A stretch of DNA of 64,000 bases from contig CM119271.1 in assembly GCA_051294375.1 (NCBI GenBank), positions 15,134,770 to 15,198,769 on the forward strand, written 5' to 3'. Position 1 is the first letter of the stretch. Each line of letters opens with the position of its first letter. The translations under genes and the position numbers were made by a program. Source of the DNA: Paraspadella gotoi (Eukaryota > Animalia > Chaetognatha). The notes beneath the pieces are model-generated. The model was not told where the DNA came from. It was given only the letters and a program-made list of their open reading frames with translations, and ran no database searches. Below, piece after piece: positions 1 through 64,000 of this stretch.

Positions 1-631
1 TTTTCAAGTTACAAGTTGCTACTAAAACCGAGTTTTTGTTTGGTTTTTAAAAAAAGTAGAAATATCTGTCAAGAAAAAAAAGTTAATAAACCCGTTTATT
101 TTCTCTTTGCTAATCCATCATTAAGTCAAAGAATTTTTCCTGTAATAAAAGAATTGAGAATGATCAGCTAGATTTCGCAACTCGTGACTAGACGAAATGG
201 CGCTGCATGAAATTTGAAAAGAGTTCTCTGCTTTAAATTGCACTCAGGAGCTGCGAGTTTAGGAGAACAGACAAAACGAAAAAATTGAAAGAAAATATAA
301 TAAAGACAAAAGATGATGCGGTTTTTGTGGTTCAGCAAAGCGTCGCTTCGCTTTCCATTTCGCTTCACACGCCGGAAGAACTATGCAAATATGGTAATTA
401 AATCAATTGACCGCTCGATCAGCGATGCTAAAAATTTTTTTTTCAAAACTAAGTTAAAAATTTTGTTTGCAGTTGAATGTTTCGGGTCACAAAAAAGTGT
501 ACCATTAACATGATTTTAGCTCGGGAGTTTCGCCCATCCCTTTGGTTTACTTTACATATTATTTAAACATTTTAAACAATTTTAACGATGGATGAAACCT
601 CATTGACGGCCTTTTGTCGAGTCCGACATCC

Positions 632-1130
632 ATGCCCGCCTCTTCCTCAACATCTTCCCTGATCCTCCTCATTCTCGCCATCTGCTTAACCTCTTCCTCC
701 GTCGTCTCTTCGGCGGATGTGGTCTACTGGTCTTGATTGGGGAGGACGACGACCCAAAGGACGCCGCCTGGATGGTGCCGATTGTCGGCCGTCCCAAGTC
801 GCCTTTAAACAACAACGCCGCCTTTCGCCAAACTATCCGCATCGACCGCTTCTTCCGACAAGACCCACACGACGCCGCTAGTCGGCACCGCCGCTTAAAG
901 GCGTCAAAGGCGCCCTGCAGACGGGTGGCGCTGTATGGTCGCCGCCGTCGCCGTCTCTTCGTCCGTCACCCGAGATCCGGGATCCGGTTTCAAGCGGCCC
1001 GGGCTTGCCGTCGTATCGACGGAAAAGACGCCACAATACCGCAAACCGGCGTCCGGAACGACGCCGCGTCGCACGTACCTCAGTCCGACACCGCCACTGT
1101 AATTTGGCGTCGCGTGAAGCCACGTTATGA
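632..1130 (+). CDS. Putative small single-pass membrane or secreted protein, frameshifted in this assembly
   Basis: ATG 632 gives MPASSSTSSLILLILAICLTSSSVVSSA (signal-peptide-like). GC-rich coding-like composition runs to ~1130. With several indel corrections a hydrophobic segment (~ALQTVALMVAAVAVFVV) and a basic tail (RRKRR...EATL*) appear. AATAAA at 1240. No family recognised. Confidence 0.4.
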
Positions 1131-1982
1131 GTTGGCGACTGTCCGTTTGATCAAACTTTTATCCGTCATTCTATATATCCGTTCGCCTGTCTGCCTTTTC
1201 TTTTTTGTTAGACTTGGATCATGTTTTTCACGCTTATTCAATAAAGTTTGTTTAATTATTTATATTGAGATGAACAATAAGTAAGTTGGCCTTCACGCGA
1301 CATTTGTCTCTTTCCTGCAAAGGTAAATCTCCGGCTGAAAAGGACTTTTGGGATGACCCCTGGAGACATATGGGGCAAATGAAAAGTTCCAAAGGCCAAG
1401 ATTCAAACATGGGTCATGCAGAGCCTCTCTTAACTTGGTCGATTCTAAAAGAGAAAGAATATTTACGTAATTTTCATATGATTGTTAGAAACATTCTAAC
1501 GCTGCAGTCACTGGTAAACCGACGGGTTAATTGTATTTATATTCGTATTTTTATGTATCATTGTATCTATTGTAAAAGAAAGTCTGGTAAAGAATGTCTT
1601 TTTTTTTTCCCCGTCTGTGTATTTCTTAAGAAAAGACAAGGACCAATTTATTAATCCGAAAATTTTATCTAGTTAGTTATTTTGACAAACTATTTTTCGG
1701 GAAAGACAATTTTACGATGTTTAAGACGAGATTTTTCTCCAATAAAAGTAAACGATTGTGGCCGATTGAAGAGACGAGACTGATGGAAGCCTTGAACCGT
1801 TGCAGCAAGAAAGGCAAAGGCGAAAGAAGAGGAAACAGAAGGTTATTTCATTTTTGAAATTTTTTTGTAGATTCGTTTTGTTAAATGCTACTTTTTTGAA
1901 CGCTCACATCAACTATGCTATTTTGAATTGTACTTTTTAAAGTTCGTTCAGAGTATGCGCGTGCAGTGATAAAAAAGCCCCT

Positions 1983-2231
1983 GTGTGGTGGATATTTCAC
2001 ACCACTCACGTCCACGATCATTCAGCCAATACCGTTGGCTCAGAGGGGGGAACACACATCCCAGGCGTTTGTGTTTCCATCCGCTGTCCTAACGCTTCCT
2101 CTCCGTTGCAAAGCGAGACCGTCCTAGGGTAACGCGCCAGTGACTGGAGGCGTCACTGAGGGTCGGAAGCCCAAAGTCAAACGTGAGATGCCCCATCCCA
2201 ATGGGATCACAGACAACCGACTGTTGCCATA
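1983..2231 (+). repeat. ~250 bp GC-rich interspersed repeat (SINE-like or LINE 5'-end-like)
   Basis: Aligns by eye along its length to the reverse complement of 60546-60799; contains the hairpin CAGTGAC-tggaggc-GTCACTG. Confidence 0.75.
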
Positions 2232-2825
2232 CCTAGTGTTCCGATAACGTTAAAGTTAACGGTTTAACGTTTAATTATAATTTTAAATTAACGTTAATAT
2301 ATTTATTTTTAACGGTCAAATACGATTTTTGTTATTATTTGTTAGGAAATCTTTTGATTTTTAAAAAGAAAAATATTTTTTCCCGTCCTCTCTTATTCTC
2401 CTCTCCCTCTCTTACATATTTTCCTCCTCTCTCTCTTCTTCATTTTTTCATGTTTTTTTTCATCTTTTCTTATCAAACCCAATCTTTTTTCTATCCTAAT
2501 CTTCTTATTCTTTCTTCTCCTAACTTTATACCCTTAATGTTCCTTTCTTTTTCTTTCTTCCCTCTTCTTTCCCCTCTTCTTTTCTCCCCTTTCNNNNNNN
2601 NNNNNNNNNNNNNNNNNNCTCCCCTAACTTATACCCTTAATGTTCCTTTCTTTTTCTTTCTCTCTTTCCCTCTTCTTTCCCCCTTTCTTTTCTCTCCTTT
2701 TTTTTCTGCCCTTCCAGTATTTTTTTTACTTTCTACCATTTTTTTTTCTTTCAACTAATTTTATGCATTTACATCTTAGAGACAAAGTTTGAATAATTGG
2801 CAATAACGATTTATTTTCAAGTTGA

Positions 2826-2868
2826 AAACGTACATGTTTCGGCTTTTTTACAAGCCTTCTTCAGCGTC
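2826..2868 (-). ncRNA. Minimal type I hammerhead ribozyme motif (opposite arm)
   Basis: Reverse complement reads gacgCTGAAGAaGGCTTgtaaaaAAGCCGAAAcatGTAcgttt, with a perfect stem II. Confidence 0.7.
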
Positions 2869-2999
2869 AATTTAGTTTGTGAAAATATTAGACAGATTTT
2901 GTGTAGAAGGGAGAGAGAGAGAGAGAGAGGCAAAGTTTCTCTGTTTCTCTCTCTCTCCCATCTCTACACAAAATCTGTACTAATATTTTACAACTAATT

Positions 3000-3042
3000 G
3001 ACGCTGAAGAAGGCTTGTAAAAAAGTCGAAACATGTACGTTT
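3000..3042 (+). ncRNA. Minimal type I hammerhead ribozyme motif
   Basis: gacg-CTGAAGA-a-GGCTT gtaaaa AAGTC-GAAA-c-at-GTA-cgtt: CUGANGA core, stem II, GAAA, palindromic stem III (ACATGT), GUA cleavage triplet, stem I GACG/CGTT. Confidence 0.7.
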
Positions 3043-3235
3043 TCATCTTGAAAATAAATTGTTGTTGCCAATTATTTTTCAAACTCTCTTAATCTTTAAT
3101 CACAACGGAAGAAAGGATTACATAACACAATGCATTTACATCAAAGAATATTTTGAAATATAATATATATGCAAATAACTACATGTATATATTACATACA
3201 GTATATTATACATAATATCTTACAAAAATCTTCAT

Positions 3236-3461
3236 AAAATTAGCTCCTTTTATTATGATTAGTGGATAAATAAGATACCCAATAATTACTTCGTGTCTTT
3301 CCTCTTACACTGAAATTTCACTTCATTGATGGAAGCCGGCTCTGATATAACGAGACTGTAGAAGTCGAGAATTCAGGACGAGTAATCTAAAGATGGGCAA
3401 CCACAAAGCCTGTCAACAGTCAGGGCAAGCTTTATTTGTTTTATATTTTGTACAATTTCAT
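3236..3461 (-). mobile_element. Garbled copy of ~330 bp repeat family A, absent from duplicate copy 2
   Basis: Recognisable family A blocks (cttcattgatggaagcc, caaagcctgtc, gtacaatttcat); the site near 17835 is empty. Confidence 0.65.
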
Positions 3462-4313
3462 GAAAACTTTTATTATATTTGTTATTAAAAAAAATAATAT
3501 ATTCGTTTTCTTCCTTTTCTTTCCCTCTTAGAACGAACAAAGAGCAAATGAAATAAAACCGATGATGAAAAAAGGTAATAAAAAATTAAAATTAATAATA
3601 GAAGAAGGAATCTTTAAAAAAACTTAAGGCTAACTAAAAATATCCTTCAATGATGAAATACTTTTTAATAAAACGGGGAAAAAAAATTATTAATCAATAA
3701 ATTTTTTGATCAATATCTCAATCGATAAACCATTCAATCATAAACTAATATCATATTTTATATTTATAATTATGGTCATGGTTTATGAAAGACTAACAAC
3801 TAGAAAAATAATGAGGAAGAGAAATAGAGAAAGAAAAAGAGAAAGCGAAAGAGAGAACGAGAAAACTTAATATAAAATTAGAATTACATTAAGGCTTTTC
3901 CTTCTTTGACTTTTTTTATATTGTATTATGCTTAAGGCAAAAGAAAAAACTTGTATGCAAGATTTATCATGTGATTATTTGATTAGCATAATTGATAAGC
4001 TCAATATATCATGGGTATTTTCAAGATAGTTTGCTCAAAAAAAATTTTTCTTTACTAACTATAATGTGTACCTCCTCTATCTGAATAGAAGATAAAGAAG
4101 GTTTAGGAGCCAGAGTTAAAGAGAAAATTACCATTAAATACTTTAGTTTGTTTTAAATATTAGTATTTTAAATTTAAAGTAATTATAAAATTAACCGATT
4201 TTAACGGTTTAACCGTTAAAAATGTTAGTTTTAACGGTTAGCGAATTTCCTAAATAATAAAAATACCTCCTGATTAGTAATGGTTGCCCTTTTCCGCGCT
4301 TAATCCAAATTCG

Positions 4314-5135
4314 TTTTTAGTCGGTCTGCTAATCAGCAGATCCCGATTCTATAATTCACTTTGTCGGTTCGTCGGCCGCCGGTCCGCCCGCCCCTCAATA
4401 TGTCGGGCACACTGCTTATATCATGTCAGAAACATCGTTTTATGATAAATTATGCAAAAAAAAAATGTCCGTACGTCCGTCCGTCCTCCACCTTAGCAAA
4501 AAACACTAATTACTCGGATTGGATGGATGGATTTGAATTCAAATTTTGTGTGTGGGTAGGGAAGTGTTGTGATTGAGCTGGATATGAAGTTTCGATGGAT
4601 CGTCCGAGTGAAATGAGTTTAAATTGAAAAAAAAAAAAATATATTTAACTATTTGAAACCAATTGCTCATGAGTGGATGGGGCGATTGACACTAGATTTC
4701 TGTATTGGGTGGAAAGTGTGTGATTGATCAGGAAATCAGTTTCGATGGGAATGGTTTGAGTGGAAATGACGTTTAAATGGAAAAAAAACAAAAAACTGGT
4801 TTCACTATTATGATTAGTGCTTCTTTCTATTTATATTAAATGATAAATGCAGATGTATTAAAAAATCAAATAATAATCTGTTAATTATCATTAGTCAATT
4901 AATTATCATAATTAATTCAGTAATCAATCAAGTCAATCGTTATCAGCCTATATTTTCATCGATCTGTTCATTGCTTCTGTTTGTGGTTAGTGACGAAAAG
5001 ACGCTATAAATTACAACATTTGATCAAATTTAAGATAATTCAATTAATTAATTAACTTGATTATTTAATTATTAAATTAATATAATTTACCGATAATGAC
5101 GTGGGCAGATTCAGCATTGTTTGCTTAAATTTGTT
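4314..5135 (+). mobile_element. DINE-1/HINE-like (Helentron-associated) non-autonomous element
   Basis: T-rich start, subterminal inverted repeat gtcgg(a)tctgc...gcagatcccga, (GTCC)n microsatellite, ~150 bp internal tandem units, and 3' gcagat...ttgtttgct..aa.ttgtt end. Confidence 0.75.
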
Positions 5136-5187
5136 AAAATAGTATTTCCATACAGTGTTAAGCACTGTATACAGTATACAGTTATTA

Positions 5188-5577
5188 CAAGAAGGCTTCA
5201 TATTATAAAATGTGGTACCCCTTTTTTGACCAGAACACGTTACCAGAAAGCCCTACTGGTCCAAAATTTATTTGAAATTTGTATATGAACAATACCTTAT
5301 GTGAAATATATAAAAACATCGAGAACTATTACCCCGAGCTGAAACAGAATTCAAGTCAGTTTTGGAATATATTAGGAGAAATTGGAAGTAAAAACTGATG
5401 AATTTTTAATTTTTAAAATGTTTTTTTATCATGTTTAAAACAATGCACCTGATTACACTAATAAAAATCTTAAAAAATGAGAAAAGAAATTTTATTAGGT
5501 TTTTTTGCGCCCCCCAGGTCCACCCCAAGATTTTGGTAAAATAAGGGGTACCACATTTTAATAATATGAGCCTTCTG
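5188..5577. mobile_element. Tc1/mariner-type MITE
   Basis: ~45 bp TIRs (gaaggcttcatattataaaatgtggtaccccttttttgacc and its complement) flanked by TA. Confidence 0.75.
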
Positions 5578-5624
5578 TATAGTAACGGGTGTATAACTGG
5601 TGGCAGGAATCCTAATGCGCCGCC

Positions 5625-5850
5625 CATTATTAGCTTTGGTGGAAACTCAGCTCGTCCCATTGGCGTTGACAGCTAGTAATCGTTCACCAAACCGAATCCG
5701 GGTTTCAATCCCCTCACGGGTCACGCTGGTAATCTGTGATGGTGTCGGTATTTTAATATATGGACATGGTGTGGGTCAGTGTGGTCACTGCATTCCAAAG
5801 CCCCTTAGCGCCAGCTGTGGGGAGATACTAACACCCCGGTATCACCCATG
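5625..5850 (+). mobile_element. tRNA-like SINE family 2
   Basis: B-box-like gggtttcaatcccc; homologous to the reverse complement of 15710-15972 and 30350-30582. Confidence 0.6.
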
Positions 5851-6137
5851 TTCTGTAGTCGGCATAGCATAAGTTCACCCGCCTCTATGCATGGACACCT
5901 TCAGTCCTGACCGGTGGCTCATGAGTAAAGCCATCAGCTCATGACCACTAGTACCGGGTTCAATCCCAACCCGGTACCTACCCTGCGGGAAGTGTGAGAC
6001 GGCCGTTAAGCCGCCTTGGGGGAGGTGGAAAACCCTCTAGCCTGGTTCCAAGCCCAGGACCCGTTCGTAGCTGCTAAGAGGGGTTAAAGAAGTTACGGAT
6101 AGTCATCTTCAGCCCACTTAGCGCCTTATCCACATTC
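5851..6137 (+). mobile_element. tRNA-like SINE family 1, present only in duplicate copy 1
   Basis: A-box-like ggtggctcatgagt and B-box gggttcaatccc; homologous to the reverse complement of 36990-37193; absent at 20980 (catgtctacccg). Confidence 0.65.
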
Positions 6138-6260
6138 TACCCGTTGTCATAAATAAACGCTTATTTCCCACGTCGTCCCTGCATCTCGCATTTTAACACA
6201 ACCACTCTCAACTCCTTCGGTTACACTCCAATCCCCCCCCCTTAACCCTCCCCTTAAAAG

Positions 6261-8330
6261 TGGCGCGAGTCTCTCCTCCGTCAACGCGAAATCTTCGCTG
6301 CGTCTCCGCGATCTCAACCGCCTCAAACAGCGAAAGACGCGCGCGAGGAGGCGCTGTCGACGGGCGGAGCCGCGTCAGCAGGCGACGTCCGCGCACGAGG
6401 CAGAAGTCGCTCTAACCGCTCCCTCGCCGCCAAATAGCCGCCGTCGATCGAGGCGATTGAGCCGCGGCGAGAGGGAAGGGTGCCGGGCGCGGAGAGGCGC
6501 GCGCGGAGCGCCGGGATCTGCTGGCAGGAGATGAAGTCCTTCGTCCGCGAAGAGGAGCAAGCGGAGGAGGAGATTCGCGTTTCCGGGAGGAATCGAGAGA
6601 AGAGGATTCGCCGTCGTGGACGAGGAGTGCGAAGTTGAGGAGAGATGGAGAAGATGAGCCTCAGGTTGGTCGAGTTGAGAATGGAGATAATTAAATCATC
6701 ACGCATAAAACGGGGTAAAACCGAAAAAGGAATAGTTAGGAGCCGACGTCGTTCTTAGAGATCGAAGAAGATATTTTTTCATGGTAGATTTTCGTTCAAA
6801 TCCGACTACCAAACAATATAAACGTTCCTGGGAAAAATCCGGTAAAAAATCGATGTAAAAAACACAGTGTTTAACACTTGATTCCGATCCTGTTGTATCT
6901 GAAGGCTCGCATTTTTTTTCTCTTGTCATTAACATCTTGATATCAAACAAGCCAGAACAAATAGACTGGTTTGGACGAAAATTTTCTGTCTCTGATTTAT
7001 ATAGAAACGAAAGGGATTTTTTTACTTGAAAACGATATAAACGTGACTATTGACTAAGATGTGTTCCTGTTCAAACAAATTACGTCCAATTTTTCGGTTC
7101 CGAAGATTTTGGTTATAATTTTTATATTATGGTCGGATTTTTTAGAAACTTAATATTAACAATATTGCCATCATTCTACCTTGGCCGGTATAAGAATATA
7201 TTAAAAAACCTCTGGCTTTGTTCTTCAGAGTTAGTCCTAAATAGTTTTAACGTTTACCATGTTGGAATTCGCGATTTATCTTTCTTTCGTTTTATTAATT
7301 TTTCCTGAAACAAATTTTTCGTTCGCATACGGCGAATTCAAGAGGATGAAAAGACCTTTCACTGGTTACTGAAATTCATGGATATGTCTCACGGTATGGC
7401 CGCACGAAATTAAATCTTGAAAATCCTTAAGAAAGAATTAACTGTTTTTACTTTTCTTTTTGGTTTATGTCTTTTTATCATAATTTTAGATCTCCCAATG
7501 TTCTGATGACTCTGGTTTGACGCGGCAACTATACTTATCAGGATGTTTGCTGAAAAAGTTTTTGACAAATTTTGATCTGCAAAGAGTGAAAACTCTGCCG
7601 AAAGTCTCTCTCTCTCCTCTCTGATTTCACCCTACTCATCTGCTTCATCCCTCCTAGGACTAAGCTCTGTCGAAAAAAGCCAGAGTTTTTTTAATATATT
7701 CTTTTACCGGCCAATGTAGAATGTTATTGTAAGTTTCAAAAAAATCCGCTCACAAATATAGAAAATAAAAAATCGGAAAATCCACCCCTTTGGAAGAATT
7801 TTGCCATAGAAAAATTTATTTTTCTTAACTGTTTTCGCTTCGTTTTCTTTGAACGATGACTCGCTTTATACTAATATCGCGGGGCCATCGTACAGAACGG
7901 AAGAATTTGGAGAACGCCGAGATGGAACCGGATATTACGTTAGCCGGTCAGCCATTACGATTGGCGATTGGTTGAGATTAGTGGGCGATAGCTCTTTGAA
8001 TCCCGACGCTGGCATTCCTTATCGGAGAAGTCAAAACGCCTGAAACTTAGTATGGTTGTGAAAAACTAAAACTATTTTAATGTCCGAATCGACATTTTAT
8101 TCTATAAAAAAAAACACTTGGCCTTCCCCTCTCCCAGACCAACGCCGGCGACGCCGAGTTCGGGCCAACCGACGCGAAGAACGCCGCGGAGGCGCTGGAA
8201 TGCGGCGCACGGTGGCGGTGGCTGCGGCGGAGCTGTCGAAGACGTTAAGGAGAAGAGAAGAAGAGAGAAGCGGCGAGGAGGAAATTGAAGGAATTGAGGA
8301 AGAAGAGAGGGAGTGGGGATGGAGAATTGA
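6261..8330 (+). CDS. Coiled-coil protein, 3' exons (6261-6664, 8138-8330), copy 1 with indels
   Basis: AG/GT-bounded GC-rich exons encoding E/R/K/A-rich helical sequence. A possible first exon lies at ~1783-1840 (MEALN...KAKAKEEETE). Confidence 0.6.
7123..7760. mobile_element. Intronic foldback/MITE-like element (duplicate at ~22050-22670)
   Basis: ~110 bp imperfect inverted repeats, 7123-7239 versus 7655-7760. Confidence 0.55.
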
Positions 8331-8711
8331 TTTTGTGAAATAGATGGGAGGAGAATTGATTTTGGAGGAGGAGGGGGAGAAATTGATTTTGGAGGTGGAT
8401 GGGGAGAAAGGGATAGAGAGATATTAGAGAAAGGAAAAAAGAGCTGGTTGATTATATGTTATAACTAAGACGATATTGTTGTCATTTGAACTTAGTAAAA
8501 GAAAAAACTGTGCGTCTTTGCGAAGAATCCGATGACTGGATTTTGTTTATTCCCGTTTGTTTACCTTTTTGTTTTCGCCCTGTTCGCGGATTACAATCAA
8601 ATAACACTTGTTGTTTTAATGATTTCGTTCAATTGATTATTCATCCCTTGCTTATTGATGTTTCATGAGATATTAGATTTAATCGGGACTCGAAATGAGA
8701 TAATGATGATA

Positions 8712-9034
8712 ATGAAATTGGTACAACCCAATATAAAAATTATCCATCTCATTTAATAAATAAGCTATCTTGCCCCTGACTTTGGACAGGCTTTGGTGGT
8801 TTAAGGCCTCCATCACTCTTACAGATAATGACATAGCAGGTCCCTGCAGCTTTTCAATCAGACATCTCTCACAGTCTCATGTTTATTCATCCCAGAGTAC
8901 CTGGCTTCCCTATCAATGAAGTGGTATAATATTTCAAAGAATGTTTCAATTGTATGAAGACCATCCCTCAAGTATTAATCGGGAAATACCTATTGTACTC
9001 GCACTGCATCAAAATACAAGGAGCTGAATTTTAT
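8712..9034 (+). mobile_element. Repeat family A (~330 bp, short imperfect TIR ATGAAATT/AATTTTAT)
   Basis: Near-identical to 23733-24059, 14995-15325 and the reverse complement of 47535-47801; fragments at 13270, 16620, 28245, 29971, 31220, 51068, 56062 and 60313. Confidence 0.8.
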
Positions 9035-9130
9035 GAAATATGTTACTCACTCGGACATTTCCGAACAATCGTATTACAATAGCGCAGTTATGCACTAGCC
9101 GAGATCGAGATGGATTTGGTAAGTAGTTTT

Positions 9131-9923
9131 TTTTTAGTCGGATCTGCTTTCAGCAGATCCCGACTCTATAATTCACTTGTCGGTCCGTCGGTCCACCCCC
9201 TCAATATTGTCGGGCACTCACTTATATCATGTCAGAACATCGAATTATGATAAATTATGCAAAAAACAATGTCCGATCGTCCGTCCTGTCTGTCTGTCCG
9301 TCTTCCGTCCGTCCCACCTTAGCAAAAAACGCAATTACTCGTGATTGTAGTGATGGATTAGAAATGAATTTTTTGTGTGGGTAGGAAGTGTGTGATTGAG
9401 CTATATATGCAAGTTTCGATGGAATTTTCGAGTAGAAATGCAGTATCTAAATGGAAAAAACAAAAAAATATATTTCACTATTTTAAACACAATTATTCAT
9501 GAGTGGATAGGGGATTGACTTGAAATTTTGTATTTGGGTAGAAAAGTGTGTGATTAAACTGGAAATCAAGTTTCGATGGAATCGTTTGAGTGGAAATGAG
9601 TTTAAATGGAAAAAAAACAAAGAACCTATTTCACTAATTGATTATGCTTCTTTTCTTTTTATTTAATGTAAATGCAAGATGTAATTAATTAATCAAATAA
9701 TTAATCAGTCAATTAGTCAATAAAATCCAATAATTAATTTATCAGTCAATTAATCAATCAAAACAAACTTTCTGATCAATTAATTAATTAATTGCCTAAT
9801 TAAATTTAATAATTAACTGAATAAATAAATTATTAATTAATTAAAAAATTAATTAACTTGATTAATATTAATTAATTACCGATAATGATCGTGGCAGATC
9901 CGACATTGTTTGCTCACTTGTTT
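9131..9923 (+). mobile_element. DINE-1/HINE-like element
   Basis: Same architecture, with GTCY microsatellite and 3' subTIR gcagatccgac. Confidence 0.78.
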
Positions 9924-11019
9924 AGCATAAGTTTACTTTCGCCGACCGGGTTAGAGGGGATTAAGGTGGTTTTGGGTTAGGGGTCGTTATTTTTTGTAAT
10001 ATGTTAAGTTTTTAAGTTTCCTTTTATCATTTATTTTCGATTTTTTTTTCTTTCCTTTCTTTCTCGTGATTTCACGCCCCCTGTCTCACAAATTCCTAGC
10101 CTCCTTCCCCCCGCTCCCGCTCCCTGACGTCACATCTACCTCGTTGTCCACTCGATCCTACTCGTTGGCATTGATAGATTAATATTATTATTATTATTAT
10201 AGATCCTACTCGTTGCATTTGATAGATTATTCGATATAAGACTCGACAAATGAAAGGTAAGTGCAAAAAAATGTCACCTCGAATAAAGGGTGATCTAATC
10301 CTTTTTCGGCCTCTAACCTTTCGAAGTCAATAAAGTATTACCGCAGTTTTACCGGCATTCAAAATATTCGAAATCTTAATAGTATTTCTCGATTCTGTGT
10401 ATACGTTGAGCGTGCTAAAATTTAAACAATTTTTGCTATTATACCCAATGGGATGAAAAGAGAAGAAGATACTGGTTGTAGCGGGACATTAACCGCCTCA
10501 ATGCCAGTTACAAATGGTTACATAATCGGTCGTATCCATTAATTAATCAATGAAGTAAATTATTCTTTCCGTTGACATTCCATTAATCTATTAATCCGTC
10601 AACTTCCTTCCTTTTTCAATCCGCCCCCTCATTCCCCCCCCTTCCGCCTCTTTGCGTCGATCCCCTTCGAAAGGGGGCGACACGGCCGACCGCTTAAATG
10701 TGTCGCAAATCGATGATTCTTGTGTCGCAAATCGTCTGCTCTGTCGACGCAACGCGGGCACAGTGGAAAATGAGTATCGACGATGCACAGTGGAATTGAG
10801 CGGCGAAACCTCGGAACAGTGCAAATTGAGTGGCATCGATTGCTTGGGGGGAAGGTGGTCGAAAAATAAGGGTGCACAGTTGATTAGATGTAGTAAAAAA
10901 AAACACGCCTGAATAAAAGTTAGCTATGGCTTTTTTCGTAAGTCATATTAGATGGACCCCGCTAAAAATAACATTGAACAAGCTTTAATGGCTAAGTGGA
11001 GAACAACGCCTTTATTAAA

Positions 11020-12930
11020 AAACGAAGTTTGAGCAAACAATGTCGGATCGGCCCATGATAAATTTAGCGGTAAGCAGCATAATCAGATTATAATTAAACA
11101 AAATCTTATATTTTTTTATTTTTTTTTATGAAATTTGGTACATTACAATAATAAAAATCTTATTTCATTCATTTAAATAAATAAGGCTTTTATTTATTTT
11201 AGTTTATTTTTTATTGTTTTTTTTATTTAGATCATTAATTCAACCATTTAATTTGTCATCAAAAATTCATGAATTTCAGGAATGTTGAAATAATTTTTTT
11301 TAATTTCAAATTTTTAATTTAAAATCATAGTTAATTTAACAAATCGTCATTTCAATGATCATCAAATTAGATTGAGGGAATGGCCAAATTGTTAAAATTA
11401 TCAATTGATGACGAAAGAAGAATGCTAGAGAGAGATAGCAAGTTCATAACATATTTCTAATTAAAATAATAAAATAATATATTATTAACTTATTATTAAA
11501 ACTAATTATTTAACTTATTTTTAATTATTTTATAATTACAAATTATTACAAAACGCTTAATGAAATTTCTCTAAAATAATAATGCTGTGATGCCAGGGAT
11601 TTGGTCTGTTTCAGGATAAACATTCAAAAAATATACCTTTAAAATAGAAGATAAACAACAATGAAAGGAGCACCATTTGGTGATGGCTCGGCCTTAAACC
11701 TGGATATTGGGAAATTAAAGAGCCGAAATCCATGAAGGGTATAGTTCCCAACGATACCCTTCCATTGTATTTAAACATAATAGATAACAAATATCAAAAA
11801 TAAAAATAAAAAATAGGATAAAGAAAAAATAAAAATTTTCATTAAGTATTTAAGATTAATATTCATGACATAAAGGTCCCCTATAGACCTTTCCCCAGTA
11901 TGTAATCCCTATCAGAACATACAATTCTAACGATGGTAGTCTATCCCTATTGGCTAAAAAAAAAAAAAAAAAAATCACTATATAACCCGTTGGTCCGCCC
12001 CTCAAAAAATTTATCCTTTCCCACCCCTTTCTGTTCAGCTCTCTAGATATATGATTTTTATTAATGACTTTCTAACAGAAATGATTGTGCATATCTATTA
12101 GAAAACTAGGACAGATTATAATCTAAACCTTGGTGTTGTATAAGATGCCTCCTTATTTCCAGAAGACAACACCGACTTTCCCCTTCCCGCAATGTGAATT
12201 ATTCAGATAAATAAACATTGGTTAAAAAAAAGGAAAGCAATATATATTTTTTAGCATAATATAGATTAAATACTAAACCTTCTAAAATATAAAAAATAGA
12301 AAATTAGTGAAACAAGTAATTTGTTAAATTTTCATATCAATCAACTGATCTATCAGCCAAATCAAATCATTTTAACTAAGAGAGATAAAAAACTTGAATA
12401 TTGAAAAGAATTTAAAAAGATGTGAATATTTTTTTTTTCCATTTAAACTCTTTTCTACTGCACGATTCCATCAAAACTTTATATCCGACTGAAATCACAC
12501 ACTTCCTAACCAAACATTCTAATCCCTGTATCCAATAATAAATGATTGGAAATAGTTATTCAGTGAAATATAAGTAACAAATTCAAGTAAATTTGACTTT
12601 AGTGTTTTTCCATTAAACTCATTTCCACTTCATTCCAATCCAACCAATCACGAGGAATTGGCAGTTTAATGCTAATGGGGATGGACGGACGGACATCATT
12701 TTTTTGTATTTATTTATCATTTAATTCGATGTCTGATATAATGCGTTTTTATAGTTATATGTTTATGGTTAATGACCATTAATAATGGTTATATGCGTTT
12801 ATTTTATTCCAACATTTAGTACAGCCATAACATACTGATAAAAATGATTTACCAACAAGAGTTTGGGGGTGCGACGACAAGTGAATTATAGAGTCGCGAA
12901 ACTGCTTGATAAGCAGATCTGACTAAGAAG
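11020..12930 (-). mobile_element. DINE-1/HINE-like element with nested inserts
   Basis: 3' end gtttgagcaaacaatgtcggatc near 11027; ggacggacggac near 12684; 5' end agcagatctgactaa near 12912. Confidence 0.6.
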
Positions 12931-13918
12931 AATAATTACACTTATTTTGAAATTATAATTAAGATAGCAATCTGAAAAAAATTGGGGAGGAGAAAAAAAT
13001 ATTGATTGCATTGGGCGAAAATCCGTTTTTGCTCGCGCTATAGAAATATAATGATAACAAATACTTAAACTAATCCGTTTTATTATAAATGAGTATCGAT
13101 AGATATACAAAAAATTAAAAAATAAAAAAAAGATTTTTTTTCGCTCCTAAGCATGCGTAATCTCTCAGTCTTAACTTATAAAGATTTATTTTATAAATCT
13201 AATAAATTTTTATTCTTGTATTTATCAGTTTTTGAATAAATCATAATTCCATACAATTAAAGCATTTTTTCTCTCACCAGTCTGTTTATTCATTCCAGAG
13301 TACCTCTTCCCTATCAATGAAGTGCTATAATTTTCAAAGCAGGTTTCACATTTTATGTATTAATTGGGGAATACTATATGTTTTATATTGTATCGCCCAG
13401 AATAAAAATTCAAGGAGCTTTGTTAAAAAGTAATCAAATCTAAGGTGACCGATCCGATCAGAAAATTGTTTTTATAAACGACGCACGCCTCTCATCAGTT
13501 TTATTCCTTTCTTCGGTGATCGATCACTAATCTTCTTTCTAATCCACCTCAATTCACCTATCACCTCTGACCCCGCGATTTCGAAACCTTTCCACTATAA
13601 AAGAGAGGATTTTAACGGGGCATCACAAGAACAACAACGGCTAAATAGTAGGGAGGAAAAAAAAGACGAATTACATTAGAAAAAAAAGTTTTTTATAAAA
13701 AGAATTTCGAATTTGCCCGCAACGCAATAGTTTGGTTTTTTAACATGAAATGAATACAAATAATAATGAAAATTAATCTTTTTTTAAATAGCTAACTTGC
13801 CCCTTGACTTTTTCTCAGACAGTTACAAGGTTACATGTTACAATAAATTTTCTTTCATTAATTTACGTTTTTTTTCTCTTTATTTTTGAGGCGTGGAATC
13901 GCATCAGTTCCAAAGACG

Positions 13919-16900
13919 ATGGAAAATCCCAAGCCACTTCTTCGGTTTTCGCGTCATAGCTTTGACCACTCGGTCAACTTGAGATTTATTTTGTAATTGA
14001 GCCTTTTCGTTTCGTTGCATTGTAAATCGAAGAAGAAAACGTTTTATATAAAAAAGCTATTTTTTGAACAGCAATCTTCTTCGAGATAATAATGTAGCAT
14101 AGTAAGATCCTGCAAGCTGCAAGAATCTCACTGTCTAGATTATTATCTCTTTATAATATCTTAGACTAGTTTTTTATAGTGTCTGTTCCTCCCGGTCCAG
14201 CATTTTCCAGTGGCTGCTGTCTGCTGCTGCTGTCATTGTCTCGCGCTAAAATCGTAAGCGCGGATGTGAGATGCTTCGCGGATTCCAGTAAAGTCATGTG
14301 GTCAGCGTCTTGCTTCAGGACGGCGCGATATCACCAGTGCCGATAACGGTCGAGCGAATGTTAGCCGGAAAGAAAGTAAAAAGAGAGAGGTGGAGAGAAA
14401 AAGGAGAAGAGAATAGAGGAGAGAAAGATAAACCGGACAAATTAGAAAGAGAGTGAAAGAATTTATTAACAAAGAGTGAGACAAGTAAAGAGTCGACCGA
14501 CAGAAAAGAGTTGGTAAAGAAAAAGAGAGAAGAATAAGAGCGCGCAGCTCCTATACAGAAAGAGAGAAGAACGTCCAAAAGCGACCTCCAAAAAAAAAAG
14601 AAAAAAAGAAATTGACTCTGTATTGGCGATAGCAGCATACGGAGCGTTGAAAGAGACGTCAGTCTGCACGACGGCACCGACCGTGACAATACTTCAAAAC
14701 TGTGGCGACCTTTCGGGTTTGAGCGAGGTTCACAACCGCACCGACGAACGACGCGACGGCGACGACTCAGCGACTTCACTGCGGATTCAAATCAATCTCA
14801 AGATCTGTTCGAAGCACGTTAGTTCTTTCTTGTTGTTGTTACTTTGTTAGGTTACTTGTAAGTTGTTGCTAAATGTCCAAAATCCTTCCTAAATCTAGCA
14901 CAAATCCTTCCAAAATTATCCAATCCTTATCAAATTTTTTTGAGTTCCTATCCTAAATTTTCTCTAAAAACTTCCATATATTTTCCAAATCCTTATGAAA
15001 TTGCGTACAACGCAATATAAAAATCCATTCATTTAATAATAAGCTATCTTGCCCCTGACTTTGGACAGGCTTTGGTGTTAAGGCCTCATCACTCTTACAA
15101 GATAATGACATAGCAGATCCCTGCAAGCTTTACAATCAAGACTCTCTTCACAAGTTCTCGTTTATCACTTCCCAGAGTACCTGGCTTCCCTATCAATGAA
15201 GTGTGTTATTAATATTTCAAAGGAATTTTTCAATTGTATGAAAAGACCACTCCCTAAGTATTAAGATCGGGAGAATACTATTGTACTCCGCCACTAGCAT
15301 CAAAATACAAGGAGCTGAATTTTATAAATTGGTACAACCATAATAAAAAATTATCCATTCATTTAATAAATAAGCTATCTTTCCCCTGTACTTTGGACAG
15401 GCTTGTGGTTTATTATCCAAACTTCGCAAAATTCTTTAATGTATTTCCCAAATCCTACGATTCTATCACAAATCCTTTTAAATCCTTCCAGTTCCTTTCC
15501 AAACCTTCTAAATCTATCCTCAAATCCTCACCAAAAGAAATTAAAATCCTTCCACGATTCCCTCCGCCAGACTTTGCAAGACGTCTTGCAAACTACAGAC
15601 GGAGCGGTAGCGAAAAAGAAACAGCATTTTCGACTCGAGGTTTAGAAATTCTCGCCTCTAACCTCTTTGTGACCAACACTTAACAATCTCAAGTAAGAAA
15701 AGCCATTATGCATGGGCAACGGTGAAGACATGTGTGGTTGCCTGGGTGTAACCATCTCCCGGAAAGCGGGGGGTAGGATGGGGCCAGATGGCGCTCAGGG
15801 CTTTGGACCTAAAAGTCACCACTCGTTGTCACTGGCGGCTTATTTATACCGGCACTATTACACTTAAAACCATTGATCGTGAGGGGTTAAACCCCGAACT
15901 CACGGTTGGTAAGCAGGAACTTAGCTTGTCCAAGCTCATGGCACAAGCTGTGTTTCACCAAGGCTATACGGGATGGTGAATTTAGGTTCTCCCAAATAAT
16001 CATTTGTCTCCATTTGCGCAATTGGCAAACGGGGGGCGGTTATCGCCCGATGATAGCTGCAAAGTTCTTTGGGCCTATAGTATTATTAATTTATAAACAT
16101 TTTTTGTTGTTTTTGTTAACTTTTTTTTGCGTATCTTGTTAAGACTAAGTGTGTAAACCTACTATTTTTGTGATTATCTGAATCCAGTGTTGTTACATAC
16201 CGTAATGTTATTTATTGCAAAGGATATGAAATAGGTATAATATGATATATATAATGTAAACTTTATAAAATATGATAATAAACTTTATAAATTGCCCAAC
16301 CCCCCCCCCGTCTTTAGATGCTCCGTATAAAACGACAGACGACACTTCGCTCACATCTCAAGCCAACATCGGTGCGTGCCACTCAAAGACGAAGACAATA
16401 AATACTCAGTATATAGACAGTAAGTTCAGCTTAATCTAATTTATAGAACTTAGTCGGCTAAGTTTATATGAAATTAGCAAAAAAAAAATAAAAATTAAAG
16501 ATTAACTATTTATTTACTAGTAAATAAGCTGACATTTGTAGGTTTTTGCAAGATGCTAACATAGCATGACACCGCAAGCTTTCCAATCAATACTCTCTCA
16601 CATCAATTTCTTTTTTATTAAATTGTACAACCAAATATAAAATTATCCAATTCATTTAATAAATAAGCTATCTTCCCCTTTGGACAGGCTTTGGTGGCTT
16701 ACAAATAATATATTCACTAATTGTTTCTCCCTACAGATTCTACAAAGTGGATCGGCATGTCAAGCAAAACTCTAATTACACAAGGACTCCGGCGACTTTA
16801 CCAGATGAATCTGTGCGACCAAGACTGAAGTAAAGCGAAGTTCCTTGGGGATGTCTCTGTCGAGACGGCCATCGCCTCCATCAAGTACTCTGGTCTGGTA

Positions 16901-17240
16901 GCTTAAAATCCACTAACCTTTCACGGGCGGTCATTGGTAAAGGGAGGCAAGTTATCGCTCCCAAACCCAAAGCGTCCGAAGATCTAGCCGCTGGGCCGAC
17001 TTGCAGCTTAATAGCGACGTGGCGCTTAACCCGCCTGTAACATGGTTTTACAGCCTGATCCGAGGCTCTCTTCCATACATAGAAATCAATCGACGTTGTG
17101 AATCTTTTTAAAACTCGTCGTGTAATTAAGCCATTGCTTAATAAGCATTGCTTAATAAGCCATACTAAATAAAATTTTTTAAAGCAAATGAGCTATTAAA
17201 CCTAAAAGATCTGCAAAGAAGCGGCCTGCACTACGACGGC
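13919..17240 (+). pseudogene. Truncated duplicate of the ZP gene (exons 1-5 and start of exon 6); may be an assembly artefact
   Basis: Matches 28914-31838 with multiple frameshifting indels and breaks off inside exon 6 at the duplication junction. Confidence 0.65.
14995..15325 (+). mobile_element. Repeat family A inserted at the head of another family A fragment; copy 1 only
   Basis: Followed directly by a second head (aaattggtacaacc); copy 2 at 29971 has only the single truncated head. Confidence 0.7.
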
Positions 17241-17358
17241 ACATCTCTCTCTATATATATATATATAAAATTTTCTCTCCTTTTTTTCTGCCCTTCCAGT
17301 ATTTTTTTTCACTTTCTACCATTTTTTTTTCTTTCAACTAATTTTATGCATTTACATC

Positions 17359-17721
17359 TTAGAGACAAAGTTTGAAATAATTGGCAATAACGATTTATTT
17401 TCAAGTTGAAAACGTACATGTTTCGGCTTTTTTACAAGCCTTCTTCAGCGTCAATTTAGTTTGTGAAAATATTAGACAGATTTTGTGTAGAAGGGGAGAG
17501 AGAGAGAGAGAGAGGCAAAGTTTCTCTGTTTCTCTCTCTCTCCCCATCTTCTACACAAAATCTGTCTAATAATTTTACAAACTAAATTGACGCTGAAGAA
17601 GGCTTGTAAAAAAGTCGAAACATGTACGTTTTCATCTTGAAAATAAATTGTTGTTGCCAATTTATTTCAAACTCTCTCTAATCTTTAATCACAACGGAAG
17701 AAAGGATTTACATAACACACA
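17359..17721. mobile_element. Second copy of the palindromic hammerhead insert (motifs at 17410-17452 minus, 17589-17631 plus)
   Basis: Same palindrome and same ATGCATTTACATC flanks (17346-17358, 17722-17734). Confidence 0.7.
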
Positions 17722-18733
17722 ATGCATTTACATCAAAGAATATTTTGAAATATAATAAATATATAAATACATACAATGTATATATTAACATACAAAGTAT
17801 ATATTACATACATATTCTTACAAATTAAATTCTTACATGAAAAACTTTTTATTATATTTTGTTATTAAAAAATAAATAATTATTCGTTTTCTCTCCTTTT
17901 CTTTCCCTCTTTAGAACGAACAAAGAAGCAAATGAAATAAAACCGAATGAATGAAAAAAGGTAATAAAAAAATTATTATAAAAAAATTTAAAATTAATAA
18001 TAGAAAGAAGGAATCTTTAAAAAAACATTAAGGCTAACTAAAAATATCCTTCAATGATGAAATACTTTTTAATAAAACGGGGAAAAACAAATTATTAATC
18101 AATAAATTTTTTGATCAATAGCTCAATCAATAAACCATTCAATCAATAAACTAATATTCATATTTTATATTTATAATTATGGTCATGGTTTATGAAAGAC
18201 TAACAACTAGAAAAATAATGAGGAAGAGAAATAGAGAAAGAAAAAGAGAAAGCGAAAGAGAGAAAGAGAAAGAGAGAACGAGAAAACTTAATATAAAATT
18301 AGAATTACATTAGGCTTTTCCTTTCTTTGACTTTTTTTATATTTGTATTATGCTTAAGGCAAAAGAAAAAACTTGTATGCAAGATTTATCATGATGTATT
18401 ATTTGATTAGCTGATATTGATAAGCTCAATTATCATGGGTATTTTCAAGATAGTTTGCTCAAAAAAAATTTTCTTTTACTAACTATAATGTGTACCTCCT
18501 CTATCTGAAATAGAAGATAAAGAAGGTTCAGGAGCCAGAGTTAAAGAGAAAATTACCATTAAATACTTTAGTTTGTTTTAAATATTAGTATTTTAAATTT
18601 AAAGTTAAATTATAAAATTAACCGATTTTAACGGTTAACCGTTAAAAATGTTAGTTTTAACGGTTAAGCGAATTTCCTAAAAAATTAACCTGATTAGTAA
18701 TGGTTGCCCTTTTCGCGCTTAATCCCAAATTCG

Positions 18734-19584
18734 TTTTTAGTCGGGTCTGCTAATCAGCAGATCCCGATTCTATAATTCACTTTGTCGGATCTGCTAATCA
18801 GCAGATCCCGATTCTATAATTCACTTTGTCGGTTCGTCGGTCCGCCCCCTCAATATTGTCGGGCACACACTTATATCATGTCAGAACATCGTTTTATGAT
18901 AAATTATGCAAAAAAAAAATGTCCGTCCGTCCGTCCGTCCATCCCACCTTAGCAAAAAACACTAATTACTCGGGATTGGATGGATGGATTTGAATTAAAT
19001 TTTTTGTGTGGGTAGGGAAGTGTGTGATTGAGCTGGATATGAAGTTTCGATGGAATCGTCCGAGTGCAAATGAGTTTAAATGTAAAAAACAAAAAAATAT
19101 ATTTAACTATTTGAACACCAATTGCTCATGAGTGGATGGGGCGATTGACCTAGAATTTTGTATATGGGTAGGAAAGTGTGTGATTGATCAGGAAATCAAG
19201 TTTCGATGGAATGGTTTGAGTGGAAATGAGTTTAAATGGAAAAAAACAAAAAACCTGTTTCACTAATTGATTATGCTTCTTTTTCCTTTTATATTAAATG
19301 TAAATGCAGAATGTATTAAAAAATCAAATAATTAATCTGTTAATTAATCAATTAGTCAATCAATAATTAATTAATCAGTCAATCAATCAAGTCAATCGTT
19401 ATCGGCATTATTCTCATCGTCGTTATTGCTTCTGTTGTGGTTAGTGACGAAAAGACCTAAAAAATTAAATTAATCAAATTAATTGCCTAATTAATTAATT
19501 AATTAACTTGATATTTAATTATTAATTAATTAAATTACCGATAATGATCGTGGGCAGATTCAGATATTTTTGCTTAAATTTGTT
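18734..19584 (+). mobile_element. DINE-1/HINE-like element (duplicate of 4314-5135) with a ~45 bp local duplication of the 5' hairpin
   Basis: tctgctaatcagcagatcccgattctataattcactttgtcgg occurs twice at 18746-18832. Confidence 0.75.
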
Positions 19585-19637
19585 AATAGTATGTTCCATA
19601 CAGTGTTATAGCACTGTATATACAGTATACAGTTATA

Positions 19638-20044
19638 CAGAAGGCTTCATATTATAAAAATGTGGTAACCCCTTTTTGACCAGAACACGTTACCGAGAAA
19701 GCTACTGGTCCAAAATTTATTGAAATTTTGTATGAACATCCTTATGTGAGAATATAAATAGAAACTATCGAGGCGAATTTCAATATTTGACCCCTGAAAG
19801 CCCTGAATATCAGACATGCGTTCAAGTCAGTTTTGGAATAATTTAGGAAAATTGGAAGTAAACTGATGAATTTTATTTTTAAAATGTTTTTTTTATATGT
19901 TTAAAACGTCAATGCACCTGATTACACTAAAAAATCTTAAAAAATGAAAAAAAAATTTTTAGGTTTTTTTGGCCCCCCAGGGGTCCACCCCCAAGATTCT
20001 GGTCAAAAAAAGGGGTACCACATTTTATAATATGAAGCCTTCTG
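19638..20044. mobile_element. Tc1/mariner-type MITE (duplicate)
   Basis: TA|CAGAAGGCTTCATATTATAAAA...TTTTATAATATGAAGCCTTCTG|TA. Confidence 0.8.
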
Positions 20045-20227
20045 TATAGTATACAGTGTATACTGTGGCGAATCCTAAATGCGCCCCCCATATAGCTTGG
20101 TGAAACTCAGCTCGTCCCATTGGCGTTGACAGCTAAGTAATCGTTCACCAATCGTTCAATCCCCTCACGGTCACGCTGGTTAAGTGTGATGGTGTCGGTA
20201 TTTTAATTAGTGACATGGTGTGGTCAC

Positions 20228-20908
20228 TAGAGTGGAAAACTCAAGAACAAAAAATTTGAGATAGTATGATTAATCTAGTCCAAAAAAATATTGTTTATGT
20301 TCATATTATGTGGGAAAACAGAATAGTAAAAAATAAAATAATATTTGTAGTATAATATCCTTGATAAAAAGTAATATTTATAAAGTTAATTAATAATTTT
20401 AAAAATAATTATTTATAAACATTATTAAGCAGATTTCTTCATAAAAAGTTGAATCAAAAATATAAAACATTGTTATACAATAAAAAAAAATTCTGTATCA
20501 TCTTACAATGTTAATAAAAATAAGAAAAAAAAGAGTGAAAAAATTATATCTCTCTAGATGTAACGTATAAAATATAATCATTAGAACATATAATGTATTA
20601 AAACGTTTTAAGTACATTAATTTTTTGAATCTACAAAAAATTTAACAATAATTTTATATAAAAGTTTCTTAGTTTTTAACTACAGCGAAATCCAAAATAC
20701 AAACAAGTTTATCAAATAATTAAAAAATAATTTAAAATTATTTTTAAATTTAACGATTATTGTAAAGAGATAAATTACAATATATAAAATAAATTATTTA
20801 TAATGCTAAAAAAATTTTTTAAAAAGATTTTAAAATTCATTAATTATATGTCCATAGGCAGCAAAAAAATAATGTTCAATCACTCAATCTTTTCATTACT
20901 CCACCCTA
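20228..20908. mobile_element. hAT-superfamily MITE
   Basis: TIR TAGAGTGGA...TCCACCCTA with a perfect 8 bp TSD GTGGTCAC (20220-20227, 20909-20916); AT-rich interior; related copy at 56964-57300. Confidence 0.85.
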
Positions 20909-21224
20909 GTGGTCACTGCATATCCAATAGCCCTTAGCGCCAGCTGTGGGAGATATCCTCAAACACGGGTATAACCCATGTCTACCCGTTGTCATAAATA
21001 ACTTATTTCCCACGTCGTCCCTGCATCTACGCATTTTAACACAACGCTCTCGAACTCCTTCGGTTACACTCCAACATCCCCCCCCATAACGAACCCCGCC
21101 AAACCCTATATAGGTGGGGCAAGCAGTAAAGAAACTTTTACTTCTTCCTCCTTTCAACACGCCGAAGTCTTCGCTTGCGCTATATACCCGGCCAGTACTG
21201 TCAACCTGTAACCTTAAACTCTAG

Positions 21225-23252
21225 AACCAAGCGAAACTGGTCAAGGCGCGCGCGGAGGAGGCGCTGTCGACGGCGCGGAGCCGCGTGCAGCAGGCGACGT
21301 CGCGCCACGAGGCAGAAGTCGCCTCTAACCGCTCCCTCGCCGCCAAACTAGCCGCCGTCGACGAGGCGATTGAGCGCGGGCGAGAGGAAGGGTATCGGGC
21401 GCGGGAGAGGCGCGCCGCGGAGCGCCGGGATCTGCTGCAGGAGATGAAGTCCTTCGTCCGCGGAGAGGAGCAAGCGGAGGAGGAGATTCGCGTTTCCCGG
21501 GAGGAGATCGAGAGAAGAGGATTCGCCGTCGTGGACGAGGAGTTGCGGAAGTTGAAGGAGGAGATGGAGAAAGATGAGCCTCAGGTTGGTCGAGTTGAGA
21601 ATTGGAGATAATTAAATTATCACGCATAAAACGGGGTAAAACCGAAAAGGAATAGTTTAGGAGCCGACGTCGTTCTTAGAGATCGAAGAAGATATTTTCA
21701 ATGGAGATTTTCGTTCAAATCCGACTACCAAACAATATAAACGTTCCTGGGAAAAATTCCGGTAAAAAATCGATGTAAAAACACAGTGTTTAACACTTGA
21801 TTCCGATCCTGTTGTATCTGAAGGGCTCGCATTTTTTTTCTCTTGTCATTAACATCTTGATATCAAACAAGCCAGAACAAATAGACTGCTTCTGGACGGA
21901 AAAATTTTCTGTCTCTGATTTTATATAGAAACGAAAGGGATTTTTTTACTTGAAAACGATATAAACGTGACTATTGACTAAGGTGTGTTCCTGTTCAACA
22001 AATTACGTCCAATTTTCGGTTCCGAAGATTTTGGTTAATAATTTTTATATTTATGGTCGGATTTTTTAGAAACTTAATATTAACAATATTGCCATCATTC
22101 TACCTTGGCCGGTATAAGAATATATTAAAAAACCTCTGGCTTTGTTCTTCAGAGCTTAGTCCTAAATAGTTTTAACGTTTACCATGTTGGAATTCGCGAT
22201 TTATCTTTTCTTCGTTTTATTAATTTTTCCTGAACAAATTTTTCGTCAAGAGGATGAAAAGACCTTTCAACTGGTTACTGAAATTCATGGATATGTCTCA
22301 CGGTATGGCCCGCACGAAATTAAATCTTGAAAATCCTTAAGAAAGAATTTAACTGTTTTTACTTTTCTTTTTGGTTTATGTCTTTTTATCATAAATTTTA
22401 GATTCTCCCAATGTTCTGATGACTCTGGTTTGACGGCGGCAACTATACCTTATCAGGATGTTTGCTGTGAAAAAGTTTTTGACAAATTTTTTGATCTGCA
22501 AAGAGTGAAAACTCTGCCGAAAGTCTCTCTTCTCTCTCTCTCTGATTTTCACCCTACTCATCTGCTTCATCCTCCTAGGACTAAGCTCTGTCGAAAAAAG
22601 CCAGAGGTTTTTTTAATATATTCTTTTACCGGCCAATGTAAAATGTTATTGTTAAGTTTCAAAAAAATATAGAAAATAAAAAATCGGAAAATCCACCCCT
22701 TTGGAAGAATTTTGCCATAGAAAATTATTTTTCTTAAACTGTATTCGCTTCGTTTTCTTTGAACGATGACTCGCTTTATACTAATATCGCGGGGCCATCG
22801 TACAGACGGAAGAATTTGGAGAACGCCGAGATGGAACCGGATATTACGTTAGCCGGCTCAGCCATTACGATTTGCGATTGGGTTGAGATTAGTGGGCGAT
22901 AGCTCTTTGAATCCCCGACGCTGGCATTCCTTAATCGAGAAGTCAAAACGCCTGAAACTTAGTATTTGTTGTGAAAAACTAATACTATTTGTAATAGTCC
23001 GAATTCGACATTTTATTCTATAAAAAAAAACACTTGGCCCTTCCCCTCTCCCAGACCAACGCCGGCGACGCCGAGTTCGGGCCAACCGACGCGAAGAACG
23101 CCGCGGAGGCGCTGGAATGCGGCGCAGCGGTGGCGGTGGCTGCGTCGGAGCTGTCGAAGACGTTGAAGGAGGAAGAGAAGAAGAGAGAAGCGGCGATGGA
23201 GGAATTGAAGGAATTGAGGAAGAAGAGGAGGGGAGTGGGGATGGAGAATTGA
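21225..23252 (+). CDS. Coiled-coil protein, 3' exons (~21225-21584, 23055-23252), copy 2
   Basis: RAEEALSTARSRVQQATSRHEAEVASNRSLAAKLAAVDEAIE...MEKDEPQ|TNAGDAEF...EELKELRKKRRGVGMEN*; phase-0 splice is consistent. No family recognised. Confidence 0.7.
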
Positions 23253-23420
23253 TTTTGTGAAATAGATGGGAGGAGAATTGATTTTGGGAGGTGGAGGGGA
23301 TGGGAGAATTGATTTGGGAGGTGAGGGGATGGAGAATTGATTTTTGGGAGGTGGAGGGGATTAGAAATTGATTTGGGCAGTGGAGGGGGGAGAATTGATT
23401 TTGGAAGGTGGATGGGGGAG
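23236..23420 (+). repeat. ~28 bp minisatellite that includes the coiled-coil stop codon
   Basis: Units of ggggatggagaattgattttgggaggtgga; more units here than in copy 1 (8316-8405). Confidence 0.8.
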
Positions 23421-23732
23421 AAAGGGGATAGAGAGATATTAGAGAAAGGAAAAATAAGCTGATTGATTAATATGTTATAACTAAGACGATATTGTTGTCA
23501 TTTGAACTTAGTAAAAGAAAAACTGTGCGTCTTTGCGAAGAATCCGATTGACTGGATTTTGTTTATTCCCGTTTTGTTTACCTTTTTTGTTTTCGCCCTG
23601 TTTCGCGGATGACAATCAAATAACACTTTGTTGTTTTATGATTTCGTTAAATTGATTATTCATCCCTTGCTTATTGATGTTTCATGAGATATTAGAATTT
23701 AATCGGGACTCGAAATGAAGATAATGATGATA

Positions 23733-24059
23733 ATGAAATTGGTACAACCAATATAAAAATTATCCATTCATTTAATAAATAAGCTATCTTGCCCCTGACT
23801 TTGGACAGGCTTTGGTGGTTTAAGGCCTCCATCACTCTTACAAGATAATGACATAGCAGGTCCCTGCAAGCTTTCAATCAAGACTCTCTCACAGTCTCGT
23901 TTATTCACTCCCAGAGTACCTGGCTTCCCTATCAATGAAGTGGTATAATATTTCAAAGAATGTTTCAATTGTATGAAAAGACCACTCCCTTAAGTATTAG
24001 ATCGGGGAATACTTATTGTACTCCGCACTAGCATCAAAATACAAGGAGCTGAATTTTAT
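23733..24059 (+). mobile_element. Repeat family A, full length
   Basis: atgaaattggtacaacc...ggagctgaattttat. Confidence 0.8.
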
Positions 24060-24160
24060 GAAATTATGTTACTCACCTCGGACATTTCGAACAATCGTAA
24101 TTACCAAATAGCGCAGTTATGCACTAGCCGAGAATCGAGATGGATTTGGTAAGTAGTTTT

Positions 24161-24965
24161 TTTTTAGTCGGATCTGCTTTCAGCAGATCCCGACTCTATA
24201 ATTCACTTTGTCGGTCCGTCGGTCCACCCCCTCAATATTGTCGGGCACTCACTTATATCATGTCAGAACATCGAATTATGATAAATTATGCAAAAAAAAC
24301 AATGTCCGTCCGTCCGTCTGTCTGTCTGTCCGTCTGTCCGTCCGTCCCACCTTAGCAAAAAACGCCAATTACTCGTGATTGTATTGATGGATTAGAATGA
24401 AATTTCTTGTGTGGGTAGGGAAGTGTGTGATTGAGCTATATATGAAGTTTCGATGGAATTGTCCGAGTAGAAATGAGTTTAAATGGAAAAAACAAAAAAA
24501 TATATTTCACTATTTGAACACCAATTATTCATGAGTGGATAGGGCGATTGACTTGAAATTTTGTATTTGGGTAGAAAAGTGTGTGATTAAACTGGAAATC
24601 AAGTTTCGATGGAATCGTTTGAGTGGAAATGAGTTTAAATGGAAAAAACAAAGAACCTATTTCACTAATTGATTATGCTTCTTTTTCTTTTTATTTTAAA
24701 TGTAAATGCAAGATGTATTAATTAATCAAATAATTAATCAGTCAATTAGTCAATTAATTAATCAATAATTAATTTATCAGTCAATTAATCAATCAAAACA
24801 AACATTTCTGATCAAATTAATTAATTAATTGCCTAATTAATTAAATAATTAACTTGAATAAATAAATTATTAATTAATTAAAAAATTAATTAACTTGAAT
24901 TAATTATTAATTAATTACCGATAATGATCGTGGGCAGATCCGACATTGTTTGCTCAAACTTGTTT
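24161..24965 (+). mobile_element. DINE-1/HINE-like element (duplicate of 9131-9923)
   Basis: tttttagtcggatctgctttcagcagatcccgac...(GTCY)n...gcagatccgacattgtttgctcaaacttgtt. Confidence 0.8.
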
Positions 24966-26059
24966 AGCATAAGTTTACTTTCGCCGACCGGGGTTAGAGG
25001 GGATTAAGGGTGGTTTAGGGTTAGGGGTCGTTAATTTTTTGTAATATGTTAAGTTTTTAAGTTTTCCTTTTATCATTTATTTTCGATTTTTTTTTCTTTC
25101 CTTTCTTTCTTCGTGATTTCACGCCCCCTGTCTCACAAATTCCTAGCCTCCTTCCCCCCCGCTCCCGCTCCCCTGACGTCACATCTACCACGTTTGTCCA
25201 CTCGATCCTACTCGTTGGCATTGATAGATTAATATTATTATTATTATTATTATTATAGATCCTACTCGTTGGCATTGATAGATTATTCGATTAAGACTCC
25301 GACGACAATGAAGGTAAGTGCAAAAAAATGTCACGCTCGAATAAAGGGTGAGTCTATCCTTTTTCGGCCTCTCCTTTCGAGTCAATAAGTATTACGCAAG
25401 TTCTTACCGGCATTCAAAATATTCGGAAAATCTTAATTAGTATTTTCTCGATTCTCTGTATACGTTGAGCGGCTAAAATTAAACAATTTTTTGCTATTAT
25501 ACCCAATGGGATGAAAAGAGAGAAGATACTGGTTGTAGCGGACATTACCCCCTCAATGCCAGTTACAAATGGTACATATATCGGTCGTATCCATTAATAA
25601 TCAATGAAGTAATTATTCTTTTCGTTGACATTCCATTATCTATAATCCGTCAACTTCCTTCCTTTTTCAATCCCGCCCCCCTTCCCCCCCCTTCCCGCCT
25701 CTTGGTCGATCCCCTTCGAAAGGGGGCGACACGGCGACCGCTTAACATGTGGTTTGCCAAATCCGATGATTCTTGTCGCAAATCGTCTGCTGTGTCGACG
25801 AACGTCGGCACAGTGGAAAATGAGTATCGACGACTGCACAGTGGAATTGAGGGTCGACCTCGGAACAGTGCAAATGAGTGGCATCGATTGCTTGGGGGGG
25901 GAAGGTGGTCGAAATAAGGGTGCACAGTTGATTTAGATGTAGTAAAAAAAAACACGCCTGAATAAAAGTTAGCATTGGCTTTTTTCGTAAGTCATATTAG
26001 ATAACCCGTAAAAATTAACATTGAACAAGCTTTATGGCTAAGTTGAGAAACAACGCTTT

Positions 26060-27908
26060 TGTTTAAAAAACAATGTCGGATCTGCCCATGATAATTTAGC
26101 GGTAAGCAGCTAATCAGATTATTAATTGAAACAAATCTTATATTTTTTGATTTTTTTTTATGAAATTGGTACATACAATATAAAAATTATTCATTCATTT
26201 AATCAATAAGCTTTTTATTTTATTTTATTTATTTTTTATTGTTTTTTTTATTTAAGATCATTAATTCAACATTTTTAATTTGTCATCAACAATTAATGAA
26301 TTTCAGATTGTGAAATAATTTTTTTTAATTTCCAATTTTTAATTTAAATCTATAATTAACAATCGTCAGTTCAATGATCATCAAATTAAGATGCAGGAAT
26401 GCCAAATTTGTTAATTGATCAACGATGCGAAAGAAGAAGTGCTAGAGAGAGAGATAGCAAGTCATAACATATTTCTTAATGAAATAATGAAATAATATAT
26501 TATTAACTTATTATTAAACTAATTATTTAACTTATTTTAATTATTTATAATTTACAAATTATTACAAAACCTTAATGAAATTTCTCTAAAATTAATAATG
26601 CTGTGATGCCAGGGCTTTGGTCTGTTTCAGATAAACATTCAAAATATACCTTTAAAATATAAGATAAACAACAATGAAGGATCACCATTTGGTGATGGCT
26701 CGCCTATACCTGGATATTGGGATTAAAGAGCCGAAATCCATGAAGGGTATAGGTTCCCAACTGATGACCTAACCATTGTATAAACATAATAGATAACAAA
26801 TATTCAAAAAAGAAATAATTAAAAAATAGGATAAAGAAAAAATAAAATTTTCATTAAAGTATTTTAAAATTATATTCATGACATAAAGGTGCCCCTATAG
26901 ACCTTTCCCCAGTATGTATCCCTATCAGAACATACAATTCTACATGGTAAAAAAAAAAAAAAAAAATCATATATAACGTTGGTCCCCCCTCAAAAAATTA
27001 TCCATTCCCACCCCTTTCTGTTCAGCCTCTTAGATATTATGATTTTTCATTAATGACTTTCTAACAGAAATGATGTGTGATATCTATTAGAAAACTAGGA
27101 CAGATAGTAATCTAACCTTGTGTTGTATAGATGCTCCCTCTATTTCCAGAAGACAACACTGACTTCCCCTTCCCGAATTGAATTATTAGATAAATAAAAC
27201 ATTTTTAAAAAAAAGAAAGCGATATATATTTGTTTAGATAATATAGATTAAATACTAAATCCTTCATAAAATATAAAAATAAAAAATAGTGAAACAAGTA
27301 ATTTGTAAATTTTCATATCAATCAACTGATCTATCAGCCAATCAATCATTTTAACTAAGAGAGGGATAAAAAAACTTTAATATTGAAAAATAATTTAAAG
27401 AGATGTGAATATTTTTTTTCTATTTAAACTCTTTTCTACTTGCACGATTCCATCAAAACTTTATATCCGACTGAATCACACACTTTCCTAACCAAACATT
27501 CTAATCCCTGTATCCAATAATAAATGATTGGAATAGTTATCAGTAAATATAAGTAAACAAATTCAAGTAAATTTGACTTTAGTTTTTTTCCATTTAAACT
27601 CATTTCCACTTCATTCCAATCCAACCAATCACGAGTAATTGGAGTTTAATGCTAATGGGGGATGGACGGACGGACATCATTTTTTTGGTATTATTTATCA
27701 TAATTCGATGTTCTGATATATGCGTTTTTATAGTTATATGGTTTTATGGTTAATGGACCATTAATAATGGTTTTATGCGTTTTATTTTATCAACATTTAG
27801 TACAGCCAATAACATATGATAAAAATGATTTACCGACAAGATTTTGGGGGTAGACCGACAAAGTGAATTATAGAGTCGGAAACTGCTGATAAGCAGATCT
27901 GACTAAAA
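26060..27908 (-). mobile_element. DINE-1/HINE-like element (duplicate of 11020-12930)
   Basis: caatgtcggatctgccc at 26071; agcagatctgactaaaaa near 27892. Confidence 0.6.
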
Positions 27909-28593
27909 AGAATAATAACTTATTTTGAAATTATAATTGAAGATTAGCAATCTGAAAAAAATTGTGAGAGAAAAATATGATTGATAGGGCGAAAATCCGT
28001 TTTTTGCTCGCGCTATAGAAATATAATTGATAACAAATACTTAAACTAATCCTGTTTTGAATTATAAATGAGTATCGATAGATATACAAAAATAAAAAAT
28101 AAAAAAGATTTTTTTTCGTCCTAAGATGCGTATATCTCTCAGTCTTAATTATAAAAGATTTATTTTATAAATCTTAATAAATTTTTATTCTTGTATTTTA
28201 TCAGTTTTGAATAAATCATATTTCCATACAATAAAGCTTTTTTCTCTCACAGTCTTGTTTATTCATTCCCAGAGTACCTGGCTTCCCTATCAATGAAGTG
28301 GTATAATTTTTCAAAGCAGGTTTCAATTTTATGAAAAGACCACTCCCTTAAGTATTAGATTGGGGAATACTATATTGTTTTATATTGTATCCGCCCAGCA
28401 TAAAAATTCAAGGAGCTTTGTTAAAAAGAGTAATCAAATCTTAAGTGACCGACCGATCAGAAAATTGTTTTATAACGACGCATCGCCTCTCATCAGTTTT
28501 ATTCCTTTTCTTCGATGATCGATCACTAATCTTTTTCTAATCCACCTCAATTTCACCTATCACCTCTGACCCCGCGATTTTCGAACCTTTCAC

Positions 28594-28600
28594 TATAAAA
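28594..28600 (+). promoter_or_regulatory. Candidate TATA box of the ZP gene
   Basis: cacTATAAAAg ~320 bp upstream of ATG 28914; also present at 13595. Confidence 0.35.
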
Positions 28601-28913
28601 GAGAGATTTTAAGGGGGCATCACAAGAACAACAACGGCTAATAGTAGGGAGGAAAAAAAGACGAATTACGATTAGAAAAAAAAGTTTAAAAAAGAATTTC
28701 GAATTTTGCCCGCAACGCAAATAGTTTTTTTAACATGAAATTTATACAAATAATATGAAAATTAATCTTTTTTTAAATAAGCTAACTTGCCCCTGACTTT
28801 TTTCTCAGGACAGGTTACAAGGTTACATGTTACAATAAATTTTCTTTCATAAATTTACGTTTTTTTTTCTCTTTTATTTCTTGAGGGTGGAATCGTCATC
28901 AGTTCCAAAGACG

Positions 28914-31900
28914 ATGGAATCCCGAAGCCACTTCTTCGTTTTCGGTCAGTAGCTTTGACCACTCGGTCAACTTGAGATTTATTTTGTAATTGAGCCTTTC
29001 GTTCGTTGCGATTGTAAATTCGAAAAGAAAACGTTTATTAAAAAAAGCTATTTTTTGAACAGGCAATCTTTCTTACGAGATAATAATGTAGCATAGTAAG
29101 ATCCTGCAAGCTGCAAGAATCTCACTGTCAAGATTATTATCTCTTTATAATATCTTAGACTAGTTTTTATAGTGTCTGTTTCTCCCGGTTCCATCATTTT
29201 CCAGTGCTGCTGTTCTGCTGCTGCTGTCACTTGTCTCGCGCTAAAATCGTAAGCGCGGATGTGAGATGCTTCGCGGATTCCAGTAAAGTCATGTGGTTCA
29301 GCGTCTTGCTTCAGGACGGCGGCGATATCACCAGTGCCGATACGGTGAGCGAATGTAGCCGGAAAGAAAAGAAAAAGAGAGAGTGAGAGAAAAAGGAGAA
29401 AGAGATAGAGGAGAGAAAGATAGACCGACAAATAGAAAGAGAGTGAAAGAATTATTAACAAAGAGTGAGACAAGTAAAGAGTGACCGACAGAAAAAGAGT
29501 TGGTAAGAAAAAGAGAGAGAAATAGAGCGCGAGCCCTATACAGAAAGAGAGAGAGAACGCGCAAAAGCGGCTCCAAAAAAAAAAGAAAAAAAGATTGACT
29601 CTGTATTGGCGATAGCAGATACGAGCAATGAAAGCGACGTCAGTCTGCACGACGGCACCGACCGTGACATACTTCAAAACTGGCGACCTTTCGGGTGAAG
29701 CGAGGTTCACAAACGCACCGACGGGAACGACGGCGACGGCGACGACTCACGACTTCACGCGGATTCAAATCAATCTCAAGATCTGTTCGCAGCACGTTAG
29801 TTCTTTCTTGTTGTTGTTACTTGTTAGGTTTATTGTAGTTGTTGCTAAATGTCAAAAATCCTTCCTAAATCTATCACAAATCCTTCCAAAATTATTCCAT
29901 ATCCTTATCAATTTTTTTTCAGTCTATCCTAAATTCTCTCTAAAAACTTCCATATATTTTCCAAATCCTTATGAAATTGGTACAACCAATATAAAAATTA
30001 TCCATTCATTTAATAAATAAGCTATCTTGCCCCTGACTTTGGACAGGCTTTGGTGGTTTATTATCCAAACTTCCAAAATTCTTTAATGTATTTCCCAAAT
30101 CCTCCGATGTCTATCACAAATCCTTTTAAATCCTTCCAGTTCCTTTCCAAATCCTTCTAAATCTATCCTCAAATCCTCACCAAAAAATTAAAATCCTTCC
30201 CACGATTCCTCCGCCAGACTTTGCAAGACGTCGTTGCAACTACAGAGGAGGTAGCGAAAAAGAAACACATTTTCGACTCGAGTTTAGAAATTCTCGCCTC
30301 TAACCTCTTTGTGACCAACACTTACAATCTCAAGTAAGAAAAGCCATTATGCATGGCAACGGTGAGACATGTGTGTTGCCTGGGTTGTGAACCATCTCCC
30401 GAAATCTGGCGCTCAGGGCTTTGGACCTAAAGTCACCACCTCGTGTCACTGGCGTGCTTATACCGGCACTATCACACTTAACCGATGTGATCGTGAGGGG
30501 ATTAAACCCCGAACTCACGGTTGGTAAGCAGAACTTAGCTGTCCAAGCTCATGGACAAGCTGTGTTTCACCAAGCTATACGGGAGATGAATTTAGGTTTC
30601 CCCAAATATTATCATTTGTCTCCATTTGCGCAATTGGCAAACGGGGGGGGGCGGTTATCGCCGATGATATTCTGCAAAGTTTTTGTCGGCTTATTATTAA
30701 TTTATCATTTTTTTTTGTTTTGTTAACTTTTTATTCGTATCTTGTTAAGACTAAGTTGTAAACCTACTATTTTTGTTATTATCTGAATTCCATGTTGTAC
30801 ATACCGTAATGTTTTAATTATTTATTGCAAAGGAATGAAATATATAATATGATATATATAATGTAAACTTATAAAATATATATAAACTTATAAATTGCCC
30901 AACCCCCCCCCCGTCTTTTAGATGCTCGTATTTAGAAACGACAGACGACACTTCGCTCACCATCTCAGCCAACATCGGTGCGCCACTCAAAGACGAAGAC
31001 AATAAATACTCAGTTGATATAGAGTAAGTTCAGTCTTAATCTAATTTATAGACTTAGTCGGCTAATGTTTATATGAAATTAGCAAAAAAAATAAAAATTA
31101 AAGATTAACTATTTATTTACTAGTAAATAAGCTGACATTTGTAGGTTTTGCAAGATGCTAACATAGCATGACACCGCAAGCTTTCAATCAAGACTCTCTC
31201 ACAGTCAATTTTTTTTATTAAATTGGTACAACCAATATAAAATTATCCATTCATTTAATAAATAAGCTATCTTGCCCCTTTGGACAGGCTTTGGTGGCTT
31301 ACAAGATAATATATTTCACTAATTGTTTCTCCCTACAGATTCTACAAAGTGGATCCGGCTTCGTCAAGCAAAACTCTAATTACCAAGGACTCCGGCGGAC
31401 TTTACCAGATGAATCTTGGCGACGAGACTGAAGTAAAGGCGAAGATCTTGGGGGATGTCTCTGTCGAGACGGCCATCGCCTCCATCAAGGTACTCTGGTC
31501 TGGTAGCTTAAAATCCACTAACCTTTCACGGGGGTCATTGGTAAAGGAGGCAAGTTATTCGCTTCCCAACCCAAAGGTCCGAAGATCTAGCCCGCTGGCC
31601 GACTTGCAGTTAATAGCGTCGTGGCGCTTAACCCGCCTGTAACATGGTTTTACAGCCTGATCCGATCTCTCTTCAATACATAGAAATCAATCGACGTGTG
31701 AATTCTTTTTAAAACTCGTGTGTAATTAAGCATTGCTTAATAAGCATTGCTTAATAAGCCATACTAAATAAAATTTTAAAGCAAATGATGCATTAAACCT
31801 TAAAAGATCTGCAAAGAAGCGGCCTGCACTACGACGGCCGATGTGGTCGAACTAATTTCGCCATACGGAGGCAACGGAAACCAAATTGCCGCCAATCAAC

Positions 31901-34900
31901 AGTGGAACTGTCTCTCCTCGATTCTTGCTCCATTTTCCAGGTTCGAGGCAAAATTGTAGAAGTCTCATTGTCTTTCTTTTCTTCTTTAGCAATAATAAAT
32001 CCAAAGCATTTAATAAAAGACAATAGACCAAACTAAAAGACAAAAGTAGTATAAGGGGGGGGCTTTGTTGCCTGTTATAAGATAGGCATATAACTAGGTA
32101 CCAAAAGGTTCAGTGTTCATTAATATCTTACTTGATATGTTGACTTGACTTGACTTGGCATCGGTGAAGAATGCTCGCTTACTATGTGAACTGTCTTTAA
32201 TGTGTATAGCTAGTTAGCTTTACCTGAAGTAGAGAAATGGAAACACAAACACTAATTTAATTTTATCTCTATTATATTGTGCTTTAGACCTTATTGAACA
32301 CAATTTAGGCACTATTAAGATGTTAATCTTATGCTGATTGAGCTCTGATAAGGAGAAATGGACTCTAACAAGAGTGCGTCCCGAAAACCAAAGCTGAATA
32401 ATGGTTTAACTTCTGAACAAATAAAGGAATCACTAAATATGAGCAAGTCAAATCTTTAAGTAATAAAATGGTTAAAGTATTATTGTTAATTAATTAGTTA
32501 AATATTACTATGACTCATGTTAAATCATTAACATTGCTAAAGACTATTATTAGCTTCTAGAAAACCATGAAACAGAACTAATACCAAAATCCAAAATGAA
32601 ATTAGACACATTTAGATTCAATACTGCAATATGCAAATGAGATTGAATCAATCAATCTCATTTAAGATCATATTAAATAATCATCTCTTACAGTAGCAAA
32701 TAGTAAATTATGCTTAATGCATTTACTATTTGCTGTTTTTGTGTTTTAAATAAATAAATTAATATTAGAACCAACGGAAATTTTATCCAATTGTATCGAA
32801 TTTTATCCTCTGAATAGGATAATTCAGGGTAACTTTTGGAAGTAATCAAATTTTTCTCATAGTATATTTTGTCAAAATGTTTTATCTGGTGATGTATCTA
32901 GGAAAGTGTCCTGGCAACATCTTGATGCAGTCGTTTTTATCCAACAGCATTTAAACAAGTTTGAGCAAACAAATGTCGGATCTGCCTACGATAATGAATT
33001 AATTAAATAATTAATCGATTAATTAATTAATTAATTTAATAATTAATTATAATTTATATTCAGCTTGTCATCATCGATGTCCTTAAAATTGAGTCAGAAC
33101 AGTTATTAAATGTTTTGTTTACATTTTATCAAACAAACAGATATCTCTATTTTATTTTATGTCTCTCTCTCTCTCTCTCCATCTCTCTCTCTCTCCATCT
33201 CTCTCTCTTCTCTTCACTCTCTCCATCTTCTCTCTCTCTCTCTCTCTTACTCTCTCTCTTTCTCTGCTCTCTTCTTTTATGCAATTGCGACGATCCTTAT
33301 GCTTTAAAGATTTTTTTTAACATTGCATCATTTTTTCCAACTTGCATTCCGTCCAAAACTTTATATCTAGCTTCCTTCACTCACTTTCCTACCGGCTCAC
33401 AAAATTTCATCTCAATCTATCATGGGTTAAATAAATAAAAAGATTCAAGTAAATGTGACTATCATATTTTTTTATTTAAACTCATTTCCACTGGTAGTTT
33501 CCACCGAAACTTTATATCAAGCTTCGTCACAACATTTTCCTACCCACACACAAAATTTTCAACTCAATCTATCCATCCAATTATGATTAATTAGAGTATT
33601 TATTGGTTTAAAATAAGTAAAAAGATTTTAGTAAATGCGACTTATGTTTTTTCCATTTAAACTAATTTCCACTCACACGATTCCATCGAAACTTTATATC
33701 CAGCTTTATCACATCCACTTTTCCACCCACAACACAAAATTTCATTCCAATCCAACCAGCCAATCACGAGTTATTGGAGCTTTTTGCTAAGGTGGTGACG
33801 GAATGGACGATTGATTGACTATTAATTAATTATTGATTAATTTTTAATAGTTATTTGGAGCTATTGAGGTGTAATTAGGACCTGAGTTAAATTTATTTGA
33901 TTTATTAATACATTCTGCATATAAAATATAATATAATATAATATAAAAGGAAAAAGAAGTATAATCAATTAATGAAAAAGGTTTTTTGTTTTTTTCCATT
34001 TAAACTCATTTCCACTCAAACTATTCCATCAAAACTTGATTTCCTGTTCAATCACACACTTTCCTACCCACATACAAAATTCCAGGTCAATCAGCCCATC
34101 CACTCATGAGCAATTGGTGTTCAAATAGTGAATATATTTTTTTGTTTTTTCCATTTAAACTCATTTCCACTCCAACGATTCCATCGAAACTTCATATCCA
34201 GCTTAATCATACACTTACCTATCCACAAACAAAATTTTATTCAAATCCATCCATCCAATCACGAGAAATTGGGTATTTTTTGCTAAGGTGGACAGATGAC
34301 GGACGGACGGAACATCATTTTTTTGCATAATTTTCATAATTCGATGTTCTGACATGATATAAGTAGTGCCCGACAATATTGAGGGGCGGACCGACGACCG
34401 AAAAAAGTGAATTATAGAGTCGGGATCTGCTGATAAGCAGATCTGACTAAAAAAAAAAGAAAAAAGTGTTCCGTTTCCCCTCGGAACACTTTTAATATAT
34501 TATTGTTTTTATGATTAATTTTGGGTATGAAGCTAAAAATTTATTTGCAGCTTCTTCGATGAGCTTAAATGGAGTCTGGACAGTTATTAAATGTTTTGTT
34601 TTACGTTTTATCAAAACAAGACAAATTTTCTCTTTTATTTTCATATTCTTTCTCTCTCTCTTTTCTCTTTTTAATTACATGTCTCTCTCCTCTGCTTTCC
34701 CTAATCACTGATTCATAATCTAGCCTATGACAAATGAATGGATAATTTTTATATGGTGTGTACCAATTTTTCATAGGGAAAAAAACGAGTCTGCAGCTGG
34801 CTATGTAGGGGCTTATTCTTTTCTCTCTTTTCTCCTTGCGCTTTCTGCTGCTGCCTTTTTGATTTCTTTTCTGCAGCTGGCTCTGCAGGGGCTTATTCTT

Positions 34901-37900
34901 TTTCTCTCTTTTCTCCTGCTGCTTCTGCTGCTGGCTTTTGATTTCTTTTTTTTTGGGTGCCGCTGCTTGATTCGTCCGAAAAAGGATTAGGCTTCGCATT
35001 TGTGCATGTTATCATTTTGCTATTCGCAACATCGGGATTTTGTTTCGATCTTTCTCTCGTCACTCTCTCTTTATTTTTATTTTTATTTTTTTCCTTATCT
35101 ATTCTTTCTTTCCTAATATTCTTTCTTTGTTTCTTATTTTTTCTTTCCTTTCTAATCTTCTTCCTTTCTTAATCTTTCTTCCTTTCTATCTTTCTTTCCT
35201 TTCTATTCTTTCTTTCTTTTCTATTCTTTCTTTTCTTTCTATTCTTTTTTCCTTTCTATTCTTTCTTTCCTTCCTTCTATTTCTTTCTTCCTTTTTCTTC
35301 TTCCTTTTTATTCTTTCTTTTCCTTTCTATCTCTTTCGTTTCCTTTCTATCTTTCTTCCATTTCTATTCTTCTTTTCCTTTCTAATCTTTCTTTCCTTTT
35401 CTATCTTTCCTTTCCTTTCTATTCCTTCTTTTTTTTATTAATTCCTTTTTTTATCCTTCTTTCCTTTTTATTCTTCTTTCCTTTCTATTCTTTTTTCCTT
35501 TCTATTCTTGTGTTTAATTCTATTTCTTCTTCCTTTCCTTTCTATTCTTTCTTTCTATCTTTCTTTCCTTTCTATTCTTTTTTCCTATCTATTTTTCTTT
35601 CCTATTTTTTCCTTTCTATTCTCTCTTCCTTTCTATTTTGTCTTTCCTTTTCTATTTTTTCTTTCTTTTCTATCTTTTTTTTCCTTTCTATTTCTTTTTT
35701 TCCTTTCTATTCTTTTTTTCCTTTCTATTCTTTTTTCCCTTTCTATTCTTCTTTCCTCTATTCTTTCTTTCCTTTCTATTCTTTCTTTCCTTTCTTTTCT
35801 TTCATTTCCTTCTTTCTCTTCTCTTCTTTCTTCCTTTCTTTTCTTTCTTTTCTTTCTATTCTTTCTTATATTTATTCTTTTCAAGACCAAACCAGCCCGA
35901 GCGCGTGTCTCGTGTCTCGTCATCCACGCATTCACCCTCCCTTCTTCCTCCTCCGTAGCACCCAGGGCTCGAGGCTCACCCAGTTTCACTTCCTTCTCGT
36001 TTCTTACTCTCTCTCTTACTTTCTCCTCTCCGCTTCCTTCCGATTTCCCCTCCCGTTTTTGTACACTTTTTTTTGCCTCTTTAGTAGTACCATACACGTT
36101 TTTCCCACATTTTTGCCTTCTTCTTTTGCTTCGTTTGGACCTTTACCCCCATGTTTAGAGTTGGCCCCAGGGGCGAACCCACGACCCATTACCCCCATCC
36201 CAGATAGAGTGGCGCCCAATGTGGGGCTCGAACCCACGACCCCAGATTACCCCCATCCCAGATAGAGTTTTCTTCTTTTTCTTTGTTTATAAATTAATTT
36301 TCTTTTTTCAAATTTGATTTTTTTTTTAGTATAAAATTTGTCGTCAATCCAGATTTTTCTCATGCAATTGCGACGATCCTTATGCTTTTAAGATTTTTAT
36401 TACTATGTTCTCGTTTTTAAAAAAATATTGAATGACAATAGATATAAAATTTGTATATATTTTTTTATTTATTGTATTTTTGTTTATTATTTCCTTCCAT
36501 TCCTTCATTTTGTCCCCGTCTTCCTTTCCAATTAATATTGTTATATATATATTATATATATATAACTTCAATTATGGAAAGTCAAGTTTGTGAAATATTT
36601 ACTGCACCCAAAAAAATTATAAAAGAATAGTGAACAATTTTTTAATTTCATTTTCGTGTTCCGAAATTACCCCTGTTCCTAATTACCACGCACGACCCTA
36701 CAATTTAAAAATTTCAGTGAATAAATTTTGGTACAAGTAACTTCCCCCCCACTATGGCACTCATTGATAATTTCCTTACCTTATAAAACTAATCTTTCTC
36801 GTCATTCCCCTTTGAACAGCCGCTTCAAAATCACAGCTCCCTCCGCCGCTGCGAGCGAAGCCGTCTTCACCTTCCCCGTCTTTCGTTATTCAAAATCCTC
36901 CAACAACGCGCAGGTCAGTCGATGAGCTTCTCAGTCGATGAGCTTCTCATTCGATGAGCTTCTCAGTGGGCCCAACACTTCTATCATTATCTTCTGGAGG
37001 GGGGGGGGTCCTGGGCTTGCAACAAGGCTTGAGCCTTGAGGGTTTTCCGGCCTCCAAGGCAGTTTACGGTCGTCCTCGCGGTTCCGGTACCTAATGATCA
37101 TGAGCTGATGGTATAACTCAATGAGCCACCGCGTCACGACTGAAGATGTCACGCTGGTAGGCAGAGTGTACTTGTTGCAATGCCCGACCACAGATCTTCT
37201 TCGTCTTCAAAATCTCCATCTGCAAAGGAGGCGAGTCAAGTTCCAATTGCCGGAAAACTTGCATTTCGGCGTCGGGCAGACGACGCAGGTCTGCTGGAGA
37301 GGATGGCGACGTCCAAACTCTGACCAAAGTCGTCAAGATGAACGTAGGTTTTAATTGAGAGAGAGAAAAAGAAAGAAAGAAAGAAAGAAAGAAAAAGAAA
37401 ATTAAATAAATAATTTTCATCTTCAATGTCCCTCGTCCAGTCACTTTTCAAATTCATGAAATTGGTACAACCAATATTATATAATATTAATGTTAAAAAG
37501 AGTAATAGGAATTCCCCCCGCCCCCCAACTCTTTCAAAGGTGGTCTCTAATCCCGGAGACTGCTCCGACTCTCGCCTCAACGTCGTCGCCAACTGCACCG
37601 ACGGCGCCCGCGTCGGCTCCGTTTGTCGGTACGCGTGTCGGCCGGGATTCGCCGCCCTCTCGGGTCCGACGGAGAGAAGATGCTTGGAGAAGATCGTCGA
37701 TCACGTTGGGCCCATCTATTACGGGACCAAGGCGGAGTGGACGGTCGACGGCACGCCCAAATGCGAGGGTGAGGCTTAAAAATTGAAAGGGAGATTCTTT
37801 TGTTTGTAGTTAGTTCTCCTCTTCGAGGAGAGGTGGCGTATTCGATTGTGACTGATTGAGATTGATCAAACAAAATATTTTTATAGTTCGATGTATATTT

Positions 37901-38098
37901 CGTGAGAGAAAAAAAGGGCCCAAAAAATAAGTAAATTAATGAGACCTAATTGTTTAATATTTAGACATAAACGAGTGCCTTCAAACTCCTTGCGCTTCGG
38001 GCTTTTTCTGCCGCAACACTCCTGGGTCCTACTCTTGCGATTGTCCGCTTGGGTCGAAACTCTCAGCAGGGAAATGCCTTCCCATCAAAACTGAATGA
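28914..38098 (+). CDS. Secreted ZP-domain protein with C-terminal Sushi/CCP and cbEGF domains. Exons 28914-28944, 29205-29344, 29616-29795, 30218-30333, 31339-31489, 31807-31940, 36820-36913, 37194-37343, 37540-37768, 37965-38098
   Basis: Signal peptide MESRSHFFVFVLLFCCCCHLSRA; ZP-N-like VRCFADSSKVMWFSV; ZP-C-like LKFYKVD...YQMNLGDETEV, ICKEAAC...VELIS...NC, AVFTFPVFRY...IFFVFKISIC...CRKTC; furin site RRRRS; Sushi C..GSVCRYACRPGF...C...W...PKC; cbEGF DINECLQTPCASGFFCRNTPGSYSCDCPLG...C. Splice phases are consistent from exon 4 to exon 10; exons 2-4 need indel correction using copy 1. Confidence 0.8.
30350..30582 (-). mobile_element. tRNA-like SINE family 2 (duplicate at 15710-15972)
   Basis: Reverse complement matches 5625-5850 and 20088-20990. 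Confidence 0.6.
31495..31663 (+). mobile_element. SINE family 3 with tRNA-Gly-like head (duplicate at 16886-17082)
   Basis: cattggt...attcgcttcccaac...ggtccg..tctagccc; homologous to the reverse complement of 38583-38752. Confidence 0.65.
32953..34455 (-). mobile_element. DINE-1/HINE-like element in ZP gene intron 6
   Basis: aaacaagtttgagcaaacaaatgtcggatctgc ... several ~150 bp core units ... gtcgggatctgctgataagcagatctgactaaaaa. Confidence 0.78.
35090..35880. repeat. Pyrimidine-rich low-complexity tandem array (ttcctttctattctt-type units)
   Basis: Degenerate ~17 bp units made almost only of C and T. Confidence 0.85.
36210..36249 (-). pseudogene. 3' half of tRNA-Lys(CTT) including CCA (PBS-like or retrocopy)
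   Basis: tggcgcccaatgtggggctcgaacccacgaccc is the complement of the mature tRNA-Lys(CTT) 3' end with one mismatch. Confidence 0.7.
36990..37193 (-). mobile_element. tRNA-like SINE family 1 in ZP intron 7
   Basis: Reverse complement aligns to 5851-6062 (ggtggctca..gagt..ccatcagctcatga; ggaaaaccctc; caagcccaggaccc). Confidence 0.65.
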
Positions 38099-38582
38099 AA
38101 TCTTTTAATACAATTTCATTCATTCATTCATTATGGATGATTACGATAATTTTAAGACACGGAAACGTTGAGGATTCAGATTATGAATTTTGTGTAGTAA
38201 CTTGTTCAATTTCATGTACCTTATTTTTAATTGCTTTGAGACCGTAATGTTTAACGTTTCTTACTAATATTTATAGTTTTTTTTTGTTCGGCTGAGAACA
38301 TTATTATTTTGAATTTCGGTTTAGTTATTTGTTCATTTTCTTTGTTCTATCTTTGGTCGATATTTTGAATTCATTTACTTGTAGTACTTTGCTTTTTTTC
38401 AAAGTATTTTAAAAATGATGACTATTAATGTCGCTATTGAATACAAATTTTATATTGTGTCATGGTTAGTACATTTGGATTGCTTCATTGTTTTTTTTTT
38501 TTTTTAAATAAACCATTGAAGAGACAGTAATTATTGTAATGTGTTAGTGACAGAACCGTTCAATATAAGCAGTCCCTGAGCT

Positions 38583-38752
38583 TCGGATCAGGCTGTAACA
38601 TCGTGTTACAGGCGGGTTAAGCGCCCCGTCCTTCTTAACTGCGAGGCGGCCACCGGGCTAGAACCCCGGACCTTTGTGTTGGGAGGCGAATGACTTGCCT
38701 CCGGCACCAATGGCCGCTGATGAACTGTTGGTGGATTTTAGTCCACCATACC
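38583..38752 (-). mobile_element. SINE family 3
   Basis: Reverse complement reads gccattggtgccggaggcaagtcattcgcctcccaacacaaaggtccggggttctagccc...taacccgcctgtaac. Confidence 0.65.
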
Positions 38753-40405
38753 ATCGTGACTTTTATGTGATGGCGAATAGTAAATTAGTTTTGATATTAC
38801 GAGAACATTTTCTCTATTGGCCCAGAGCTTGTCTATAGTCAGTCCTTTATGTATTTGAACACATACTTTAAACAAATATTCTCTTTATTTTTCCTAGAAA
38901 TTGTTCGAGTTTATTTTTGAAAGGTAAATGAGGGTTTGAGTAAAGGACAAAGTCTTTCACGAATGCCCATTGTCCATTTTCGTTTATCCTGTCCGTCCGT
39001 ACGTGTGTTCTAACGCGGGTCCGGTCCCTTTGCCTACACGTATAGACGTATTATGTCATTTGATTTTCTCATTTTACTTCCTGAATTTAATGACTATTTA
39101 GTATTTACTAAATTAATCTACGAATTTGATAAATTAAAACCAGAACGACGATGACATTGAAAACACAGTGATAACATAAAGCGAACGATTTGAATAAACA
39201 TTTTTCAACGATGAACATTGTACATTGTATATGTTGTGTAACCCGCAATAGTTATTCCAAAAGTTAAGCCTTGCTTTTAAAAGGGGGAAAGGCTATTCCG
39301 CATTTTTAAATTGGATCCCTTGAATAAATAAATATATAAATGTTTTTCGCACATTGGAACATTGAATGTGATATATTTTGACAAGAAGTAAATACACTAA
39401 GTACAAGAGAAAGGCGTAATTGTTCAATAAACGCATAGACTAACACACTGTTCAACGAAAAAACACTTAATATGCTCTGTATGAAATCTATGGTTTGTGT
39501 GTGTAAAAGACACAGTGCTTTTTGGCAATTTATCAAATTTTACGCGCCCAACGCTCTCCTCAAACTGTGAAATTAAGCAATACTAAAGGTAAAGATATTG
39601 ATTTGAACTTTTCTTCTTTAAAGCTTAAAATTTAATAGTAATAAATTAATAATGTAATTTTTGTTCATGTGCGAGAGAAAGATAGCTATGCATATTGTAT
39701 AATCGAGAAATATATTTTCAATAAAAGCCGTGTCTCCAAGCTATTTAAGATTTATATATAGATTCTCAGTTCAATGCTTTAAAATTTATTAGTCAAAAAG
39801 GTTATTTAGTCATTCTTTACACTTGCCAAATCCAGCAAGCTCATTTTCATATACGAGAAACTGTTTTTTCTTCGCAAGTTAATTTTCATTTTTTCACTCA
39901 ATTCTACGCCAAGATTATTTCAAAGGCCTTGCCAAACCGTATAGAATACAATTCATGTCATGTGTACAATTTTAATGCTGTCGCCCATTCCGCCGAGCGC
40001 GATTAATCGTCCTCCGAGCGTTGTGTCCAACGCTTGCACCGCGCCCGATGATTTGACGTGACAGACCAACTGCGTGGGTGGGGAAGAAAAAGGAAACGGG
40101 GTGGCGGGGGGAGTGAGTTATTTCATTGTCTGAATAGATTTGATTTGATATATTGGCTGAAAGTTTTTCGGTGATAAACCAATCAAAAAACCAAGCTTTT
40201 TTGAATTTAACCCATTCCATCTTTCTCTTTAATTTGTTCAGTTGGTTAATAGATTCTTTACTCTTCTTTACCTTTTAAAATCTTAAGTCTTGATATATAC
40301 AATATTGACAATATTGTAGAGCGATTTTTCTCAAGCGTCTTTTTCAAAGTTTTTCACTTTTAACGATTTTTAGAAGTTTTTTCGTTCACATCCCCGCCTA
40401 TCTTT

Positions 40406-40409
<4 letters not shown>

Positions 40410-40489
<80 letters not shown>
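40410..40489. repeat. (CT)n microsatellite
   Basis: About 40 perfect CT units. Confidence 0.95.
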
Positions 40490-40492
<3 letters not shown>

Positions 40493-41129
40493 TTTTACAT
40501 CTTCTCTTGACTTCATCCTTTTTTTATCGTTCTCCTTTTTATTTTCTCTTCTTCAGACGCGGACCTTTTGAAAGAACGCCGCGGGTTGCCGAATTCCCTA
40601 GGGACTCCTTTCCTCTTCTCTCCCTTTCCATGCCCTCACCCTCTCCATGCCCTGTGCCCCTTCATGCCCTCACATCCTCCAGGTCTTCACCACACCAATG
40701 TGGTTACCATTAACTTTCCTTCCCTTTTTACCGCTCTTCAAATGGAATACTTTTTCTTTTTTTTTTCTTTTTTCTTTTTTTTCTTTTTTTCTTGCCACTT
40801 ATTTATTTTCTATGAAATTGGTACATCTTCTTATATCTCTTTTTTTTTTTTCGGCTTTTTTTCCCTTTTTTCTTATCTTTTTTCTTTTCTTTTGTTCGTT
40901 TTTACTTTTTTTTCCTTCCCTTTCATCAACTCTTTTCTTTTTCTTTCTTCTTTCCTTTCTATTTCTTTATTTTCTATTTCTTTACTTTCTATTCCTTTCT
41001 ATTTCTTTACTTTCTATTCCTTTCCTTTCTATTCTTTCCTTTCTATTCATCTCCTTTCCTCCGCGTCTTTTTAATCTTCTCTCAAAGAGGAAGAGGAGGA
41101 ATGACGAATGAGGAAAGAAAAAAATAAAA

Positions 41130-41305
41130 TTCCCTCGCGCGCAATGACGTCAACAATTCCCTTCTCTCCACCAATAAGCTCACAGCTTCTTCCTCACTCA
41201 ACCAATGGGAGTCAATCGATGCATCAACCCTGTCGTCCAATCAGCGAGCGGCGAGAGGAAAACAATCGCCCGACGACCAATGGAGATTCGAATCTGCCAA
41301 TCTCT
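41130..41305 (+). promoter_or_regulatory. Candidate promoter with tandem CCAAT boxes and a CRE
   Basis: TGACGTCA at 41145; CCAAT at 41171, 41202, 41237, 41277 and 41297; TTCGAA near 41287; CpG-rich patch in AT-rich surroundings. Confidence 0.55.
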
Positions 41306-42099
41306 CATCTGTGTTCGCGTTACATAGCTCTCTTCCTCTCTCCTCTCTCTCTCTCTCTTCTCTCATCTCTCTCTCTTCTCTCATCAGATTTACGCGACTT
41401 TGTGTGTGTATGCGTGTGTGACTTTGTTGCCGAGTCATCCACTCTCTCTTCTTTAAAAAATATACACGAATGCGGAAGAAATCGGACGAAATACATAAAA
41501 AAATACGGAGGAATTTAATTTAAAACTCGTAAACCTTATCCGCGTTATATGAAAATTTTTTTAGAAAAGTAAAACAGATCAAAAAAGAACAAAAGAACAA
41601 CAAAGGGAATAAAACCTGCGCGCCATCGCGAGGAGGCGAGTGGGCGCCTCGGTTCTAGGCCAGCGGCCTCTCTCGGGGTGATTAAAGTAAGAGGGCGGGT
41701 GATTGGTGGGTGATTTATAAAATGGTTTTGGGGAATGATTGATTGGCGGGTGATTTATAAAAGGGTTTTGGGGTTGATGGCCGAAGTTGGACTGGTGGTT
41801 GGCAATGGACAATTGGTTATTGATTAATATTATAATTGACATTGATGAAAGTTAAATGATAATTAAATCGGAGCTATGAATTGAAATGTTAATAGTTGAG
41901 GTTCGGGATGAGAATGAAGGCTTCACGCTTCCGTTAGGGTAGGTTAGGTAAGAAGAGTAAGTATCATAGGGGATTGATCCCGTCTTATAGATCAGCTGAA
42001 TGAGACACGGGGGTGCGGGGTGAGCTGAGCCTTGGCAGTGGGCTGTGCGTGTACATGGGTTAATAATCTGTGACACTGAGACATCTATCTTTCTCTCTC

Positions 42100-42490
42100 A
42101 CTTATTTTTCTCCCAACTTGATTGCCCAAAAAGAAATTGTATTTTTTCGGATGATAGAATCAGATGTTGTCGATCGTTGTCCGTCCGTCCGTCCGTCCGT
42201 CCGTCCGTCCGTCCGTCCGTAGATTTCCTTTCATGTTCGATCAATTTTCCCCGAAAAAATCAGTGATCGAATAAAAAAACCTCAGAAACGGGTTATTTTT
42301 TGTGCTTAAATGATTTATCGGTTATAAACGTCCGATGGTTGAATTATCGGGTTAAAAACTCGGACGGGGAGAAAAACGTTGAGGGGAGGGCGAAGGGGGG
42401 CCGAGGAGCAAAAGGTTACGCTTCGTCTATTTCTGGGTTTCGTACTAACTATTTGATCGCATATTTTTTTTTATTCGGTGGCTCCGGTGT
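42100..42490 (+). mobile_element. Second HINE-like family with (GTCC)n
   Basis: T-rich start, then ~10 GTCC units at 42179-42220; boundaries approximate. Confidence 0.45.
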
Positions 42491-42945
42491 ATTAATTTTA
42501 TTCGATCATTAATTCGTAAATTAAATTCAACGCAGATGAGTCGACTGAGTTATTCTACTGAGTTTGTATTGAGTTTTTATATTAAGTTATCTTTCATTGT
42601 TACGCTTTAGCGAGTAGAAATATATTCAATGTAAAGTTATTTATATCAGATTGAGATTTCTGGAGAATAAAAAAAACCGTATAATTTAGTTTATATCGTG
42701 AGAATTTCGTTTCAACGAAATTTATTTTGTCTTCTATCCATTTTTTTACGTAACTTTTTATTCTTTTTTTTTCTCTCGAATGAGTCAACAATTGATTGAT
42801 GGTCATTGGTTCGATTGGTTATCGCTTTTCGCTAGACTTTCTTTTTTTTTCCTTTTTACAAAAAAACCCTCTCAAATCAAACCCGGGAAACATTTAAAGC
42901 ATAGTTTATCACTTTTTCAAGATAAATATATATTTTTTTAGAATT

Positions 42946-42993
42946 AAGTCCTGATGAAGACTCGCAAAAATAATTGTCGAAACATGTCCGTTT
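42946..42993 (+). ncRNA. Degenerate hammerhead motif of the same Penelope-like family
   Basis: CTGATGA-a-GAC...GTC-GAAA-catGTC-cgtt; the 5' strand of stem I does not pair. Confidence 0.4.
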
Positions 42994-44138
42994 TTTATAA
43001 CAAATTAAACTTTGTTTTCTCTAAATTAAAAACGCAACTCAACGAAAAGAAAGTCAAAACACAAAGAAGAAAGTCCGAAAAAAACCTTTTATTTGATGAC
43101 TGTTTATATAAATTTTGATATATATATCTCAGATGTATAATCCATTAACGATCATCGTCATGAACCGCATGATCGATCGATAGCCCCACACCCCCAGTCC
43201 CCCCCTTTTACCGCCTCGGAACGAGAGAGTTGAGTCATGAATGAAACCGAAACTAAGTTTGTCTCGAGGCGAACCCATCTTGGACTTATTTTCCCAGAAT
43301 GCCCCATTTTATCTCAAATTCGGATTTAAATTAATATTTTAAATTGAAGATTAGGTTTTAGGTTAGGGTTTAGGATTAAGTTAATGATGATTAAGTTAAT
43401 GATTCGAGTTGATGATGGTTAATAATTGAAGTTTAAAAATTTGCAAATATGTTTAGATTAAATATTAAGATTATAATTAAATTATAATATAAACGAATAG
43501 AAATGGGGCTCTTTTTGAAAAGAGAGCCCAAATGTTTTTCCTTTTTTTTCTCTTTCTCGGTTTACTTTCGTAGGGAATAAGTCTTTTGTTTATCAATTTG
43601 TTTGATCGTTGATTAAACAAAGAATCATTTCTAGGATTTTTTTTTTCTCGGGTGCAGTTTGAGTCGAAAGATGTTGCGCGCGGGATCTCTTTATTCTTTT
43701 TATCCCACAGAGTTCTTAATCATATTAGTATCGTATAATATACCTTATTAATAATTAATAACCGAATAGGATTGACTTCTCTTTAACTGGCTTTAATATT
43801 CAAGGAAATGATCCTTTTATACAATTGAAACGTTATTTACTAAATAGGGAAGCTATTAATAAACAAAACGGAGAGAATCTAACTTGTAAGCTTATCGAGA
43901 GATGTAGGCCTTAACCAAAGTCAGGGGCAAAAGTATTTGTATCAGGGCATCAGCATTGTTTCATCTCTTCAATAGTTTTAAAATCAACCATCTGACCAAA
44001 AATATCTCTCTTTCAATCTTTTTTCTTATTTTTCCCCAAAATGCAATTTACAAAAAAGCTCATTGACTCATCAACCTCATGACGTTGATTCATATCTCGA
44101 TTTCGCTTGGGCGAGATAGAAAATTCCCCCGGATACTC

Positions 44139-44183
<45 letters not shown>

Positions 44184-44277
44184 CCCCATCTCGACAATCG
44201 GCTCTTGTCTTTTGTCTTCGCTTAATGGACTTTCGCAACAAGGACGCAGAAGGACGAAACTCAATGAGGACGAATAG

Positions 44278-44620
44278 AAATGAGAATGAAGAGAAAATGA
44301 GGAGAATGAAGAGAAAATGAGGAGAATGAAAAGAAAATGAGGAGAATGCAAAGAAAATGAGGAGAATGAAGAGAAAATGAGAAGAATGAAGAGAAAAAGA
44401 GGAAAATGAAGAGAAAATGAGAAGAATGAAGAGAAAATGAGGAGAAGAGAAAATGAAAAGAATGAAGAGAAAATGAGGAGAATGAAGAGAAAATGAGGAG
44501 AATGAAAATGAAAAGAATGAAGGGAAAATGAGGAGAATGATGAAAAAATGAGGAGAAGGAAGAGAAAATGAGGAGAATGAAGAGAAAATGAGGAGAATGA
44601 AGAGAAAATGAGGATAATGA
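44278..44620. repeat. 20 bp purine-rich minisatellite
   Basis: (gaagagaaaatgaggagaat)n, about 17 units. Confidence 0.9.
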
Positions 44621-46283
44621 ATAATATTAAGAGCGAAGAAAATTAAGAAAAGGTTGTATATTATATATTTGGGCGTTTAAAAATAACAAAATATAACAAA
44701 TCGAATAAGGTACATAGCTATTCTAGTGTAAACAAGTCTGTAGAATTTGATGGTGATGACCATTTTTTTGTATTATTTTATCTTTCTTGTCGAAAATGAC
44801 AATTTTCAATGTATATATATATATATATATATTGTCATAAAAAAGAAAAACAATTATAAGTTATGATAAATCAAATTATTAAAATTTTATAAAATTTACA
44901 TGAGCTTTTGAAATATAAAAATAAAGACTTATAAAAATATTATGGTAATTTTATTTCTAAATTTTATATTTTATAAAAAGTTAGTTAACTATATTTATTA
45001 ATAATTATGAGTAAAAATTAGGTTAAAGTTAAAAAATAATAATTTCAAAACTTTATTCATGAATTTAATTTATTAAATCTAAACAATGATTCTTATTAAA
45101 ACATATATTGAATAAGATTTAAAAAAATGAAGATTGAAAAAAATGATAATTAGATGACAAAACTCTTTGTCTCTAAGTTGATGCGGAAGAAAAGGCAACC
45201 AACGATAACGACGACGACGACGACGACGACGACGACAATGACCGGAAGGAAGTCTCTACTCGTTTCGCTTTCGTAATCCGACGCGTTTGCTCTCTCTCTC
45301 TCTCTCTCTCTNNNNNNNNNNNNNNNNNNNNNNNNNNNNNNNNNNNNNNNNNNNNNNNNNNNNNNNNNNNNNNNNNNNNNNNNNNNNNNNNNNNNNNNNN
45401 NNNNNNNNNNNNNNNNNNNNNNNNNNNNNNNNNNNNNNNNNNNNNNNNNNNNNNNNNNNNNNNNNNNNNNNNNNNNNNNNNNNNNNNNNNNNNNNNNNNN
45501 NNNNNNNNNNNNNNNNNNNNNNNNNNNNNNNNNNNNNNNNNNNNNNNNNNNNNNNNNNNNNNNNNNNNNNNNNNNNNNNNNNNNNNNNNNNNNNNNNNNN
45601 NNNNNNNNNNNNNNNNNNNNNNNNNNNNNNNNNNNNNNNNNNNNNNNNNNNNNNNNNNTCTCTCTCTCTCTCTCTCTCTCTCGCTTTCTCATTTCCCGCT
45701 TCCCTTCTTCTGATTTAACTTCGATAAAAGTCAAGATTTGCCTCTTTTTCTCTTTTTCTCTTTTCCTTGTTTTACCCTTTTTTTCTCTGTTTCCTTTTCT
45801 TTTTCCGTTTATTCATCCTTTCTTTCTTTTACCTCTGATCCTTTATTTTGTCGAGAGCGAATCGAATTTGTTTATTTATTAGCGTTTTGGATTCCTTCAT
45901 TAATTCAATATTTTATTAATTCATTCATTCATTATTTTATTCAATCATTCATTCATACATTCTTTGATTATTTCATTCATTCATTTATCCATTTATTCAT
46001 TTAATTCACTTATTCATTCGTTCATTTATTCATTCATTTATACCACATTTCTTAGAAATCCGATCATCATCGTCACATCCCCGGATTTTTAACTCACTTT
46101 TCAAAATCCTCTCTCACCCACCCAACATTCTCTTNNNNNNNNNNNNNNNNNNNNNNNNNNNNNNNNNNNNNNNNNNNNNNNNNNNNNNNNNNNNNNNNNN
46201 NNNNNNNNNNNNNNNNNNNNNNNNNNNNNNNNNNNNNNNNNNNNNNNNNNNNNNNCCTCCTCCGCCTCCGATAACCACCCTAG

Positions 46284-46438
46284 ATTCGACGTCCACCCTC
46301 GCCACCACCATCGCCACCAACCGTCCACCACCCAAACCCCTTCGTCAGTCTCGGAGGACAATCTCGTTTACGCGTCGCAGTTCAACCCGAAGTCGGAGAG
46401 ACTCAATCAATATCTGAGTCAGTTCAACCACAGGAGAG
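46284..46438 (+). other. Candidate upstream exon of the SHIP-like gene
   Basis: ccctag|...gag|gtgaga. The frame IRRPPSPPPSPP...VQPQE joins in phase to the acceptor tttccag at 49751 and reads into ATG 49792. Confidence 0.35.
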
Positions 46439-46933
46439 GTGAGAGGAAAGTTTAATATGGGAATTGTTTTTGTCTGTCTGTCTGTCTGGGGAGGGCAGTC
46501 TCTGTCTGTCTGTATGTTTGTCTCTGTTCCAGGGCGGAGAGACTCAATCACGAGAGATGTGAGAGAAAACTTTATTTGGGGCGGAATCGTTGTGATTGTG
46601 TGGTCTTTCTTTCTCGGTGGAGGATTGTCTGTCTGTCTGTCTGGGTGGATGGCAATCACTGTCTGTCTTTCTCGGCGGAGGTTTGTCAATACCTTTCCGT
46701 CTTTTTGATTGTTTTGCCGCTTTGCCTGGGTTGCGGACTGTCCCCCGATTCTCTGTGTTTGCATCTGTGTGGACGTCAGTCCTCATACGCGCTCCCTCTC
46801 TGTCTCTTCGTCTGTCAGTGCGATTGTTTTGTCTGTATGTCTGGATGGAGTACAGTCTCTCATTGTCTGTGTGGGTGAAAAACTCTGTCTGTCTCTCTGT
46901 CTGAATGACAATTTATTTGGCTTTCCTCACTTT

Positions 46934-46977
<44 letters not shown>

Positions 46978-47534
46978 TCTCTCTCTCTTCTCTCTCTCCT
47001 CTCAACAACTTTTCTTCGATGGGTTTTTTCCCTTTTCACATCCAACTTCTCAAAAATCGAGACTCGAGTCTCAAGATTCTCCACTCGGTTTTTTTCTTTA
47101 AACTTTTTTTTTTTCGAGCATAATCATATTCTGTACAAATGATGGTTTTTCTCATCTTCACTTCGGCATCATCGTCCTCATCATCATATCATCATCATCG
47201 TCCTCATCATCATATTTATCATCAGCATCTTTATCATCACCGATCACTCAACGGTCCTCCAGACTTCCAAAGTGTCATAAGTAGAAAAGTCATAAACGTC
47301 TTTTGTCAAGTGTCATCTTCTTTTGTCATCGTCTTATGTCATTGCGACACTCGACAAATGACGCTCTCCAGATTTATTTTTTAAACTCGCGAAAGAAGAT
47401 GAGAGAAAAGAAATGATATTTCAATGGAATTTTATGACTGCGTCGTTCGGGTTTTGTAAATGTTTTCTAAATAAATGGTCCAAAGTCAGGGGCAAGATAT
47501 GGATAATTTTACGTTGGTTGTATCAATTTCTTAA

Positions 47535-47801
47535 AATTCAGTGTGGAGTACAATCCTTTTATACAATTAAAATATTCTTTGAAATATTATATCACTTCAT
47601 TGATAGGGAAGCCAGGTACTCTGGGAGAGAATAAACGAGACTGTGAGAGAGTCTTGATTGAAAGCTTGTAGGGACCTGCTATGTCATTATCTTGTGAGAG
47701 TGATGGAGGCCTTAAACCACCAAAACCTGTCCAAAGTCACGGGCAAGATAGCTTATTTGTTAAATGAATTGATAATTTTATATTGGTTGTACGAATTTCA
47801 T
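47535..47801 (-). mobile_element. Repeat family A
   Basis: Reverse complement of the family A consensus. Confidence 0.75.
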
Positions 47802-48262
47802 AACCTAATGTTAGTTTAAAGCTAATAAGTAAAAGTTTTAAAAATCAGAAAAAGTAAAATCTTAAAAAAACCTTGAACAGTGAGAAAAAACAACTTCGTA
47901 ATTTTTGTTAAAGGAAATGAATGAAAAAAAACTTAACTGACGAAAAAAAAAAGATTTTCGTNNNNNNNNNNNNNNNNNNNNNNNNNNNNNNNNNNNNNNN
48001 NNNNNNNNNNNNNNNNNNNCGAGAGCACGATCCCGCCAGCGACGCAGAGCCACGCAGAGCGTCCCACCGCACCGAGAGAACGACGAAGAGAGCACGAGAA
48101 GAGGAGGAGAGAGAGAGATGAGAGAGAGATGAGAGAGAAGAGAGAAGAGAGACGGAGAGATTATTAATTAAAAGGTAAAACTGTTTACAAACGGACACGA
48201 ATGTGATACAGAGAATGATGATGACGACCCGGACACGACACGACGACAGACGACGCACGCCA

Positions 48263-48299
<37 letters not shown>

Positions 48300-49791
48300 C
48301 TGTCGACTTTTTCCCCAGACTAATTCTTCCTCTTTAATTTTAACCAATATTTTTCATAGACTTTCGATTAAATAAAATAAAAAAAGGGTAAAAATTTTCG
48401 TCTCTAACTAATTTCATTAAATTTTATTTTCTTTCTTTTTCCTTAGGCCAATTTAATCATTTTCTCTACGTAACGAAATAAATTCCGGCGCTATTTTCCA
48501 AAAGCGCCACATTTCTGTTCCTTAATTTTAATCGTAGATTTATCTTAATCTCTTTCCAAAACTATAACTTAATCCTTTACTCAAATCACTAACCCTAATC
48601 TCTAACTTAATCTTTAAATCTAAAAAAAATAATTTAATTTCGGAATTAAAGCTGTAACGGCACGCTTTCGGCAAATATTCCCAAATATTCTCTTTATTGC
48701 CACTCGAACGTTATTTGTCCAATTTTATTTCGTTTAAATCGCCGATCGATGCCATTCGTCATAATTCGATGCCATTCGTCATAATTCGATGCCATTAGTT
48801 ATTCGCGCCATTTTTCCTAATGGCAAAACTTGGTCATCGATGGCACAATTGACGATTTTATCGCCTTCCGTTTTCAATTTGTGGCATTTCCGCAACTCGG
48901 CCCTTCTTTGCCATTTATTGTGATTATTGGCAACTGGCATAATTGATTATTTCGGGCTGCGTTTCAAATTCGTCTTTTTTATGTCCATTTCGTTTTTGAA
49001 TATTTTTTTTTATCGAAAGACACGAATTATTTTATATTTTATTAGATTTATATCTTTTGACTAAACATTTTTATTTCTAAACAAATTCCCACCNNNNNNN
49101 NNNCCGAATCGTCGTAAAATTTCCCCGACAACAACAACAACGACAATTTTTTCCTCGTTATAACCGAGTTTTTGTTTTCGTTGGAGAGAGAATCTCGTTC
49201 CTTCCGATAAAACTCCCGACGCTTCGATGACTCATCGGGGTTACGGGTTTTACGAGCGGCTTATACGCCGCCGCCGCCGCCGCCGCCGCCGCCGTCGCCA
49301 ACCACTTTCACCTTCTCCTCCTCCTCCTCCTCCTCCTCCTCCTCCTCCTCCTCGTTTCGCTCCAATTTTCCCGACTCTAGATTCTCCGTCTTTTTTCTGC
49401 CAACTTCATCCTTTGTTTTTCACGCTTCGTTCGCTCCCCTTGGCATTCTTGCGCATTCTGGCTTTAATGTTCTAGCAGATTTCGTCCCAAGTCTTGTCAT
49501 TCTACTCTATATTTACTCTCGTTTATGTTCTAACTAATTCTATCTGAATTCTACATTTTGCATTCTCTCGCAAATCCATAATTTCATTTTCAATCTTGGT
49601 ACATCTCTCTCTCTGCCTCTCTCTCTCTTCTTCTCTTCTTCTCTCTCTCTCTCCTCTCTCTTCTCTTCTCTCTCTCTCTCTCAATCATTCTCCCCTCTCT
49701 CCAATCGCTTTACCCTCCCCCCCATCCCCTTCCTCCCCCTTACCTTTCCAGTCCCGCCATAATTCATGGCAACATAAAACAAAGCTGCACG

Positions 49792-52700
49792 ATGGCGCTG
49801 GTAGCGGTGGGCGGCGCGGCTCTGCCGGGCGCCGTCGCGGTGCCGGGCTGCTCCCAAGGCGGCGCCGCAGCGGGGCCAGCCTATTACCACCGTGACATCA
49901 CACGCCTTCGGGCGGAGGAGCTTCTCTTTCACGCGCGAAAGGACGGAGCCTTTCTCGTCCGAGACAGCGAGAGCGTTAAGGGAGCCTTTGCACTCTGCCT
50001 GCTCTTTCGGGGATGCGTCTATCAGTACAGGATATTGGCCGGGCCGGACGAGTGCTTGGCTGTGCAGGTTGGTAGGAGGGACGAGTGCTTGGCTGTGCAT
50101 TATGTGCAAGTGCGTAGGAAACAGAAGTGCTTGTCAGTGCAGCTGCGCAGTTGAGCCAAGTGCTTGGTGATGTAAATATTTGTGGGCGTTTTCGTGAAGC
50201 CCTTAAAAACTGTTTGAATGTCAAGCCAAGGTCTTCTACAGTCTCGAGTGCAAAGTCTACATGACAATTATATCCCAAACTTGGCCCTCTATCCCAAACC
50301 GAGGCGGATCGCGGCGTCGTAGGCAAAAAGTACAAAACCCTCGTCGATCTCATCAACGACTATAACGACGACAACAACGGCCTCGTTTGCCCTTTGCGTC
50401 ATCCCGTCGCCATGGAAACGAACAACGACGACGAGGACGACGACGACGACGACGACGAGAACGAAAACGAAGGTGAAAGTTCACTGAAACGAAAAAAAAG
50501 AAAAAATTTTTATGTTCAAATTCAGAATTAAATTAGTTTTTAGGTTTAGGGATTAGGTTTAAAGATTAGGTTTAAGGATTAGGTTTAAGGATTAGGTTTA
50601 GGGATTAGGTTTAAAGATTAGGTTTAAGGATTAGCTTGGGGACCTCTAAAAGTTAAGCTTATGGATTAGGATTTATGGTTAAGATTTCTGTTAAAGATTA
50701 GTTTACTAGGGATTAGTTTATAAATTCAATAAAAAATTATAGTTAAATATTAAGAAACGGAAATGCGGCGCTTTTGAAAAATGATAATATTATTTCTTTT
50801 TATTGATGCATCCATTGTTATTTATTAACTTTAAATCTTAACCAGGCGTCGACGAAACTCTCAGTCCTCTCATCAATGGACACGTCCGACCAAGAGAACT
50901 GACCCTCGGTGGCGTTAACAACAACAACAACCCAAACGCCAACGTCATCGTCGTCAATGGCAACAATAACAACAACGCGTTTCCGGCCAACGGCGTCAGG
51001 AGCGGGGACGCTGGCGGCGGCGGCGGCGTTGCGGACCGGTTGCAGCGGAGGTAAGAGTTTAAAACATTATGCCACTTTATACCCAGGTACTCAGGAATTC
51101 TGGGAGTGAATAAACTAGACTGAGATAGTCTTAATTGAAAGCTTGCAGGAGACCTTGCTATGTCATTATCTTGTAAGAGTGATGGAGGCCTTAACTAACC
51201 AGTCCATGGGGCAAGATAGATTTATATTGGTTGTACCAATTTCATATGAAACTAAGACAGATAGTAATCTAACCTTGTGTTGTATCGATGCTCCCTCTAT
51301 TTCCAGAAGACAACACCTACTTCCCCTTCCCAAATTGAATTATTAGATAAATAAAACATTTTTAAAAAAGAAAGCAATATATATTTGTTTAAATAATATA
51401 GATTAAATACTAAGTCTTTCATAAAATATAAAAATAGAAAATAGTGAAACAAGTAATTTGCAAATTTTTATATATGTTCTAAAAATGCTTCTTGTATTCC
51501 ATGTATAATCGGAATTAATTTAATATTAAATAACTTATATTCTCATAATATAATAGATAGACATATTAGACATAATGACAGATTGATCAAAAAAGTGACC
51601 TTTAAAAAAGTGACCTTTAAAGTTTCTAGGCGAGTAATCGCCGCGCATCTAAAAACAGAAAATATAAGGGAGGTCAGTGGAAAATAAAAGAGAGGTCAGT
51701 GGAAAATAAAAGAGAGGTCAGTGGACAATAAAAGAGAGGTCGGTGGAAAATAAAAAAGAGGTCAGTGGAAATAAAAGAGAGGTCGGTGGAAAATAAAAGA
51801 GAGGTCAGTGGAAAATAAGAGTCAGTAGAAAATAAAAGAGAGGTCAGTGGAAAATAAAAGATAGGTCAGTGGAAAATAAAAGAGGTCAGTGAAATATAAA
51901 AGGTAGGTCAGTGGAAAATCCAAGAAATCAAAACAGCGACAATAACAACAGTATCAACATTAATAACATTAACAACAACAACAACAACAATAAAAAAACA
52001 ACAATAACTAATCAACAACAGGAACAACAATAACAGAATCAACAGTAATAAAAACTGGAACAACGACAACAATAACAATATCAACAACAAGAACAAAAGG
52101 ACATAATCCCTAAGAAGCCCTTCCCTCTCTTCTCAGACTGAGTTGCCTGAACACCAACGACGTCGACAACGCCTTCGTCCAACTCCTCGTCTCTTACGTC
52201 GAGGAAGGAGCTCGACGAGACGCCGTCCAGCTGCAGAGTCAGGTCGCCGCGTCGGCGGCTGCGGCCTCGGTGCAGCCTCATTACTTGAATCAACTGGTGC
52301 TGGAATCGGCGGCGGAGTTGTCCACGCAACTCGACGCTTTTCTTAGGTTTTGCTTTTTCGTTTCCTCTCGTTGTAGTTTTTATCAGCTTAACTTTACTAA
52401 ATTAATTAAAAACCAATTAATCAACCTATCAATCAAAAATAATAAATGAATCATTCAATTGATAAATAATTTAATGAATGAAGTAATCAGTCCCTTAATC
52501 GATCAATCGATGAATGCATAAATAAATTAATCATTTAATTAATTATTAAATCAATCAATCAATCAATTAAATCAATCTCCCTTCAGAAAAATCTCCGTTC
52601 TCCACCGCCTCTTCTCTCGCGACGACGACGACGATGACAACGACGACGACCCCTCCTCCTCCTCCTCCCCACGCGACGCCAATGACGACGATCTCGCTGC

Positions 52701-55700
52701 TCTGCAGGACCGACTCTCCCGCTGCCGCTCTGCCGTGTCCTCCATGCGTAAGAAGGCGGCCCTGTCCTTGAAGGACTCTTCCTCGGCCGGCGACGCGCTC
52801 GACTCCGACCCTCGCTTCCTCGATTCGGCGCACCCGTCGTCCCAACGGCTCGTCGACGGACTCCCTTCGCCCGACGTTCGACCGCTTCAACCGGACGACT
52901 TTGCCCGACGCGCCTCTCGCTCTTCGGCGGGCATGAAGTGCGTCCCCATGCTCCCGTCGCCGACGAATCGGAGGCCGAATATTCCTCTCTCCAACTTTCT
53001 CGTCAAGCAAGAGTCGACGGGACCTTTGAGTGTCTTGTCGCTGAGGGAGACGAGGCTCACGTTGACGGTGGATATTCAGGTTTGTGGGATAAGGGTTTGT
53101 TTAATGGCGATTGAAATCGTAAATGTCAAGAATTTAAAGTTTTCTGTAAACTGTTTCAGCAGGACCACAATGTTTAAACAGAAATATCTGATAAAGTCGA
53201 GTAAACACTAATAATGGAGTACTCAACGCCTTTGAAATTGTATGTTTTTTTGGTTTTAAGTTAATCAAAAACAATTACAAAATTAATTCACTTATTGGTC
53301 ACACAAGTACAACCCAGTGGTTCCAAGTACAACCATTACAAACTTTATCCAATATCCATTCATTTATTGAGTGAGTTCTCTTGCCTTCTGGATTCTCACT
53401 TTAGACTAGACGATCCTTTCCCTTCCCACCATTTTTCCCGCCATTTCCATTCGCCTCAGGGCGGGAAACTCTTCGCCGTGAAAAACGACACCCACGTCTT
53501 GGACGACTCCAACACTTTCGTCCACGAGAAAATCCTTCAACTCATCAAATCTGTGGACAACAATTCCAAATTGGGACTCGTCGTTGAAGGAAGAAAGAGA
53601 GACGACGTTCTCTTTGAGAATTCTCAAGCGAGGGAGAACTTTTGCCAGTTGGTGAGATGGCAGAGATGAGAATGGGGGGGGGGTTCGCCAGTTGGTGAGA
53701 TGGCAGAGATGAGAATGGGGGTTTACCTTTTCAAATTTTCGATAATAAAAAATAATTAGCCTTTGTTGTTGTCTTCCGTGAGCCGAAAACTGGAATAACC
53801 AATCGAAAAAGCTATGGAACAATTACTATTTTCTATGTGTAAATTGACAAAAATAATCTCTTTCAGGTTCAACAACTGAAAAACCTCCATACTCGCGGCA
53901 CAGAACCCGATCAAATCTCCATCTTCGTCGGATCTTGGAACATGAGCGGCGTCGTCCCTCCTCATCATTTCTACTCATGGTTCAGATCGAAAGGAATGGG
54001 AAAGACGAGGGACGCTATGTTGCACGCGATTCCTCATGATATTTACGTGATCGGCACGCAGGAATCCTCCATGCAGGTTAGTGTGTGTGACCTACTGTTA
54101 AAGATACCTTGGTGATCACAAGAGAACTCCTGGTTAAGAGTTTACTAGTTAAGTGTTTACTACCTACTACAATTTTAAAAAATCATACAAAAAAAAAAAG
54201 ACTAAGAAACGGTGGAATATTATAATGAGCGACATTAAAGAGTAAAAAAATACTATTTTTGCTGGGTTTTTTTTTTTATAAGGGGGTGATGAACCTCAAG
54301 GGCCTATACGAGCGAGCCATAGTCAATTGAAAAAGCAGATAGGGAGAGAAATGTTGGACATAAACTCTCGACGTAATCAGGAAGACTAATGAAAAAAAAA
54401 AAGAATGTTCGCTTCCAAACAACTGGCCAGATGATCTATCCATCTATCCATCCTACCTTTTTCCCTAACCTCCCATCCCAGGAAAAAGAATGGGTAGAGA
54501 AATTGAAATCGACTTTGAAGAAACTTTTCTTTATCGAATTTCTTCACATCGCGACTGAATCTTCTTGGGGTCTGAGACTCGTTGTGTTGGCCAAACCCGA
54601 ACACGCCCTCAGGATCACTCACTTAGAACAGGTGGGGCCAAATTGACTCGGAAAATTTGTCTGAGCTTTAACTTTCCAACCGTTTCGACTATTGTTGTCT
54701 CCTGCTCCATAAATCAATGTGGTTGGCGATAAGAAATCGATTATGATTGAAAGATGACCCAGATAACGAACATACATTATGGAAAAAGTTGATCAATTTG
54801 GAAATACCAATATTTAGTTTCAAATAGGCGACCAAACGTAGTCCCTAAAACAATCGGTGTAAATAAAAAAAAAAATCTTAAATCCTTAAATCCGAAATGC
54901 AAATAATCCCCTTTTCCTTAAATCTCCGATGCCCAAAATCCCCTATTCTCCAATCTCAAATCCCCACAATCCCCAATCCACTCTCACCAAAAGTCAACCG
55001 TCAAAACGGGTCTCGCCAACGCTTTGGGCAACAAAGGCGCGGTGGGCGTGTCCTTCCTCTTCAACGGAACCTCGTTCTGCTTCATCAACTGCCACCTGGC
55101 GTCGGGGGCCGAAAAATGCGACAGGCGAAACCAAAACTTTCGCGACATTTTGCGCGGATTGAATTTGGGTCAAGCGAAGGCGCCTTTCGATCTCGTACAC
55201 TCCTTTCATCACATCTTTTGGCTGGGTCAGTTTTTTTTTTTGGTTTTTGTTGAAAATTGACAATCATCTCTAATGCCATTGAGGAATTACTATGATGTTG
55301 GTGTACGCTGATGTTCGCGTTATGAGGTTTCGGGGTAAATTTGGCTTTATTAACCTGACCTTGGATGTGTCTTATGCAAAGAATTTTCTTTTAATGGATT
55401 TATTCTTTTATTTTTATTTTAAACAAGAAATGATTGACTGGTTCTTAGTTACAAGCTTGAAATTGAATCTACTCTGATTATTTGTTTGAGCGAATTTTAA
55501 AAAAATACGAATAAAATCCAAAGCAAAACTAATGTGTAGACTGTACAGTTTTTCACAAATTTGGACGAGTAAAAAATTTTGCTAATGTAATTACTACTTT
55601 TTTAAACCCTCCAACTTTTTGCTCTAGGCTGCCTCAACTACATGGTGGACTGCGAGCCCAAAGCGGTCATCCAAGCCATCAAGACCCGCCAATTCCCTTG

Positions 55701-58700
55701 GATCCTCCAACGCGACCAACTGGGCATCATGCAACGCCACGGTCTCGCCTTTGCCGGCTTCAAGGAAGAGAGCGTCAATTTCCCGCCGACTTATCGATTT
55801 CAAAAGGGCAACCGGTCTGTGTACGAATGGCAACGGACAAAGAAGACGGGATTGTCCATCTATGTCCCATCGTGGTGCGATCGGGTAAGGAAAGATTCCT
55901 TTCTCGCTTTCCCTCTTTGAAAACTTTTCTCATGTTAATTTGATATCTTGCTCGATTGAAAACTTGGTTCAACCAATATAAAATTCATTCATTCATTCCA
56001 TAGATATTAAACAATAAAAAATAATATAATAAAAAGAAACAAATAATATTAACAATAAACACAAAGCCTGTCCAAAGTCAGGGGCAGGGTAGCTTATTTA
56101 TTAAATGAATGGATAATTTTTATATTGGTTGTACCAGTTTCATAAGACAAAGAACAATCTATTTTCTGTTAAAACACCTCAACAACATCTGTCATGTCAG
56201 GAGCGCATCTTTTTTAATTGTAACAATTTTTTATTAGTTTGTATGTTTATATTTAGTTTTGTCTAAGTATTACTAAAATCAATACCATCGAATTCCTTTC
56301 CCATAGGTGCTGTGGAGATCCTTTCCCGACACCCACGTGGTCAACACATCCTACGGTTGTCCAATCGATCTGACCTGCAGCACTCACTCGCCCGTCTTCT
56401 CTTCATTTGACGTCGGGATTTTCTCACAGTTTTCGGGGAAGGGCGGAGCGCAGGTGGGCGGGGAGTCGACAATAATGATGATGATGTTGAGGAATGAAAG
56501 TAGATAGAACATCTCAATTTGCCAATGATGATTCTTATATTGAATATCTTTAATTAATTGTAAAGTAATTCACAATCAAATGACGTGTGCCACTAAATCA
56601 AGACTGTTCCCACTTACCCCCCCCCGGCCCTGTCTCCAGGCACGCAACGAAGGCGCCTCCATCGTTTTCGATACGATGGAAGCAGAAGTCCGCACAATGT
56701 CGAAGCTTCGCTTCTATCTCGAGTTTCATTCTGTTTGCCTCGAGTATTCTGTCAAGTCTAAGGCCAACAAGCAGTACGACACGTGGAAGGAAGGACCGTA
56801 CTGCTGTCCGCTCTGGACCACGCATCAGTTGCCGACGTTAATTCCCATCATCGCCGACAGGTGGACGGGGGGGGGAGAATGATACGGCGGGAAAAGTGGG
56901 AGGTTAAATAAAATTATATATTAATGAAATATATCGGATACCCGGATTCGCACACTATGCAGTAGAGTGGAGTGATTTAAATATTGAGTGATTGAACAGT
57001 ATTTTTTTGCTGCTTATGGACATATAATTAATGAATTTTAAATCATTTTAAAATTTTTTTTAGCAACAGTATAATAAATTCAATTATTTATGTAGTAATA
57101 TCCTTATAAAATCGTTAAACTTCAAAATATTTTTTCTATTTTTAAAAACAGATTTGGATTCATTGTAAAAAACTAAGAAAGTTTTATAAAATGTTATATG
57201 ATATTTTAAAGTTTTAAGTTTTCTATGTTTATAAATTCTAAATACAGTATTAAATCACAGACGAAGCATTAAATTTTTTAAAAAATTAATTTGATGCTAC
57301 TTAAAATAAAATTGACACCCTGTAAAAAAGAAAAAAGAAAAAGAAATGACGCAATAAAATAAACGCGTACAGCATTGAAAGGACGTACTAAAAGTGATAT
57401 TGACTCAAAGAAATGATGAAAACACACTTCACTGAAAAAGATGTAATGAATTATAAGTTATAAAATGACGCATACGAACTTAAAGGAAAATTGACTAACG
57501 TAAAAATACATAAATAATTAAAAATTTACAATCAAACCCCGGAAGAAAATGAAACGTTCAAACTAATATAATTTTTTCTAATATTTTCCACAAATACTTT
57601 GATAAACGTCCCACGTTTTGATGTCTTCTAACCCCGCAATATGCAAATTAGAATAAACTAATTCTAATAATGTAAGAAATGAAACCCTCCGCTCCTTTCC
57701 ACCCCCCCCCAAATAAAGAGACTACCTCGAAGACCAACACCTCCTCGTCGCGGTCAAAGGGATCGACGAGGAAGAGTCCTACGGCGAATGCTGCATCTCC
57801 CTCAAGAATCTCTTCGTCGACGAGCCGGCCTTTTTCCAAGCGGCTCTGCAGCACCGGGGAGAGGAGACGGGGCGCCTCTGCGGAAAGCTGCACGTGCGGT
57901 TGGAGGAGGACGCCGCGACGGACGCAGCCCGGCCGGCGAGACGGCGACCCGCTCGAACCTACGAACTCATATCGTTGGAGAGAGAGGCGAGGGGAATGCA
58001 GCACCAGCAGCAGACGTCGATGCAACAGCAACAGTATCAGCAGCGCGACGCCGATTTTCCTCTCGTCAACTATACTCACTCTCCTCACAGAAACGGACAC
58101 GAGGGTAAGTTCTGGTGCGGCGCCGGCGGCGGTTCGGACACTTACCGGCTGCCCTACGACCCTTCCCGCCGCAGTCGCCGGTCGCCGCGCCGAGATTCCT
58201 CTTTTCGACCGGAAAATACGGAAACGCTGCTTCTGGAAACGCGGAAACCGGCGCCGGACGAAGACGACGGCGTCGGATGCGCGACGCCGGATTGTCTCGA
58301 CTGCGCCGTGCAGCAGAGTCTCAACTTTCGGGGCGTCGAAGACTTTTACGGAACCACATGGACGGACGACGGACGACGAGAGACGCGGACCGGCGCAGCG
58401 GCGCTGGCTCCACCCATCGCCGCAGCCGCCGCTGCGTCTCCGCAGATATACTGCCAGCCGCCGCCATCGACTCCGCCGCCGCCGCCGCCCGTCGCTTCCC
58501 ACGCCTTTCCTTCTTGCGCGCCGCCGCTACGAACGAAGAGCGTCCCGCCGACGCCGGCGGCGCCGCCACCGATACCCGAGGACGCCGCGGCGTCTTTGAT
58601 GATGATGATGGCGTCGGCGGTACCTCCGAGGAGATTCATCCCTCCTTCGGCGTCATCGTCGGGATGGACGCCGTCCCCGGGCGGCGTCAAAAACGCGGCG

Positions 58701-59558
58701 TCGAAAATAGAGGGAACGACGAACGACGACAGAGACAGAGACAAATCCCCTCTTCCTTCCTCCTCTTCCTCTTCCTCCTCCACGAGCAGCGGTTCCATCG
58801 AAGTCACCTCCGGCGTCGGACTCGCTCTCGATTCTATTCTCGATCAGTTGGCGGAATTCGGGGAAGGTGGCGCCGGAGACTTTAATGGCGGCGCCGTCGG
58901 TGGCGGCGTCAATGGCGCTATCGGAGCCGGCGTCAATGGCGCCCTATTTCAACTCGGTTCCATCCCCGAATCGTTTCAATCGTCATCTCCTTCGCTTCCG
59001 GTCAAATCGGAAAGCGACACCGCCATCGGAACTACGCCGGGGATCGGCGTAGTCGATAGCGGCGGCGATATTTCTCCCTCATTCGCCGCCAACGCCAAAG
59101 ATGGCAAAAACTACGACCGCCTCTTTCGTCGCTGCACGGCGGAGAAGCGATTTGTCGTCGCTCAACCGGCGTCGGTTTCTTCCTCGTCCTCGGCGTCGCA
59201 AATGTCGCCGGCGTCGAAATTCGGCGTCAGTCTTGGCGGCGTCGCCGGCGTTCTTTCCCCTACCGACTCGACGACGTCCGCCGGCGCCTCGCCCGAGTCT
59301 CCCGGCGTCATTTCTCCCTCGAACGGCGCCGTCAAAGTCAACGTGGACTACGCCAAACTCTCGCGGCCGAAGAGCGTCGCCGAGTGGCTGCGACTCCTCG
59401 GCTTGGGACGACATGCTGCGGCCTTCAGGAACAACGGATGGGATCAGCTGGAGTTTCTCTCCGCGTTGGCGGCGGGAGATTTAGATGAAATGAATATAGT
59501 TGGGAAAGAGGAGCAGGCAAGGATTCTGGAGTCGATTAAGGAAATGGGAAAAGGGTAG
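49792..59558 (+). CDS. INPPL1: SHIP2/INPPL1-like protein (SH2, PH-related, 5-phosphatase, C2, Pro-rich, SAM). Exons 49792-50067, 50304-50472, 50846-51050, 52137-52346, 52587-53079, 53460-53651, 53867-54076, 54482-54631, 54994-55225, 55628-55884, 56307-56453, 56640-56860, 57719-59558
   Basis: SH2 YYHRDITRLRAEELL...GAFLVRDSES; EPDQISIFVGSWNM; PHDIYVIGTQE; LGNKGAVGVSFLFNGTSFCFINCHL; FPPTYRF; PSWCDRVLW; C2 QLPTLIPIIADRDYLEDQHLL...ESYGEC; SAM EWLRLLGL...NGWDQLEFLS. All introns are GT-AG and phase-consistent. One-to-one orthology with INPPL1 versus INPP5D is not tested. Confidence 0.93.
50540..50635. repeat. 12 bp telomere-like tandem repeat
   Basis: (gattaggtttaRR)n in SHIP intron 2. Confidence 0.8.
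51068..51245 (-). mobile_element. Repeat family A fragment in SHIP intron 3
   Basis: gaaagcttgcagg...gttgtaccaatttcat. Confidence 0.7.
51668..51920. repeat. 22 bp minisatellite in SHIP intron 3
   Basis: (gaggtcagtggaaaataaaaga)n, about 12 units. Confidence 0.9.
56964..57300 (-). mobile_element. Partial copy of the same hAT MITE in SHIP intron 12
   Basis: tagagtggagtgatttaaatattgagtgattgaaca...ggacatataattaatgaatttt matches the reverse complement of ~20600-20908. Confidence 0.7.
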
Positions 59559-60312
59559 CAAGGGAGAGTGGAGTCGAATTTGGGAGGAGAGGGTAGCAGA
59601 GGATAGGGAAAGGATAGGAGCAGGGATACAAGAGTTGATCCAAGGATTCCTTAAAGACCCTGCTTCTCATTTGGATTAGATTCCTTTATTAAATTATGAA
59701 TTCTGTTTGGATCCATGAAATTCATTCGTAGTATTATGTATTAAGATTCGTTCAAAGTATTTATACATTCCTTGGCGACGGTTTATTAATTTGAAAATCG
59801 TTGTTTCATGTTTTTTGGTCATTTTGGAACAGTGCCTCTTTTTTTTGACATCGTCGTCGTCGTCAAAACGGCGTTTTTTAAAACGACATTTTTTTTCTAT
59901 TTGGCGATATTTATTGATTAAATTTATTTATTTATTAAATTAAATTTTTTAGTGTTAATTCGTTTTCGCCTCAAACGAAAAATAGAAAACTTTCTTGTTC
60001 CTCATATTAATACGTTTACAAATATTTTGAAAGAAAGTATTAAATTTATCTGCCAATCGGTCGTTTATTCACGAATTAAAACGACTATATTTCCGAAATT
60101 AATGTTTTTAGGGATTTAGAAATTAACATGTCAATTTAACTTGTCATTACCGTCATTACTAATACAAGTCCATGTGATATTCAACAACGGATGTTGCTTT
60201 TTTTAAGTTTAGGAATTTTAAAAAACGGAGTCAAAAAGTTACCCTTTTTTAAACTAAGCTAGACAGAAACTGACACGTTTTGAATGTGAAGAATGTGATT
60301 GACACATATTAC

Positions 60313-60451
60313 TTGATTGAAAGCTTGCAGGGACCTGCTATGTTATTATCTTTTAAGAGTGATGGAGGCTTTAAACCACCAAAGCCTGTCCAAAGTCAGG
60401 GGCGAGATAAATGAATGGATAATTATTTTTATACTGGTTGGACCAATTTCA
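60313..60451 (-). mobile_element. Repeat family A fragment
   Basis: ttgattgaaagcttgcagggacctgc...ccaatttcat. Confidence 0.7.
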
Positions 60452-60545
60452 TGAAATTATTACTCGAGTTATTCGTCTACGCGACTCGATTTATGCAAGG
60501 AGTATAATGTTTGTAGTTTTCTTGTATTAGCAAAATAATGCTCTT

Positions 60546-60799
60546 ATGGCAACAGCCGGGTTGCCTGTGATGCCCATAGGGATGGGGCATCTCACTGTTG
60601 GCTTTGGGGCTTCCGACCCTCAGTGACGCCTCCAGTCACTGGCGCGGTTACCCGAGGACGGTCTCGCTTTGCCAACGCAGAGGGAAGTCGTTAGGACTGT
60701 GGATGAAACACTACGCCTGGGATGGTGTGTTCCCCCTCTGAGCCAATGGATTTGGCTGAAGGATGGTGGACGTGAGGCGGAGTGAATAAACCGCCACAC
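60546..60799 (-). repeat. Second copy of the ~250 bp GC-rich repeat
   Basis: Reverse complement of 1983-2231. Confidence 0.75.
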
Positions 60800-60846
60800 T
60801 CTCTCGTTGTCTCTTCCTTTCGATCTTTCATTTCTTCCCCTCCCCT

Positions 60847-62579
60847 TTATCTCCCTTCCCCTCTTCCTCCTCCTCTTCCTCCCTCTCTTCCTCCTCCCCT
60901 TCTCACCTCTCCTGATCGATCAACGGCCTCTTCTTCTCCCTCTTTGACGTCCTTCCTAATCTTGACGGCCTGAGCAGCGTTGATTCCCGACCCACCGAAG
61001 ACGACTGTGTCGTTGTCGGCGAATTGACCCGCGTACAGGAATTGACCTTTGCCCTCCGCGTGGTGGACCTTTATTGGGGAAACGAATTTTCTTTTCATTA
61101 ATAGTTAATTCATGTCATTTAAAACTTGGAATTAAATAAAAATTCTTTGTATAAAGATTAATTTTATTTTACACAATTTTAATTTTGAAATGTTTTAAAG
61201 ATTGAACATTAACTATAAATTACTTTTGGTCTAAAACCTAAGAGATAGTTACAATTTTTTTTTTTAAATCCTAAACATTAATTGTAACGAAAAATAAGAG
61301 AATTATGTTTTTTTTTAAACAACGAATTTATTTAACATGAACATGCTTCGGCTTCAATGTTAGCCTTCAGCCTTCAGGCTTCATCAGCGCAAAATGATCA
61401 AAGCTTACATTGAAGCCGAAAGCCCGAAACATGTCCATTTTCATATTAATTAAATTCGTTGTATAAAAAAACTTTTCTCCTTTAAATTCTTTCTTTCTTT
61501 CATTTCGTTGTGTTGGTAGCATTAAAGTTTAATGCTTCCAACACAACGAAATGAAAGAATGAAAACAGAGAATTATGTTGAAAAGCCTAAACACCCGAAA
61601 GAGCAACTACAAAGTCAGTCTCTCACCTTGACAGTTTCTATGCATCTTCCAGAAGAATAGTCCCACAATTGAAGCGCATTCGTTGAAATCCAAGAAGCTG
61701 AGGAGACATGAGGAATAACATTAAAAAAACTAAATCGAATGATGGAACTGTATGTAGCAGGATAGCTGAGGTTTCGTTTATTTTAATCTAATTTACATAT
61801 TGTAGCAAATTAGATTATTTTTTATATCCGTATATTAATTTTTTTTAAATATTTTCATGGCATCGGAAAAAAAACTAATCGTCAGTTACCACACTGCCTG
61901 CAACATTTCCGGAGAAATATCGGTTCTCCCGTAGTTACTATTATCTTCTTTCAAGAAATAATACTTACTATCTCTGATGTATTATCACATTTGTTATCTT
62001 CGGAGTTTTAATCAGAGCTTATTATAATTTATAGTAACATAACTTTTGGGAAAGTATTTCGCTCAATGTTAATCTACAACTTATTTTTTTTATCTCGCCA
62101 GACGGGCGAATGCCCGACTTGGGTGAGATGTTAATTCGTTTCTGCTTTTTTTGACCGTAGTCGTCGTCGTCGTCACGCTGTTTTAACATTGAAAATAGCT
62201 CAAGTGTGTAACAATAGGAAGCTAAAAATTTAGATATGGCTTCTCATCATTGAGGTCTTTTAAATTGTTATGTTTCATATTCCTACACTCATTTGTTTGT
62301 TTTATTTACAAAACAATTTTTATATATATAGACGAGTTCAGCTCTGCAGCGGTTATCCAGCGGCTGTTCAGTTTCTCTCTATTTCTCTCTCTTTTTCTCT
62401 ATTTTAATTACATGTCGCTCTCTCTCTTTTTCCATCACAGCTTCTTTTGATTCGTCTAAAAACGAGTTCGCTCTGCAGCGGCTGTCCAGCGGCTGTCCAG
62501 CGGCTGTCCAGCGGCTGTCCAGTGGCTGTCCAGCGGCTGTCCAGCGGCTGTCCAGCTTCTCTCTCTCTTTTTCTTTTTT

Positions 62580-62610
<31 letters not shown>

Positions 62611-63320
62611 CTCTCTCTGTCTCTCTCTTTCTTTCTCTCTCTGTCTCTCTCTCTCTTTCTCTATCTCTCTCACTCATACACGCATTTGTTTGTTTTTATT
62701 TACGATGAATGACTCATCGCGTCAATGATTGACTATCATCGCATCAATGAATGATTATCATCGGATAAATAAATGACTATTATTGCATCAATCTATGATT
62801 CTCATCTCTTCAATGAATGATTATCATCGCATTTTCAAAACGTATTTTGAACGAATTGCTGTCAAATCAACGTAATGCAAACTATCGCAGCTCCGGTAGA
62901 AACAAAAGAGCCAATCAATGCCGAGTTAATTTCAGTCTGAATCTCTTTTTTCAGAAAAAAATTATTTGAAGTTTTCATACACACATTTTCATGAATTAAT
63001 AAATAATTAATCGCCCATAGATCTGGTGATTACTGGTAAAAACTGCAATATGCAAATGAGATTATGAGACCGAAAATGTAGTTTTTTCAAATATTCTTTA
63101 AGGTTTTTCAAGGCTCGGTTTGAAGAGTGGAGTTAAGGTCGGACTTAGTGATTTAAGAGTGTTAAAGTGGTTAAAATTTGTTAAAATGAGTTAATTTGTC
63201 TAAATTTGGCGTGGTCTCACCCGTGAGGATTTTGAAGTCGCTTATGTCGAGACCGTCACCGCAGATGTGAGGTCCGCCAATCGTTCGCTTAACTCCGTCT
63301 CGCGATCGAGCGTCCCAAAC
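60847..63320 (-). CDS. WD40-repeat protein, 3' exons (63320-63221, 61697-61627, 61068-60907 or to stop 60847); 5' part lies outside the window
   Basis: VWDARSRDGVKRTIGGPHICGDGLDISDFKILT|ASWISTNALQLWDYSSGRCIETVK|VHHAEGKGQFLYAGQFADNDTVVFGGSG; WD motifs, GT-AG introns and consistent phases. Confidence 0.85.
61312..61562. mobile_element. Degenerate palindromic Penelope-like remnant with hammerhead fragments
   Basis: Inverted arms aacgaattta...cggcttcaatgt / acattgaagccg...taaattcgtt; CTGATGA on minus (~61387) and GAAACATGTC on plus (61426); adjacent ~32 bp-arm hairpin at 61495-61559. Confidence 0.5.
62475..62555. repeat. 11 bp tandem repeat inside a HINE-like element (~62085-62830)
   Basis: (cagcggctgtc)n; flanks share blocks with 34520-34990. 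Confidence 0.75.
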
Positions 63321-64000
63321 CTAAATATGAAGATATGAATATAATTAATATATATAATTGATTAATATAATTTAGAAACGCATTGTCTCTATAACTGTTC
63401 GTGGGAGCCACTTAGGGGTAGAATAGACATTCAGGCCTAAAGTTAACGAGCGATCGCCTATGGCATGGAATCACCGACTTCTGATTAGTCGCCATGGAAC
63501 CAGACTGGACCAATCAGCTTGCAAGAACAATGGAACTGTCAAAATCACTCTTGCTTCTGATCCTCTTCTCAGCTATAAATAGACTTAGCTTTCCTTAGTT
63601 TTCAGTAGCATTGATCACGTGTCTCACGTCACCATAAATTCTCAGAATAAGTTTCCATCTTGATTTCAACTTGGGAAAATCGAACAGAAAGGGGACACTC
63701 TCGGAAAAGAGAGCCGACATTTAAAGCTGAAATTTGGAAAGAAATATGAGCGCGAGACAAAAAAAAAAGGAATAAATGAAATGACCGAATTTCATGAAAT
63801 TAGAGAAAAAATATTTTTTTCAGTCGATGATTGAAAGTCAGCGAAAAAGAGAAAATTAGCGAGGATAAATGGTCTTTCATTCTTTTCTTTTCTTTTCTTT
63901 TCTTTTCTTTTCTTTTCTTTTCTTTTCTTTTCTTTTGCTCTCTCTCTCTCTTTCTTTCTCTCTCTCTTTCTTTCTCTTTCTCTCTCTCTTTCGCTTTCTC

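Follow-up and report, generated by a model that had tools for sequence, protein, structure and literature searches.

A SHIP-family gene of the chaetognath Paraspadella gotoi with five replaced active-site residues, probably encoding a catalytically dead adaptor

Can an inositol 5-phosphatase of the SHIP family be maintained once its catalytic base has been replaced? The question is raised by a gene of Paraspadella gotoi found in the window analyzed here (the whole stretch of 64,000 nucleotides). The gene lies at positions 49792-59558 on the plus strand, comprises 13 coding exons and 1533 codons, and encodes SH2, C2-like, 5-phosphatase, C2, and SAM domains. Every intron is GT-AG and the reading frame is open throughout, with a single terminal stop, in keeping with the first-pass annotation, which had reported 13 exons without a frameshift. 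The start codon and the acceptor of exon 2 (50304) were set from frame and homology, exons 4-13 agree with a spliced contig of run X9 with zero coordinate offset, and a second X9 contig spans 49751-50065 (exon 1). The features are as follows, with residues in human SHIP2 numbering.

49792..50067 (+): exon 1, start and the larger part of SH2 (Pfam SH2 E 3e-14; alignment)
50304..50472 (+): exon 2, SH2 end and acidic stretch (gene model, acceptor inferred)
50846..51050 (+): exon 3, low-complexity linker (gene model)
52137..52346 (+): exon 4, helical region common to invertebrate SHIPs (gene model and X9 contig)
52587..53079 (+): exon 5 (gene model and X9 contig)
53460..53651 (+): exon 6, first C2/PH-related domain (tblastn; Pfam C2_SHIP1-2_first E 4.5e-4, under the Pfam cut-off when the exon is taken alone)
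53867..54076 (+): exon 7, opening part of the 5-phosphatase domain, in which the metal-site residues Asn (53939) and Glu (54062) are retained
54482..54631 (+): exon 8, 5-phosphatase domain (gene model and X9 contig)
54994..55225 (+): exon 9, N540/K541 (55030-55035) and first active-site His (55093) retained
55226..55627 (+): intron, 402 bases, GT-AG, splitting the Gly that precedes the catalytic position
55628..55884 (+): exon 10, containing all substitutions except D717T; N609, Y661, and R691 retained
55630..55632 (+): TGC, Cys at the general-base position (D607); two base changes from Asp
55642..55644 (+): ATG, Met at R611, four residues past the base (synaptojanin-1 R734, 5-phosphate contact; alignment)
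55855..55857 (+): TCC, Ser at R682 (3-phosphate contact); two base changes
55861..55863 (+): TAT, Tyr at N684 (4-phosphate contact; alignment)
56307..56453 (+): exon 11, last part of the 5-phosphatase domain, with H718 (56385) retained
56382..56384 (+): ACT, Thr at D717, the Asp preceding the catalytic His; two base changes from Asp
56640..56860 (+): exon 12, first half of the second C2 (Pfam C2_SHIP1-2_2nd E 2.6e-9)
57719..59558 (+): exon 13, C2 remainder, long Pro/Ser-rich tail, SAM, and stop (Pfam C2 E 2.7e-20)
59343..59360 (+): ITIM-like V-x-Y-x-x-L motif directly before SAM (alignment; putative function)

The SH2 domain, the SHIP-specific C2 domains, the SAM domain, and the position in the tree assign the predicted protein to the SHIP family (INPP5D/INPPL1). 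In the alignment, both phosphotyrosine-pocket Arg positions of the SH2 domain are retained; the SAM domain, at about 59370-59555 (Pfam SAM E 9e-10), is C-terminal, as in the SHIP2 type. The closest PDB matches of the 5-phosphatase domain are SHIP2 and then SHIP1, far above other 5-phosphatases, and the domain is 51-57% identical to those of the nine SHIPs compared. The order of SH2, C2/PH-related, 5-phosphatase, C2, Pro-rich tail, and SAM is that of human SHIP2/INPPL1 and SHIP1/INPP5D (PDB: 3nr8, 5okm, 5oko, and 6dlg) and of the invertebrate SHIPs of Branchiostoma, Lineus, Owenia, and Nematostella. A tree restricted to SHIPs, with no non-SHIP 5-phosphatase as outgroup, nested the Paraspadella protein among animal SHIPs, with support of 96/98 for its grouping with lophotrochozoan rows. 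It branched next to the sampled lophotrochozoan SHIPs and not within them, and the tree from the phosphatase-C2 region alone was unstable, putting it once on the deuterostome and once on the protostome side. Unlike known SHIPs, it has longer low-complexity linkers and no NPxY motif, a feature of the SHIP1-type adaptor tail (zero in 1533 residues); NPxY is also missing from 11 of the 12 reference SHIPs scanned. Several other invertebrate SHIPs carry a Tyr-x-x-hydrophobic motif at the equivalent place before SAM.

What sets this SHIP apart from known members is its active site, in which five positions are replaced: D607C, R611M, R682S, N684Y, and D717T. The codons TGC at 55630, ATG at 55642, and ACT at 56382 read exactly as the first-pass annotation had given them, and its TGLSIYVP in place of SHIP2 TGVRTNVP includes R682 to Ser (TCC) and N684 to Tyr (TAT). 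It had also held that each Asp change takes two nucleotide substitutions; this is so, and the R682 change takes two as well. The terminal Asp-His pair (D717, H718) now reads Thr-His, and the role of D717 is that of the EEP superfamily. Of the 4-phosphate motif (Y661, R682, and N684), the Tyr is retained and the other two residues are Ser and Tyr. In SHIP2, no activity could be determined for either D607A or N684A, and activity is largely lost in R682A (PMC5550278, Table 3), in line with the earlier claim that D607 is essential; the accompanying claim that R682 and N684 both bind the 4-phosphate holds for N684, whereas R682 binds the 3-phosphate (PMC5550278). The corresponding active-site roles of D730, N732, and R734 have been described for synaptojanin-1 (PMC7781601). 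The Paraspadella protein is thus similar to engineered SHIP2 D607A, but it is natural and carries four further changes. An alternative exon that could supply the intact residues was another possibility raised at the outset; a search through all six frames of the whole window revealed no such exon and no intact GDLNYR-type motif.

A first explanation is that the substitutions stem from an assembly error, a wrong splice model, a rare allele, or a recently dead, decaying gene. The spliced 4550-base contig of run X9, which comes from a separate study, carries all five substituted codons (Cys, Met, Ser, Tyr, and Thr) with no differing letter. Because the intron at 55226-55627 interrupts the Gly that precedes the catalytic position, the reading of the Cys codon depends on it; the contig lacks precisely this 402-base segment, bounded by GT..AG, and shows zero other letters in the flanking exons, while DNA run X1 contains the intron and lacks the joint. 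For the DNA runs X1, X3, X5, and X6, none of the five codons has a recorded difference (for X3, cover of exon 10 was not seen among the listed pieces), and the same comparison does register differences elsewhere, for example at 49760-49764 in each of four runs compared together. The letters are identical in runs spanning five sample codes and three study codes, with X1 possibly from the assembly's own sample. An identical spliced contig together with the lack of a differing DNA run indicates that the substitutions are not assembly or splicing errors, and the earlier judgment that sequencing error is unlikely stands. In favor of this first explanation, expression is seen in one contig of one run, X9, which was taken as RNA by guess and from its spliced contig, no run being recorded as RNA.

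Decay fares no better. Under a neutral-decay model the joint chance was at most 4e-7 at all eight divergences tried, so neutral decay fits the gene badly, and the open 1533-codon frame and the conserved other domains likewise make pseudogene decay unlikely, as had been proposed. The mean identity to 12 SHIPs, compared with the mean among those SHIPs themselves, was 0.48 versus 0.46 for SH2, 0.43 versus 0.40 for the first C2, 0.43 versus 0.41 for the second C2, and 0.33 versus 0.33 for SAM; with the Pfam matches, this conservation, equal to that of normal SHIPs, agrees with the earlier description of these domains as intact. Error or decay is therefore already largely refuted, and we consider it highly improbable.

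The replaced positions are otherwise nearly invariant. Among 122 SHIP homologs, D607 and D717 were Asp in all 122, R611 was Arg in 121, R682 was Arg or Lys in 121, and N684 was Asn in 118; the invariance of the two Asp residues indicates that the substitutions are not due to chance. None of 291 aligned relatives lacked both D607 and D717, and no Cys was found at the D607 position among the 269 homologs covering it. Against 39 representatives (<75% identity), the changes fell on 4 of 13 conserved positions within the active site and on 4 of 66 conserved positions elsewhere (62 retained), an enrichment (Fisher p 0.022) that was obtained with a list of active-site positions drawn up after the substitutions were known and that lost significance once the conservation cut-off was made stricter (p 0.094 and 0.139). 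Four homologs, P0137, P0166, P0141, and P0208, were without Asp at D607, and all were rejected as parallels: P0137 and P0166 align poorly at this position and are apparently faulty gene models, P0141, from a bird, is an incomplete model containing an additional segment, and P0208 is a Diplonema 5-phosphatase with Asn.

The altered site is known from one species, and the following searches yielded no close relative. With exon 10, longer proteins gave four matches out of 26 candidates, 40-49% identical, in a search whose empty results count as weak evidence, and short proteins gave no candidate. Among the best 150 of 495 matches to 50% representatives, behind which close relatives can hide, none exceeded 58% identity. 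A metagenome scan returned zero loci for exon 10 and at least 24 distant loci (31-61%) for exon 9; in the 13 of 24 listed loci where the motif was found by pattern, it always had Asp. Runs X10 and X11, from other organisms, had no sequence matching the exons at 80% likeness, which does not prove absence, and a neighboring exon had no match above 0.83 in the ESM Atlas.

Taken together, the sequence data suggest that Paraspadella SHIP is probably a catalytically dead adaptor maintained by purifying selection. Without D607, no water would be activated to attack the 5-phosphate; the absence of R611, R682, and N684 would leave PI(3,4,5)P3 unpositioned. Having lost both base and substrate contacts, the protein would be unable to make PI(3,4)P2. 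Its SH2 domain would still recruit it to phosphotyrosine sites, the C2 domains, together with the dead but folded phosphatase domain, would hold it at the membrane, and the Pro-rich tail, the pre-SAM Tyr motif, and SAM would gather partners, much as in the catalysis-independent adaptor functions of SHIP1 (PMC11311582). The first-pass annotation had proposed a maintained dead scaffold or a phosphoinositide sensor. The scaffold is supported by the likely loss of catalysis and the intact SH2, C2, and SAM domains, but a role as a sensor of PIP3 or other phosphoinositides appears weakened because the readers of the 3- and 4-phosphates (R682 and N684) and one 5-phosphate contact (R611) are gone. Two observations speak against the dead adaptor: the NPxY motifs that SHIP1 uses as an adaptor are missing, and 9 of the 14 active-site positions scored are kept, more than a long-abandoned site needs. 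The retained residues, namely the metal-site Asn and Glu, both His, N609, Y661, and N540/K541, may hold the fold; alternatively, they may provide weak, non-selective phosphate binding.

This retention, both metal ligands and both His included, could also point to a repurposed pocket, in which the new Cys, with the retained His, His, and Asn, would bind a soft metal or another phosphorylated ligand, act as a redox switch, or support another reaction. Three substitutions that need two base changes each could reflect selection, and another new Cys occurs two residues ahead of the D717 position. However, the general-base Asp works through a water 3.1 Å away, itself 3.5 Å from the phosphorus (PMC7781601), and because Cys is shorter, direct attack by it is doubtful: it would be a poorly placed nucleophile. 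The lack of Cys at this position in other homologs also weighs against the idea, and R691, which is structural in SHIP2 (PMC5550278), and other residues may be kept for structure. New chemistry through this Cys is unlikely, and we give a repurposed pocket of any kind a small probability.

If the substrate or some neighboring residue took the place of the lost base, the enzyme might keep a low or altered 5-phosphatase activity. This would fit the retention of N609, Y661, both His, and the metal ligands, but we regard it as improbable. Motif loss is nevertheless not proof of inactivity, as the conflicting reports on EEPD1 illustrate: despite its broken catalytic motif, one study found no nuclease activity and proposed that it binds rather than cuts (PMC12988330, 2026), and another reported activity (PMC13153614, 2026). 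EEPD1 resembles Paraspadella SHIP in having an EEP fold, a broken Asp-x-Asn motif, and the remaining active-site motifs; it differs in losing the Asn instead of the Asp, in its nucleic acid ligand, and in its disputed inactivity.

A dead SHIP could also be the inactive member of a pair, partnering or competing with an active paralog in the same genome. Inactive MTMR13 acts with active MTMR2 among the phosphoinositide 3-phosphatases (PMC6716428), and SHIP1 can oligomerize (PMC11311582). Against this, run X9 at 80% likeness gave two records on exons 7-10, the gene's own transcript and an intron-only record, and DNA run X1 showed no variant exon; there is thus no sign of a recent duplicate, although an old one would escape. 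We consider such a pair quite unlikely.

Pseudoenzymes in general are common, and MTMR5 is also a natural inactive myotubularin with a non-catalytic role. MTMR13/SBF2 offers the parallel of a natural inactive phosphoinositide phosphatase family member kept for non-catalytic roles (PMC6716428), but the myotubularin pseudophosphatases have another fold and Cys-based 3-phosphatase chemistry and act with an active paralog. A literature search found no natural pseudoenzyme among the inositol 5-phosphatases, which would, if our reading is true, join the families that have them. SHIP1 and SHIP2 are drug targets, and to our knowledge their enzyme and adaptor roles have so far been separated by engineered mutants only. 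If a SHIP lacking its catalytic base is indeed maintained in nature, the adaptor role would be shown to suffice for selection; such a protein would be a natural split of SHIP's two jobs and would point to surfaces important for the adaptor role.

The fly and nematode lineages have no SHIP that we know of. More tentatively, and with some doubt, the Paraspadella gene may be the only SHIP of an animal on a protostome branch outside the lophotrochozoans, near such SHIP-less lineages. It would then be a natural 5-pseudophosphatase in which the enzyme was lost before the gene and the adaptor role alone keeps the whole five-domain protein, its folded but dead phosphatase domain included, under selection. 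If the lineage does lie near SHIP losers, this would suggest a route for SHIP loss. Within the SHIP family, an amphibian SHIP2-like third paralog (P0099, P0144, and P0162) likewise has eroded substrate-binding positions (Y661, N684, R611, and K541), but, unlike Paraspadella SHIP, it belongs to a separate vertebrate branch and keeps D607, D717, and H718.

The SHIP (SHIP2-like) gene of Paraspadella gotoi lies at 49792-59558 and was modelled as 13 exons, their boundaries placed at AG and GT, that encode 1533 residues with a single stop, at the end. Pfam searches of single exons identified an SH2 domain (E 3e-14), an EEP phosphatase domain (E 1.9e-14), the second SHIP-type C2 domain following it (E 2.7e-20), a SAM domain (E 9e-10) and, below the Pfam cut-off, the first SHIP-type C2 domain (E 4.5e-4). 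The solved structures closest to the four phosphatase exons searched were those of SHIP2 and SHIP1, and alignment showed that the pocket arginines of the SH2 domain are retained. The tail is Pro-rich, with an ITIM-like motif preceding the SAM domain, and a motif scan found no NPxY motif in it. Judged by descent and domains, the protein is a SHIP. We infer both the start codon and the acceptor of exon 2; within its exon, the reading frame has no stop upstream of the ATG at 49792, so the start may be farther upstream. A contig of the presumed RNA run X9 covering 49751-50065 extends 153 letters further upstream, which shows that an earlier exon exists. At 49760, 49762 and 49764, the four runs of one comparison (X3, X5, X6 and X9) all differ from the window.

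The phosphatase domain carries five active-site changes, D607C, R611M, R682S, N684Y and D717T (human SHIP2 numbering), and the codons proposed in the first-pass annotation, Cys at 55630, Met at 55642 and Thr at 56382, were all found at those positions. We take the role of D717 from the EEP superfamily; the text of PMC7781601 does not mention the number of the equivalent residue. At the two Asp positions (now Cys and Thr) and at the R682 position, two base substitutions separate each codon from one for the usual residue. In a vertebrate-heavy set of 122 SHIP homologs (120 listed of 187 matches, plus two from another search), Asp is invariant at D607 and D717 (122/122 each), R611 is Arg in 121, R682 is Arg or Lys in 121 and N684 is Asn in 118. 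Of a wider set of 297 proteins, which includes isoforms and other 5-phosphatases, 291 were aligned. D607 is covered by 269 of them and is Asp in 265; D717 is covered by 253 and is Asp in 251; no aligned protein lacks both. Retained in Paraspadella gotoi are the metal-site Asn and Glu, N540/K541, the first His, N609, Y661, R691 and H718. Residue numbers were counted by hand from structure-match alignments and agree with D613, D615, R649, Y661, R665, H674, R682, N684, R691 and H718 of PMC5550278. In the wider comparison, a Diplonema 5-phosphatase (P0208) has Asn in place of the general base and Gly in place of N540, and is possibly an independent dead 5-phosphatase.

Nine of 11 sequencing runs, under three study codes, contain the stretch, and seven of the 11 were compared with the window; their contigs indicate presence, not expression level. 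A 4550-base X9 contig skips three introns inside 53850-56055 at GT..AG, among them the 402-base intron before the Cys codon. It has no other letters than the window in exons 7-10, leaves most intron bins uncovered, and matches exons 4-13 at a constant offset; the joints across those three introns were absent from DNA run X1. No difference is listed at the five codons for any run compared, though differences appear elsewhere, and no intact catalytic motif was found in any frame of the window. On these grounds, the substitutions are real, common to several sample codes and present in a spliced product, which bears out the original judgement that sequencing error is unlikely. One contig of DNA run X3 has GATC inserted after 54612 (exon 8, a GATC site), which is absent from X5, X6, X9 and X1 and looks like a library restriction-ligation junction rather than a frameshift allele. 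Other coding differences are Asp to Ala in the second C2 domain (56671-56672, X6 only), a silent change at 57776 (X5 and X6) and Ala to Thr in the tail (58650, X6 only).

To assess conservation, 157 full-length cores from a set of 289 proteins were reduced to 39 representatives of <75% identity. Conserved positions were changed at 4 of 13 active-site versus 4 of 66 other sites (Fisher p 0.022), on an active-site list drawn from papers but fixed after the changes were seen; two of the four other changes are L to I and K to R. Stricter cut-offs gave 2/10 versus 1/41 and 2/8 versus 1/25, not significant. Mean identity to 12 reference SHIPs equals or exceeds their own mean in the SH2, both C2 and SAM domains, and is slightly lower in the phosphatase domain (0.53 versus 0.56 among themselves). 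Under whole-gene neutral decay (Jukes-Cantor), the joint chance of both double changes, so few framework changes and an open frame was ≤4e-7 at eight divergences, in a rough test designed after the fact. The earlier doubt that this is a decaying pseudogene thus held, given also the open 1533-residue frame and the normally conserved other domains, and we give hardly any credence to artefact or recent decay. The kept framework and the improbability of neutral decay indicate that the loss is confined to the active site and probably happened long ago.

In SHIP2, D607 is the catalytic base, R682 contacts the 3-phosphate, N684 the 4-phosphate, and R691 has a structural role; activity was not determinable for D607A and N684A, and R682A caused a large loss (PMC5550278). 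The annotation's account of D607 and of a dead D607A was thereby supported; of the two residues it had assigned to the 4-phosphate, N684 stands and R682 does not. Excerpts of PMC7781601 add that the equivalent Asp holds the attacking water and that the R611-equivalent Arg touches the 5-phosphate. Because the general base and the 3-, 4- and one 5-phosphate contact are lost, the protein would be expected not to hydrolyse substrate and to show little selectivity for PI(3,4,5)P3. Its sequence does not fit an active 5-phosphatase, and we infer that it works like a pseudophosphatase. Caution comes from EEPD1, in which the same Asp-x-Asn motif lacks one of its residues; PMC12988330 describes it as inactive and PMC13153614 as active. 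Residual activity seems very improbable here.

We consider it probable that the protein is a catalytically dead adaptor; adaptor functions of SHIP1 independent of catalysis are described in excerpts of PMC11311582. What an adaptor role explains least well is, above all, that nine active-site residues are kept. A pocket repurposed for another task is unlikely. That the protein serves as inactive partner to an active paralog not seen here is quite unlikely: X9 and X1 showed no second copy of exons 7-10 at 80% likeness, which argues only against a recent duplicate. A natural SHIP or inositol 5-phosphatase that is catalytically dead did not turn up in the literature searched, which lay mostly outside subscription journals and entirely outside supplements, where phosphatase surveys could list one; the pseudophosphatases in excerpts of PMC3827238 are all of the PTP kind, and excerpts of PMC5770160 offered nothing further on dead inositol 5-phosphatases.

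In an all-domain tree the protein was sister to the lophotrochozoan SHIPs rather than nested among them (SH-aLRT 99 and 96). A second such tree, of 17 rows, gave the same placement with supports of 96/98 and 100/99; its outgroup was not monophyletic and its deep nodes were unresolved. The phosphatase-C2 region alone gave an unstable position. A two-residue SH2 insertion found in five named lophotrochozoan rows and one further row is absent here. The partial lists of named SHIP proteins include no arthropod or nematode member, and the ortholog table of PMC6716428, as excerpted, gives none for Drosophila or C. elegans. The position would fit a branch of ecdysozoans or another early branch of protostomes. 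Protein-set, metagenome and run searches found no close relative, so the dead state is seen in one species. Separately, four amphibian proteins (P0099, P0144, P0162 and P0166) represent a third vertebrate SHIP2-like branch, with Y661C, N684S, R611C or K, and K541R across various members and D607, D717 and H718 retained in three full models; these may be SHIPs with shifted specificity or low activity.

Other features of the window are as follows.

60850-63320, minus strand: exons resembling WD40 repeats, from an adjacent gene arranged tail to tail with SHIP (match to WDR5 weak, E 0.017; no clear match in ESM Atlas)
37414-37776, plus strand: Sushi/CCP domain exon of an upstream gene (Pfam E 8e-5)
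51090-51250, 56062-56144, 47600-47800 and 60310-60450: short dispersed repeat copies
6157-6534, 8062-8458, 21225-21611 and 22858-23497: similar open frames, occurring twice
14315-14850 and 29048-30020: similar open frames, occurring twice

Two of the dispersed-repeat copies lie inside the run-compared stretch, where their summed depth is very high in every run. The paired open frames suggest either local segmental duplication or a repeated element.
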